Source: Mobula hypostoma | Lineage: Eukaryota | NCBI RefSeq assembly: GCF_963921235.1 | Contig: NC_086097.1 | Coordinates: 9,548,001-9,612,000 of the forward strand | Direction of reading: 5' to 3' | Length of the DNA: 64,000 nucleotides | Shown: positions 1-64,000 of the stretch, in pieces | Layout of the letters: the number at the start of each line of letters is the position of its first letter | How positions within the stretch are numbered: the first letter of the stretch is position 1 | The notes under the pieces: model-generated | Database searches by the model: none | Told to the model about the DNA's origin: nothing | Seen by the model: only the letters and a program-made list of their open reading frames with translations | Position numbers and translations under genes: made by a program

Positions 1-189
1 TCTGTTAAAATTAACAGTTTTTGTTTTTATTGTACCTCATGGAAATTTGTAATTCATAAAGCTTTAACGTTGGAGCAGTACATGGTGATAAATTAAAACT
101 CTGGAAGCATACTGGGTTTTTGGACAGAGGCAACAAATGCCCACTAGGATATTGGGTTCTACCTGACAGCTTTTGCAGAGTGGATTCCA

Positions 190-356
190 AGCAACACACA
201 CAAAATACTGGAGGAACTCAGCAGGCAAGGCATCATCTGTGGAAAAGATGCAACCAACGTTTGGGCCGAGACCCTTCAGTGGGACTGTCCTGGCCTGCTA
301 CGTTCCTCCAGCATTTTGTGTGCGTTGCTTGAATTTCCAGCATCTGCAGATTTTGT
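190..356. mobile_element. Short fold-back Penelope-derived non-autonomous repeat with degenerate hammerhead motif
   Basis: Inverted arms (acacacaaaatactggaggaac ... gttcctccagcattttgtgtg) enclose aacgtttgggccgagacccttc; same family as 4328-4924 and 13200-13322. Confidence 0.75.
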
Positions 357-1502
357 CTTGGCAGAATGGGTTCCAATGGGTGGGAAACCTGCTTTTGTCA
401 CTTTTATACCGTGAATACTTCTTATCATATCTGCCAAGAGATCTCCTGAAGGCCCAGGATGGGTATCAGAAGGGGTAATTGATCACGAAGCATTTTTCAT
501 CCTCTGTTCCTAGAGTAACAGAAGACAGAGTGCAACGAGATAGAAGTTTGGACTTTTCTAAACCCTTGCAAGTCTGAAAGTCAAGACCTGGAAGTCAATG
601 ACGCCGAGGGTGAATTCCTGACGCCTGTGAGTCTGAGAATCTGAGAATTGGGGCAGATGGACTTGAGGCCCAGAGGTGGCCTGTCCTAGGGCTGGAGCTC
701 TGTCTGGGTGTGTGCTAGAAAGGGAGGCAGGTGTGGGATAAGGGCTTGTTTTGTTGTCTCGTGTTGCTGGTTACTTGTGGTGATCTGTGGAATGTTGTGG
801 TATGCCACGTTGATGCCAAAATGTGTGATAACACTTGCAGGCTGCCTCCAGCGCATGCTTGGGTGTGTTGGCCCATTTCACTGTATATCTTGATGTCCAT
901 GTGATAAATAATTTTCAAATCTGAAGTCTGCATTATAGTTACAAAGCATGACAGAATAGTTTGACATTGGGAACAGGCCATTTGACCCGTCAACTTTCTG
1001 CCAGCTCTTTGTAAAGTATTTGAATTGGACTCATTTCTCTGCACCTTTCCTCCCCTCAAGTGGTGATCCATTTTCTTTCTGAATGTTCTGAATTGATCTC
1101 ATGACTTTTGATGAAGTTGTTTCTCCATCATCTTCCTGTGGACATCGGTCTTCCTATTGGAACAGTTCTCTCATTGCCATTTGTTCCAAGTTAGCATGAA
1201 GCCTTGGCCTAGCATGCTTCCCATAGGTAGAAAGTATATACAGTTTTGATCACCTACCTACAGGAAAGATGTAAATAACGTTGAAAGAGTGCAGAGAAAA
1301 TTTACAAGGATGTTGCCAGGTCAGGAGAACCCAAGTTATAAGGAAAGATTGAATAGCTAAGGACTTTATTCCTTGAAAAGTAGCAGATTGAGAGGAGGTT
1401 TGATAGAGGTTATACAAAATTAAGAGGAGTATAGATAGGGTAAGTGCAAGCAAGCTTTTCCAGTGAGGTTGGGCAGGACTACAATGAGAGAGTTCATGAG
1501 TT

Positions 1503-3143
1503 CACAGGTATATTAAGAACAAAAGGATTGTAAGGGATAAAATTGGTCCTCTTGAAGATCAGAGTGGTCAGCTATGTGCGGAACCAAAGGAAATGGGGGA
1601 GATCTTAAATAGATTTTTTGCATCTGTATTTACTAAGGAAACTGGCATGAAGTCTATGGAATTAAGGGAAACAAGTAGTGAGATCATGGAAACTGTACAG
1701 ATCGAAAAGGAGGAGGTCCTTGCTGTCTTGAGGAAAATTAAAGTGGATAAATCCCCGGGACCTGGCAGGGTGTTCCCTCGGACCTTGAAGGAGACTAGTG
1801 TTGAAATTGCAAGGACCCTGGCAGAAATATTTACGATGTCGTTGTCTACAAGCGAGGTGCCGGAGGATTGGAGAGTGGCTCATGTTGTTCCATTGTTTAA
1901 AAAAGGATCGAAAAGTAATCTGGGAAATTATAGGCCAGTAAGTTTAACGTCGGTAGTAGGTAAGTTATTGGAGGGAGTACTAAGAGACAGAATCTACAAG
2001 CATTTGGATAGACAAGGACTTATTAGGGACAGTCAACGTGGCTTTGTGCGTGGTAGGTCATGTTTGACCAATCTATTGGAGTTTTTCGAGGAGCTTACCA
2101 GGAAAGTGGATGAAGGGAAGGCAGTGGATATTGTCTACATGGACTTCAGTAAGGCCTTTGACAAGGTCCCGCATGGGAGGTTAGTTAGGAAAATTCAGTC
2201 ACTAGGTATACATGGAGAGGTGGTAAATTGGATTAGACATTGGCTCAATGGAAGAAGCAAAAGAGCGGTGGTAGAGAATTGCTTCTCCGAGTGGAGGCCT
2301 GTGACTAGTGGTGTGCCACAGGGATCAGTGCTGAGTCTATTGTTATTTGTCATCTATATCAATGATCTGGATGATAATGTGGTAAATTGGATCAGCAAAT
2401 TTGCTGATGATACAAAGATTGGAGGTGTAGTAGACAGTGAGGAAGGTTTTCAGAGGCTGCAGAGGGACTTGGACCAGCTGGAAAAATGGGCTGAAAAATG
2501 GCAGATGGAGTTTAAGACAGACAAGTGTGAGGTATTGCACGTTGGAAGGACAAACCAAGGTAGAACATACAGGGTTAATGGTAAGGCACTGAAGAGTGCA
2601 GTGGAACAGAGGGATCTGGGAATACAGATACAAAATTCCCTAAAAGTGGCGTCACAGGTAGATAGGGTCGTAAAGAGAGCTTTTGGTACATTGGCCTTTA
2701 TTAATCAAAGTATTAAGTATAAGAGCTGGAATGTTATGATGAGGTTGTATAAGGCATTGGTGAGGCCGAATCTGGAGTATTATGTTCAGTTTTGGTCACC
2801 AAATTACAGGAAGGATATAAATAAGGTTGAAAGAGTGCAGAGAAGGTTTACAAGGATGTTGCCGGGACTTGAGAAACTCAGTTACAGAGAAAGGTTGAAT
2901 AGGTTAGGACTTTATTCCCTGGAGCGTAGAAAAATGAGGGGAGATTTGATAGAGGTATATAAAATTATGATGGGTATAGACAGAGTGAATGCAAGCAGGC
3001 TTTTTCCACTGAGGCAAGGGGAGAAAAAAACCAGAGGACATGGGTTAAGGGTGAGGGGGGAAAAGTTTAAAGGGAACATTGGGGGGGCTTCTTCACACGG
3101 AGAGTGGTGGGAGTATGGAATGAGCTGCCAGACGAGGTGGTAA
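1503..3143 (+). pseudogene. CR1 ORF2 reverse transcriptase, N-terminally truncated; frameshift in the G-run near 3080
   Basis: Open frame from 1503 (ATG 1593) with NYRPVSLTSVVGKLLE, DFSKAFDKVPH, GVPQGSVL, FADD and RDLG; no APE endonuclease. Confidence 0.92.
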
Positions 3144-3310
3144 ATGTGGGTTCTTTTTTAACATTTAAGAATAAATTGGACAGATACATGGATGGGAGGT
3201 GTATGGAGGGATATGGTCAGTGGGACTAGGCAGAAAATGGTTCGGCACAGCCAAGAAGGACCAAAAGGCCTGTTTCTGTGCTCTAGTTTCTATGGTTCTA
3301 TGGTTCTATG
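1503..3310 (+). mobile_element. 5'-truncated CR1 LINE, young copy
   Basis: ORF2 RT domain plus 3' UTR ending in a (ttctatgg)n tail at about 3287-3310. Confidence 0.95.
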
Positions 3311-3395
3311 GGTTGAGGGTGAAAGGTGAAGAGTATAAATTGAACATGAGGGAATCTTCTTCACCCAAAGGATGGAGAGAATGTTGAACAAACTG

Positions 3396-3850
3396 CCCAA
3401 GGACTTTCTACTGGGGCACAACAGAGAGCATCCTGACTGGTTGCATCACCACCTGGTATAGGAACTGTACTTCCCTCAATCGCAGGACTCTGTAGAGAGT
3501 GGTGCGGACAGCCCAGCACATCTGTAGATGTGAACTTTCCACTATTCAGGACATTTACAGAGACAGGTGCGTAAAAGGGTCTGAAGGATCATTGGGAGCC
3601 CAAGTCAGTACAACCACAAACTGTTCCAGCTGCTACCATCCAGGAAATGGTACCACAGCTGAAAAGCCAGGACCAACAGGCTCCAGGACAGATTCCTCCA
3701 CCAGGACATCAGACTGATTAATTCACGCTGATACAATTGTATTTCTATATGCTATATTGTCTGTCCTGTTGTACATAATATTTATTACAAACTACTAGAA
3801 ATTGCACATTGCACATTTAGAAGGAGACACAGTGTTAGGATTTTTAATCC
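3396..3850 (+). mobile_element. Rex1/Babar LINE 3' fragment
   Basis: ESILTGCITTWY...TAQHI...LLPSRK-type remnants; closely similar to 63240-63900. Confidence 0.8.
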
Positions 3851-4417
3851 TTCAGTTAGATACTCTGGAAGTAATCTCCCTTTTTCCATCTCAGAGATAT
3901 ATGAGATGCCTCCATTTCAGTCAAGAGATCCTCACTTGTATATTTGTATGTAAATATGTAATTGTGTTTATGGATTGGTTATGGATATTTTCAGTCTTAT
4001 GGTTTTATATGCTGTGTTTTTGTCTGTTGTTGCTCATTGTTCTTTTTTGTATGGGGAGAGGGTTGATGTTCTTGTTGCATTTTGTTAGTTCTTTTTCTGT
4101 GCGAGGAGAGGGGTGGTTTGGGAAGGTCAACGTTTAGTTGTGTTTTGTGCAGGGGAGGGGTGTTTGGTGGGGGTTGATGATTAGCTGCTGTTCTTTTTTT
4201 CTGCAGCGGGGAGTGCATTTGCTGTTTCTCTTTGAATGACTTCCATGGTTTTCTTAGTTTCGTGACTACCTGGAGAAGACGAATCTCAGAGTTGTATATT
4301 GCATACATACTTCAATAATAAATGAACACAAAATAATCTGCAGATGCTGGGGTCAAAGCAACACTCACAACACGCTGGAGGAACTCAGCAGGTCGGGCAG
4401 CATCCTTGGAAAAGATT

Positions 4418-4454
4418 GGTCGACATTCCGGGCCGGAACCCTTCATCAGGACTG
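4418..4454 (-). ncRNA. Minimal type I hammerhead ribozyme motif (one core substitution, GAAA>GGAA)
   Basis: Minus strand reads CAGTC-CTGATGA-A-GGGTTCCGGCCC-GGAA-TGTC^GACC. Confidence 0.7.
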
Positions 4455-4745
4455 TAGAGGGAAGGGGCAGAGGCCTTATAAAGAAGATGGGGGGCGGGTG
4501 AGAAGGAGAAGGCTGGTAGGCTCCAGGTGGCGGAGATCACAGAAGGGGAGCAGTGAGAGAGGGTCTCACTGAACTCCCATCGAAGAGAAGATTTAAACTT
4601 CTTCAGGGTAGGCATACCTTGAAGAGACTTCGCAGCGGAGTAACGAATCATAAACACAAAATAATCTGCAGATGCTGGGGTCAAAGCAACACTCACAACA
4701 CGCTGGAGGAACTCAGCAAGTCGTGCAGCATCTGTGGAAAAGATC

Positions 4746-4777
4746 GGTCGACATTTCGGGCCAGAACCCTTCACCAG
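4746..4777 (-). ncRNA. Degenerate hammerhead motif (CTGGTGA; 5' arm of stem I truncated)
   Basis: Minus strand reads CTGGTGA-A-GGGTTCTGGCCC-GAAA-TGTC^GACC. Confidence 0.6.
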
Positions 4778-4835
4778 TCTTCTCCTTCCCACCCTCATCC
4801 CACCTTCTTTATGGGGCCTCTGCCTCTTTCCTCTA

Positions 4836-4872
4836 CAGTCCTGGCGAAGGGTTCCGGTCCGAAATGTCGACC
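4836..4872 (+). ncRNA. Degenerate hammerhead motif (CTGGCGA)
   Basis: CAGTC-CTGGCGA-A-GGGTTCCGGTCC-GAAA-TGTC^GACC. Confidence 0.6.
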
Positions 4873-6454
4873 GATCTTTTCCATGGATGCTGCCTGACCT
4901 GCTGAGTTCCTCCAGCGTGTTGTGAATAATAAATGAACCTTTGAACCGTTATGAGCATGTGGCATAATGAAGTAATTGTAATCTCATGAAAACACTTGGA
5001 GATATTTTCAAAGATTAGCTTTATTTGTCACATGTACAATGAAACATACAGTGGAATGCATCACTAAGTCACCAGGGATTGTGGTGGGCAAATGTTGTCA
5101 GGCTTCCCGCAACAGCATAACGTGCTCAAAACGCACTAACCTTAATCATACATTTTTAGAAATGTGGATGCAACTGGAACACCTGGAAGACACCCACTTA
5201 GCCTTGAGAAGGTTTTATTAAATTTTCAGACAGCGGAGGGAATTGTGTCCCAGTCTTACAGCTGATGCTCTAAAGCCTGGTGCTGACTGCTACACTACCA
5301 CATGCATTCTTCCCGAAAGAGTTAACATGTGATCTAAAGTACCAGGGCCTCCTTGAGCTTATCTAACACAGTACTCAGTAGCTCTAAGTTTGTGGCTCAG
5401 TGCTCACCTACCAATAATTACAATTGCTGTCAAGTAGTCAAAATAACTGACCTAGAAAAGGTTTGGTGTATTGTGAGGAAGGTCTTTGAAGAAATGGCTA
5501 CAGATCGATCTTTGAAAGCATTGACAGCTCCACATGGAGGAAGAGAGAAAGGCTGGCGCATCAATGTTTCAAAAGCCAGTGGTGCATATTGAATCAGTAA
5601 TTCTGTAGCTTCCCAGTAAGGCAGAGACAATTACATAAGGAGCAGTGATCGGTAGTACTGTGAGAGACGGGAAAAAAAAATGACAGTAACTGGATAAGGC
5701 ACAGGAGAATTAAATACAAAGAAAGATTAAACTTGATGCAGACAAGCCTTGATTTCAGCAGCATCACTGCCTAACAGGACTAAATGCAGAATGGATATAT
5801 AGGCAGCCCTGAAGCATACAATGGACAAAGTGAGTCACTCACAGTGCATATAATGAGAATGGAAATGTCTTTCATTGTAAAGAACTCTGAAAGTAGAGGA
5901 TGATATTGAAAATCTGTAGGCACAGTATGTTGCCAAAAGAAAGAATGAAAGAAGACTGTTCAATTGATGGAGATGAGTGCTGAGATTTATTGTATGCTTT
6001 CTAATCTAGCAGTCTCACAGAAAGTCAGAGATGTTCCAGACACAAATGGGAATCGTGGTTATTTCAATCAACAACCTTTCGAAGGATACCAGCTTGGCAC
6101 AAAAACAATGAAAGTGAGAAACAGTCAGTTAGCATAATGTTCCATTAAAGGTTGAACCGGTACCAAAATTTTGTTGATTACTTAAATTGTTGTGTTTGAC
6201 ATACATTTGTGTGTAGTTTAAAAGTTTGAACAGATTCTGTCCAAATTGTTAAGCACAGAAAGGTTTATATTTGACCTGACTTGCAAAATTACAACATTGA
6301 GAGAAAAAAAGCAGAAAAAAAATCCAGGGGACGTTGTTCTTCAAGACGGATAAACATGTCAACAGTTTATGGAGCATAGATATAGAACAGGATAGATCCT
6401 TCAGCCCACCACATTGTGCAGACAAATAAAACCTATTCCACAAACAGCCTAACC

Positions 6455-6534
6455 CAAGGGTTCTCAGCCTGTGGTCCATGGACTCCTCAGTTAATGGTAG
6501 AGGTCCATGGCCTAACAAAGGTTGGAAACTCCTG
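6455..6534. mobile_element. About 80-bp hAT-type MITE inside a CR1 3' fragment
   Basis: Termini caagggttctcagcct / aggttggaaactcctg; flanks gcctaacc / gtctcacc (6 of 8 match, decayed 8-bp TSD). Confidence 0.55.
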
Positions 6535-7029
6535 GTCTCACCCTTCTCTCCTATACATCCAATAACCTTCAATTTTTCTTACATCTATGTGCCTATCTAA
6601 GAGTCTTTTAAATGTCCCTATTGTAATAGACTTGACCACCAAGTCCAGCAGTACATTCCAAGCACCCACCAATCTCTGTGTAAAAACAAACTACCTCTGA
6701 CATCTTCCCTAAACCATAGCCTTGAACCAAAGGGGTTAACTTCACTCAACTTCACTTGCTCCATAATGAAATGTTCCCACAACCTATGGATTGACTTTCA
6801 AGGACTCTTCAGCTCATGTTCTTATATTGTTATTTGTTTCTTTTTGTATTTGCACAGTGTTTTCTTCTGCACTCTGGTTGGGCAGTCTTTCATTGATCCT
6901 GTTGCGGTTATTATTCTATAGATTTACAGAGTATGCCTGCAAGAAAATGAATCTCAGGGTTGTATATGGCGACATATATTTTGATAATAAATTTACTTTG
7001 AAATCTGAATCCTCGCCTTAAAGGTTTGT

Positions 7030-7705
7030 CCTCTGGTCAAAAAGCAATCGCCGAAGTTCTCTGCCTGAACAGGGTCAGCAACAAACGATTGCAAATTTTG
7101 CCGATGCTTTCCAGAGTGACTAGTGGGGAAGAGACGGTAGCTGACCTCCTTGCAGACTGTTCGGTTGCGAAGAAAGTGTGGAGAAAAATGCAAGGGCCCG
7201 TGTCACATTTCATCCCGAACAGCTGAACGACAGAGGACTCTCTGATCTGTGGGCTGTTCCCAGAGAAGCACAGAGAAACATAAATCAGGTGCTGCTCACA
7301 GATCATCAGCTCAGTGGAAGACACACTTTGCTCTCCCTGAAACTTGCTGGTCATCCTGTATATCGAGGTATCCGTGGAGGACTGCTGCTGACTGGCATAA
7401 TCCAGGCCGCATGAGTGCGTGCTGAGGGAGGCACTGAAGCTTGGTGCAGCCATGACAAGGGTTCCGTGGGGAAGGACCACAGTGTAGGGTTCCTCTCCTA
7501 CTGGTGAGCGAAGGGCCGGATTGGGGGAGGGATTATTGAAACAGTATACCACCCCGTGGTGATAGATGAGTATCCGCAGTGCTATTGATGTGTATGAATG
7601 CCACAGAACAGTACGAAAGCATTGACTATGTATGCAAAGAGTGAAAATGCATGGAACAATTTATTCTTGTAAATATTTTTTATTATGAATAAAGCTTATT
7701 TTGTT
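7030..7705 (+). mobile_element. Tx1-clade LINE 3' fragment
   Basis: ETVADLLADC..AKKVWRKMQ...FIP and ICGLFP zf-RVT-like remnants, followed by a 3' UTR with aataaa. Confidence 0.7.
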
Positions 7706-7844
7706 TTAGTTGTAAAGGCAGCCAATTACTGCAGGTCCATGTAAGAGCTAAATGATAGGACACGTTGAGGTAGCATTCAAATTCAAACCTGGAACGAAGT
7801 TCAAAGTTCAAAGTTCAAAGTACAAAATAATGTTATTATCAAAG

Positions 7845-8729
7845 TGTCATGGGGGGGCATTGATGGCGGACCCAAATGCAAGACACAAACACATCTTGTG
7901 AGGTTAACCTGAATTGAGTTTCTTGCTCGTTACAAGAAGAGCAAAGCAGAAGCAGGAATAGCGTAATGGACAAGGACTCAGGCTGGGACTAAGGGTCTGA
8001 CCTGGAATCACGCAACTCGGACCCAGGACTTGGAAATGGACCTTGGAGCCAGGGCTCGGAACATGGACCTTGGAGCCAGGACTCGGAACTTGAAACCTCT
8101 GCTGCCAGGATTTCATACTTGAAACCTCTGGAGCCAGGACTTGATACTTGAAACCTCCAGAGCCAGGTCTTGATACTTGAAGCCTCCGGAGCCAGGAACT
8201 CTTCTTATTCACGGGACAGACTCAGACACAGGACATAAAACACTGAGCCGGGAATCCTCCTTAGACACAGGACGGAGTCAGGACTCTTCTTGACACAGGG
8301 TCAGGACCCTTCCAGGGTACAGGGCCGGGACCCCTTTTAGATGCAGGACATGAATACGGAGACCACACAATGATAGACAGTACTATAACTAGGCACAAGT
8401 GCACTCCAAGCCGCGGCCAGCTCTTGACTCACCCCAGTGGGTTAACTTTGACTGACCCGCTCTGGGAAGGGAAGGCGGCTTACTGGCACTTGCTCCGGCC
8501 AGATGACATTGGCTCACACTACCTTCAGTGACTTCGTAACGCTCTTGCGCCAAACGGCTGAAAGCCGGAGACTTAGAAACTGCCAGTTCAGCCGAGAGTA
8601 AATTGCCTCTAATCACCAAGCCCAAGGGACACGGGAAAATAGGGAACCAAAGGGAAACAGGGAGTCAATGGTCTGGATCGTAACACAAACAAAGTAAATT
8701 TAAAGGGAAACCCGATCCGGACCATGACA
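7845..8729 (-). mobile_element. Solo LTR (Gypsy-like), family A
   Basis: tgtcatgg...ccatgaca termini, perfect 5-bp TSD caaag (7840-7844 / 8730-8734), internal tandem repeats; orientation inferred. Confidence 0.85.
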
Positions 8730-9540
8730 CAAAGTACATACATGTCACCATATATAAACCTGACAGTCATTTACTTATGGGCATTTTCAGCAAATATATA
8801 GAATAATAACTATTACAGAATCAATGAATGACAGCCAAGTCAAAGATTTCAATCAGAGGGAAGAAGACAACAAATTGTTCCAATGCCAAATGAAGAAACA
8901 ATAACATAAATAAATAAACAATAAATATCAGGAACATGTGATGAAGTCCTTGAAAGTGAGTCCACAGGTTGTGGCAACAATGATGGAGCGAGTAAAGGTG
9001 AGTGAAGTTATCTCTTTTGGTTCAAGAACCTGATGGCTGAGGGGTAATAACTGTTCCTAAATTTGGTGGAGTGAGTCCTAAGGGTCTTGTTCCTTCTTCC
9101 TGATGGCAGCCGCGAGAAGAAAGCATGTCCTGGGTGGTTTGGGCTCCTGATGGTGGATGCTGCTTTCCTGCGATAGTGTTTTATGTAAATGTTCTCAATG
9201 GTTGGGAGGGCTTTACACTGATGGACTGGGCCGTATCCATTCTTTGTGTAACTGGAGTAGATCTACCAATACAAGTCCTTCACAGAGAATTTGTCAGTAG
9301 AAAAATATCGAGAGGGAGTACAAGAAAGATTAACATTTTGTTCAATAGTGTAGTGCCTTGCATCCTGGCTACTTGTAAAACTGACGGGGAACAGCAACAT
9401 TTCAAGAACAAGGTGCATAAATAGATATAGATGCTGCAGTAAGATTCTTGGTATGGATTTATTTTTGTCACTTGTACCAAGATACAGCTTGTCTTGTATA
9501 TCATTCATACTGATCAGATCATTACACAGTACACTGAGGT

Positions 9541-10442
9541 TGTCATACGGGGGTGATGGAAGAGGACCCAAATGCAAGACACAGACACTGAAGTACTAGG
9601 AACTGGACTGGGTTTATTAAGAATGCTAGGAAAGCCAAGAAGCGAGGATAAAATGATAACACGAACGTCGATGTAGAGTGACAAACTGGAAAACCTGGAC
9701 TTGGACTTGGGACTTGAACTTGACAGGGAACTCAGGTCATGACTCGGGACTCGGGTCTTGGCAGGGATTTGACACCTGGGTCTAGACTTGGCTCTTGGCT
9801 TGGACTCGGTCTCAGACTCTGACTCGGACTTGGCTCTCGACTCGGACTCGGAACTTGGCTCTCGACTCGGTCTAGGCTCAGACTTGACTTAGACACAGGA
9901 CACAGAACACTGAGCCGGAGCTCCTCCTTGGACACAGGACATATAGCTGAGACTCTTCTTAGACACAGGACATGGAATACAGAGCCGGGGTTCCTCCTTG
10001 GACACTGGACATAGAGCCAGGACTCTTCTTGGACGCAGGGCACAAAACACTGAGACCGCTCCCCCCTCAGGGTAGCGGCAGATGACCGGACCTACCCAGC
10101 GGAGGAGAGAACATGGAGAAATAAAACCACACAACGATAGACTGACCTTTATCTTGACACAAAAAGGTTCCAAGTAGCTGCAAGCCCTAGACGCGGCCCA
10201 GGAACTACAGACAGCGGCTCTAGTCTCACTCCAGTGGGTTAACTTGATGAGGTTACTGCCGAGGATGGTCCAGCAAGGAGTCACTGGACCCCAGAGCTAT
10301 TTATTTTGCCAGCCCGAAATGAGAATTAGGTGCCTCAATTAAGGCACCCAACGGAACAAGGGAAAAATGGAATAACAGGAGTACGGAATCCACCGACCAG
10401 ACTGTGAACCAGAATGCGGATTTCACAGACTGGACCATGATA
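9541..10442 (-). mobile_element. Solo LTR (Gypsy-like), family A, diverged copy
   Basis: tgtcat...ccatgata termini, 5-bp TSD gaggt (9536-9540 / 10443-10447); shares ggacccaaatgcaagacaca and ccagtgggttaactt with 7845-8729. Confidence 0.85.
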
Positions 10443-10621
10443 GAGGTAGAATAACTTACATACTTAGTTAAGGCCATCACCCATACTGGGGCATAGTCTG
10501 CCGACAGCAGCTTTCCAGAGTCCTCTGTCCTGTGCCAGTCTTTCAAGTTGTCCCCATGTGTAGCAAACCTTGTGAAATTTGAGGTTTTGTGGCAGCAGTA
10601 CATTGCAATCCTCAACATCAT

Positions 10622-10966
10622 TATGTGTCACGTCATATGATGTAGATGATCATGGTCCCATGCCCATGATTATTCTTGGCAATTTTTTCTACAGGAGTGG
10701 TTTGCCATTGTTGTCTTCTGGGCAGTGTCTTTACAAGACAAGTGACCCCAGCCATTATCAATACTCTTCAGAGATTGCTTGGCATCAGTGGTTGCATAAC
10801 CAGGACTTGCGAAATGCATCAGCTGATCAGACGACCATCTACCTCCCGCTCCTATGGCTTCACATGATCCTGATCGGGGGGCTAGGCTGGTGTTACACCT
10901 TGGTCAAGGGTGATCTCGAGGGAAGGAGTGTCTTACACCCCCTTTGGTAAAGACGTATCTCCACTT
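10622..10966 (-). mobile_element. SINE-like repeat with RTE/BovB-like 3' tail
   Basis: Reverse complement of the family at 16609, 39951 and 56047 (aatggcaaaccact...ttgccaagaa..atcatgg). Confidence 0.7.
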
Positions 10967-12818
10967 TTGCATAAGCAGTGCAAAAGGAGAGCAAAGAGAG
11001 AAATCTGATGGCCGAGGGGAAGAATCTGTAACTAAAACATTGAGTGTGTGCCTTCAGGCTTCTGTACCTTCTCTTTGATGGTAACAATGAGCAGAGGGCG
11101 TGTTCTGGGTGATAGAGGTCCTTAATGTTGGGTGGTGCCTTATTGAGGCCTCGCCTTTTGGAGGTGTTCTGGATGCTGGGGAGGGTTATGCCCATGATGG
11201 AGCTGGCTGAACTTACAATTTTCTGCAGCCTCATTGGATTCTGTGCATTGGCTCCTTCAAACCAGATGGTGATGCAACCTGTTGGAATACCCTCCATGCT
11301 ACGTCTGTAGATGTAACCATCTGTAAACATTACCAAGGGCACAGCTTGAGTAACGTACATAACATTCTTCATCACACTCTAGAAAGAATATGATTGCACT
11401 GGAGATGGGGAGAGGAGATTCACCAGAATGTTGTCTGGGATGGAGTGCATCAGTCAAGATTGGATAGCCTGTTTTGCTCCTTAGGGCAGACCAGGCCAAG
11501 GAGAGATCTGACAGAAGCATGCATAATTAGCTCAATAGCGATAGAGCTCAACTTATTGCAAGCTGTAGTTGTGTTGTTGCTGCACTTGTTGTGTACCATT
11601 GTGCTGAGACGATGCACAGTGTGAGTGACGGTCTTTGTCATTTTCATTGGGATTGCAAGACCTTGTTGGGAATCGCTAACATAGAATACTACATGTCCAG
11701 TTCACCTGTTCATTGTTGAGACCGGTGGTGGGACTGCTGCATTGCTTTGGTTTTTGTGAGGACTAGTCCTAGGCCGAGGCTGCAGTCACCTGTGGCAGTT
11801 GCCCAGGGGAGGAGATACCAAGGCAGTGCTGCCCTCTGGTGTTCACTCGGTGGAAGAACAAGCTGGACCAGGGCAAATTATCATCACAGGGACTTGGGTT
11901 ATATTATTATTTTCTCTCTCTCTCTCTTTGTGACTGTATGTTGTTTTTTTTTTCTGAAATTGTAACCATATGTGCTATTTGTGCTACGTGCTATGTGTAG
12001 TGTGCTTTTTTTTGCCACTGTATTTTGCACCAAGTCCCCAGAGGAATGTTGTTTCATTTGGCTGTATTCATGTATGGTTGAATGATAAATTAAACTTGAA
12101 CTTGAAAGGTGGGCTGCAGTAAACTCATCAACACATATCAACACCTCCACTGTTGAATCTCGTGACAGAAAGTGGTTTTGTGTGATTCTTGAGTGCAAAA
12201 TCAGCTAGCATCTGACAACCCCCCCCCACCCCTTGGAAAATTAAATATTGTGAGTCTCAAACTTTTCAGGTAGCACACTCCAGTTTCCAATACCAACCGG
12301 AATCCTAATCCCAATCTCTTACCCCTTAAACAAAGCTATACTCCATGTTCTTAGACATTCAGCTACAGGCAAACATTTCTCAAAATATTCAGTACATATT
12401 TAGATAAATAAACTTTCAAAAGTTAGACTGAATCAGTTAAGAGTCCAAATGTTAAAGTGCAACATATGATTAAAATTGTCCACTAATCAAGGATATTTGA
12501 AACAGTTTGAAAGTTCAAAGTAAATTTATTATCAAAGTACGTAAATGTCAGCATGTATAAGGCTGAGGTTTATTTTGCTGCAGCCATTCACAATAGAACA
12601 GAGAAGAACAATAGAATCAATGAAAAGCTACTCACGAAGATTGTCAATAATCAATCTGCTAAAGAAAAATTAATCTCAACTTTGGACTACGGGAGGAAAA
12701 AGGAAGCTGGAGTACCTGGAGGAAACCATCTGCAAAATAAAGCAAAATTGTAGCATCAAACTACTCATCCTTTGGTGATAAGTTCTGTGCTTTTCCTCAG
12801 AATCAGAATCAGGTTTAT

Positions 12819-13322
12819 CATTTTAATTCCAATTCCTATACCCATTCTGATGTGTTGGTCCATGGCCTCCTCTTTGGTCAAGATGAGGCCACCCTCAGTG
12901 TGGCGGGGCAACACCTTATATTCCACCTGGCGAGCCGCCAACCTGATGGCATCGATATTGATTGCTTCTTCCAGTAAAAAAATCCCCCCCCCATTCCTCT
13001 ATTCCCTACTCTGACCTTTCACCTATCCTCACCTACCTATTACTTCTCTTGTGTCCCCTCCTCCTTCCCCTTCTCCCATGGTCCACTCTGCTCCCCGATC
13101 AGATGACTTCTTTTCCAGCCCTTCACCTTTCCCACCCACCTGGTTTCACCTATCACGTTCTCGTTAGCCTCCTTCCCCTACCCCCACCTTCTTATTCTGA
13201 TATCTTCCCCCTTCCTTTCCAGTCCTGAAAAAGGGTCTCAGCATAAAACGTTGACTGTTTATTCATTTCCATAGATGCTGCCTGACCTGCTGTGTTTCTC
13301 CAGCATTTTGTGTGTGTGTTGT
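12819..13322 (+). mobile_element. Penelope-like element 3' end: GIY-YIG C-terminus plus pLTR with degenerate hammerhead
   Basis: 12819-12977 translates HFNSNSYTHSDVLVHGLLFGQDEATLSVAGQHLIFHLASRQPDGIDIDCFFQ*; cagtcctgaaaaagggtctcagcataaaacgttgactg at about 13220-13257; TSD tcaggttta (12809-12817 / 13323-13331). Confidence 0.8.
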
Positions 13323-14249
13323 TCAGGTTTAATATCATTGGCATATGTCATGAAATTTCTTGTTTTGTGACAGAACTGCATTGCAATACATAAATTTTAA
13401 AAAAGACTATAACATACAATAAATATATATTTATTAAATTAATTAAGTAGTGCAAAAAAGAGCAAAAAGAGAAAAAAAATCTGCTGTAGTGCACATTGAT
13501 TCATTGTCCATTCAGAAATCTGATGACAGATGGGAAGGAGCTGTTCCTGAAACATTGAGTGTGTGTCTTCAGGCTCCTGTACCTCCTCCTTGAAGGTATA
13601 AGTGAGAAGAGGAAGATTTTAAGAGTTATAGTTTACAAAGTTGTTGGAGATTAACTATGAAACATCATTTAGCTAGCTCCACATTTAAGTCTTGTAGAGT
13701 GCCACATTCTGCCACCAGATTCAATCACTGTGGTGTTGATATATCGGAGAAGTAGTGTTGATAGTGTTGAGAAGGTGGGGCAGTGGGACTAAATAGGATA
13801 AAATGGATCAGCTCATGATAAAATGGCAGAGCAGACTCAATGGGCCGAATGGCCTACTTCTGCTCCTTTGTCTTATGGTCTTATGGTCTTATAAATTTAG
13901 TACAAACAGCCTTGGAGAAGGGATTGGTGGGACAATAGCAGAACCAAAACACAAATCATAATTCACATCCACACAACTGACTGCACATTTGGATAAAGGC
14001 AAAGTGACAGGCAAAGACCAATGAACAAATGAGGGTCACTAAAGTGGGATGCTAGTGAGATAGCACAAATCTGAAATGTTAAACAACATATTCGTCAAAT
14101 TTGAGGGCATGCTATAAGAGTTCACATTGGCCAAGCAACAACAATGAGAGGTGTATTGGAAGAATTAGAAGAAAAATGTATTAGGAGATGCAAATAAGTG
14201 TTGAGTTCTCAGTGTGCTACACATTCTTCAGAACAAGAATTTACTATAA

Positions 14250-15010
14250 TGTCTTTCTATTCTGAGGCTGTGCCTTCTTGTCTTAAACTCTCCCACTATT
14301 GGAAACATCCCCTCCACGTCCACCCTATCTAAGCTTTGCAATATTCAATAGGTTTTAATGAGATCCCCCCTTATTCTTCTAAACTCCAGTGAGTGAAGAC
14401 CTAGAGCCATCAGACGTTCTTCAGACAATCCTTTCATTCCCATGAACAACCTCTGGACCCTCTCTGATACAAACACATCTTTTCTTGAATAAGGGGCCCA
14501 AAACTGCTCATAGTACTCCAAACCTGGTCAGATCAGTGCATTATAAAGCCTCAGGAATGCATCCTTGATTTTATATTCTAGTCCCCTTGAAATGATTGCC
14601 AACATTGCATTGACCTTCCTTACCACTATCTTAACCCACAAGTTAGCCTTTAAGGAATCCTGCACGAGGATTGATTTCTGAATTTTCTCCCCATTTAGAA
14701 AACAGTCTACACTTTTATTCCTTCTACCAAAGGGCAGGGCCATATATTTCCCTACACTATATTCCATTTTCCACTTCTATACTCATTCTCCCAATCTAAG
14801 TCCATCTACAGACATCCTGCTTCCTCAACACTACCTGCCCCCCACCCACCTATCTTTATATCGTCCGCAAACTTGGCCACAAACCCATCAGTTCCATCAT
14901 CCAAATTATTGAGATAAAACGTGAAAAGAAGCGGTCCCAACACTGACCCCTGCAGGGCACCACTTGTTATTGGCAGTCAACCAGAGAAGGTCCCCTTTAT
15001 TCCCATTCTT
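14250..15010 (-). mobile_element. Degenerate CR1 RT/3' fragment
   Basis: Minus-strand GSVLGPLL, KFADD and NAMLAIISRGLEYK remnants. Confidence 0.85.
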
Positions 15011-15152
15011 TGCCAGCATATGGATGATACAAGTACTTGTAGTAGTAGCTGTTGGTCTGAAATAAACAATTAACAAAAGTTCTGAGGTGCCTTATCCCAA
15101 AGAGTTGGGTTTTTCTTATGCGGTACTTGGCATTTATACAAAAGTTGTACAT

Positions 15153-15685
15153 TGACTGTATAAGTTTGTGATGCTGAGGCTTTAGAAGGCATTGATCAGA
15201 CCGCACTTGGAGTATTATGAGCAGTTTTGGGCCCCTTATCTAAGAAAAGACGTGTCAGCATTGGAGAGGATCCAAAGGAGGCTCATGAGTATGATTCCGG
15301 GAATGAGAGGATTAATTATAGCTCTAGACCTATACTTGTGGAGTTTAGAAGAATGAGGGGGGATGCTCCTTGAAACTTATCAAATATTGAAAGTTCTAGG
15401 TAGAGTGGATGTGGAGATGATGTTTCCTATCATCGGTGCATCTAGGCCCAGAGTGTACAGCCTCAGAATAGGGGCTCGTACATTTAGAACGGAGATGAGG
15501 ATGAATCTCTTTAGCCAGAAGCTAGTGAACCTGTGGAATTCATTGCCACAGACCACTGCAGAGACCAAGTTATTGGGCGTAGACAGGAGAATGGAGTTGA
15601 GGGGGATATTAATTCATCCATGCTGGAATGGCAGAGCAGACTTGAAAGGCCAAATGGTCTAATTCTTTTCCTATGTCTTATGGTC
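15153..15685 (+). mobile_element. Degenerate CR1 3' fragment
   Basis: LIRPHLEY, ETYQILK and VNLWNSLPQ; tail tcttatggtc. Confidence 0.85.
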
Positions 15686-16608
15686 ATTTGGACTGCATCC
15701 CAGATCATTGGACTCACTGTAATTTACAACCTGTTCCAATATCAACTGTCCCCTGGGTCAGGGCCAGAAATGCTGTTTCAGTGATTGTAAAGCTCATTGT
15801 GACCATCAGCTTCCACATTCACGTTTGGAACATTCAAGTAAACACTGGCAACTTTTCCAAATCTGCTGTGCTCTGCTGCATTCAAGAGATCAGAGATGCG
15901 CTCTGCTTGGCAGAAAGCAGCAGGCAAAGTGAACGGTGCTTTGCCAGTTCTGTTGGCTCCACAGGGACATGTATCATCCATTAGTGGAACTCCAAAATGA
16001 TTTACAACTGGGAGGATTCTGCTTCAGAGTCTGCATCTTGCTGGGCATTGCCAAGAGATATTTATGATGCAATCTGCTATGTGATGTATAGTCGTGCCAC
16101 CTCACTGAACTGAAGGCAGTCCACTGTGTGCCAGGCACTTTGATCCGAGCCTAATGCACAACTCATGTATACAAAGAAAACATGTGTATATTTCAAAAGC
16201 ATGTTAGTGCTGAAACTCCAAAGAAATTGCTCTTCACTTTGGCCAAAATGCTTCATTCTTCATCCAAATCAGCATTCCTTGTTCCAACTTCTCAAGTCTA
16301 AGGAATTAATCACTCAGTATTTCGGAAGCAATGCATACCTTGGCATCTCACACATCCTGATAGATCAAACCATTGCTCAATCAAGGACTGCTGCTTCAGT
16401 TATTCTGGAGAAGTCAAGCCTGCCAAAAAAAATTAGCTTTTAGGTAAACTCTGTTTCACACCAATAAATACCATTTAAAATTCTATTCAAAATCCATCCT
16501 CCTCCTCCCACCACTGTTAGGGAGCATTCTGGAGTAATATGAAGGAAACAATGTCATTGTAACTACTAAAACTGCATTGAATTACCAAACTGTTACCTTT
16601 AAGGGAGG

Positions 16609-16900
16609 CGGGATAGAGACATGTCTCCACCAAAGGAAGTGTAAGGCGCACCTTCCTTCCACAAGCCTGCAGGGCACCCTTGGGCAGGGTGCAGCACCAG
16701 CTCAGCCTCACAGTCAGGGTCAGGTGAAGCCATGGGAGCAGCTGGTACAGATCACAAGTCCTGGTTATGCGACAACTGATGCTGGGCAGACAATCTTTGA
16801 AGTGTATTGATAATGGCTGGGGTCAACTGTCTAATAAAGGCACTGCCCTTGTAAAGTCAATGACAAACCATATCTGTAGAAAAAATTGCCAAGAACAATC
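16609..16900 (+). mobile_element. SINE-like repeat with RTE/BovB-like tail
   Basis: Shared blocks caagtcctggttatgcgac...gtattgataatggctggggtca with 39951-40345 and 56047-56265. Confidence 0.7.
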
Positions 16901-17268
16901 AGAATCAGGTTCAATGTCATTGACATATGGCATGAAATTTGTTGTTTTATGTGTAAGTATATATAGTGGCCAGCACTATTTATTGCTCTTGTTTTAAAAT
17001 GCATTTGTGGGATTATGGTGGGATGGTCAAGTTCATTTAATGTTACATTTTAGCTTGGGCTATACAGTTATTCGCATGTGAGTTTGTGGGTCACACTGAC
17101 TATAACCCGGGTGTGTAATAATCACCTTTCCAACTTTCCCAGATCATAGCACCCTTCTGTTTTTGTGCTTGTCTCAATAAAAATGGCTGTTGAGTTAACG
17201 GGCCTTTCCAGTTTGTCATCATGAACTGACTGCTCACCACAAGATATATCATGATTGTATATCCTCCT

Positions 17269-17302
<34 letters not shown>

Positions 17303-18212
17303 TGTGACGAAAGAGGGTTACAAAGAGTACACATAGACTAAGATGTTAACTGTCCTGTGCTGGCACCAGTGGGATCAACAGTTGATCTGCCACCTGGCTT
17401 CAGGATAAAGAGAGATAAGGAAGACAATGGAGCAGCATTTGGAAATGTTAATGAAGAGACGGGAGAGTTTAACGGAAGGAGACACGGTCTGAGAGCTGTC
17501 AAGATCGGCTCCTTTTTGAACCCTGAACTGTTTGAAGTGTGATGGACAGGCGATACCCCAGCAGGGGGATAAAAGGGGACAGGTTCGCTAAGGCAGGACA
17601 CACACACGACACCACGAGGTAACGAGACCCTGGAAGCAGTGTGCCTCCCACAAGTCGGTGGGAGTTTTTGGAGGGCTGGTCGCGGGACCAAGCCATAGAC
17701 GCACAGGGTGGAAAGGTACGATCGGCGGGAACCTGGTGTGTGTCCGGCCTTGCCTGGGCGCCAGGTTCACTGCAGAGGAACGATCGTATCTGAAACGGAG
17801 GGGTCACATTCGGTGACCTCGGAAGACATTACAAAGGGCTCGCCCGAAAGCTGACTGTGAGGAATATCGAAGGTCTGTTTGGAATCCGATTTGAATATTC
17901 ATTCACTCTCTCTCTCTCTCTCCCATGGCAGTGATTACTGTGAACTGAACTGAACTCAATTGAACTGAACTCTGCGTCACTTTGAAACTGGTCATTTACC
18001 CCTAGACGACGATAGAGCTTGATTGATCCTATTATCCTAGATCTGTGTACATGTGTGTTTAATCATTGCTAACCTGTTGCATTTATATCCTTACTATTAG
18101 AGTACTGTGTTGCTTATTTCTTTAATAAAACTTTCTTAGTTCCAGTAATCCAGACTCCAACTGAGTGATCCATTTCTGCTGGTTTGGCAACCCAGTTACG
18201 GGGTTCGTAACA
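17303..18212 (+). mobile_element. Solo LTR, family B (910 bp, CpG-rich, probably young)
   Basis: tgtgacgaa...ttcgtaaca termini, 4-bp TSD atat in a (TA)n tract, aataaa at 18124. Confidence 0.88.
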
Positions 18213-18224
18213 ATATACATATGT

Positions 18225-18930
18225 TAAATTAAATAAATAGTGTGATTAAAGCTGTGAGGCAGTATGCATGAGTTCGATGCTTATCCAGAACTCTGATGGC
18301 AGAGAGGAAGAAGCTTTTCCTGAATCATTGAGTGTGTGCCTTCAGGCTCCTGTACCTCTTCCCTGATGGTAGCAATAAGAAGCGGACAGGGCCTGGGTGA
18401 TGGGGGTCCTTAATGATGGATGCCGCTCTTTTGAGGCATCGCTCCTTGAAGATGTTCTGGATATTGGGGAGGTTAGTGACCAAACTTTTTGCAGCTTCCT
18501 GTATATCGATCTTGTTCAGTGCCCTCCCCACCCCTGCGCACTAGATGGTGATGCATCTGGAATGCTCTCCATGGTAAATCTGTAGGAATTTGCTAGTGTC
18601 TTTGGTGACATACTAAAGCTCCTCAAACTCCTAATGCAATATAGCCACTCTGTGCCTTCCTTGTAACTGCATCGATACATTGGGGCCTGGAGAGATCCTC
18701 AGAGATGTCGACACCCTGGAATATGAAATTGCTCACCCTTTCCACTTCTGATCCCCCTTTGAAGACTTGGATGTGTTCCCTCGTTTTACTCTCCCGAAGT
18801 CCACAATCAATTCTTTGGTCTTACAGGCACTGAGTGCAAAGTTGTTACTGTGACACCACTCAACTAGCTGGTATAATTGGCTCCTGCATGCCTTCTCATC
18901 ACCATCTGAATCTCTGCTAACAGCAGTTCA
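18225..18930 (-). mobile_element. Degenerate Rex1/Babar fragment
   Basis: Minus ORF remnant RAASIIKDPHHPG...LLPSGKRYRSLK; a similar remnant lies at about 11000-11330. Confidence 0.75.
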
Positions 18931-19400
18931 AGATTCAAGTGTATTTATGATCAAAGAATGTATAAATTATACAATGTTGAGATTTGCTTGCTGACAGGTA
19001 GCCACAAAGCAAGAAATTCAATAAAAGAAAAAAATAAATAAAAATAAAAGACCAAACTCGATGCACAAGAGAAAGAGAGAAAAAAATACAAATCATGCAA
19101 ACAATTGAAGCAAACAACAGTTGTGTCATCAGCAAGTAGGTGTAGAGAGAGTAGAACAGTAGCTACACTGGTACAGGGGCCCAGATTGTGGAGCCTTTTG
19201 GTCAGATTTGTAGGAATGACTGTATTAAATACTGAGCTGTAGCCAATAAACAGCAGCCTGGCATAAGTATTAGCTTCATGGTCGTGGATAGAGAAAAAAG
19301 AATAAGAATAACAGATGGAAAAACAAATAAAAAAGATGGGAGACTACAATCAGCTACGTCATACAACATAGCACAGGACGATGATAATGATTATTGTCTT

Positions 19401-19547
19401 TGATCTTTAGGGTATAAAAATGTTTTTTCAGTTTGTAAGACTCCATTGAGAATATCTACAGAGGAATGCCGGCTTCTTGTGATGAAAGAAGACTTCTATA
19501 TCACCAGCTTCTGTGTCTCTCTGGTGACTTCACTCAGAGTCACAACA
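19401..19547 (+). mobile_element. 3' half of an old LTR, family C (related copies at about 40354-40505 and 55901-56040)
   Basis: Shared tgatctt.agggtataaaaatgt ... ttctatatcaccagcttctgtgt; TATA-like box; aataaa in the other copies; ends in CA. Confidence 0.5.
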
Positions 19548-20574
19548 ACCATTTCACATGCACTGTCTCAGATCTCCACATTACAAGACCTTTGAATGTA
19601 CATCACTCTGTGCAGATCGTATGGGATGAGGAAGGACTGGGGAAGAAACTCATTGGATATATTTTACAGCCATCTATTCTTTTACATTCATTTATAGATA
19701 TTTGTAGTTTATTTCACAAGGGCATAATAATCTGATTAAAAAACACAATCTTAAAGAGTGCTAAGGAATAATTTATAAGCACTGCACAAGCCAAACCTTG
19801 GTAACGTTTTTCTGAAAATCCAATAAATTGAACATGCTGCAATCCTGAAAAGAAACAATGAAGGATTTTTATTTTCAAAATTTGAGTTGTTGTGTGCTGC
19901 CAATATATTCTATTCTCACTGAATATAATTGCTTATCCTGCTTTACTATGTGCTGTTTAGATACTTATTAAAAAGGAGAATAAAACCGAATCATGTCAGC
20001 TTGAACCTATTGAACAAGTAAACAAGGTATGTAGGGATTCCTCCCAAGAGGGCAAAATATGCTCATAAGCTACCCAAAGAATTTCACATAATACATTTCT
20101 CACTAGCAGCTCTCCCTCCAAGGAGTCACGATTTTACTTGGGGTTTGGCAGCAAGGCAGTGAGGTATACACATTGCTGTGACATTCAAACAGACGATCAT
20201 AAAATCCAAGCAATCCTGTGACTGAACAAGTCCAACAGACTTCTAATACTCTTCTGGAGTTTTCCTAAATACAGGCAAGGGGCCCAGGAAAATTGTCACT
20301 CTCTAATCAAATACATATTTGTAGTTTGACTGTTTGTGTGCTACTTAGATTTAAATACATCTTGAAGAAATCAGGAATTTTTAAGAGGTAAAGCTACAGA
20401 CTGGCAAAATCCCATGTACAACACACACAAAATGTTGGAGGAACTCAACAGGTCAGGCAGCATTTTTATGGAAGTCAATAAACAGTCGATGTTTCAAGTC
20501 AAGACCCTGCTTCAGGACTGGAAAGGAAGGGGGCAGAAGCAACAATAAGAAGTGCCCCTTCTTTTCCAATTTTA

Positions 20575-21160
20575 TGACAGTCATCGGGGATTTCAATATA
20601 CAGATATATTGGGAAAATCAGGTTGGTGTTGGATCCCAAGGGGGGGATTTGTACAATGCCTACAAGATAGCTTTTTAGAGCAGATCGCGGTTGAGCCCAC
20701 TAGGAGATCAGCTATTCTAGATTTAGTGTTCTGTTATGAACCAGAATTGATTGGCGAGCTTAGGGTTGTGGAGCCCCTAGAGGTAAGAATGAGGAGGAGC
20801 TTCATTGAAGCCCACCAAATGTTAAAGGGCATCAGTAGAGTAGAATAGAGTGGAAAGGATGTGGGGTTCTGAGACCGGAGGACACAGCCTCTGAATAGAG
20901 GGATGTCTATTTAGGATGTAGATGAAGAGAAATTTCTTTACACAGTCTGTGAAATTTGTTACCACAGGTGGCTGTGGGGGTCAAGTCATTGGGTATATTT
21001 AAGGCAGAGGTTCTTCATTAGTCAAGGCATGAAGGGTTAGAGGAGAAGGCAGGAGATTGGGGCTGAGAGGGAAATGGATCAGTCATGATGAAATGGTGGA
21101 GCAGACTCGATGGGCCAAATGGCCTAATTCCTCTCCTATATCTTATGGCTTTATGTTCTA
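20575..21160 (+). mobile_element. Internally deleted CR1 remnant (APE piece joined to 3' end)
   Basis: DSFLEQIAVEPTRRSAILDLV joined directly to RMRRSFIEAHQMLKG and the CR1 3' UTR. Confidence 0.7.
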
Positions 21161-22601
21161 TTATATGCGTGTGTCGCTCTGGATTTTCAGCATCTAAAGA
21201 ATCTTGTATTTATAAAGTGACCTTTGTGTATACAAAATGGAACATATTCGCAAGCAACCAACGGACTAAATGGAAGAAATAAGACGTTTAAATATGTCAA
21301 CAATGCATCATCTTCCCCATTTGCCTATGTCAGGAACTAGTGGTAATTAGATCAAGCAATCTTCTCTAATAATGTGTTTCACTGGCACTATTTCGGATAA
21401 AATTTGACACAGCCATATAAAGGAGTGTCTTAATTGAGGAGAGATTAAAAGAGGGAATTCAAACCCAATTAAAAAATAACCAACCATGGAAAACTAAAAA
21501 TGAAAGTTCAAGTTCAGGTTTAACCATACAGATGAATTGAAACAAACAAAACGGTGTTCCTCTGGAACCATGACAAACCACAAGTCTATCATGAGCCTTA
21601 CGGCTTCCTGTATTCACTACGTGTTATCTTACTAGAGCCATTAATTCCTTGTGCTTTCAGGTTAATCTGGTCAATTTAATTGTGACTGGCAAACACAAAA
21701 ATATCTGCAGATGCTGGAAATCCAAGGTAAAACACACAAAATGCTGGAAGAACGCAGTAGGCCAAGCAGCATCTGTAGAAAGGAATGAACAGTTAACATC
21801 TTGAGCTGAGACCCTACACTATGACTGGAAATAAAGACGAGAAGTTTGAGGAAGGTGGTGGGGGGAGGGAAGGAAGAGGTACAAGGTGGTAGGTGTGAGG
21901 GAGTGGGAGAGAGAGAGAGCCTGTAGGATGTCAAAGTGTTGAGATGGAGAGTGATTTTTTTGAGGAACTTTAGATCATGGTCTCTAGGTGCTGGCTTGGT
22001 GGATGGTAGGTGTGGATTGTGCATTTGCTGCTGCTGGTGGGTGAGGTTCAAAGCTTCTGCTCTCTTTGGGGTGGGAGTTGGGGGGGCTTTGGGGTTCTAA
22101 TATTTTCTGTCATACATTCTTTGGGAATTTTCTTCTGTTTCATGGATGTCTGTGAAGAGTAAGAGTTTTAGGTTGTATACTGCACACACCCTCTGATATT
22201 AAACCCAACTACTGAACCAGTGAGTTGGCGTCAGTGATTCCTATGACAGAGAAAGCCTGCTGTTCTCTGTACCTGGGTCCTACTCTCTGAGAACACATGG
22301 TGATACAGTCACACACAGCACACAGCACATGGGCTATACAGTACATAAACAGTAGTAACAATGGCAGAAAAAAAAAGTCATAAAGAAATGGTCCAGCTCA
22401 AGTCCCAGAATGGCATGGCCTGTAGACTGATTGGGCAGAGGCTCAGGATAGATCTTTAGAGGTATTGACACTGCTCACCCACAATGCTGATCACTGCCAT
22501 TAGGTTGCCCCTCAGCCTCTGGGAGTGGGATTATTCGGAACGCACAGCCAGGGGAAGTGGTAGAAGCAGACACAATTTTGTCCAAAAGTCTTGGGCACAT
22601 A

Positions 22602-22951
22602 CAAGGGGTGATAGATATCCTAAGGTAGAAGGAGTCAATTTTAGAAAACCTAGCACATTTATTTTTCAACATAGTCCCCTCCTACACGTAGACACTTAGT
22701 CCAGCGGTCGTGGAGCATACGGATCCCTTCTTTGTAGAAGTGGGCCACAGCAGAGAGTGATTGATAAGTTCATGGCCTAAGCTAGACGGAGATGAGTTAT
22801 TAACTTCAAACTTTCTGCGTTATCACTCAAAGAGCTGAACTGCACGTGCATGTAACGAGAGCGTCTTGGACCTCCAGGTGGTCCACAGCAAGGGTGATTG
22901 ATAAGTTCGTGGCCTACGGTAGCAGAAGATGAGTTATACCGCTCTTGCTAC
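22602..22951 (-). mobile_element. Mariner-derived non-autonomous element (partial)
   Basis: TA|caaggggtg terminus; minus strand encodes the mariner C-terminus FYKEGIRMLHDRWTKCLRVGGDYVEK*; TIR motif repeated internally. Confidence 0.8.
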
Positions 22952-25032
22952 AGCAAAGTACAGTACAACAGAAACATTTAGACAGACATATGAGCAGGAT
23001 GGGAACAGAGGAGCACGAACCTTGTTTAGGCAATTTGTAATTATTTAGATTGGTATTGGAGCAGTCATCATCGACTGAAAGACCTCTTCCTGTTTTATAC
23101 TATTAGGACCATAAGACCATAAGATATAGGAGCAGAATTAGACTATTTGGTCCATCGGGTCAACTCTGCTATTCCAGTATAATTGAATTTGTATTCCTCT
23201 CAACCCCATTCTCCTGCTATCCTAGAGTGGGTTAGAGTGGTTGGAGGTGTTGATCATCTTTACTGCTTGGGGAAAGTAACTGTTTGTGAGCCTGGTTATC
23301 CCGGTGTGAATGCTGCATCATCTCTTCCCTGGTGGGAATGGGACAAAGGGTCCATGAGCAGAGCAGGTGGGACCTTCTTGCTGACCCTTTTCTGTACTAA
23401 TGTCCTTGATGGTGGGTAGGCCAGTGCTGATGATGGGTGGGGCAGTTTTACTTTCTACGCATTAAATTAGTGGTTGAAGATTTGAGAGAAATTCAATGAC
23501 TATTATCTTCTTTGGCACTCCTGAAAAAGTGATAAAGTGCTGTATAAATGCAAGTTATTCCATTTGTTTTGAACAAAGTAAGTTTGGATGAATGTGCTTG
23601 TTCCAGGTAATGCTGAGAAAGACAACCGCATTGTGTGTGCTCTATTCCTTCCATACTTGATTGAGGCTATTTGTCTGATTGAACCATGCCCTACTTTTCC
23701 ATTTCTCAAACAGAAGAAGAATTTCATCTTGTTGTAGGAATATAATTAGTTCCTAAAAAGATTTGAAGATAATTTAGAAAGCTCATTGTTCATGCTTTCC
23801 TGGAAAGAGATTTGCTGGAAAGCAAAAAATGTGACTGACTTTGAACTGATTTTGAAGTTCTTTTGCTTATTTTTAAAGTTCTTAATTGTCTGGGACCAGA
23901 GTACATCACAGAATCACTTTTGCTTTATGATCCTGCTCAAGCTGCCAGGTCTTCTTTGATCAGTCTTTTAAACTTACGCAATTTCCTCCAAAAAGATAAT
24001 TGGCCAGACAGCATTTTTTCTGATTTACGCTCCTAAACGGTCTCTGCCTCCCTGTCGTTTGCTGCTTGTGAAGGAAGGTACCTGTGCTCGAATTGTTTCT
24101 TTCTCCCTCGATGCTGTCGGAGGATGGTGCCAGACTCCTGGGTTTTGGGAAAGTTTAAATGACACAGTTTGTGGATAGGACTCAATAGTTCACATTATGA
24201 TTGGTTTCAAATCACTCCTTTTCTTGTTGCTATTTTGGGCAATTTTGAATTGGCGGTGGCCTGCAGGTAACAAACACTGAGCTGAACTGAATATTCCTGG
24301 ACTTTTTCAATTTTATGTTCTGTGTTTCTAGCTTGCTTTTTCACTATTTGTGTGATTTTTTTGTGTGTAGGAGGGTTGATGTTTTTCTTCGAACAGGTTC
24401 CCTGGTTCTGTGGCTGTCTGTGGAGAAGATGAATCTCAGAGTTGTATACTGCATACATGCTTTGATAATAAATGTACTTTGAATCTTTAAATTGTAAGGG
24501 ATGCAGACTCAGTTGACACATTTAAAATCTAGCTCCAAACCTATTTATTTAACCTTGACGTCTTTTTGTCTTTTATTTTCATGTTTGAACTTTATCCCTT
24601 TGTGAAGTACTTTGAAGTACATCGTCTGTATGAAAAGTTCTGTACAAATAAGTATTATTGTTATATTCTTTTTTCTCAGCTCAAGCTGGTAAAACTTGAG
24701 GTACAGGCATAGCCCAGAATACTGATTTCTCAATTGCTAGGAACTTTCGGACTACTCTAGTGTTTAGGATTGTGGCTTTCTGGAGATTTACAAAAATATT
24801 TACATAAATATTGATAGCTTAGTTGCTATTGTGTAGTGATGTTGGGATGAAACCAGTTGTATATACTACTATATTACTACAATGTATACCCTGTTCATGT
24901 TCTGTAGTCTTTCAATTTCCTCTTTTAATTCAGCATATTTCTTGTGTTTATCACTTATTCATTTCTGCATGTTGGGTATGTTTGGAATGTCTAGGTCTAT
25001 TAAGTAAGTTGTTCTTACTTGTTTATCCTGTA

Positions 25033-25555
25033 GTAAGACCCTAAGACTATAAGATATAGGAGCAGAATTAGGCCATTTGGCCCATCAAGTCTGCTTTTCT
25101 TTGGATCATGGCTGATGCATGATCCTCTCATTTCCTCTCAGCCCCAATTTCCTGACTTCTCCCCATATCCCTTCATGCCCTGACCAATCAAGAATCTATC
25201 AACCTCTACCTTAAATATACAGAACGACTTGGACTCCTCAGCTGTCTGCAACAAATTCCACAGATTCACCACTCTCTGGATGAAGAAATTCCTCCTCATC
25301 ACCGTTCTAAAAGGATGCCCCTTTATTCTGAGGCTATGTCCTCTGGTCTTAGACTCTCTAACCACAGGAAACATTCTCTCCACATGCACCCTATCAAGGT
25401 CTTTCACTATTTGATAGGTTTCAATGAGATCACCCCTCCTTCTTCTGAGTTCTAGTGAAAAGAGGCCCAGAGCCATCAAACTCTCTTCAAATGACAAGCC
25501 ATTCAATCATGGAATCATTTTCATGAATCTCCTTTGAACCGTCTCCGTTTCAGCA
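25033..25555 (-). mobile_element. CR1 3' fragment (similar fragments at about 26705-27150 and 40960-41442)
   Basis: ORF 25138-25506: LGLFSLELRRRRGDLIETY...RVVNLWN. Confidence 0.85.
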
Positions 25556-26353
25556 TAGTATTATATCCAGATGGTTATTATGGATTGTTCTATCTGTAGT
25601 AATGAGTCAGTAGTAATATAATTTATAGATCTCCAACTCTAAAACTGGATTGGGCTTGTATTTATAATAAGGTATTGTGTATTTTATGAGTTTGTACTTT
25701 CAAGCAAGATTTTGATGAATGATGTTTGCCATTTAATTGTGCCTGTGTAAGTAATCAGATTGAGTTAAACTACTGCAGGGTCCTGTCATGTGTTGAATTG
25801 TTTCTGGTTTCTCTCGTTATTTTCTGCATTTAGCATCTTGAATGTGTTTGGTATTTTATTATGTATTTTTGTTGCATTTTTTTGTGTTAACAACCTGCTT
25901 CTGTACTGCCACAAGGAACCCATCTGTTTCTTTGAAGAGGTCTCCCTGTTATTATTATTATTATTGTTATTATTAAAACCATTCTCAAATTGCTATTTAG
26001 GAATTGAGTGAGCTTCCTCTGACACCTTCTGTTAGCAATTCTCTGAGTGTTGCCATTTCTTGAGCTGTCAGAATGAGCACAGCATACAGCAACGATCCTT
26101 TGACCTGTTCTGTGAGTGGTATTTACCTATTGACAGCCAATCACAAATAACAGGGACAAACCACAACTTGTTGTGTGTGTTGTACAAAATCTATTTTGTT
26201 TCTTTTATTGTACTGATTGATTGTGTCATGAATAACAGCCAGTTTCGGGCATTGCATATAATTCTGCATTTGCACTTAAAGCTTTTTTATTTGAAAATAG
26301 CTGACCAAAAAACTTTTGAGAAAGCAAACTTTTTGCATTTACTGTATCTCATG

Positions 26354-26638
26354 GTGTTTTATGCGCGTGCAACAAAGCAGCACATCCAAATTCAATCAAG
26401 CACCATCGATCAAGGTTTAACGTCAAAGAAGGAGGGTGCCCACCTGATGACCCCGATGACGTACCTACCCTCCCTCCTTGTCACCACTCCAAGCCCACTG
26501 CCAACATCGAGAGTGCCGACTTACCATAGGGATTGAAACATCAAGTCCTAGTAGCTCTACTCTACTAATAGTGTTTTATGCTCATGCAACAAAGCAGCAC
26601 ATCCAAATTCAATCAAGCACAATCAATCAAGGTTTAAC
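26354..26638. repeat. 68-bp direct repeats (64/68 identical) with 217-bp period
   Basis: gtgttttatgc...caaggtttaac at 26354-26421 and 26571-26638. Confidence 0.9.
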
Positions 26639-27430
26639 TTAGACCACAGGTGGAGAATTGGGCCATCCAGCTCAAAACTGCTCTTCCATTCCATCATGGC
26701 AGATCTAGACCATAAGACCAGAAGATATAGGAGCAGAATTAGGCCATTTGGCCCATCAAGTCTGCTCTGCCAATTCCATCATGGCTGAGTTATTGTCTCT
26801 TCCAACTTCATTTTCCTGACTTCTCTCCATAACCCTGGATGCGCTGAATAACTAAGAACCTATCTAATTCCGATTTAAATATATCCAATGTCTTGGCCTC
26901 CACAGCCATCCATGGCATTGAATTCTACAGATTTACCATCCTCTGCCAAGAGAAATTCCTCCTCATCTCTGTTCTAAAGGGAGGTCCTTCTATTCTGAGG
27001 CTGTGCCCTCTGGTCCTGGACTCTCCAAGTATTGGAAACATCCTCTCCATGATCACTCTATCAAGGTCTTTCAATATTTGTTATGCTCCAGTGAGATCTC
27101 CCTTCATTCTTCAAAAAACTAGCGAGTACTGGCCCAGAACCACAAAATGCTTGAAGGGGCTTATGACTTGTCCTAAGTTCAACAGGTAGGATCATGACCA
27201 TTAATTACCTGCTAACAGAAATTAAATCGAAGGTTCAGAAGTTCTGAATTTTTTAAAGGTTCAAATGTTCATTTATGATCAAAGTATGTATGCAGAATAC
27301 AAATGAAAATAATCTTCTCCAGATAGCTATAAAACAAAGAAAACCATGGAAGTAAAAAAAAAACATGGAAACTGGCTTATCTCTTTTTAACTTTTGATAA
27401 AAATCTATTTCACTCTGAATCCTGCATACT

Positions 27431-27972
27431 GCAGGATACTGACGGACTTTTACCGCTGTACCATTGAGAGCATACTCACCAACTGCATCTCAGTGTGGTA
27501 TGGCAATTGTCCTATATCAGACCACAAAGCACTCCAGCGTGTGGTGAAAACTGCCCAGCGGATTATCGGCACCCAATTGCCCACCATTGAGAACATCTAC
27601 CATAAACGTTGCCTGGGCAGGGCGAAAAGCATTATCAGTGATGCATCTCACCCTAACCATGGACTTTTTACTCTCCTCCCATCCGGTAGGCGCTACAGGA
27701 GCCTCTGCTCCCGCACCAGCAGGCACAGGAAGAGCTTCTTCCCTGAGGCTGTGACACTGTTGAACCTCACATCACAGCGCTAAGCAGTATTGCACCCATA
27801 TTGTACTGTCTCAGTACTTACATATTTGTGTGCTGTAGCACTTTTTTTATTTGCAGTTATTTTGTAAATAACACTATTCTTTGCATTTCTGGTCAGATGC
27901 TAAATGCTTTTCATTGGCTTTGTATCTGTACTCGGCACAATGACAATAAAGTTGTATCTAATCTAATCTAAT
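27431..27972 (+). mobile_element. Rex1/Babar LINE 3' end, little decayed
   Basis: FYRCTIESILTNCISVWYG...LLPSGRRYRSL...SFFPEAV; aataaa followed by an (atcta)n tail. Confidence 0.88.
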
Positions 27973-28478
27973 AAACTGTAGTGTCACTGGCATAATCACT
28001 TGGCCCCATGGAAGTGTAGCAGTTAGCACTGCATCATTACAGATCAGAGCACTGGCATTTGGGGTTCAATTGCAATGTCACCTCTAAGGAGTCTGTATTT
28101 ACCCCCTCTGGTATGCATCTGCTTTCCTCCCACAGTCAAAAGATGTACCAATCGGTAGATTACTTGGGCATTAATCTACCAACCAGTCGGTTGCAGGGTA
28201 GGGCAGCTCAAAGGGCCGGATGGTCTATTCTATGCTGTAACCCAATAAATAAATAAATAGATAGATAAATAAATGAATAAATGCAGGTTATATTTAAAAG
28301 CTCCCTAATCATTTCAAGGTATTAAAAATGTCTTTTTTTTTGCTGGAAATTCTCAGCAAAGACCTACACATCTGACTACTGAAATTTTCAGGTCACAGGT
28401 GCCTTGTTTTAAAGCACTGTGTGGAATCACTTACCAAGAACTGACCTGTGAGTGACATAGCAGCTACCTGCTTTACCA

Positions 28479-28775
28479 ATGCTCTCCTCAGAAATGACCA
28501 CATCAGGCCGGCACTGGCTTGAGAAGAGTATTATAACCGGATGTATAATCTCAGTGCTCCTTCTCTCCCTGACCGTGAACAGGTTAGCTGAGGCAACTGA
28601 AGTGGAGCGTAGAGGGCCTCTGACTAAGACAGGAGTGCAGCAGCCCCCAGTTAGAGCCTTCATGGATGACCTCGACATCAGTCCCAGACAGTAGATGGAT
28701 CTTTCAGAGGCTGGAGAGGCTCATTACATGGACAAGAATGAGATTTAAATTACAGAAATCCTGGTTTCTGGTTTC
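28479..28775 (+). pseudogene. HERO-like (R2 group) non-LTR RT fragment
   Basis: LEKSIITGCIISVLL...RGPLTKTGVQQPPVRAFMDDL, then after a frameshift RWIFQRLERLITWTRMRFK. Confidence 0.7.
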
Positions 28776-29190
28776 AAACTCAAAGATCTTTCCCTAGAAC
28801 TCAGATCCTCAAGTCCTGGCAACATCCATATCAATTTTCTTTTGCTGCTTATACAGTGGTGTTGCCTCTCAGGTGAGCTCTTCTGATCTCTTATGTTGAC
28901 ACAAGAAAGCAATGGCACTATTTTGACAAAATATTAGTGAAGTCACTCTAAATATCCTGGTCAGTATTTATCTCAGTCAATTTCACTGAAATCATTGCCA
29001 GAATCAGAATCAGGTTTAATATCACTGGCATATGCCGTGAAATTTATTGCTTGCAGCAGTAGTACATTGCAATACATAATAAAAATACTATAAATTCAAA
29101 AAACATATATATATATATCAATGTACATCTATGGAAATTAAATATATATATATATATATATCATATGATACATAAGTATCATATTATATA

Positions 29191-29280
29191 CAATACTATG
29201 CAAAAGTCTTAGGTATATATACAGAGAGCGAGAGAGAGAGAGGGAGAGACCTAGGGCGCCTAAGACCTTAACGAGTACTG
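29191..29280. mobile_element. About 90-bp Tc1-type MITE with microsatellite centre
   Basis: TA|caatactatgcaaaagtcttagg ... cctaagaccttaacgagtactg|TA. Confidence 0.65.
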
Positions 29281-29354
29281 TAGTAATTTTATGTATTGCA
29301 CTGTACAGCTGCTGCAAAAAAAGAACAAATTTCATGACGTGTGTGAGTGATGAT

Positions 29355-29715
29355 AAACCTGATTCTGATATGGGTCTCTATTGTGAACTGACAGTGGGAA
29401 GGGGGTAGAGAGAGGGGAATCACGGTTGGGAAAAGGAGAGGGGAGAGGGAAGGGAGTGGGAAACACCAGTGAGACATCCTGTAATGATCAATAAACCAAT
29501 TGTTTGGAATCAAGTGGCCTTGCCTGGTGTCTCAGGGCTGGGAGTGTCTACACCTGTGCCACTCCGCCCTGGCACTCCTTTTTTGCCACCTGTCTCGCAC
29601 CCCTCCCACGACGCTCCACCCTCACGACTCCCAACATCCTTTGATACCACTAGATTTACATATTCACCTTCTGCTCCATGTCGTCAAATACAGTACTGTG
29701 CAAAAGTCTTAGGCA
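29355..29715. repeat. Interspersed repeat ending in a Tc1-type TIR; inverted copy at about 39001-39350
   Basis: Shared tgatcaataaaccaattgtttggaatcaa.tggccttgcctggtgtctcagg and cagtactgtg.aaaa.tcttag. Confidence 0.75.
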
Positions 29716-31007
29716 TCCCAGACTAGAACTAGAGGTAACTGGTGAAGGATAAGAGGTGAGATATTTAAGAAGAACCTGAGGGGGATTTGTTCACTCAGAA
29801 TGTGGTGCAAGTACGGAATAAGCAGAAGTGGTGGATGCAGATATGATTGCAACATTTAAGGGATGTTTGGTTAAATACAGGAAGAAGGCAGGAGATTGTG
29901 GCCATGTTGGAAAATGGATCAGCCATGGTGAAATGGCAGAGTGGACTTGATGTGCCAAATTACCTAATTCTGTTACTACATCTTTTAGTCTTATGGTCTA
30001 GATAGATGGGATTGGTATGGAGGGATTTGGTCCAGGACAAGGCAGAATAAAAGTTCAGGAGGACCAAATAGGCCTTGGGGTCTGTTTCTGTGCTGTAGTG
30101 CTCTTTGACTCAATGATTCAGAATTAAACTGGAGAATTGACACCTTCATTTAATTTTCGAATCTTCGTAGCCATGAATATCTCTCTCAGGTCTACCCAGT
30201 GTTTCACTCTTTAACAAAGTCTTACATCCCTGCTTTCTGAATAATTGTCTCTTTCATTGCATGTCCCTCAATTCTCCAGCATTTTAGGCAGGGGTAGGGC
30301 TAGAGATTATTCGAGCTGCAAGAGATGGCAGAGGTTGCACTCATAAGCAACACACAAAACATTGGAGGAGCTCAGCAAGTCAGGCAGCATCTGAGGAAGG
30401 AAGTAGACAGTTGATATTTGAGGTCAAAGCTTTCACCTGGATTACCGTCCATTTCCCTCCATTGTTCTGCCTGATCCATTGAGTTACTCGCTGTGTTTTA
30501 TTTATTTTATCCTATTTAGAGATAACGTGTGGAAAAGGCCTTTCGGACCCAAGGAGCCACACCTATTTAACCCTAGCCTAATCACGGGACAACTTAGAAT
30601 AACAATTAACTCATGTCTTTGGAATGTGGGAGTAAATTAGAGCTCCAAGAAGAAACCCATGCAGTCACGGGAAAGGCATACAAACTTCCTCCAGAGGACT
30701 ACGGAATTGAGCTCCAAACTCTGAGCTGCAATAACATCACATTAACCACGAGCCGTGGTACCAATGTTGTACCAGAGATTTATTTTGCATCATCTGGGTA
30801 CCACCTACACGTGGATACAAGTATAATTGCTGATTAGCATCTCCATCTCTTCCAACACTGCATAAAAACCTCATATTTACATATTTGCATATGATTTTAT
30901 TTGGCACTTCCTGAATTATTCCAATGAGTTCAAGTGGGTTATCACGCGGCAGAGCAAAATGCTAGAGCAACTTAGCAGGTCAGGCAACATCTATGGAAAT
31001 GAATAAA

Positions 31008-31045
31008 CAATCGATGTTTCGGGTCAAGACCCTTCTTCAGGCCTG
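31008..31045 (-). ncRNA. Minimal type I hammerhead motif, core intact, weak stem I
   Basis: CAGGC-CTGAAGA-A-GGGT-CTTG-ACCC-GAAA-CATC^GATTG within a PLE-derived repeat. Confidence 0.6.
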
Positions 31046-32213
31046 GAAAGGAAGGGGGAAGACTCCAGAATAAAAAGGTGGGGGGGCAGGGGAAGGAGGA
31101 GGATAGCAAGAAGGTGATAAGTGAAGTCAGCTGGGCAGGAAAGATATGTCTTGATGAAGGGTCTCGGCCTGATACCTTCCACTGGTAATGCCTGACCTAC
31201 TCATCTTCTCCAACACATTGTTCTATATTTCCGGCATCTGCAGTGCCTCTTGTGTCTAAGAAAGTTAAAGGGCTGGAGTAGAAGGAATCTGAATGGACCA
31301 CAGGAGAAAGGGAAGGAGGAGGGGATCCAGGCAGAGGTGATAGGCAGGTGAGAAGAGGTAAGAGGCTGAGTCAATTATTGTTCAACAATCTTTTAAAGAT
31401 CTGAAAGGAGTCACCCGACATGGAATTAATCAGGCATTTCACTGAAATAGGATGATAGTATCTGAAATTATAAAATGAGTGCAATTGCAAATGAGAACCT
31501 TTGAAATGGACAAATACAATTAAAAATGAAAGTGCAAAATGACATATGCTTGCCCTTTGAAGTCTCATCCATACATATGAGACAGATGAAAATGATTTAT
31601 GAGTTGTACAGAGCATTTGAAGTGTAACTATTCTAATTAAACCTCCTATTTAGAATGTACAGGACACAACACCATTGCAGTTTTCAAGTGGGAATAAAAA
31701 TGCACAAGACAGGGCACGATTGTAGTCCTCATGGAGTTAAGAATGCACAGAACAGATTGGAGTCCTCATGAGCAGGTACAAAGCCCAGAAAAGTATAATC
31801 ATCTGGTCACTATATAACCTGTCTGGGAGACTGCACAACAGAACTCTTTTACGATATATGCTTCGGACTGATTAAAATGATGACTTTTTTTTTGGTGGCT
31901 ATTAAGAGTAGCCATATTAGAAATGGGACAAGTTCAAAGTACGTAGTCATTTTATTTTCCTGCTGGTCTTTGGGCAATACTGTATTTGCATATGGAAAAT
32001 ACAAACAAGATTACATTTATAGTTATTCCATTTTAGCTGGTTTTCGAGATGAACAAAGTCTTGTAATCTGCTGAGCAAAACTGTAATCAAGTTAAACAGT
32101 TCTCATCATAACATTGGCAATTAATGCAAGATAAAGTAATTAATTTGGATCCAGAAACCCTATCTACGGAGTCTGATTGAAACTTATTCATCTAAATGAA
32201 GTTTTTCTACTTA

Positions 32214-32795
32214 CACTCAGTGGCTATTGGGGACACTATCATCATACACACAACGGCCACTTTATTGGTTCCTGTACCGAATAAAGTGGCCGCTGAGGGT
32301 AGGTTGTGGTCTTCTGCTGCTGTAGCCCACCTACCTTAAGATTCGGTGTGTTGGCATTCAGAGATGCTCGTCTGCATGCTATTTTGTAATGTGTGGGTTT
32401 TAGAGTTATTGTCACCTTCCTGTCAGCTTGAACCAGTTTGACTCTCTCATTTAAAAGGCACTCTCGCCCACTGAAAGTGCTGTTCACTGGATGCTCTTTT
32501 TTTGTTTCTCTCACCAATCTATGTAAACTTTAAGGACTTTGTGCATGGAAGTCCCAGAAGATCAACAACTTCTAAGATACCCTGGCCATAACTTGTGGCA
32601 TCAACAATTATTCCACAGTAAATTCACTGAGAACACATTTCTTCTGCATGCTGAAGTTTGATCTGAACAACAAATGAACCTTTTGAACATGCTTCAAGCT
32701 TTTATGCATTGAATTGCTGGCACATAATTGGCTGATTGGATATTTGCATTAGCAAACAGGAGTACAGGTGTACCTAATAAAGTGACTAGTGAGTG
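32214..32795 (-). mobile_element. Tc1-derived non-autonomous element
   Basis: TIR-like cactcagtggc / ccactttatt and aataaagtgactagtgagtg|TA; transposase N-terminal remnant GRECLLNER..LVQADRKVTIT. Confidence 0.75.
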
Positions 32796-33209
32796 TATAT
32801 GTAATTTATCATCCAAGCCAAATTAAATTGAATTGAATTGACTTTATTACTTACATTCTTCATATACATGAGGAGTAAAAATCTTTACGCTACATCTCAG
32901 CCTAAATGTGCAATGTGCAATTTATAGTAATTTATAATAAATAGTATGTACAACAAGAGAGTCAATAATAACATGGAAATACATTTGTATCAGCATCAAT
33001 AATCATTCGGATGGCCTGGTGGAAGAAACTGCCAAGAGTCTACTGGTTCTGGCTTTTATGCTGCAGTACCATTTCCTGGATGGTAGCAGCTGGAGCAGTT
33101 TGTGGTTGTGGTGACTCGGGTCCCCAATGATCCTTTGGGTCCTTTTTATACACCTGTCTTTGGAAATATTACCCCGGGATCAATAAAGTATGACTATGAC
33201 TATGACTAT

Positions 33210-34502
33210 TGGACAGGTTTAAACATCTGTCTTTGGACATGACAAGATAGGCCAAAACCAGCATGGCTTCCTGAAAGGAAAATCCTGCCTGACGAACCTA
33301 CTGCAATTTCTTGAGGAAATTACAAGCAGAGTAGATGAAGGAGATGCAGTAAATGTGGTGTACTCAGATTTTCAGAAGGCCTTTGACAAGGTGCTGCACA
33401 TGAGGCTGCTTAGCAAGATAAGAGCCCATGGAATTACAGCGGTTACCAGCATGGGTGGAGCATTGGTTGATTAGCAGAAAGCAGAGAGTGGAAATGAAGG
33501 GATCCTATTCTGGCTGGCTGCCGGTTACCAGTGGAGTTCCACAGGGGTCGGTGTTGGGACCACTGCTTTTTATGATGTATGTTAAGGATTTGGACTACTG
33601 TATTAATGGATTTGTGGCTAAATTTGCCGAAGATACAAAGATAGGTGGAGGAGCGGGTAGTGTTGAGGAAACAGAGAGCCTACAGAGAGACTTAGATAGT
33701 TTAGGGGAATGGGCAAAGAAATGGCAAATGAAATACAATGTTGGAAAGTGTATGGTCATGCACTTTGGTGGAAGAAATAAATGGGCAGACTATTATTTAG
33801 ATGGGGAGCGAATTCAAAATGCAGCGATGCAAAAGGACTTGGGAGTCCTTGTGCAAGATACCCTAAATGTTAACCTTGAGGTTGACTCGGTTGTGAAGAA
33901 GGTGAATGCAATGTTGGCATTCATTTCTAGAGGGATAGAATATAAGAGCAGGAGTGTGATACAGTTTTAGGCTCCTTATTTTAGAAAGGATATACTGACA
34001 TTGGAGAAGGTTTAGAGAAGATTCACAAGAATGATTCCCAGAATGAAAGGTTTACCGTATGAGGAACGTTTGGCAGCTCTTGGGCTGTATTCCCTGGAGT
34101 TCAGGAGAATGAGGGGGGATCTCATAGAAACATTCCGAATGTTAAAACAGATTAGATATGGCCAAATTATTTCCATGGTAGGGGATTCTAGGACAAGAGG
34201 ACACAACTTCTGGATTAAAGGATGTCCTTTTAGAACTGAGATGCGGAGAAATTACTTTAGTCAGTGGGTGGTAAATCGGTGGAATTTATTGCCACGAGTG
34301 GCTGTGGAGGTCAAGTCATTGATTGTATTTAAGATAGAGATAGATAAACTCTAGATTAGCCAGGGCATCAAAGGGTATGGAGTGAAAGCAGGGGAGTGTG
34401 GATGACTGGAAGAATTGGATCAGCCCATGATTGAATGGCAGGGCTACTCGATGGGGCGAATAGCCTACATCTGCTCCTATATTTTTTAGTCTTATGGTCT
34501 TA
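33210..34502 (+). mobile_element. 5'-truncated, decayed CR1
   Basis: QHGFLKGKSCLTNL, GVPQGSVLGPLLF, KFAED; tail tcttatggtctt. Confidence 0.92.
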
Positions 34503-34730
34503 AGTTCCCCCTCATTTTCCTTTTAAACTTTTCACCTTTCACCCTTAACCCATGACCTCTAGTTGTAGTCTCCGAATGTTTTGTAGATCATAATGATGAA
34601 TATGAGCGAGACCTCATGGTTCATTTCTGTCCTCGTTCAAATTGTTTTGTTTGGTGTTTGGATTCAACACTACAGGGCCTCCCCCCATTCACACTTCTGA
34701 TCAATCTCTATCCCTATCATTTCTTCTGTT

Positions 34731-35160
34731 AGAGAGAGAGGAGGAGGTAGACAGAGGGAGAGGAAGATGGAGAGGGAGAGGTAGAGTGAGAGGGAGAAAG
34801 AGAGTGAGAGGGAGATAGAGGGAGAGAGGGGAGAGGTGAGGGAGAGAAGGATAGAGAAGGACAGAGAGAGGGTAGGGTATAGGGAGGGTGAGGTAAGGGA
34901 GGCACAAGGGACAGAAATAGGAAGAGGGTGGGGGAGGGATAGAATATAGAGAGGGAGGGAGATGGAGTGGAGAAGAAGAGAGAAAGGGAGACGGTACAGG
35001 GATGGAGGGAGAGAAGGAGAGGGGATGGGGTGAGAGAGCAGGGTGTGGGGATGCAGGGGGTGAAGGAGAGGGTGTGGGGAGGGAGTGGGAGAGGTGGAGG
35101 GGAAGGGAGAGGGAGTGGGTGGAGAGGGGGAGAGAGAGAGAGAGAGGGGGGGGGTGGAGA
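34731..35160. repeat. About 430-bp polypurine (G/A) low-complexity tract
   Basis: Nearly pure G/A on the + strand. Confidence 0.95.
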
Positions 35161-35546
35161 AAGACAACAAGATATTCTACAAATGCAGTCATACCTCGAA
35201 GAGACTTTGCAGTGGAACCGCAAATCAGATATTTTAGCATCTACAGAATCTCTTGTGTTTATGCTCCATTATGAAGTCTCATCAAGGTATGTCTATCATG
35301 AAGTTTAAATCTTCTCTTTGACAAGAGTTCAGTAGGCTCTCTCTCATTGCTCCCACTCAGTGATCTCTGCCACTCCTGAATTCTTCAACTCTGTGCTTAC
35401 CCAGGCTCGCTTAACTTATCGCTTTCCAGCTTGTATTCCTTCCCCTCCCGCACCCTCCTCAACCATCTTATTCTGGCTACACTCTCTCTTCCTTTCTAAT
35501 CCTGAAGTAGGGTCTCAGCCCAGAGTCTTGTCATCTTCAGAAGTTT

Positions 35547-36400
35547 TCTGATGACTCTGCCATAGCTGGATGCATCAGCAAGGGAGATGAGGCTGAGTAC
35601 AGGGTTACGGTAGGAAACGTTGTCACATGGTGTGAGAACAATTATTTGCAGCTTAATGTGAAAAAGACTAAGGAGCTGGTGGTAGACCTGAGGAGAGCTA
35701 AGGTACCGGTGACCCTTGTTTCCATCCAGGGGGTCAGTGTGGACATGGTGGAGGATTACAAATACCCGGGGATATGAATTGACAATAAACTGGACTGGTC
35801 AAAGAACACTGAGGCTGTCTACAAGAAGGGTCAGAGCCGTCTCTATTTCCTGAGGAGACTGAGGTCCTTTAACATCTGTCGGATGATACTGAGGATGTTC
35901 TACGAGTCTGTGGTGGCCAGTGCTATCATGTTTGCTGTTGTGTGCTGGGGCAGCAGGCTGAGGGTAGCAGACACCAACAGAATCAACAAACTCATTCGTA
36001 AGGCCAGTGATGTTGTGGGGATGGAACTGGACTCTCTGACGGTGGTGTCTGAAAAGAGGATGCTGTCCAAGTTGCATGCCATCTTGGACAATGTCTCCCA
36101 TTCACTACATAATGTACTGGTTGGGCACAGAAGTACATTCAGCCTGAGACTCATTCCAGCAAGATGCAACACAGAGCGTCATAGGAAGGCATTCCTGCCT
36201 GTGGCCGTCAAACTTTACAACTCCTCCCTTGGAGGGTCAGACACCCTGAGCCGATAGGCTAGTCCTGGACTTATTTCCTGCATAAATAATTTACATATTA
36301 CTGTTTAACTATTTATGGTTTTATTACTATTTATTACTTATGGTGCAACTGTAACAAAAGCCAATTTCCCCCGGGATCAATAAAGTCTGACTATGACTAT
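35547..36400 (+). mobile_element. Rex1/Babar LINE 3' portion (end of RT and C-terminus)
   Basis: LQLNVKKTKELVVDLR, KKGQSRLYFLRRLRSF, MFYESVVASAIMFAVVCWG; (tgacta)n tail. Confidence 0.9.
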
Positions 36401-36660
36401 GAATCATTGACTCTTAGACAATGCTGTTTGATCTGCTGAGTTCCTCCAGCATTTTGTGTGTGTTACTTTTCTTCTACCAGTTTGCTCACCACCATCTGAT
36501 GAAGAAAAGTCCTTCAGAACATTTTACCACCTGGCTAAATCTATATCATCTGGTTTTATCTGCTTCTGAGATGGGGGAAAGATTCCTGCAGTCTACCCTT
36601 CTTTTACTCCGCCTAATTTTACTGGAGTCAATTTTAGAAAACCTAGCACATTTATTTTTC

Positions 36661-38658
36661 TTTCTTTTCTTTTTAAATCTTTTTATTGAGTAAGTATACA
36701 AAAAAGGTAAGCCATATAAACATTAATACAATGTTAAAGTATAATAAAATTCCAAAAGATAACAATACCAAAAAGAAAATACTACAAACAATGTAATTTA
36801 AGCATAAGAAACCAAGATAACATAATAGTATACTAGATTTTATATATATCAATGGAAAAAAAAAGAAAAAAAAACCCCAAAAAAAAACCCACCGTGCAAC
36901 TAACTAAAAGCAAAGCAAAGCAATGGGCTAACTTGAAACCAAACAGAGTTAAACTTAAAATCACGTCCTCAATCCCGACCTCCATTAAAACAGTGAAGAA
37001 AAAACAAGAAGGGTAAATATTACATTAAATGAAAATATCGAATAAAAGGTCCCCAAATCTGTTCAAATTTAAATGAAGAATCATAAAGGTTACTTCTAAT
37101 TTTCTCCAGATTCAAACATAAAATCGTCTGAGAAAACCAAAAAAAGGTAGTTGGAGCATTAAGCTCTTTCCAATGTTGTAAAATACATCTTTTCGCCATT
37201 AAAGTAAGAAATGCAATCATTCTACGGGCTGAAGGGGAAAGATTACTAGAAATTTTAGGTAGTCCAAAGATAGCAGTAATAGGGTGAGGAGAGATATCTA
37301 TATTTAATACCTTAGAAATAATATTGAAAATATCTCTCCAAAAAGTTTCCAAAGTAGGGCAAGACCAAAACATATGAGTTAAAGAGGCTATCTGCCCCGA
37401 ACATCTATCACAGAAAGGATTAATATGCGAGTAAAAACGCGCTAACTTATCTTTGGACATATGTGCTCTATGAACCACTTTAAATTGAACTAGGGAATGT
37501 TTAGCACAAATAGAGGAAGTATTAACTAATTGTAAAATCTGCCCCCAATCATCCACAGAAATGGTAAGCCCCAATTTCTGTTCCCAATCTACCCTAATCT
37601 TATCAAATGGAGCTTTCCTAAGTTTCATAATAATATTATAAATCATAGCCGATGCACCTTTCTGACATGGATTAAGGTTAATTATCGAATCTAAAATATA
37701 TATAGGAGGAAGCATTGGAAAGGAAGAAAGTATAGTACTTAGGAAATTTCTAACTTGTAAATATCTAAAAAAATGTATTCTTGATAAGTTATATTTATTA
37801 GATAATTGTTCAAAAGACATAAGGGAACCATCTAAAAATAAATCCAAAAACCGTAAAATACCCTTAGTCTTCCAAGTTTGAAAAGCGCGATCCGTAAAAG
37901 AGGGAGGAAAAAATATGTTACCTAAAATAGGAATCGCTAACCCGAATTGATTAAGATCAAAAAATTTTCTGAATTGAAACCAAATGCGCAAAGCATATTT
38001 AACTATCGGGTTAGAGACCTGCTTAAGACGTTTCGAATCAAAAGGAAGAGAGGAACCTAAAATAGAACCAAGTGTATAACCCTGAACAGATTGTAATTCC
38101 AATGCTACCCATTTAGGAATAGATAGTATGTCCCGGTCAAGTAACCAAAATTTCATATGTCGAATATTAATAGCCCAATAATAAAATCTAAAGTTAGGTA
38201 ATGCTAAACCTCCATCTCTCTTAGCTTTCTGTAAATGTATTTTACCCAGTCTCGGATTCTTATTCTGCCAAATAAATGAAGAAATTTTAGAGTCAACTTT
38301 ATCAAAAAAAGATTTAGGAACGAAAATTGGTAATGCCTGAAACACATATAAAAATTTTGGCAAAAAAAACATCTTAACTGCATTAATACGACCAATCAAA
38401 GTTAAATATAAGGGAAACCATTTAGATGAAAGTTGAGTAATATGGTCTATTAATGGTAAAAAGTTAGTCTTAAATAAATCTTTATGTTTACAAGTAATTT
38501 TAATCCCAAGATATGAAAAGTAATTATTAATCAATTTAAATGGAAATTTATAATATAAGGGAAGATGTTTATTAATCGGAAAAAGTTCACTCTTACTAAG
38601 ATTTAATTTATAACCTGAGAAAAGACCAAATTGTGCTAATAACTCTAAAACAGCAGGA
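36661..38658 (-). mobile_element. 5'-truncated L1-clade LINE with 13-bp TSD
   Basis: TSD acatttatttttc at 36648-36660 and 38659-38671; AATAAA and A-rich tail on the minus strand. Confidence 0.92.
37020..38658 (-). pseudogene. L1 ORF2 C-terminal part (RT end, thumb, zf-RVT), uninterrupted
   Basis: FSGYKLNLSKS, YLGI, GRINAVKM, GGLALPNF, CDRC...HMFWSC; no stop from the truncation point to 37020. Confidence 0.9.
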
Positions 38659-39554
38659 ACATTTATTTTTCAACAGAGTCCCCTCCTACATTTACACACT
38701 TAGTCCAGCGGTCGTGGAGCATACGGATCTTGGACCTCCAGAAAGTGCCCACAGCAGGGGTGATTGATAAGTTTGTGGCCTAAGGTAGAAGGGGATGAGT
38801 TATACAGCTCTCGTTACATGCACATGCAGTTCAACTCTTTGAGTGATTATGCAGAAAGTTTGAAGTTAATAACTCATCTCCTTCTACCTTAACTACCTTC
38901 TACTATGCTGAAAAATAAATGGGCTAGGTTTTCTAAAATTGACTCCTTCTACCTTAGGCCACAAACTTATCAATCACCCCTCGTATGTGCAATATGGACG
39001 TCTAAGAATTTTACACAGTACTGTGTAAATGTGGAGCAGAGAGTGAGTCTGTAAACTTGGTGGGAGAAGAGGATGTTGGGAATGGCGAGGATGGAGCACC
39101 GTGGGAGGGGTGTGGGACAGGTAGCAGAGAAGTTGGCCAAGGACAGGAAGTGGCGCAGATACAGACACACCCAGGCCTGAGACACCAGGCAAGGCCATTT
39201 GATTCCAAACAATTGGTTTATTGATCATTACAGAATGTCTCTCTGGTGCTTTCCATTGCCTCCCCCTCCCTTCTCCTTTTTCCAACCATGATTCCCCTCT
39301 CCCTGCCTCTCCCCACCCCCCATCCACAATAAAGACCCATATCAGAATCAGTATTACAATACTGTGCAAATGTTTTAGACTTCTAGTAAAATACAAAAAT
39401 TGTAGGTACATCAATCATGTTCCTATGAATGTCCTTCTCTCTTCTCCAGACTCTTTTCATAAGTGAAACTCTTATCCCAGAAAACACCTTGATGACACAC
39501 ACAAAATGCTGAAGGAACTCAGCAAACCAGGCAGCATAAATGGAAAAGAATAAA

Positions 39555-39592
39555 CAGTCTACATTTCGGGCCGAGACCCTTCTTCAGAACTG
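39555..39592 (-). ncRNA. Minimal type I hammerhead motif, core intact
   Basis: CAGTT-CTGAAGA-A-GGGT-CTCG-GCCC-GAAA-TGTA^GACTG; 5-bp stem I including one G-U pair; GUA triplet. Confidence 0.7.
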
Positions 39593-39950
39593 GAAGCGGA
39601 AGGGGAAGAAGTCAGAATAAGAAGGTGTGGGAGGGGAGAAAGAAGTGCAAGGTGGCAGGTGATTGGTGAAACCAGGCAAGGGGGATGGGCGATGTAAAGA
39701 ACTGGGAAGCTGATTAGTGAAAGGGACACCTCTGCACCCTCCAGCACTACAAATGCCTTCAATCCACAGATCTTTTAAGACCTCAACTACATTCCATTTA
39801 ATCATACTTGTGATTTAAAATTCAAAATCAAACTTGAGTTTTTGTCTCACTTTAGATAAAATTTTCATATTGAGAAAAATATCAATGAATCTGTAGCCCT
39901 CTGTATAATGTGCAGGCAAAGATTTTCATTTCATATTCTTTATCTGATCA

Positions 39951-40345
39951 GGTGGCAAGATGTAGATACGTCTCTAACAAAAGAGGTTCAAGTCATTTCT
40001 TCCCTCCATTAACCAGCAGATCATCCTTGGGCAAAGTGTAACACCTGCTTAGCCCCCCTTCACCCACCCGATCATAGTCACGTGAAGCCATGAGAGCAGG
40101 TGGTGGATGGTCGTATGAGCAGCTGGTGCACATCAAAAGTCCTGGTTATGTGACCACTGATGCCAGGCAGACAATCACTGAAGAGTATTGATAATGGCTG
40201 GAGTCACCTGTCTTGTAAAGACACTGCCCAGAAGACGGCAATGGCAAACCACTACTGTAAAAAAAATTGCCAAGAACTATCTTGGTCATGGAAAGACCGT
40301 GATCACCAAGATCCTATAACGCAGCACAGAATGAACAAATGAACC
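39951..40345 (+). mobile_element. SINE-like repeat with RTE/BovB-like tail, most complete copy
   Basis: cagaagacggcaatggcaaaccactactg...ttgccaagaa; ends in a (gaat)-like tail. Confidence 0.7.
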
Positions 40346-42462
40346 GATACGGTTGATCTTAAGGGTATAAAAATGTGATCTATTTTTGAGAATTGTGAGA
40401 CTCTATCGAGAGGATCTCCAGAAGAATACCTGTTTGTTGTAATGAATAAAGTCTTCTATATCACCAGCTTCTGTGTTTATCCTGTGACTTTGATCAGAGA
40501 CTTACTGATATCCGTGTACTCACAATACCTTCATCAGGCTAGCTAAAGTAGCACAAAACACAGCTCAAAGATAATTATAGAAGGGCAATGATGCTTACCT
40601 TTCTGGTGTGCCCACATCCCAACAAAGATTAAGAATAAAATGTTTACTATTAGGATATAATCAGGTAAGTAAATGAAGCAAAGAAATTAAAACTGTAGGC
40701 GTGTTTTATGTACAACAACAGCTTCTATTCTGCTCATTTTCTCGGAAAATTGACACCAATTTAGAATTGCAAATGGAGGATTTATAATTGACAACCGGTG
40801 GAAACTCACTTACTTTTAAGGTTTTGCTGATGGGAGAATCAGTGGATACAGATTAATAAAATGCAATCTTCTAAGTCCAAATTAAATTTATTATCGAAGT
40901 ACATATATCTCACTAAATATGTTATGCTTTCTAAATCCAAAAAAGAAAATTACTGTAAGAATGTAAGAGCATAAGAAACAGGAGCAGAATTAGGCCATCT
41001 GGCCCATCGAGTCTGCTCTGCCATTTCCCTCTCAGCCCCAATCTCTGGCTTTCTCTGCATAACTCTTTTTGCTACGATTAATTAAGAATCTAACAACCGT
41101 TGCCTTAAATATACCTAATGACTTAACCTCAACAGCTGCATTTGGTAATGAATTCCACAGATTCACTACTCTCTGGCTAAAGAAATTCCTCCTCATCTCA
41201 ATTCTGAATTGACATCCCTCCGTTCTGAGGCTACGTCCTCTGGTCTTAGACTCCCTCACCATAGGAAACATCCTCTCCACGTCCACTCTTCTGAGGCCTT
41301 TCAACACTTGTTAGGCTTCAATGAGATCTCCCCTCAATCTTCTGAATTCCAGGGAGTAAAGGTCCAAAGGCATCAATGCTCTTCTTCTCTTAAACTTTTT
41401 AATGCCAGAATTATTCTCATGAACCTCCTTTGAATGCTCTCCGTGTAATTTGAAGAAAAAGGTGGGAGCCCAAGAGATGCAAGTTCATTACTTTAAGCAA
41501 GGCGTGCACGTATCACGTGGTAGCTTCATGGCGTATGCAGTTTGCGTATTTTTACATATAACCCATAATGAATAATTATTTAAATGAATAAGAATGTTTA
41601 ATCAAACAAAAAATTACAATATTACTCAAATATTACTGAAATATTAAATACACAACGATATAAAACCTTAAAATTCTTTTTCATGCGGGCATACACAGTA
41701 AATCAAAGAAACCAACAGAATCAATGAAGGACCACACCCAGGACAGACAAACCACCAGTGTGCAAAAGACGACTAACTGTGCAAATAAAAACAAACCTTT
41801 TAAAACGTAATGGATTTTACCAGAAACTTCAGAGTCAACAGTTGATTTGGGTCCATGGCAGCATATTATTACAGACCCTGGGGTATTTGCACACAATCTG
41901 AAAGTCAAAGGTATATCTCAGAAAGCATAAATGTATCAATATGAGGTTAAAGAGAAACAGTATGGCATTGCCACAATATGTTCAGAGCCTACCTGGGAGA
42001 TGAGAGAAAGTTAGTAGAGCATGGGCCAGTGCTCTAGGTTCACACAACATTAACCCTCAAATGAGGAACTGCATTGAGATTGCACGAGTCACAGTTGAGA
42101 AATGATTCTCACTTCAGCTTGCAGCTTTCATTCACTACTTTACAAAGTGGCAGATTTCTCCAATCAGGAATCCCCTTTAAGTGTTAACATGTGATGAAAG
42201 GATATCTGATTTTGGAAAACGGAAACTAGATTGCTATGCTTTTAATTTACTATTTCAAAGTTCAAAGTAGGTTTATGATCAAAGTACACATATGTCACCA
42301 TATAAACCCTGAGGTTCATTTTCTTGCAGGCATACTCAATCAATGCAGAATAGAATATTAACCATAGTAGAATCATTGAAAGACAACTCCAACTTCAGGC
42401 CTTCAACCAATGTACGAAAGTCAACAAACTGAGCAAAGAGAAAGAAATAATGATAATAAATA

Positions 42463-43786
42463 AGTGGTGGCATCCGTTGGTCTCGCGAGACCATGGATCT
42501 ACGCCTGGAAAGTCTTGCTTCAGTCTGTGTTAGAGCAGCGTCTGTTGTGGCTGTAGAGGCCCACATGGGAGTGACAGTCTCGACTACAGTGACTGCACTC
42601 GAAGGCACTGTCCTCCAGTGTTGTCTTGGTGCTGTTTTTTCCGACGAGTGCGCTTCTCTTCAGCAGCAAGCCTCAGCTTCTCTTCTCCTGTTTTTAGACC
42701 TCTGCGTAGTTCCAGCCTCCAGTGAGAGCGATCGCTTGTGATGCCCTCCCACCTCTCGACGTTCATTTTCAGTGACTTCATGTCTCTCTTGCAAACGTCT
42801 TTGAAACGAAGATGGGGCCACCCTTGTGCTCTCGTGCCGGAGGCAGGTTCTCCGTACAGCAGGTCTTTTGGGACCCTCCCGTCTGACATGCGGTGTACGT
42901 GGCCCAGCCAGCGGAGATGACGTTGTTGGAGCAGGGTGAAGAGGCTGGGTATCTGGGCATGGGCCAGGACCTCATTGTTGGTGACTGGGTCAGTCCACCT
43001 GATGTTCAGGATGCGTCTCAGGCTGCGAAGGTGGAAGACGTTGAGACGCCGCTCTTGTCTGTAGTAGAGGCTCCAGGTCTCACTGCCGTAAAGCAGTGTG
43101 CTGAGAACACAGGCCCCGTAGACTGCAACTTTGGTGTGTATCGTCGGTTTTCTGTTCTCCCAGACTCTCTTTGTCAGCCTGGTGAATGTCGAGGCTACTC
43201 GTCCGATCCGTCTGTTGATCTCGAGGTCCAGGGAGAGACTGTCCGTGATGGTGGAGCCAAGGTATGTAAACTCATGAACTACCTCCAGCTCATAGTTGTT
43301 GATGGTAATGGTAGGAGGGTGCTCAACGCCTTGGCCCAACACGTTGGTTTTCTTCAGGCTGATGGTCAAAATCCTCATCAGGATTGGTTGTCCCCCGAGG
43401 CTCCTCAGGATAGTTCAGTCATTCCACACAGACATGAAGGGCGTCGTTCAGTTCGACGGCTCTTCTTCAGAGGCCTTCAACATCCGCAGCGGTGTGAAGC
43501 AGGGCTGTGTGCTTGCCCCCACCCTGTTCGGCATCTTCTTCGCAGTCATGCTGAAGCACGCCTTTGGAACATCAACTGATGGTGTCTACCTCCACACCAG
43601 ATCGGACGGAAGGCTGTTCAGTCTGTCCCGGCAGAGGGCGAAAACCAAGGTTTGCAAAGTACTCATCAGGGACATGTTGTTTGCAGACGATGCGGCACTG
43701 GCAACACACTCTGAAGACCAACTACAACGCCTCATAGACAGCTTCTCAAGAGCCTGCCAGGACTTCAGCTTGACCATCAGCCTGAA
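42463..43786 (-). mobile_element. RTE-clade LINE, 5'-truncated with 5' inversion
   Basis: Minus part (42463-43369): FTYLGS, LLYGSETW, LRWLGHVHRM, C2H2 remnant. Plus part (43370-43786): GVKQGCVLAPTLF, LFADD. Confidence 0.92.
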
Positions 43787-45201
43787 TGGGGCGAGTGAAG
43801 TTGAGTGAAGTTACCCTCACTGGTTCAAGAGCCTGATGACTGAGAGGTAGTAACTATTCCTGAACCTGGTGGTGTGAGTTGTGAGGCTCTAGTACCTTCT
43901 TCCTGATGGTAGCAGTGAGAAGAGAACATGATCACTGATGATGGATGATTGCTGGTGGGATCGCTCTGCTGCTGGAGAGGAGAGAGGTCGCCGCTGTGCC
44001 CGGAAGATGTTAATCAGGTTTTCTGCTTTTTGGCTATGGACTTTTTCAGTCATAGTTTCTTATATTCTGTGATTTCACTGATCCTTCTTGCCTTTTTTGT
44101 TTGTGGGGGCGGGAGACTTGGCGGCTGACGAGCCTGTTCCATTTTTGTTCTTGTTTTTGGTGTGGGGAGTGGGGATTTGGGGGTTAATGCCGTGCTTAGT
44201 TTTCTTTTCTTTCTTGGTTTCCTGGCTCTCTGGAGAAGAAGAACTGCAGAGCTGATAACAAGTAAACCTTTGAACGTTTGATGCTGCTTTCCTGCAACAC
44301 AACTATGCTTCATGTGAACGTGCTCAATTGTGAAGAGAGCTTTAAAAGACCCATGATGGACTGGGCCATATCTACTACATTTTGTAGGATTTTCCAATTA
44401 AAAACATTGGTGTATTTTTTTTATTTTGTCTGCTTAGAATATTTAGAACCTACTTAAAAATATTCCTTTGAAGTTCAAAGTAAGTTTATTATCAGAGTAT
44501 GCATATGCCACCATATACAACCATGAGATTCATTTTCTTGCAGGCATTCAGAGTAGAACAAATGAAATACAATAGAATCAATGAAAAACTACACACAGAC
44601 TGAAAAACAATGTGCACGAAAAGGCAAACTATGCAATATTAAATAATAATATTCTTTTTATTTTCAAAGTGATAATGATAATAAATACATAAATATCGTT
44701 AAGAACATGAGTTGCAGAGTACTTGAAAGTGAGCCCATATAGATTGTGATTCAGTTCAGTGAAGTTATCCACACTTTAGTGCACAGAATAACAATTTCAA
44801 TACAATTCTAATACTTTCCATGCTAAAGATGAAGTAATTCAAAAGTTTAAAGTTTATGTAAATCATTCAATAGTCAAAACACTCGGGGCCTATGTTGGCT
44901 TTGCAAATGCAAATTTACATCAATCTACAGATCATTCAAACAAATGCCTCTCACCTCCTGACCCATTTGTTAGCCTGAGGTGTTAACATGGAGCCCGTCT
45001 ATAATTGACGCATCTGCTGTCATTTAGTGAGAGGGAATGTGTCAGAAAGGAATTTTGACACTGCTGCCAGGTGTATGCTTTTGACCTGGCCAATGCTTAG
45101 GAGATCATACTAATACAATATGATTGTATTTTCTGTGCAAGACAATGTGTGTGGAAAGCAAACCTTCTGCTGTTCTTCCATAGTAACATCACACATAATA
45201 T

Positions 45202-45235
45202 GTCCTGACGAAGGGTCTCGGCCCGAAACGTCGAC
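45202..45235 (+). ncRNA. Minimal type I hammerhead motif, consensus core
   Basis: GTC-CTGACGA-A-GGGT-CTCG-GCCC-GAAA-CGTC^GAC; palindromic ACGT stem III; starts a PLE-derived fragment running to about 45325. Confidence 0.75.
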
Positions 45236-45371
45236 TTCCTAGAGATGCTGCCTGGCCTGCTGTGTTCACCAGCAACTTTTATATGTGTTGCTTGAAATTC
45301 CAAGAGCCGCAGATTTCCTCTTGTACACAAAGTAGAAGGTTGACTGATTCTACGTTAGTTCAAAGTAAAAT

Positions 45372-45665
45372 TTATTTATTTATTTATTGAGGTACAGAGC
45401 AGAGTAGGCCCTTCCAGCCCTTTGAGCTGGGCCGCCTAGCAATCTCCTGATTTAATACTAGCCTAATCATGGGACAAATTCCAATGACCAACTAAGCTAC
45501 CAACTGGTATGTCTTTGGACTGTGGGAGGAAACCAGAGCACTCAGAGGAGCACTACACAGTCACGGGGAGAATGGACAAATTCCTCACGGGCAGTGATGG
45601 GAATTGAACCTGGGTTGCTTGCTGCTGTAAAGCACTGTGCTAACCACTACGTTACCCTGCTCCCC
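45372..45665 (-). mobile_element. tRNA-derived V-SINE-like element (others at about 5010-5300, 28008-28280, 30500-30760, 53900-54150)
   Basis: Minus strand has A-box tagtggttagc, B-box ggttcaattcc, ggtttcctcccacagtccaaagac domain and an (aaat)n tail. Confidence 0.8.
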
Positions 45666-45696
45666 ATATTATTCTCAAAGTATATATGCCATATAC

Positions 45697-47615
45697 CAGT
45701 GGTCCCCAGCCACCGGGCCGCAAAGCATGTGCTACCGGGCCGCGAGGAAATGATGTGATTTGGCAATATGAAACGATATGAGTCAGCTGCATCTTTCCTC
45801 ATTCCCTGTCACGCCCACTGTTGAACTTGAACTCACGCAAGGTCATCAGTAAATGTCACTTGAGAGTTTCTTTGGAAGAGATGGTAGGGGACATAAAAGG
45901 CCTAATGTTGATGATAACGCAGAGATAGCTGAGGCCGAGACTGCAAAAAAAAAGAAAGCTTCCTTCAACAGAAAATAGGACGAGTCGTACATAAAATATG
46001 GCTTTATTGCGACCGGTGACTCGCACGCTCCAAGCCCCCTGTGTGTGATATGTGGAGACAAGCTGTATAATGAGGCAATGAAGCCCTCAAAACTGCCTCG
46101 GCACCTTGAGCCCAAGCAGCCTGCACCTAAAGACAAACCCGTTGAGTTTTTGAGTGGAAAAAACGTGAGCAAGCGGGACAGAAGCAAGTGCTGAGAGCCA
46201 CAACCTCCACAAATGCTGCTGCTCTGAGAGCGTCGTACTTAGTGGCTGGCCGTATTGCTAAGGCTAAGAAGCCTTTCACTGTTGGTGAAGATTGATTCTG
46301 CCTGCTGCCAAGGACATGTGACGTGAACTGTTGGGAGAAGCTGCAGCTAACAAGATGGCACAGGTTTCTCTTTCAGCTACCCCAGTTTCAAGAAGAATCG
46401 ATGACATAGCGGAGGACATCGAAGCACTGCTGTTGGAACGGCTTAATGGGTCTGGTTTCACTACCCCAGTCAGAGAGGTTGCTCCTGAACGTCAGTCTAC
46501 ACACTGTGTCACACACAGGGAAATGCTGGCTAGTCGAAAAATGTCACTTGATCGTAACAGCGTATTGAGTGATGTTGTTGAAGTTATCAATCACATCAAA
46601 GCAAAAGCCCTTAACTTGCATTTGTTTGAGCAGCTTTGCGAGGAAATGGATGCAGAGCACAAATGCCTTCCCTTACACACTGAAGTCAGGTGGCTATCAC
46701 GGGGGAGAGCCCTGGCCAGGGTTTTTGAGTTGAGAGAGCAGCTACAGAGATTTCTTTCAAGAAAAAAGTCATCACTGGCAGCACACTTCAGTGACGAGGA
46801 GTGGATAGCAAAACTCATCCGTGTGGCATCTTCATCCTGCTCAATGAACTCAATTTGTCACTTCAGGGGAGAATGACAACTATTTTCAAGTTGGCAGATA
46901 AAGTGTCTGCTTTCAAAGCCAAACTGGAACTGTGGGGACAGCAAGTGGACAGGGGCATATTCGACATGTTCCCAACATTAGCTGGGATTTTGGGAGAGAC
47001 TGAGGCTGCACCGTCCTTCTCACAGCTGGTGCGTGATCACCTATCTTCACTGTTGACAGAATTCGAGCGTTATTTCCCAAACGCAAATGACCCAAGACAT
47101 GCAAAGGAATGTCCCCGGTGAATCATCCACGTCACCTCGAGAAGAAGATCAACTCCTCGAGCTTGCAAATGACAGTGGGCTGAAAAGTATGCTTGACATA
47201 ACATCTCTGCCGGGTTTCTGGATCAAATTCAAGGCTGAATATCCTGAGATAGCCACGAAAGCACTGAAAACGTTGCTTCTATTTCCAACATCATATCTCT
47301 GCGAAGCAGAGTTTTCTGCAATATCTCAACAAACACTAAATTGCGGAATAGACTGGACATAAGGAACCCCCTTATAATCGACTTATCACTATATTCACGC
47401 GAGGAAAATATGCGTTGCGTGTTTAATATTAAATTTGTTAGATAAACCCTTTTAGAAACGAAATTGAGTGTATTAGCCACTGATAAGTGACTCATAGTTG
47501 ACTTATCACCTATATTCCGGTCGTGATTAACACCCCCCTCCCCACGTCAGCCAGTCCGCAAGAATATTGTCAATATTAAAACTGTCCGCGGTGCAAAAAA
47601 GGTTGGGGACCGCTG
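45697..47615 (+). mobile_element. hAT (Buster/Charlie-type) DNA transposon, internally deleted
   Basis: 15-bp TIRs cagtggtccccagcc / ggttggggaccgctg; perfect 8-bp TSD ccatatac with central TA; fragmented transposase PLCVICG..AMKPSKL, HCVTHRE, EVRWLSRG, FPTSYLCE. Confidence 0.95.
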
Positions 47616-49899
47616 CCATATACAACCTTTGAGTTCATCTTTCAGGCTCCCACTGGAAAGTAGAGAAACACAATAGAATCTAGGAAGAACCAAACATAAC
47701 GAAGGCCGAGTCCTTGAAATTGAGTCTACAAGCTATGCAGTCAGTTCAGCACTGAGGGGAGAGAAGCCAACAAGGCTGGACCTGGAGACCAGTGGTTTCA
47801 GAGTGACAACCGTTCCTGAATCTGTTCCTGCACCTCTCACCTGATGACAGTAGAAAGAAGAGAGGGAGACAGGTCAAACACAGGTAGTCAGGATGAGCCC
47901 ATGTGGGGAACCTTGGCTGGCAGGGAGTGATGGAGCTGAATGCCAGTTTGTTTTCCGCTGTAGGGTCTCAACGCTTTAATTTGGCTTGAAGCTCTCAAGC
48001 TCTCAAGTTCTCCCAGTGATGGCTAACCTTTGTCAAGGTGTTGCAACTGCATTCCTAATTATTTCATATTTCTTTCAATTTACAAACTTTTTTCATTTAT
48101 GCCTCAAGCTAGCTGCAGGTAATTAAGCAAATCCAAAACAAATTACATAATAGAGGAGTGGTGTTCTTTAAACAGGATATTTTTAAAAATAAACAATGCA
48201 TTTATGAAATAGAAATTAATAAATTCTCAGGAATTTTCACTGACATCACAAGCCAATTTCAGCAGATCTAAACATTTCAAAAATAAATATGTACGTTTGT
48301 AACCATTCTCTGAATTTCTCAAAGAACCTCTGCATAGGAATCATCCTCGTCTATCTTTAATTATACTGTGGAAACTTTGCTTTGAATGTCATAGTTAGTT
48401 TGATTCAATGTCACTCATGTTCATATCAGTACTGATTAATGGAAGTTTATCAAGTGATTTCTGGCAGTCATGACTATTAGACAGACCTGCATTATGGACC
48501 TGCTCCTAATAATTAATTCCATTCATGTTTTAAATCTACTTGTGGAAACCATTTGACATTATGTTAAGACACAAGAGGTACTGCAGATGCTGGAAATCTA
48601 GAACAATGTACACAATGTGCTGGAGGAGCTCAGCAGGTCAGGCAGCATCTATGGATGGGAAGAAACAATCGACGTTTCGGGCCAAGACTTGTTTTTCCCA
48701 TTCATAGATGCTGCCTGACTTGCTGAGCTCCTACTGACATTATTTTAAATTCATGGTGGTTATATGAGGTGTCAAGGGAGGGATAGCACCTCTGGTGAAG
48801 GGGTTTGTCACATCCAATCTGGGGCAGGTCACTCAGCTTTGGTCCCCACCAGACATTCAGCTTCTACCTATGGCCCCAAGGAGCTGTTTGCATGCGACAG
48901 CAGCCTTACCCAGGGGCACCATTTCGACAGGAGAGTTAAGCCAGGTGAGGATAGCCAGCAGGCTTCATGTCCTGGTGAGATAGGGGCATAACTGTCTCAG
49001 CATTCAAAGTCAGCTCTGGCAGACTGGGTGGTTGAGATCTACAGTGAGATCCAATGGCCAGGAAGCTGGTTCTGCAATGCTCTGTGGAGAGTGAAGGGCA
49101 GGACAAGGCACAGAAGGAGTCATCCTCTGTAACCAAGCGAGACCTCAGTTGTGATACCAGTGGACCCAGACTTTCAAGGTCAAGGGAGTGAAACTGCCCC
49201 AGCAAAATAGCATTTCCACTCTAAAAACTCTCCCGCACAGGTTTCCTGTCATTGTTTGAAAATAACGGACAACCACCAAATCCATGTTAAAGAGGGTTGA
49301 GCAACACACATCAAAGTTGCTGGTGAACGCAGCAGGCCAAGCAGCATCTGTAGGAAGAGGTGCAGTCGACGTTTCAGGCCGTCATGTTTCTGGTACCAGT
49401 TCAGGATTAATTATTAACCCTCGACCATCAGGTCTTAAACCAGTGGAGATAACCTCACGCAACTTCACCTTCCACATCACTTACCATAGATGTTCCCACA
49501 ATCTATGGTTTCCCTTTTAAGGATTTGTCATCTCATGTTCTCAATATTTAATGCTTACTTATTTATTAATTTATATTTTTCTCTTTTCTATTTACACAGC
49601 GTGTTGTCTTCTGTACAGCATTTGCTTGTCTGCCCTGCTGGCTGCAGTCTTTCATTGTTTCTGATATGGATTTTGGATCTACTGAGTACGGCTGTAGGAA
49701 AACACATCTCGGTGACATATATGTACTTTGATAATAAATACACTTCAAACTTTTGAACGTTGACTCTATTGGGAAAAAATTTAAGAAAATAGTCCTAGAA
49801 TTTGAAATAGTACCCACTAACATCTTGAAAACTTCACTCAGTTCTATCTTAAACAATCTGGATGTAGGGAGTTTTGTAGCTTGTACACTCTCCCTGAAA

Positions 49900-50730
49900 C
49901 TTAGACAGATAGTTAGATAGATATACTTTATTAATCTCAAGGGGAATTTGGTTTCGTTACAGCCGCAACAACCAAGAATAGAGCGTAAATATAGCAATAC
50001 AAAAACCCCCAACAATCAAACACCAAAATGCAAACTATGCCAGATGGAAAATAAGTCCAGGACCAGTCTATTGGCTCAGGGTGTCTGACCCTCCACGGGA
50101 GGAGCTGCACGTTCCATGGCCACAGGCAGGAACGACCTCCCGTGCCACCAAGTGTTGTATCACGGTGGAATGTGACCGAAGTCCAACAGCAAAAAGTTCA
50201 ATATCCAGTCTGCAAATACATTCCTCGAACATAATATACCCCAGATTGCACCATCTGTTGTTAACCAGATCAGTAAGCACCCAACTCCTTTAAGCTTACC
50301 GCTCTCAGTGCACTTCCGGTCAGCCCGAACGGTATTACCCACCAAACTCCTCTTCTCCAAAAGTCTCTGTTGTCTCGACCTGGTCCTCTTTCCTTGGCTT
50401 TGTGATCCCCCTCTGTGTGTTTTCCTCTGGATTTCAGCAGGTGTGTCCAGCGCTCTGTTCGCTAAGCCAGCCGGTATTTGCTGGTCCATGGAATACACAA
50501 TGCGACCTTGCTTCTGTCCCGCGTGTTGGGATGTAACCATTTCCAGCGCTAAAGAAAACCCAAATAAAACTCTCTCTACCAGCATGTTAGAGAGGGTGCA
50601 GCTTCGATGTGTTACCGTGAGAAAAAAAATACAAAAAATAATGTAAATTAAAAAGTAAGAATAAGAAAGTAAGAATAGATCAGAACGGCTGTACCAGGCT
50701 GCATGCACGACCGGCACATGCGCACTGTGA
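49900..50730 (-). mobile_element. Bipartite non-autonomous Rex1 derivative
   Basis: 5' APE-start remnants (VRADR..SGK..G; VNNRWCN) joined to a 3' end matching 36231-36278; (atct)n-like tail. Confidence 0.7.
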
Positions 50731-51408
50731 CTTTATGCAACTTAAACTTTATGATCCCCACTTTTATTGAAGAATATTTCTGCTTGGTATGGACTGGATT
50801 GAAAATAAATATTTACACCACTTTTTTCTCACAGGCATGAAATGGATGCAATAATTACCAGTGATCAAAAAATACAGTAACTCCCCATTTCCTTTATTTA
50901 TTTTGGAAATATTAGATTTAAATGCTGCTCTTACAAGGAATGCATGTCTTTCATATGGTCGCTGATGAAAAAAGTCAGAGGTTCAGGCGGTATCTCTGGA
51001 GGGAGATAGAGAGTTAACATTAAAGGTCTACAACATTTTATCAGATCTGGAACTGAATCCAGTTATAGATGACACTGCTGAAGTTCGGCAATTTCCTGCT
51101 GGTGGCCATTGAAACAAAGAAAACAATTAAATACTTTGCTACTCACACCTTTTCTGGTAAATGATTGCTACAAGAAATGGCCTGTGGCTTCCCTGCTGGA
51201 GTTTAGCTGAATTGTTGATCAACCTGGTGTTTTTGTGGTGTGGGCTGGGTGTTCAAAGAGCCAGGATGGTTGCTGCATTTCTGGGCCGGAGATACTGGTG
51301 CAGACTTGGAGGCAATTCGATGTGGCGGAGCCAAGGGGAGGCGAAATCGAGGAAAGATCTGAGGTTTGATTGATTTAAGAGCCAAGCCAAATTAGAAAGG
51401 CTGGGTAT

Positions 51409-51756
51409 GGGCCGGCTGGTGGTGCAACGACATCGGCGCCAGACCCCGGAGCGGAGGTTCCCGGGTTCGAAACTAGCCGGGTCCGCTCCCGAGTACGCTT
51501 TCCATCCATGCCAGGTTGAGTGTCGAGATCACAACTCGACCTCGTAAAATAAGGGGAAGAATACTGCGAAATGTCTGTGTGAGGAGTGGCGGGCCACACA
51601 GTCTCCTCTCGTTCCGCGCCTTGTAAAAAGCCATGAAAAAGACATCATCACGGATGCATGCATGGACACGCAGATGCAGATGCACAGACGCGCACGCACG
51701 CAGATGCAGACGCAGTTGCACAGACTCGCATGCACGCAGGCACGTGCAGAAAAAAG
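51409..51756 (+). mobile_element. tRNA-derived SINE with long TSD
   Basis: B-box gggttcgaaac; A-rich end; duplication gaaaggctgggtat(gggcc) at 51395 and 51757. Confidence 0.85.
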
Positions 51757-52557
51757 GAAAGGCTGGGTATGGGCCAGACTGAAGGAGCGGTGGAGGAGCC
51801 TGAGGGTATATCGAGTGACAGAGAGTGATGCATGACCCAAGGTTTGGATAATTTTTTGCCACAGTCGGAAGTGAGGAACGATCCGGTTTGGCTCACCGTT
51901 CTGCAGGATTTGCTCATCTCTGTGCTGAACTGCAATGAGTGGACTTGTGAGTCAGCTACAGTGATGACTGGCTTTGGGAACTTCAGTTCTGAATGCTGTT
52001 TGCTTACTTTTATTGTTTGCACAATTTGTTTGTTTTTTTTCTCTCTTTCTGCACATTGGGTGTTTGACGGTCTTCTTTTGTTTTTAATGGGCTTTGTTGG
52101 GTTCCTTTGCTTTGTGGCTGCCTGCAAAGAGACAAACCTCAAGGTTGTATAAAGTATTTTGAACTTTGAATAGCAACTTGATGAGAGTTCATTAACTTCA
52201 ACCTTTAACACTGCTTCTCTTTTCAGAGATGCTTTCTGACCTGCTGAATGTTTCCATCGTTTTTTGTTGCTGAATGACAGTACGGTTGTGAGATTACAAA
52301 ATATAGCAAACTTTATTGCAATGCTACATCTCCAGCAGTGCATCTCCTTCTTCTTGCTAAGCCATTTCTGAGTTACTATGTTCTAATGCACCCCACGTTC
52401 CCTTCTTTGCACCTTCAGCCGACCCATCATCAAGGACATATACACAGGAAGTTGCTGGCAAAGGACCCGTAAGGATCCCAGACACCCTGCTTGTAGCATC
52501 CAAGCCAGGATCACCAGACTCGTAAACAGTTGCTTTCCCCAAGCAGTAAGGCTAATC

Positions 52558-52850
52558 CGAGATTAGGGAAGACTTCTTCCAAGACCGAGATTAGGAAAAA
52601 CTTGCTCACACAGAGAGTGGTGAATCTGTGGAATTCTCTGCCACAGGAAACAGTTGAGGCCAGTTCATTGGCTATATTTAAGAGGGAGTTAGATATGGCC
52701 CTTGTGGCTAAAGGGATCGGGGGTATGGAGGGAAGGCTGGTACAGGGTTCTGAGTTGGATGATCAGCCATGATCACAGTGAATGGCGGTGCAGGCTCAAA
52801 GGGCCAAATGGCCTACTCCTGCACCTATTTTCTATGTTTCTATGTTTCTA
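52558..52850 (+). mobile_element. Short CR1 3' end, same subfamily as 60181-63047
   Basis: Near-identical to about 62790-63047; (tttctatg)n tail. Confidence 0.9.
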
Positions 52851-54969
52851 ATCAATAGCTCCACCCATTAACCCACCCCTCCACACCCCCATCATCACTA
52901 CTTTATCATTCCCTACCAGAATCACCTTATGTACAGATATCCCTCTGCCTAATGTTACCTTATGGACACACACACCATCTACGTAGTATATAAACCATAT
53001 TATATATTTATTGTGTATTTTTATTATTGTATTCTTATTGTGTTTTTTTGTGTTTCAATAGACCTGGAGTAACAATCATTTTCTTCTACTTTACACTTGT
53101 GTACCAGAAATGACATGAAACTATTTTGAATTTAACTGTCTTTTGCACAGTTGGCTAAGGCTATTTGCCTGCAGATTCATGAGAAAAATTTTGAAACTCT
53201 GAAACAATTCTTGCCGTCAGCACTTCTGTCACACTTCACAGTTAAACTTCCTTTCTCGATCACTGAAAAATTGTTGCATTTAATACTTCTTGCCAAGCTA
53301 TTAACTTTGTAATTTATTTGTATGCAAAGACAGTCTGAAGGTGCTAGGCAGAAATGAACTGAGGTGCAAATATTCAGTTTTGCAGTGCTAATTCTCAATT
53401 TACACCTGCTCAGAATTGAAATGCACTGTGAAAATACAGATTTGTTAGATTCATTTTTATTTTAGCAATTCTAACTTGTACATCCATGGTTCTGAAGTAA
53501 TATGGCTGATGCAGTAAATAGAACTGAATTATTTTTGCCTGTTATCTGCAATAGACTGTGAGCAATCTCTCAATTCATTTGCTCTCTTAAAATTTAATTA
53601 CTAAAATTAATTATTCAAAGGGAGCAAAGAATGCATACCTTCATTACATGAACAGGCTCTAGATGTTAACCTTTGAGTGTATAGTATTCTTATTTCAATC
53701 ATGCATGTTTTAGGTGAGATGCCAGGGTCTTTTATGGTGTTTTGAAGGATGAATATTAATGCTTCAGCATTTTCATTCTCAGTTTGAGTCTTATTATTTT
53801 TGGTGATAGAAGTTATTCAATAATCCCCATGAGCCCCAAGCTTTGTGATTCATGATAGATTTTCTTTGAAAGAGAAATCTGCTTTCTCCTTGTGATTACT
53901 TTACTTATTTTATTTTTTTTAGTGATACAGGCCCTTCTGGCCCAACGAGCCGCACCACTCAGCCACCCAAGCCTAATCACAGAACAATTTTCAACAGCCA
54001 ATTAACTTTCTAACCATTATGTCATTGGACTATGGGTGGAAACCGGAGCTCCTCGTCACGGGGAGAAGGTACAAAATTCTTACAGACGGCTCTGGAATTG
54101 AACTCGGAACTCCAAGGCCCAAGGTGTAATGGTGCCACTCTAATCACTGCATGACTGTTGTAATTATGCTGCTTGACTACCAAAGGGTTGGATGTGGGAA
54201 TCATTTGAATTTCTTCCTGCTGAAGAAAGGATGAAGATAGTTAGCAGCATCTAGCCTCTGGAGGAGGCCGTTGATCCTCCACCAGTTGAAACTAAGGTAC
54301 ATGAGCCTTTCCATCTGTCCATCATCTCCTCCACAACTGGTTCTACATATCACCCTCTACTCACCACCCCCTGCTACATACAAGCAATTTTTCCTCTTCT
54401 CCATGAAGGCTGGTGGTGTAGTTGATAGGGTAGAAGGTTGTCATAGGTTATGACTGCTCTTTGACTGGAGAAGTGGTAGATGGATTTCAACCTGGAAGAG
54501 TGTGAAATGAATTACTTTGGAAGGTTAAATTTGAAGGAAAAATGAAGGATTAATGGCACGATCCTTAGCAGTTTGGATAAATGCTCATAGATCTTCCAAA
54601 GTTGCTGCACAAGTTGATATATGGTTGTTAAAAAGGCATATGGTTTGTGTGGGCCTCCATTTGTCAAGATATTGAGTTCAAGAGTTGCAAGATAATGTTG
54701 TAACTATATAAAACCCTAGTTAGACCACACTTGGAATATTGTGTTGTGCTGTATATTGGAATATGTTCTGGTCATCTTGTTGTTGGAAGGATGTCGAAGC
54801 TTCAGAGAGGATGCAGAAGAGATTCGCCAGAATAGCCAGAGACTTTTGCCCAGGGCAGAGGGCATCATTTTAAAGTGATTGGAGAAAACTATACAGGGAT
54901 GTCAGAGATAAGTCTTAGCACAGAGAGTAGTGACAGTGTCAAATTCCCTAACCAAGGATGGTGATAGAT

Positions 54970-55703
54970 TGTGTTATATTAAATTTTGAAAAACATTAGA
55001 TTAATGTCTGAAATGTAAAATGACAACTTAACTTTTTCTGAACACTTAGTTTGTGGGTCCTGCTAATATCTGTAGAATACGTATTAGCAACTAACTGTCT
55101 GTCGGTCACTTTGAGAGCTCGGTTGATGATTCTTCCTTAGTGTCAGCATTCGAAGTTATTATTTATGTGGGTAGACATTAATGTTCTTCTGTAAGTCCAA
55201 AGGAATGTTGTGTCCAAAAACATTGGTGGACTAATGGATGAAGAGTGACCATTACGAGGAATAATAGATATATGAGGTTATGTGTTAATGGATACTGGAT
55301 GTGTTTGAAAAAGGACAGGCTGTGTTGAGACAAAAGATCAAAGAGTTTGTCTGACTTGTGGTTACTCTGCACTTGTGAAACTGATATTATTGTGGTGCCT
55401 TTCCAGGTTTCATTGGACTTCAACTAACAGCCGGAAATTATGATTGGTGTTTAGGACCTGGGGTGGCTTCAGGAGTGAGTCAGAATTAGATGTACCCCCA
55501 AGAACAGCAACAATCAAGTGATGAATAAAAACCCTGAGTCCTGAAATCTTTGTGACTTACTATGTCATATTTTCTGTGGTTTATTTGTGCTTTCTATGTT
55601 AATGATAAGAAATTAGGCTTAAGTTACTTTGTTGAGCTTGCTCAATTATTACCATATCTCGTGGACACTCGAAATGCTGGGCCTGACTAATCCAGCCATC
55701 GCA
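54970..55703. mobile_element. Probable old solo LTR inserted in a decayed CR1 (about 54400-55775)
   Basis: CR1 sequence ggtgataga|...|tagaggcagatacatta is split; TG...CA ends; flanks tagat / tagag. Confidence 0.55.
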
Positions 55704-56046
55704 TAGAGGCAGATACATTAGGAGCATCATAAGGGCTGAAGGACCTGTACTGTGCTGTAAAGTTTTATGTTCCATGCTCTCTTAGTCCTAACGAACATGA
55801 CAGTAATAAACACTTACTTTGGGTGTGATGGTGGGAAGATCCAGACATATTAAACTATTATATGTGTAGTTCATGAGCATTTTATAAATATGGATTTGTT
55901 TGATCTTTAGCTCATAAAATGTGTGTAGTGTTTGGATAGCTAGACCTCTCTCCAAACAAAATCATCACCATATGATGCCTGCTGTATCTTGCTTTGTCGA
56001 ATAAAGAGGCTGCTTCATAACTACCAGTACTTCTCTCCACAGTATC

Positions 56047-56265
56047 AGTATGAGCAGCTGGTGCATATCACAAGTCCTGGTTACGCAACCACTAACACCA
56101 GCCAGACAATCTCTGTAGAGTATTGACCATGCCTGGGGTCACCTGTCTTGTAAAGACACTGCCTAGAAGAAGGCAATGGCAAACCACTTCTGTAGAAAAG
56201 TTTGCCAAGAGCAATCATGGTGACCCATGTCATACAACACGACACATGCTGAATGAATGAATGAA
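56047..56265 (+). mobile_element. SINE-like repeat with RTE/BovB-like tail, 5'-truncated
   Basis: gaagaaggcaatggcaaaccacttctgtag...tttgccaagagcaatcatgg; (gaat)n tail. Confidence 0.7.
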
Positions 56266-57211
56266 TGGAGAGGGAAGGGTTAGATTGGTCTTAGAGTTGT
56301 ACCAGTCTGCAGGTTAACTGGTCATTGCAAATTGTCCCCGTTTAGGTTAGGGTTAAATTGGGTGTTGCTGGGCAGCGCAGCTCAAAGAGCTGGAAGGGAC
56401 TATTCCACTCTATTCAGTATAAAGACCCATTCACATCAAAAAGGCTGCCTTGCACATCTTTTTATTTCAAATGTTCAGCACTTGCAGCTGTTTCTCCCAA
56501 GTAAAAGGAGCTTGGCTGGATACACATGCTTGTCCCAGAGGTTGTAGAACTTACCTCAATCCCAGAGTGTGATTTAATACAATATGTCATTGCTTCACAT
56601 CAAAAATAATTATCTGCATAAAGGGTTGCACAGGTCCAGACCCACCCTCTCGACATATCCTCCCGGATCCAGCGGCATGGTGGGGTCCAAGACGGCTGGG
56701 GGAAGTTCTGTTGCAGTGAATGGCCAGACCAAGCTTCGATGCAAGGGATGTTATGCCATTGCGGACACTACTGAGACGAGGCTGAAGGAAGATCATAGTT
56801 TGGAGCTTAACATGCAAGGGCACACCTTGTATTGTTAGGGCAGATGGGTAGGCGGGGAGTGTGGGGTGTCTCTAATGGTAAAAAAGTGAAATCAAAACCT
56901 TAGAAAGAGGTAACGTAGGATCGGAAGATGTAGAATCCTTGTAGGTTGTTAAGAAATTGCAAGCGTAAGAAGACTCTGGTTGGAGCTATATCTGGGACTG
57001 CGAACAGTACCCAGGATATGAGATCTAAACCAACATTCAATAGCCACCTTTGAAGATCTATTGGAGTTTTAGTTGCTCTATTTGTGGGTTTTGTGGGTTT
57101 GAGAGAGAGAGAGGGAGAAAGACTCTCTCTCTCTCTCTTTCTCTCTCTTTGGGGGCTTTGTTATCGTTTGTATGGTGGTGGGTGGGGAGGGGTGTGTCAA
57201 TGCTTCCTGCA

Positions 57212-58320
57212 GTAAAACATGGGGATCCAAGGGGACATTGCTTTGTGGACCCAGAAATGGCTTGCCCACAGAAAGCAAAGAGTGGATGCAGATGGGTCAT
57301 ATTTCGGTGACCAGTGGAGTGTCTCAGGGATCTGTTCTGGGACCAATACTCTTCATGATTTTTATTAATGACCTGGATGAGGAACTGGAGGGATGAGTTA
57401 GTAAGTTTGCTGATAACACAAAGGTTAGAGGTGTTGTGGATAGTGTGGAGGGCTGTCAGAGGTTACAACCGGATATTGATAGGATGCAAAACTGGGCTGA
57501 GAAGTGGCAGATGGAGTTCAACCCAGATAAGTGCGAAGTGATTCATTTTAGTAGGTCAAATATGATGGCAGAATATAGTATTAATGGTAAGACTCTTGGC
57601 AGTGTGGAGGATCAGAGGGATCTTGGGGTCCGAGTCCATAGGACACTTAAAGCAGCTTTGCAGGTTGACTCTGTGGTTAAGAAGGCATACGGTTTATTGG
57701 CCTTCATTAATCATGGAATTGAGTTTAGGAGCCGAGAGGTAATTTTGCAGCTATATAGGATCCTGGTCAGACCCCACTTGGAGTACTGTGCTCAGTTCTG
57801 GTCACCTCACTACAGGAAGGATGTGGAAACCATAGAAAGGGTGCAGAGGAGGTTTACAAGGATGTTGCCTGGATTGGGGAGCATGCCTTATGAAAACAGG
57901 TTGAGTGAACTTGGCCTTTTCTCCTTGGAGTGACAGAGGATGAGAGGTGACCTGATAGAGGTGTATAAGATGATGAGAGGCATTGATCATGTGGATAGTC
58001 AGAGGCATTTTCCCAGGGCTGAAATGGTTGCCACAAGAGGACACAGGTTTAAGGTGCTTGGGAGTAGGTACAGAGGTGATGTCAGGGGTAAGTTTTTTAC
58101 TCAGAGAGTGGTGAGTGCGTGGAATGGGCTGCCAGCAACGGTGGTGGAGGCAGATACGATAGGGTCTTTTAAGAGACTTTTGGATAGGTACATGGAGCTT
58201 AAAAAAATAGAGGGCTATAGGGAAGTCTAGTAATCTCTAAGGTGACGACATGTTCGGCACAACTTCGTGGGCCGAAGGGCCTGTATTTTACTGTAGGTTT
58301 TCTATGTTTCTATGTTTCTA
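57212..58320 (+). mobile_element. 5'-truncated CR1
   Basis: VTSGVSQGSVLGP, WAEKWQMEFNPDKC, LVRPHLEYC; (tttctatg)n tail. Confidence 0.92.
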
Positions 58321-60180
58321 AATAGGGGGAGGTTTGATGCTTTGCTGCTGCTTGTGCATGAGACTGAGGAGAGGGGCTTTGTGGTTTGAATGTTTTTCTA
58401 TCATTCTTTCTTTGGGGTTTTCTTCTGTTTTGAGGATGTCTGTGAAGAATAAGAATTTCAGGTTGTATACTGTATACACTCTCTGATATTAAATGAAACC
58501 ATTGAACCTATAATTAGTGAAATGAAAGGTCACACAGTTATTAAAACTCAAAGAGTTTCCCAAAGCTCCTCGAAGAGATCTTTTATATCTTGAGGCAATC
58601 TATTCCCATTTCCTTACCAGATGATGGATAAAAAGTATTGGGCCAAGTAGTCTGTGGCATCCTTTCGATGGAAGTAAGTAGACAATTGTCCTGTTGATCT
58701 GAGACCCTCAATATGAACAGAAAAATAAAGGGAGATAGCCAGTATAATAAGGTAAAGAGAAGAGTTGGAGCAAGAACTGACTAGGTCAACAAATGATAAA
58801 CGCAAGAGTTTCTGCAGATGCTGGAATTCTAGAGTAAGACGTATAAAATACAGGAGGAACTCAGCAGGTCAGGAAGCATCTATAGAAATGTTGCCTGACC
58901 TGAAGAGTTACACTGATGTGTTACAAGTGAGGAAGGTAAAAAACAGATGGAAGAAGGAAGAGTGGAAATTGAAACAGAGGCTGGAAGGTGACGGGTGGAG
59001 GGACAAAGGGCTGCATTTGAAAGAATCTCATAGGAAAAGACGATGGAGTGTGGAAACAAATAAGGGAGGCATGGTGTGTGACGGGAATATTGACAGGAGG
59101 GGACTCGATAGGAAGAGGATGAGGATGAAGTGGGCGGTGGAGAGAAAAGAAATATAGTGATAGACAGCTGGGATGAGTGGTGGGATGGGCACTGGAAAAT
59201 CTGTGTAGATCACAAAAGTTCAAAGTTCAAAGTAAAATTTATTATTAAAGTACATACACATCACCACATATAACCCTGAGATTCTTTCTCTGCGGGCATA
59301 CTTAGCAAATCTATAGAGCAGTAACAGTAACCAGGATCTGTAAACTGTAAACAAACTGTGCAAATGTAGATAATAAATCATAGCAATAAATAATGAGCAT
59401 TAACTACCAAGATAAAAAAGAATCCTTAATGAGTGTAGTTATCCCCTTTTGTTCAAGAGCCTGATGGTTGAGGGGTAGCATCTGTTCTTGAACCTGGTTG
59501 TGCAAGTTCTGATGGTAGCAGTGAGAAGAAACCATGGCCTGAGTGGTGAGGACCTTTGATGATGAACAGAGAGACAAGATAATAAATGGGAAGCAGGTTA
59601 CCTGAAAATACAAAATTCAATGTTCATGCCTTGCTGTGTGAAAACATGCTCCAGGGCTCGGTGAAAGGGGTCAAATGGCATTCACTATCAGTAAGTAAGT
59701 TACCCATTTATTTTCAGGACAAGATCAACACTAAACATTCAAATTACATTCAGTTACAAATACTTAGCTGAAGTGTGTGCTCAGAGCTTCTCTCACTGCA
59801 TCACACTTCCCCTGTTTCCATGGCACCATCCGTGACCTGGTCCAAGGTGACCCTGAGAGGAAAGGACCAAGTGCTTTCACCATACTAGACTTATACTCTA
59901 TCTGTGCCATGACATCATCAGCCAGTATGTGGTCTCAAAATGCACCCAGTGGGAGGCTGCTGTGTTCTTTAAACAAGCCAGTCCCTGGTTAGCACGGTGG
60001 AGTGACTTGCGATAAACTGGTAAAATGGATACTTAATGCTACATCATGCCATCATGTTGTAGACAATCTAGGTACTAATTTTCATTTCACCCCACCCGAA
60101 CAGTGCAGGATGCCGAGGACAGAGTGATTAGCAAGGCAATGAGGAGGCGGATAACAAAGGAGCAGGTTGTGGATTAAAGG

Positions 60181-63047
60181 AGGAATTCGTAACAAGGTGG
60201 ATGAATTAAAAGTGCAGGTTGTTATTAATGAATATGATATAGTTGGGATCACAGAGACATGGCTCCAGGGTGACCAACGATGGGAGCTCAATATTCAGGG
60301 ATATTCAATATTCAGGAGGGATAGGCATGAAAGAAAAGGAGGTGGGGTAGCATTGCTGGTTAGAGAGGAGATTAACGCAATAGAAAAGAAGGACCTTAGC
60401 TGGGAGGATGTGGAATTGATATGGGTAGAGCTGTATAACACTAAGGGGCAGAAAACGCTGGTGGGAGTTGTATGCAGGCCACCTAACAGTAGCAGTGAGT
60501 TTGGGGATGGCATTAAACAGGAAATTAGAAATGCATGCAATGAAGGAACAGCAGTTATAATGGGTGATTTCAATCTACATATAGATTGAGTGAACCAAAT
60601 TGGTAAGGGTGCTGAGGAAGAGGATTTCCTGGAATGTATGCGGGTTGGTTTTCTGAACCAACATGTCGAGGAACCAACTAGAGAGCAGGCCATTCTGGAC
60701 TGGGTATTGAGCAATGAGGAAGGGTTAATCAGCAATCTTGTCGTGAGAGGCCCCTTGGGTAAGAATGACCATAATATGGTGGAATTCTTCATTAAGATGG
60801 AGAGTGACATAGTTAATTCAGAAACAAAGGTTCTGAACTTAAAGAAGGGTAACTTTGCAGGTATGAGACGTGAATTAGCTAAGATAGACTGGCAAATGAT
60901 ACTTAAACGGTTGATGGTGAATATGCAATGGCAAGCATTTAAAGATCGCATGGATGAACTACAACAATTGTTCATCCCAGTTTGGCAAAAGAATAAACCA
61001 GAAAAGGTAGTGCACCCGTGGCTGACAAGGGAAATTAGGGATAGTATCAATTCCAAAGATGAAACATACAAATTAGCCAGAAAAAGCGGCTCACCTGAGG
61101 ACTGGAAGAAATTCAGAGTCCAGCAGAGGAGGACAAAGGGCTTAATTATGAAGGGGAAAAAAGATTATGAGAGAAAACTGGCAGGGAACATAAAAACTGA
61201 CTGTAAAAGCTTTTATAGATATGTGAAAAGAAAAAGATTGGTTAAGACAAATGTAGGTCCCTTACAGTCAGAAACAGGTGAATTGATCATGGGGATCAAG
61301 GACATGGCAGACCAATTGAAAACTACTTTGGTTCTGTCTTCACTAAGGAGGACATAAATAATCTTCCCAAAATAGTAGGGGACAGAGGGTCCAGTGAGAT
61401 GGAGGAACTGAGGGAAATACATGTTAGTAGGGAAGTGATGTTAGGTAAATTGAAGGGATTAAAGACAGATAAATCCCCAGGGCCAGATGGTCTGCATCCC
61501 AGAATACTTAAGGAAGTAGCCCAAGAAATAATGGATGCATTAGTGATAATTTTTCAAAACTCCTTAGATTTTGGACTAGTTCCTGAGGATTGGAAGGTGG
61601 CTAATGTAATCCGGTTTTTTAAAAAGGGAAGGAGAGAGAAACCGGGGAATTATAGACTGGTTAGCCTGACATTGGTGGTGGGGAAAATGCTAGAGTCAAT
61701 TATCAAAGATGTGATAACAGCACATTTGGAAAGCGGTGAAATCATTGGATAAAGTCAGCATGGATTTGTGAAAGGAAAATCATGTATGACGAATCTCATA
61801 GACTATTTTGAGGATGTAACTAGTAGAGTGGATAGGGGAGAACTAGTGGATGTGGTATACTTGGATTTTCAAAAGGCTTTTGACAAGGTCCCACACAGGA
61901 GATTAGTGTGCAAATTTAAAGCACACGGTATTGGGGGTATGGTATTGATGTGGATAGAGAATTGGTTGGCAGACGGGAAGCAAAGAGTGGGAATAAATGG
62001 GACCTTCTCAGAATGGCAAGCAGTGACTAGTGGGGTACCGCAAGGCTCAATGCTGGGCCCCAGTTGTTTACGATATATATTAATAACTTAGATGAGGGAA
62101 TTAAATGCAGCATCTCCAAGTTTGCTGATGACATGAAGCTGGGTGGCAGTGTTAGCTGTGAGGAGGATACTAAGAGGATGCAGGGTGACTTGGATAGGTT
62201 AGGTGAGTGGGCAAATTCATGGTAGATGCAATTTAATGTAGATAAATGTGAGGTTATCCACTTTGGTGGCAAAAACAGGAAAACTGATTATTATCTGAAT
62301 GGTGGCCGATTAGGAAAAGGGGAGGTGCAACGTGACCTGGGCGTCATTATACACCAGTCATTGAAAGTGGGCATGCAGGTACAGCAGGCGGTGAAAAAGG
62401 CGAATGGTATGCTGGCATTCATAGCAAGAGGATTTGAGTACAGGAGCAGGGAGGTACTTCTGCAGTTGTACAAGGCCTTGGTGAGACCACACCTGGAGTA
62501 TTGTGTGCAGTTTTGGTCCCGTAATCTGAGGAAAGACATTCTTGCTATAGAGGGAGTACAAAGAAGGTTCACCAGATTGATACCTGGGATGGTAGGACTT
62601 TCATATGATGAAAGACTGGATCGACTAGGCTTATACTCGCTGGAATTTAGAAGATTGAGGGGGGATCTTATTGAAACATATAAAATCCTAAAAGGATTGG
62701 ACAGACTAGATGCAGGAAGATTGTTCCCGACGTTGGGGAAGTCCAGAACAAGGGATCACAGTTTAAGGATAAAGGGGAAACCTTTTAGGACCAAGATAAG
62801 GAAAAACTTCACACAGAGAGTGGTGAATCTATGGAATTCTCTGCCACAGGAAACAGTTGAGGCCAGTTCATTGGCCATATTAAAGAGGGAGTTAGATATG
62901 GCCCTTGTGGCTAAAGGGATCGGGGGTATGGAGAGAAGGCAGGTACAGGATTCTGGGTTGGATGATCAGCCATGATCATACTGAATGGCGGTGCAGGCTC
63001 GAAGGGTCGAATGGCCTACTCCTGCACCTGTTTTCTATGTTTCTATG
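60181..63047 (+). mobile_element. CR1 LINE with nearly complete but disrupted ORF2 (APE endonuclease and RT)
   Basis: GITETWL, GGGVAL, RPP, MGDFN, ILDWV, DH; then DFQKAFDKVPH, GVPQGS, FADD; several stops and frameshifts; (tttctatg) tail. Confidence 0.95.
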
Positions 63048-63975
63048 AGACAGGCTAGCCCCTATTGACATCAATGGAATTGGGGTTGAGAGGGTGAACA
63101 GCTTTATGTTCCTCTGTATAAACATCACTGAGAATCTCACGTGGTCTGTACATTCCAGCTGTGTGGTGAAAAAGGCACAACAGCGCCTCTTTCACCTCAG
63201 ACGGTTGAAGAAGTTTGGTATAGCCCCCCAAATTCTAGGAACTTTCTATAAGGGCACAACTGAGAGCATCCTGACTGGCTGCATCACTGCCTGGTATGGG
63301 AACTGTACTTCCCTCAATCGTAGGACTCTGCAGAGAGTGGTGCAGACAGCCTAGCACATCTGTAGATGTAAACTATTCAGGACATGTTTTTTTTTGTGTG
63401 CCATACTCTGCCAGAGCCTTGGCGACCACTTTTTTTTCAAGTGGTTGTCTTGGAGGAAAGATTCTGTGAGTGGTCCCCCACGTCCTTCTCACAGCGCATT
63501 TTTTTTTTTACGAGGCCGAGTTGTGAGCTCCACACTCAAACGGCACGGATGGAAAGCGTGCCCAGGAGCGGCCTGACTGGACTCGGGAACCTTCGCTCCG
63601 GAGTCTGGCGCTGATGTCACTGCGCTACTGTGCCATCAGAACATTTACAGGTGTGTAAAAGGGGCCCAAAAGATCAATGGGGACCCGGGTCACCACAACC
63701 TCAAACTGTTCCAGCTGCTACCATCCGGAAAACGGTACCGCAGCATAAAAGCCAGGACCAACAGGCTCCGGGACAGCTTCTTCCACCAGACCATCAGACT
63801 GACTAATACAGCTGACAGAACTGTATTTCTATGTTATATTGACTGTCCTGTTGTGATAATATTTATTATAAATTACTATAAATTGCACATTGCGCATTTA
63901 GACAGAGATGTAATGTAAAGATTTTTACTCCTCATGTATATGAAGGATGTAAGTAATAGAGTCAATTCAATTCAA
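63048..63975 (+). mobile_element. Rex1/Babar 3' portion interrupted by a SINE
   Basis: KKAQQRLFHLRRLKKFG...ESILTGCITAWYG; (caatt)n tail; inverted relative at about 32820-33170. Confidence 0.88.
63386..63635 (-). mobile_element. tRNA-derived SINE, same head as 51409-51756 but different 3' module
   Basis: Shared gacatc.gcgccagac...acgctttccatcc...caactcg.cctcgtaaaa; TSD-like tcaggacat / tcagaacat. Confidence 0.8.
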
Positions 63976-64000
63976 TCCAATTTAATGAGTGGCAACTGAG

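Follow-up and report, generated by a model that had tools for sequence, protein, structure and literature searches.

The 597-bp insertion at positions 4328-4924 of the window (the whole 64-kb stretch of DNA analysed) is probably an internally deleted insertion of a Penelope-like element (PLE), in which the 328-nt spacing between two hammerhead motifs would be accidental. It appears to have kept the standard layout of such elements, namely an inverted pLTR, a short 5' pLTR, an ORF remnant and a 3' pLTR with its tail, enclosed by a TSD, with nearly all of the ORF missing. Five of six features of EN+ PLE insertions are present: an exact 14-bp TSD in an AT-rich target, partial tandem pLTRs with a 5'-truncated upstream unit, an adjacent inverted and 5'-truncated copy (4773-4924), a one-ended 38-nt tail (4328-4365), such tails being described as 30-40 bp long (PMC8557442), and a minimal hammerhead in the pLTR, whose core is restored by the majority letters of the family. 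The sixth, an RT/GIY-YIG ORF, is absent from 4328-4924. The Penelope origin proposed in an earlier note on this DNA is thus upheld by the pLTR tandem, the inverted arm, the one-ended tail, the TSD and the minimal hammerhead, and so are the non-autonomy and fossil state that it ascribed to this copy. The main result against this reading is a single contig of organism A that crosses the internal junction elsewhere. Most likely, the locus is one decayed copy of a very abundant and already described kind of element, and as such matters little; a gutted Penelope copy that mimics a retrozyme dimer nevertheless calls for caution in pipelines which call retrozymes from hammerhead spacing.

Structure and age of the insertion

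The features of the locus, in window coordinates, are as follows.

4239..4327, plus strand: host target, the 3' tail of an older dispersed repeat, broken by the insert and resuming at 4939
4314..4327, plus strand: left copy of the TSD, 14 bp and AT-rich, with 5 of its last 6 letters agreeing with the continuation of the template
4328..4365, minus strand: 38-nt 3' 'tail' that the direct arm has and the inverted arm lacks, arm C stopping at the equivalent of 4366
4366..4529, minus strand: 3' pLTR (arm A), comprising a pyrimidine-rich 3' region, a minimal hammerhead and a downstream conserved block, recognised from window paralogs and family contigs
4414..4457, minus strand: minimal type I hammerhead motif A, with C17 at 4422, A13G, a 3-bp stem I and a non-palindromic helix III base
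4527..4529, minus strand: junction of the putative ORF start and the 3' region, with an overlap of up to about 3 nt
4527..4651, minus strand: spacer, with a stop-free frame of about 41 codons from ATG 4651 and a 77% DNA match to 35253-35373
4650..4777, minus strand: 5' pLTR (arm B), 128 nt, 5'-truncated at hammerhead C3, with C17 at 4750 and the 5' strand of stem I missing
4773..4777, no strand: inversion junction, a 5-nt overlap of arms B and C that contains the A6G of motif B; one organism B contig spans it
4773..4924, plus strand: inverted pLTR (arm C), 152 nt, 89% to arm A, with a hammerhead motif at 4833-4876, C17 at 4868 and A6G
4925..4938, plus strand: right copy of the TSD; its junction is found in the runs of organism A (0 differences in 132) and organism B (2 in 130)

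The 14-mers bounding the insert are exact, cannot be extended on either side and occur only twice in the 64 kb. When the insert is removed, the flanks align across the site with 27254-27353 (80%) and 24421-24489 (87%), both being paralogous tails of a dispersed repeat. Because the empty site is intact in these window paralogs, the insertion and its duplication are real, and the 597-bp insertion inside one 14-bp TSD described in the earlier note stands. The alignment of the emptied flanks with other copies of the repeat tail also identifies the target as the AT-rich end of an older element, which at 4239-4327 we take to be a LINE-like 3' tail. The repeat content of the window as a whole would suit a cartilaginous fish.

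Three related arms make up most of the insert: A (minus strand, extending with its tail over 4328-4529), B (minus, 4650-4777) and C (plus, 4773-4924), the last being the inverted pLTR segment with a plus-strand motif that had been noted previously. Arm A is 66-72% similar to window paralogs near 13.2k, 21.8k, 31.0k and 39.6k. The direct repeat comprises 128 nt at 93% identity, which within a 328-nt period amounts to 1.39 units, and no array was reported by TRF. Since arm C ends 38 nt before arm A, the insert has an outward-facing 3' end on either side, one with the tail and one without it. A partial tandem with an inverted arm is an ordinary product of Penelope insertion.

Judged from the divergence of its arms, which are 8-10% apart (7-8 differences in 84 shared positions), the insertion is old. 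The right junction was found in DNA runs of two organisms (A and B) and the inversion junction in B, so that the insertion is probably older than the split between organisms A and B. No difference separates arms A and B in the 63 nt at the 3' end (4328-4390), while 8 of 59 positions differ in the adjoining 4391-4449, four of these eight differences lying at CpG sites; conversion between the arms or mixed templates are possible causes of this pattern. As a sign of different templates, the uneven divergence becomes weak once CpG sites are left out (P 0.03 and 0.07; post hoc and uncorrected).

Hammerhead motifs and the 328-nt unit

The predicted minus-strand cleavage sites are indeed 328 nt apart, with C17 at 4422 and 4750, and a third C17 lies on the plus strand at 4868. 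A core change is present in every motif (A13G at 4428, A6G at 4774 and A6G at 4844), in agreement with the core mutations reported for each hammerhead in the earlier note. Its tandem hammerheads hold in part: two minus-strand motifs exist, but the upstream one has no 5' stem-I strand and the repeat is only 128 nt long. Motif B starts at C3, its 5' stem-I strand being replaced by the inverted arm with 0 of the 6 first positions able to pair, and its A6G sits within the 5-nt overlap with arm C; because that strand was lost at the inversion, motif B is no complete hammerhead. In motifs A and C, three stem-I pairs adjoin the core. A degenerate motif pattern, derived from the window's own copies, matched six times in the window, compared with 0.00 in 100 shuffles; given that derivation, the matches show repetition rather than catalysis. 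Rfam returned no match at gathering score, and four matches at E 1-5.3 were discarded as being at chance level.

Helix III carries T in all three arms, against C in 78-82% of the family depth. Minimal hammerheads are thought to use the helix III palindrome in dimers (PMC4209133), and the T spoils that palindrome here. The template probably carried the T already, and would thus have been weakened before copying, because the CpG at that position is unlikely to have changed three times independently (roughly 0.2 cubed); alternatively, the shared T may have spread by conversion between the arms.

The 200-nt non-repeated remainder of the unit consists of two parts that meet near 4527-4529. Homology of the spacer with a second short tandem in the window (35236-35530, plus strand; hereafter the 35k copy) ends at 4527, and two listed contig pieces coming from the 3' side end at 4528-4529. 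The stretch from 4450 to about 4529 corresponds to the pyrimidine-rich region lying ahead of the hammerhead in the copies at 13.2k, 21.8k, 31.0k, 35.4k and 39.6k, and the spacer is probably the start of the parent element's first ORF. The minus strand is free of stops from ATG 4651, just beyond the tail, to 4388, which makes the previous description of the insertion as non-coding doubtful, though the frame is without a protein match; a stop-free spacer frame also occurs in 24% of shuffles. We take this frame to resemble the N-terminus of ray Penelope ORFs. Its 42 residues had no match among longer proteins, in Pfam, in the ESM Atlas above 0.80 or by two-peptide alignment, and two matches among 1.84 billion representative proteins were dropped as unrelated repetitive proteins. 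Such blanks are weak because the queries are short and decayed, and because no database protein matched, the spacer is treated as putatively coding. Eight family-majority changes fall in the spacer, four of them at third codon positions, which is too few to weigh.

As an internally deleted PLE insertion, the locus could have formed in a few steps. The parent's RT/GIY-YIG protein would have cut each strand of an AT-rich site, the two nicks lying 14 nt apart. One nick would have primed cDNA from the outer start site, at the tail end (4328), and the second from the inner start site (4924), which lies 38 nt further in; a head-to-head meeting of both cDNAs at the 5-nt overlap (4773-4777) would have followed. 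The ORF would have been lost through a short-overlap join from about codon 41 to the 3' region, whether by a template switch while copying, in the source copy or by a later DNA deletion, and the 328-nt spacing would be the length left by this join. Hammerhead cleavage and a circle would not be needed. A circle has been proposed for PLEs generally and would also give 1.39 units (PMC4209133); nothing at 4328-4924 requires one. No full-length parent element was seen in the window or in the listed contigs.

Comparison with known systems places the locus close to EN+ PLEs (Penelope/Poseidon and Neptune, with Pen2a/Pen2 of Adineta vaga), which likewise have two direct pLTRs with an adjacent inverted pLTR in short overlap. 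In Pen2a/Pen2, the inverted pLTR overlaps the direct one and both tail and TSD are present (PMC3846280; PMC8557442), and the locus shares their 30-40 nt tail at one end, TSD and 5'-truncated upstream unit. Unlike in these elements, the ORF is almost gone here (about 41 codons would be left, if the spacer is what it seems), the arms overlap by 5 nt where theirs overlap by 15, and the TSD measures 14 bp as against 8-10 bp. From Adineta, a derivative that lost internal sequence but has inverted pLTRs and a TSD has also been described, together with microhomology deletions (PMC3846280). In vitro work on a lizard PLE showed that both strands are cleaved at AT-rich sequence, that the tail is defined by two internal RT start sites and that insertion does not depend on HHR activity (PMC11167929). 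The AT-rich target and the outward-facing 3' ends differing by a tail are shared with this Poseidon of Anolis carolinensis; its ORF, however, begins inside the hammerhead, whereas the candidate ATG here lies about 100 nt past the cleavage site, and a further difference from the source's account is that the 3' end here matches the target at 5/6 (PMC11167929). The hammerheads resemble the minimal type of metazoan PLEs in their core boxes, the unpaired base before stem II and the lack of a stable helix III, as well as in having opposite-strand motifs 100-700 bp apart and a mass occurrence as truncated copies, but differ from that type in the core changes of all three motifs and in a stem I of 3 bp rather than 4-5 bp (PMC4209133).

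Family evidence and alternative explanations

Four of 24 listed public runs were aligned on 4200-5050 at 85% likeness, covering organisms A, B and C, one of the runs (X15) being only guessed to be RNA; the material consists of contigs, which show neither RNA ends nor circles. The numbers of contigs aligned per run were 89,811, 81,362, 6,546 and 38,707. Summed depth, which is not copy number, was more than ten times lower in the spacer bins than in the peak pLTR bins. Family majority letters give GAAA at 4428 in about 95-99% of depth in all four runs and A6 at 4844 in 62-76% of depth, so that the wider family does have the intact core on which the earlier note had staked its reading, this consensus being that of the whole PLE family. 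The locus itself falls in a subfamily with a changed 3' stem-I strand (4414-4421 and its equivalents in arms B and C), which makes up about 88-93% of depth at 4418 in organisms A and B versus about 10% in C.

Individual pieces were available as 32 listed of about 212,000, and joints as 15 listed of 680. Twenty-two of the 32 pieces cover the spacer: 12 end at 4533-4535 (in all four runs), nine end at 4541-4587 and one crosses the junction; one listed spacer piece runs on for 332 letters unlike those of 4328-4924. The crossing contig comes from organism A and is 124 nt long, with 16 differences and 2 gaps (87% identity). It represents another locus, because the right junction of 4328-4924 matches that run at 132/132, so at least two loci carry this join or one like it. 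Among the 22 listed spacer pieces, none from organisms B or C or from the putative RNA run crosses the junction, and no joint going back by 328 nt occurs among the 15 listed of the 680. Young high-copy families break into short contigs, and a family sharing the junction could be hidden in this way.

The crossing contig bears on the possibility that a single origin of the deleted unit was followed by its amplification in trans, as a non-autonomous mini-PLE family, from linear tandem transcripts, involving neither ribozyme cleavage nor circles. Its 87% identity across the junction speaks for such a history, the helix III change in all three arms suggests a source that had already decayed, and Chlamydomonas provides a precedent of non-autonomous PLEs with head-to-tail copies (PMC8557442). 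We nevertheless regard this as rather unlikely, since only 1 of the 22 listed spacer pieces crosses, with none in organisms B, C or the putative RNA run, and the window's second short tandem is joined at a different point. The 35k copy shows tail, spacer, pyrimidine tract and decayed hammerhead in the same order, with 77% spacer identity, yet its tail anchor lies 266 nt from the next core against 227 here, the different junction making it 39 nt longer. A more ambitious version, which we hold to be unlikely, would see in the locus the birth of a vertebrate retrozyme from Penelope, the join of ORF start and 3' region having then spread alone, possibly via a circle; the junction would in that case be common to a young family in these fishes and the crossing contig would be a sister copy. 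If true, this would give a nucleotide-level account of an origin that a 2026 preprint inferred only from phylogeny (bioRxiv 10.64898/2026.07.22.740005).

The earlier note proposed a non-LTR retrozyme, that is, a 328-nt monomer cut by dimeric hammerheads and closed into a circle that the PLE protein reverse-transcribes through more than one round. In its favour, the 328 nt between C17 positions lie within the 150-450 bp range of such elements (PMC7229834), with a mean of 363 bp given for one chondrichthyan (bioRxiv 10.64898/2026.07.22.740005); the core is intact in the wider family, one other contig crosses the junction, a circle copied beyond one unit would also yield 1.39 units, and the stability of the circular fold (-84.3 kcal/mol) somewhat exceeds that of 200 shuffled sequences (z -2.4). 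That stability is modest, with only 51% of the monomer paired, and the tandem holds a single complete motif, TRF finding no array. The motif is the minimal one of PLEs, its stem I being 3 bp long, and the non-palindromic helix III base is common to all three arms. Most of the 22 listed spacer contigs leave the locus at the junction, the 35k copy is spaced differently, and neither the insertion ends nor the inversion lie at cleavage sites. Of the Xenopus dimers, 8 of the 9 tested did not cleave according to the same preprint (bioRxiv 10.64898/2026.07.22.740005), in which at least two consecutive units, each with a complete hammerhead, define a retrozyme; the locus has 1.39 units and an incomplete motif B. 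Retrozymes shown to form circles carry the canonical hammerhead (PMC7229834), and the canonical type I form of coral, mussel and axolotl retrozymes is absent here, there being no monomeric helix III and a stem I of 3 bp. Thus, with 1.39 units, one complete motif and 1 of 22 listed pieces crossing the join, a monomer excised, circularised and copied for more than one round finds little footing, and we judge it decidedly unlikely at this locus.

The locus does share with animal non-LTR retrozymes its non-autonomy, PLE derivation, unit of about 330 nt, one type I hammerhead and long TSD, but differs from them in having no array of two complete units, a minimal rather than canonical hammerhead and a junction absent from most listed family pieces (PMC7229834; bioRxiv 10.64898/2026.07.22.740005). 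The preprint reports retrozyme families in one chondrichthyan and argues for their PLE origin, so that a retrozyme reading would not be new in kind; should the junction prove common to an amplified circle-forming family, it would offer a direct view of animal retrozymes arising from Penelope. No description of the family at 4328-4924 was found in the open literature, most subscription journals and Repbase lying outside the scope of the search. Finally, an origin without retrotransposition of the composite, whether as an artefact of assembly or because a solo pLTR was duplicated locally or folded back at the DNA level, is scarcely credible. The identity of the arms over 63 nt followed by 8 differences in 59 could reflect conversion, as such an origin might leave, but one exact TSD encloses the three arms with the empty site intact in paralogs, two organisms have the right junction in their DNA runs and one has the inversion junction, and half of the A-B differences (4/8) are at CpG.

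Other copies in the window

The 35k copy has its decayed hammerhead near 35502, and an inverted 30-nt spacer piece (35187-35216) runs into about 450 nt of low-complexity purine/pyrimidine sequence. At 12810-13317 (plus strand), a longer 5'-truncated copy has a 3' region that extends further upstream, preceded by a stop-free frame of 55 residues (12810-12974) that by eye is like the GIY-YIG C-terminus in Fig. S2 of PMC8557442; this short, decayed query had no database match. Outside the window, DNA pattern scans gave no match in viral contigs nor in the first metagenome scan. Metagenome and genome contigs gave one match each, of which L001 was rejected as a chance match in bacterial-type coding sequence, while L002 sits in a contig titled Rhodospirillaceae MAG.

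A copy at 45205-45234 (plus strand) has a fully intact minimal hammerhead core with a palindromic helix III base, and apparently starts just a few bases upstream of that core. At 186-352 and 48569-48741, the same pLTR occurs as small inverted insertions arranged head to head, the second being flanked by a 14-nt near-duplication (48554-48567 and 48735-48748). Nine more decayed solo pLTR fragments are scattered over the 64 kb (13127-13317, 20419-20552, 21692-21893, 30328-30411, 30955-31143, 36421-36469, 39495-39692, 49298-49381 and 58796-58890). The window also contains five long frames, at 1500-3143 (plus), 37020-38669 (minus), 42584-43808, 46322-46876 (plus) and 60590-62975 (plus), which are presumably LINE ORF2 fragments (CR1-, L1/Tx1- and RTE-like) together with a piece of a hAT-like transposase.

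What the first reader, a model, noticed from the sequence alone, without database searches (positions are those of the whole stretch)
45202..45235. High-copy family of minimal type I hammerhead ribozyme motifs, several with intact cores
Seen: about 15 dispersed copies (near 255, 4418, 4746, 4836, 13220, 20483, 21790, 30408, 31008, 31148, 35500, 39555, 45202, 48668, 49364) share CAGTC-CTGANGA-A-GGGT-4nt-RCCC-GAAA-CGTC^GACTG. Stem I is CAGTC/GACTG, stem II keeps GGG/CCC while its loop varies (CTCG, CTTG, TCCG), and stem III is the palindrome ACGT. Cores are intact at 45202, 39555 and 31008. Established: CUGANGA, GAAA and NUH form the hammerhead core; Penelope-like elements carry minimal type I hammerheads thought to cleave as dimers; an extra A after A9 occurs in natural hammerheads. 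Inference: this genome holds a very large ribozyme reservoir, and copies inside introns could cut nascent RNA. I cannot tell whether this family is already catalogued.
Basis: partly seen in the sequence, partly recalled or inferred. Interest (0 to 1): 0.75.

Follow-up and report, generated by a model that had tools for sequence, protein, structure and literature searches.

The report
Penelope-element minimal hammerheads in a ray genome
The repeats are mostly dead tail-end fragments of Penelope-like jumping genes, each carrying the small hammerhead self-cutting RNA motif already known from such elements; the kind is ordinary, though this cartilaginous-fish genome holds an unusually large number of them.

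Summary
Intact core nucleotides occur at exactly the three places named.

The repeat is the 3' end of an endonuclease-bearing Penelope-like element (PLE). The motif lies about 300 nt downstream of a decayed RT plus GIY-YIG reading frame. Copies are 5'-truncated, and 13 of 30 carry the optional 35-40-nt PLE "tail". Many lie as head-to-head inverted pairs.

The motif fits the "min-HHR" of metazoan PLEs (Cervera & De la Peña 2014). Genome-wide, 89,846 motifs keep CUGANGA...GAAACGUC, against 284 for the reversed control. The largest group, 56,233 copies, has G10.1•U11.1 in place of G10.1-C11.1.

None of the window's 12 motif-spanning copies keeps the whole architecture. Decay is mainly CpG loss. 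No compensatory pair changes were found, and Rfam gives no match. Cleavage, and any cutting of host transcripts, remain untested.

The same kind was noted earlier in this scan on other shark DNA. Verdict: a new member of a known kind, of modest interest.

The parts
45201..45324 (+). PLE 3'-end fragment, young C-type subfamily. It is 5'-truncated exactly at GTC-CUGA. The hammerhead motif is at 45202-45235 with an intact core and ACGU palindrome, but stem I is only 3 bp. The copy extends into the tail region, which has decayed.
   Evidence: 0 mismatches; E=2.6e-35
39457..39684 (-). PLE 3'-end fragment, B-type. Core nucleotides are intact, stem I 5 bp, stem II 4 bp. The palindrome has decayed to AUGU, and position H17 is A.
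30955..31133 (-). PLE 3'-end fragment, B-type. Core nucleotides are intact; the palindrome has decayed to ACAU; stem I has mismatches. It lies head to head with the fragment at 31148-31217 (+).
31148..31217 (+). Decayed PLE fragment. The core reads TTGATGA...GATA and is broken.
12741..12974 (+). Remnant of the C-terminal GIY-YIG endonuclease reading frame of the PLE copy whose hammerhead lies at 13222.
   Evidence: 48% identity over 71 aa to the endonuclease end of L047, E=1e-20
13132..13350 (+). PLE 3' region, B-type. The core has decayed (CTGAAAA, GCAT AAAA).
4323..4454 (-). PLE fragment, A-type. G12-A13 has decayed (GGAA) and the palindrome reads ATGT. It includes the tail box.
4648..4777 (-). 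PLE fragment, A-type. The core has decayed (CTGGTGA). It lies head to head with 4836-4927.
   Evidence: I2
4836..4927 (+). PLE fragment, A-type. The core has decayed (CTGGCGA).
178..286 (-). Decayed PLE fragment. It lies head to head with the tail-only arm at 289-367 (+).
   Evidence: I4
289..367 (+). Tail-region arm of the inverted pair. It carries no hammerhead.
20411..20520 (-). Decayed PLE fragment, B-type (CTGAAGC, ACAT).
21689..21909 (-). Decayed PLE 3' region. The core is lost.
30327..30444 (-). Decayed PLE fragment of the hairpin type. The core is lost.
35444..35522 (+). PLE fragment that breaks off inside stem II.
48567..48732 (-). Short head-to-head pair forming a 41-nt-arm hairpin. 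The minus arm starts inside the hammerhead and lacks CUGANGA.
   Evidence: -77.4 kcal/mol, z=-11.5; I5
49292..49381 (-). PLE fragment, C-type, 5'-truncated inside the hammerhead.
   Evidence: E=1.8e-26
58798..58887 (-). Tail-region fragment without a hammerhead. A short inverted arm follows at 58883-58911.

Best explanation
The family consists of the 3'-terminal parts of endonuclease-bearing Penelope-like retrotransposons (PLEs) of a cartilaginous fish, probably a myliobatiform ray.

Anatomy (shown):
- Each element ends with a conserved module of about 105-145 nt.
- The module starts with a minimal type I hammerhead: stem I 5 bp, CUGANGA, an unpaired A, a 4-bp stem II with a 4-nt loop, GAAA, then a 1-bp stem III within the palindrome ACGU, with cleavage expected after GUC.
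- A conserved box follows (GAUGCUGCC...GUGUUGC), then an optional tail of 35-40 nt.
- Copies are 5'-truncated and often lie as head-to-head inverted pairs.
- The window's copies are dead relics losing the motif mainly at its five CpG sites.

Mechanism (inferred from published PLE work):
- Copies arise by target-primed reverse transcription from one of two start sites near the RNA 3' end.
- Priming can occur on both cut DNA strands, which would give the inverted pairs.
- In the element's own transcripts the hammerhead pairs with a second copy through the ACGU palindrome, or is helped by the element's protein, and trims the retrotransposon RNA.
For: Link to a PLE:
- The motif lies about 300 nt downstream of a frame with the YIDD reverse-transcriptase motif followed by GIY-YIG.
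- Pfam RVT_1 scores E=2.7e-6 on L032.
- GIY-YIG scores E=2e-4 to 3e-3 in 4 separate copies.
- Homologue P0001 has RVT_1 above its cut-off, followed by a weak GIY-YIG match. P0031 has GIY-YIG above its cut-off.
- Inside the window, an endonuclease remnant lies upstream of the 13222 copy.

Retroposon behaviour:
- The left ends of homology among 30 loci vary from about 100 to about 1,500 nt upstream, while the right ends are shared.
- 13 of 30 copies carry the tail box and 17 do not.
- Of 22 neighbouring motif pairs within 4 kb, 15 are -/+ (head to head), 3 are +/- and 4 are same-strand (P=2.5e-5).
- These features match passages of PMC11167929: an optional 30-40-bp tail, two start sites for reverse transcription, and both DNA strands cut and extended.

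Fit to the min-HHR:
- The motif has the extra nucleotide after A9, a palindromic 15.2-16.2 and a short helix I, as described in PMC4209133.
- Among 35 unselected copies, non-CpG core columns are 0.91 conserved. The upstream flank is 0.81, N7 is 0.53 and non-CpG loop II columns are 0.81.

Abundance: 89,846 genome matches against 284 for the reversed control.
Against: - Self-cleavage was not tested here.
- No compensatory base-pair change supports stems I or II. 0 of 10 pairs changed on both sides, and shuffled controls score as high.
- The box downstream of the motif is nearly as conserved as the motif (0.84 against 0.91). Conservation alone therefore cannot separate ribozyme function from a reverse-transcriptase recognition role.
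- The commonest group (56,233 copies) lacks the G10.1-C11.1 pair that PMC4209133 calls highly conserved.
- Stem II is 4 bp. The Schistosoma min-HHRs have 7-8 bp.
- The canonical pLTR-ORF-pLTR tandem form was not seen in any of the 6 long copies examined.
- Pfam hits on the decayed copies themselves are all just below the curated cut-offs.
- Rfam finds no hammerhead even at E<=10.
- Thermodynamic folding of monomers pairs G5-G8 with CGUC rather than forming a hammerhead.
Confidence: 0.9

Rival explanations
1. Many of the short copies are not truncated autonomous elements. They would be a non-autonomous, SINE- or retrozyme-like family that borrows the PLE 3' module and is mobilised in trans.
For: - Most copies are only 90-250 nt long.
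- Subfamilies A and B share a C-rich leader that differs from the C-type 3' UTR.
- A 2026 preprint argues that animal retrozymes derive from PLE terminal repeats. It reports tandem retrozymes in its one chondrichthyan genome (passages).
Against: - The 5' ends are spread continuously rather than falling at one fixed start.
- Homology runs on into the RT/endonuclease frame in C-type copies and in the B-type copy in the window.
- The window holds no tandem arrays of the unit.
- In 22 neighbouring pairs, same-strand pairs are rare (4 of 22).
Confidence: 0.15
2. The motif descends from a hammerhead but is catalytically idle in this lineage. It would be kept only as part of the structured 3' module that the element's protein recognises.
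For: - No compensatory changes were found.
- The most prolific group has G•U at 10.1-11.1.
- The neighbouring non-ribozyme box is almost as conserved as the motif.
- In PMC11167929 (passages), hammerhead mutants did not affect insertion in vitro. That paper found no RNA-seq reads ending at the cleavage site.
- Cleavage in vitro is low in PMC4209133.
Against: - Variation falls where a hammerhead tolerates it: N7, loop II, wobble changes and the distal part of stem I. The 12 core positions and the extra A are the best kept.
- PMC11167929 did see protein-assisted cleavage that followed the C3/G8 mutant logic.
- A G•U wobble still closes helix II.
Confidence: 0.2
3. Dispersed copies have been taken over by the host and cut nascent host transcripts.
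For: PLEs are reported to be enriched in whale-shark introns (bioRxiv 10.1101/443036, passages). Tens of thousands of motif-intact copies exist.
Against: - 0 of 12 window copies keep the full architecture.
- Decay follows the CpG pattern expected of unconstrained DNA.
- Pairs are inverted, so one transcript carries one sense motif plus its complement. That favours a long hairpin rather than a double hammerhead.
- Min-HHRs do not cleave as monomers (PMC4209133).
Confidence: 0.03

Closest known systems
Minimal hammerheads (min-HHR) of metazoan Penelope-like elements (Cervera & De la Peña 2014, PMC4209133; main text parts 1-2 read)
   Same: - Type I topology and a short helix I (5 bp).
- An unpaired nucleotide between A9 and 10.1.
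- Helix III reduced to A15.1-U16.1 within a palindrome.
- Massive dispersed occurrence as single motifs.
- Dual motifs lying close together on opposite strands.
- Association with RT/GIY-YIG elements.
   Different: - Helix II is 4 bp, against the 7-8 bp of the Schistosoma families.
- The commonest group has G10.1•U11.1.
- The count of about 90,000 motif-intact copies is some ten times the 4,000 (coelacanth) and 9,000 (Xenopus) that paper called remarkable. The search descriptors differ, so the comparison is rough.
- Cartilaginous fishes are not mentioned in that paper (0 occurrences).
Poseidon element PAc of Anolis carolinensis (PMC11167929; passages read)
   Same: - An optional tail of about 30-40 bp that marks two start sites for reverse transcription.
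- Head-to-head copies, as expected if both cut DNA strands are extended.
- A hammerhead in the terminal repeat.
   Different: - In PAc the reading frame starts inside the hammerhead. Here the motif lies about 300 nt downstream of the stop codon of the preceding frame, and its relation to a downstream frame was not seen.
- No biochemistry was done here.
Non-LTR retrozymes of animals (PMC7229834, listing and start of abstract only; bioRxiv 10.64898/2026.07.22.740005, passages)
   Same: Type I hammerheads with a weak, palindromic stem III. The preprint proposes that they derive from PLE terminal repeats.
   Different: Retrozymes are tandem arrays that give circular RNAs. Here the copies are dispersed or inverted, with no tandem arrays in the window and few same-strand neighbours.
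Rfam Hammerhead_1 and the other curated hammerhead models
   Same: The same catalytic boxes.
   Different: No match at the gathering score or at E<=10. I attribute this to the near-absent stem III, which is my inference.

Membership tests
min-HHR of metazoan PLEs | Catalytic boxes CUGANGA and GAAA, with cleavage after NUH | tested here: met
   Intact in 3 of 12 window copies and in 16 of 35 unselected copies. There are 89,846 genome matches to CTGANGA-N10-18-GAAACGTC, against 284 for the reversed control.
min-HHR of metazoan PLEs | Type I topology with a short helix I (4-5 bp) | tested here: met
   The pairing is UAGUC/GACUG or CAGUC/GACUG. 85.9% of cells are paired in 31 copies.
min-HHR of metazoan PLEs | Unpaired nucleotide between A9 and 10.1 | tested here: met
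   The A column has conservation 1.00 among the unselected copies that have a letter there (34 of 35).
min-HHR of metazoan PLEs | Conserved G10.1-C11.1 pair | tested here: inconclusive
   G-C in 18,752 copies, but G•U in 56,233. Among 31 sampled copies: GC 14, GU 13, other 3, gap 1.
min-HHR of metazoan PLEs | Helix III absent or 1 bp, with palindromic 15.2-16.2 | tested here: met
   A-CG-U is in the consensus. It is kept in 4 of 12 window copies and decays to TG or CA in the rest.
min-HHR of metazoan PLEs | Long helix II (7-8 bp, as described for the Schistosoma families) | tested here: not met
   Here helix II is 4 bp (GGGU/RCCC) with a 4-nt loop. The source paper describes this trait for particular families, so it may not define the class.
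min-HHR of metazoan PLEs | Consensus families with covariation and compensatory changes | tested here: not met
   0 of 10 pairs changed on both sides. All variation is one-sided: GC/GU, UG/UA and UG/CG.
min-HHR of metazoan PLEs | Self-cleavage as a dimer | not testable with these tools
   Cofolding gives domain-swapped duplexes and cannot model the tertiary fold.
Penelope-like elements (endonuclease-bearing) | One reading frame with a reverse transcriptase followed by a C-terminal GIY-YIG endonuclease | tested here: met
   The YIDD motif is followed by GIY-YIG in the same decayed frame series. RVT_1 scores E=2.7e-6. GIY-YIG scores E=2e-4 to 3e-3 in 4 copies, all just under the cut-offs. Homologue P0001 has RVT_1 at 34.5 bits (above the cut-off) plus a weak GIY-YIG match. 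P0031 has GIY-YIG at 25.5 bits (above the cut-off).
Penelope-like elements (endonuclease-bearing) | Optional 30-40-bp 3' tail present in a fraction of copies | tested here: met
   13 of 30 loci carry the tail box and 17 of 30 lack it, most of those ending near GTGTGTTGC.
Penelope-like elements (endonuclease-bearing) | Terminal repeats flanking the frame (pLTR-ORF-pLTR tandem form) | tested here: not met
   Not seen in the 6 long copies examined. They are 5'-truncated and mostly head to head. The one +/+ pair looked at (L033) is two separate fragments. The sample is very small.
Non-LTR retrozymes | Head-to-tail tandem arrays of the hammerhead unit | tested here: not met
   No such array appears among the 9 tandem-repeat rows for the window. 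4 of 22 close neighbours are on the same strand.
Rfam hammerhead families | Match to a curated covariance model | tested here: not met
   0 matches at the gathering score. No hammerhead match at E<=10 on the whole window or on 45170-45270 alone.

The most novel reading that the evidence does not exclude
The youngest and most prolific lineage carries G10.1•U11.1 where hammerheads almost always have G10.1-C11.1. It counts at least 56,233 motif-intact copies, three times the G-C form, and has less CpG loss at N7 (89.8% against 77.1% still C). If the wobble weakens cleavage, this genome is a natural experiment. It would show that large-scale PLE amplification does not depend on efficient hammerhead catalysis, as one in-vitro study of a lizard element suggested. 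With about 90,000 intact motifs, the genome would also be among the largest hammerhead reservoirs reported.
Probability: 0.25. Interest if true: 0.5.

Novelty: new member of a known kind. Interest (0 to 1): 0.3.

Why it matters
The class has been known since 2014, so the finding opens no new question. Three points are useful.
- It extends PLE hammerheads to a ray genome at very high copy number.
- It offers two abundant natural variants, C11.1 and U11.1, for testing whether the ribozyme matters for PLE spread.
- It shows that the many head-to-head pairs form long hairpins, which can be mistaken for microRNA precursors.

Fragments of the PLE reading frame also sit inside public ray gene models under host-gene names.

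Tried and rejected
- **Rfam.** No hammerhead match at the gathering score or at E<=10, on the whole window or on a 101-nt slice.
- **Covariation.** A count on 31 copies gave no compensatory changes. RNAalifold on the downstream box gave only a weak hairpin with no covariation.
- **Folding.** The monomer minimum-energy fold pairs GACG (G5-G8) with CGUC. The dimer fold swaps stem II between the two strands. Neither reproduces a hammerhead, so folding says little.
- **Expression.** No RNA holder was listed among the 22 runs. All runs are kept as contigs, which cannot show RNA ends, and the laying reported no places where molecules begin or end. Cleavage in vivo is therefore untested.
- **Canonical tandem form.** L033, the one direct pair examined, is two separate truncated fragments.
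- **Larger genome sample.** I worked with 140 kb of arbitrary loci plus the window.
- **Lünse et al.** The paper on PLE hammerheads cleaving as dimers (PMC5785218) is not held. I know it only from its citation in PMC6765202.
- **G•U at 10.1-11.1.** A literature search found nothing useful.
- **Host gene.** Long reading frames in the window gave only transposon domains, so the intronic context is not established.

Full report
**1. The observation**

At 45202-45235 the plus strand reads GTC-CTGACGA-A-GGGTCTCGGCCC-GAAA-CGTC-GAC.

- The loose hammerhead pattern CTGANGA-N13-GAAA occurs three times in the window, at 45205+, 39587- and 31040-. That compares with 0.33 expected, and 1 of 100 shuffles reached three.
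- The 28-nt family pattern with up to three mismatches occurs six times, against 0.00 expected.
- blastn of 45001-45400 against the window finds 15 further places that share the roughly 120 nt starting at the motif.
- A profile built from 15 genomic copies finds 21 hits at E<=1 in the window.

Three corrections apply.
- Only 12 of the 15 span the whole motif. 48688- and 49381- begin inside it, and 35444+ ends inside stem II.
- Core nucleotides are intact at exactly the three places named, but none of the three keeps the whole architecture. The 45202 copy is truncated at GTC and has a small deletion after GAC, leaving 3 bp of stem I. 39590- and 31041- have lost the ACGU palindrome to AUGU and ACAU.
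- CAGTC/GACTG is the stem I of one subfamily. The youngest subfamily has TAGTC/GACTG.

**2. What the repeat is**

The window lies in a 3.48-Gb assembly. Thirty 3-kb loci around exact motif matches show that homology always ends at the same right-hand positions. On the left it reaches variable distances, from a few nucleotides to more than 1.4 kb. This is the pattern of a 5'-truncated retroposon.

The longer copies carry a decayed reading frame upstream of the motif.
- The frame has a YIDD reverse-transcriptase motif followed by a GIY-YIG endonuclease. Its stop codon lies about 300 nt before the motif.
- On these decayed copies Pfam gives RVT_1 at E=2.7e-6. It gives GIY-YIG at E=2e-4 to 3e-3 in four separate copies. 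All of these are just under the curated cut-offs.
- Database relatives of the frame include P0001, which has RVT_1 above its cut-off followed by a weak GIY-YIG match. P0031 has GIY-YIG above its cut-off.
- Reverse transcriptase followed by GIY-YIG in one frame is the hallmark of endonuclease-bearing Penelope-like elements. That statement is established knowledge, and it is also given in passages of PMC6765202 and of the 2026 preprint.
- Inside the window, 12741-12974 encodes a remnant of the endonuclease end, upstream of the 13222 copy (E=1e-20).

The best named protein relatives come from rays and skates, followed by a shark. Identities are 95% for Mobula hypostoma, 65-81% for Hypanus sabinus and 53% for Chiloscyllium. 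Earlier notes of this scan on the same genome also call it a cartilaginous fish.

**3. Further PLE signatures**

- 13 of the 30 loci carry a tail box about 20 nt beyond GTGTGTTGC. The other 17 lack it, and most of those end at that point. This matches the optional 30-40-bp 'tail' that marks two reverse-transcription start sites in the lizard element PAc (PMC11167929, passages).
- Copies very often lie head to head.
  - Among the first 100 motif places listed on contig 1, 22 neighbouring pairs lie within 4 kb. Of these, 15 are -/+, 3 are +/- and 4 are same-strand (binomial P=2.5e-5).
  - 6 of the 30 loci have an inverted motif arm within 200 nt upstream.
  - Long copies in L031, L032, L034, L035, L043 and L048 are paired in the same way.
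  - The window has three such loci, at 188-331, 4365-4925 and 48624-48732.
- The same paper reports that the PAc protein cuts and extends both DNA strands, which would give such pairs. That link is my inference.
- The canonical pLTR-ORF-pLTR tandem form was not seen in my small sample. The one direct pair I examined is two separate fragments.

**4. The motif as a hammerhead**

Its features match the min-HHR of metazoan PLEs as defined in PMC4209133 (main text read). These are a type I topology, a helix I of 5 bp, an unpaired A after A9, and helix III reduced to A15.1-U16.1 within the palindrome ACGU.

It differs in two ways.
- Helix II is short, at 4 bp.
- In most copies the pair at 10.1-11.1 is not G-C.

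Genome counts:

| Pattern | Matches |
|---|---|
| CTGANGA-N10-18-GAAACGTC | 89,846 (reversed control 284) |
| ...RCCC-GAAA (C11.1) | 18,752 |
| ...RCCT-GAAA (U11.1) | 56,233 |

- The U11.1 group keeps the CpG at N7-G8 more often: 50,475 of 56,233, or 89.8%. The C11.1 group keeps it in 14,466 of 18,752, or 77.1%. This suggests the U11.1 group is younger on average.
- U11.1 travels with other diagnostic substitutions. I therefore read it as a change in a master copy rather than as independent decay.
- Contigs of four organisms' runs hold the family. Within the core, the only position varying in at least 20% of depth is 11.1. The share of C there is 18%, 24%, 40% and 67%. Depth from contigs is a poor measure, so this is only a weak hint.

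**5. Constraint and decay**

Among 35 copies not selected for the motif (the window, 140 kb of arbitrary loci and locus flanks), 16 keep the core nucleotides. Ten keep the core, both stems and the palindrome.

Column conservation among these 35 copies:

| Region | Conservation |
|---|---|
| Non-CpG core positions | 0.91 |
| Non-CpG stem II positions | 0.91 |
| Extra A | 1.00 |
| Upstream flank | 0.81 |
| Spacer | 0.75 |
| Non-CpG loop II positions | 0.81 |
| N7 | 0.53 |
| Downstream box | 0.84 |

- The margin is modest, and the neighbouring box is conserved too (alignment).
- Base-pair counts on 31 copies show 90.2% of cells paired. No pair changed on both sides, and shuffles score as high. 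Within this genome the fold is therefore supported by motif identity and by homology to PLE hammerheads, not by covariation.
- The motif holds five CpGs. Most lesions in old copies are CG to TG or CA, as expected for unconstrained, methylated vertebrate DNA.

**6. Abundance**

- The profile finds 17 copies in the 64-kb window and 18 in 140 kb of arbitrary loci. Extrapolated, that is several hundred thousand fragments genome-wide, which is a rough figure.
- PMC4209133 called 4,000 (coelacanth) and 9,000 (Xenopus) min-HHRs remarkable. The search descriptors differ, so the comparison is rough.

**7. Function**

- Nothing here shows cleavage.
- Published min-HHRs do not cleave as monomers and cleave poorly as dimers (PMC4209133).
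- The PAc hammerhead needed the element's protein. Its mutants did not affect insertion in vitro (PMC11167929, passages).
- Monomer folding of natural copies pairs G5-G8 with CGUC, a possible inactive state. This is a thermodynamic prediction only.
- In inverted pairs a single transcript holds one sense motif and its complement. For example, 48600-48740 folds into a hairpin of -77.4 kcal/mol with z=-11.5.
- The idea that intronic copies cut host RNA therefore has no support from this window.

**8. Novelty**

- The kind has been known since 2014.
- PLE expansion in shark introns is in print (bioRxiv 10.1101/443036, passages). PLEs are reported in all vertebrate lineages (PMC4350176, passages).
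- I found no description of hammerheads in cartilaginous-fish PLEs.
  - Cervera 2014 has 0 occurrences of shark-related words.
  - Two literature searches turned up none (4 papers, 109 papers with 25 listed). I read passages from three of these papers and only titles and abstract starts for the rest.
  - The 2026 preprint reports tandem retrozymes in one chondrichthyan, and its supplements could not be seen.
- Earlier notes of this scan describe the same kind in other shark genomes. I did not test those notes.

Noticed in passing
window:48600-48740 (-): A short head-to-head PLE pair folds into a near-perfect hairpin (-77.4 kcal/mol, z=-11.5). It gave a weak, spurious match to a plant microRNA family (MIR1507, E=0.0023). 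Such pairs could be mistaken for microRNA precursors, or could feed double-stranded-RNA pathways.
   Followed up: partly
window:39548-39598 (-) and 31001-31046 (-): The two CpG-decay products of the ACGU palindrome, AUGU and ACAU, are complementary to each other. Two decayed copies on the same strand could therefore still form a 4-bp intermolecular helix III. This is pure inference.
   Followed up: no
L047:7994-8039, L043:1703-1748, window:45197-45242: The monomer minimum-energy folds pair G5-A6-C7-G8 with C15.2-G16.2-U16.1-C17. This alternative helix would hide both the core and the cleavage site, and it depends on N7 being C.
   Followed up: partly
window:1500-3140 (+): An open 547-aa frame with a strong reverse-transcriptase domain (RVT_1, E=8.7e-35), probably a LINE. 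Further reverse-transcriptase fragments lie at 33422-33967 and 43296-43805.
   Followed up: no
window:37023-38669 (-) and 35778-36254 (+): A 549-aa open frame has a weak zf-RVT match. A 159-aa frame matches the ALKBH8 N-terminal domain (PF09004, E=3e-12), which is probably a transposon-borne domain.
   Followed up: no
window:57094-57152 and 34731-35160: GA/CT-rich simple repeats. The first forms a (GA)n/(CT)n hairpin that gives spurious weak microRNA matches.
   Followed up: no
proteins P0002, P0005, P0018, P0026, P0041: Public ray and skate gene models with host-gene names contain stretches 61-76% identical to this PLE frame. The names include 'mucin-2 isoform X2', 'divergent protein kinase domain 1C', 'receptor-transporting protein 3-like', 'chitinase domain-containing protein 1' and 'neuromedin-U receptor 1'. 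Transposon sequence has probably been taken into these models.
   Followed up: no
L035:8463-9733, L043:1663-3642, L048:2731-3967: Long head-to-head PLE pairs are joined at their truncated 5' ends, with arms of 0.6-1.2 kb. These are the same structure as the short hairpins, at a larger scale.
   Followed up: partly
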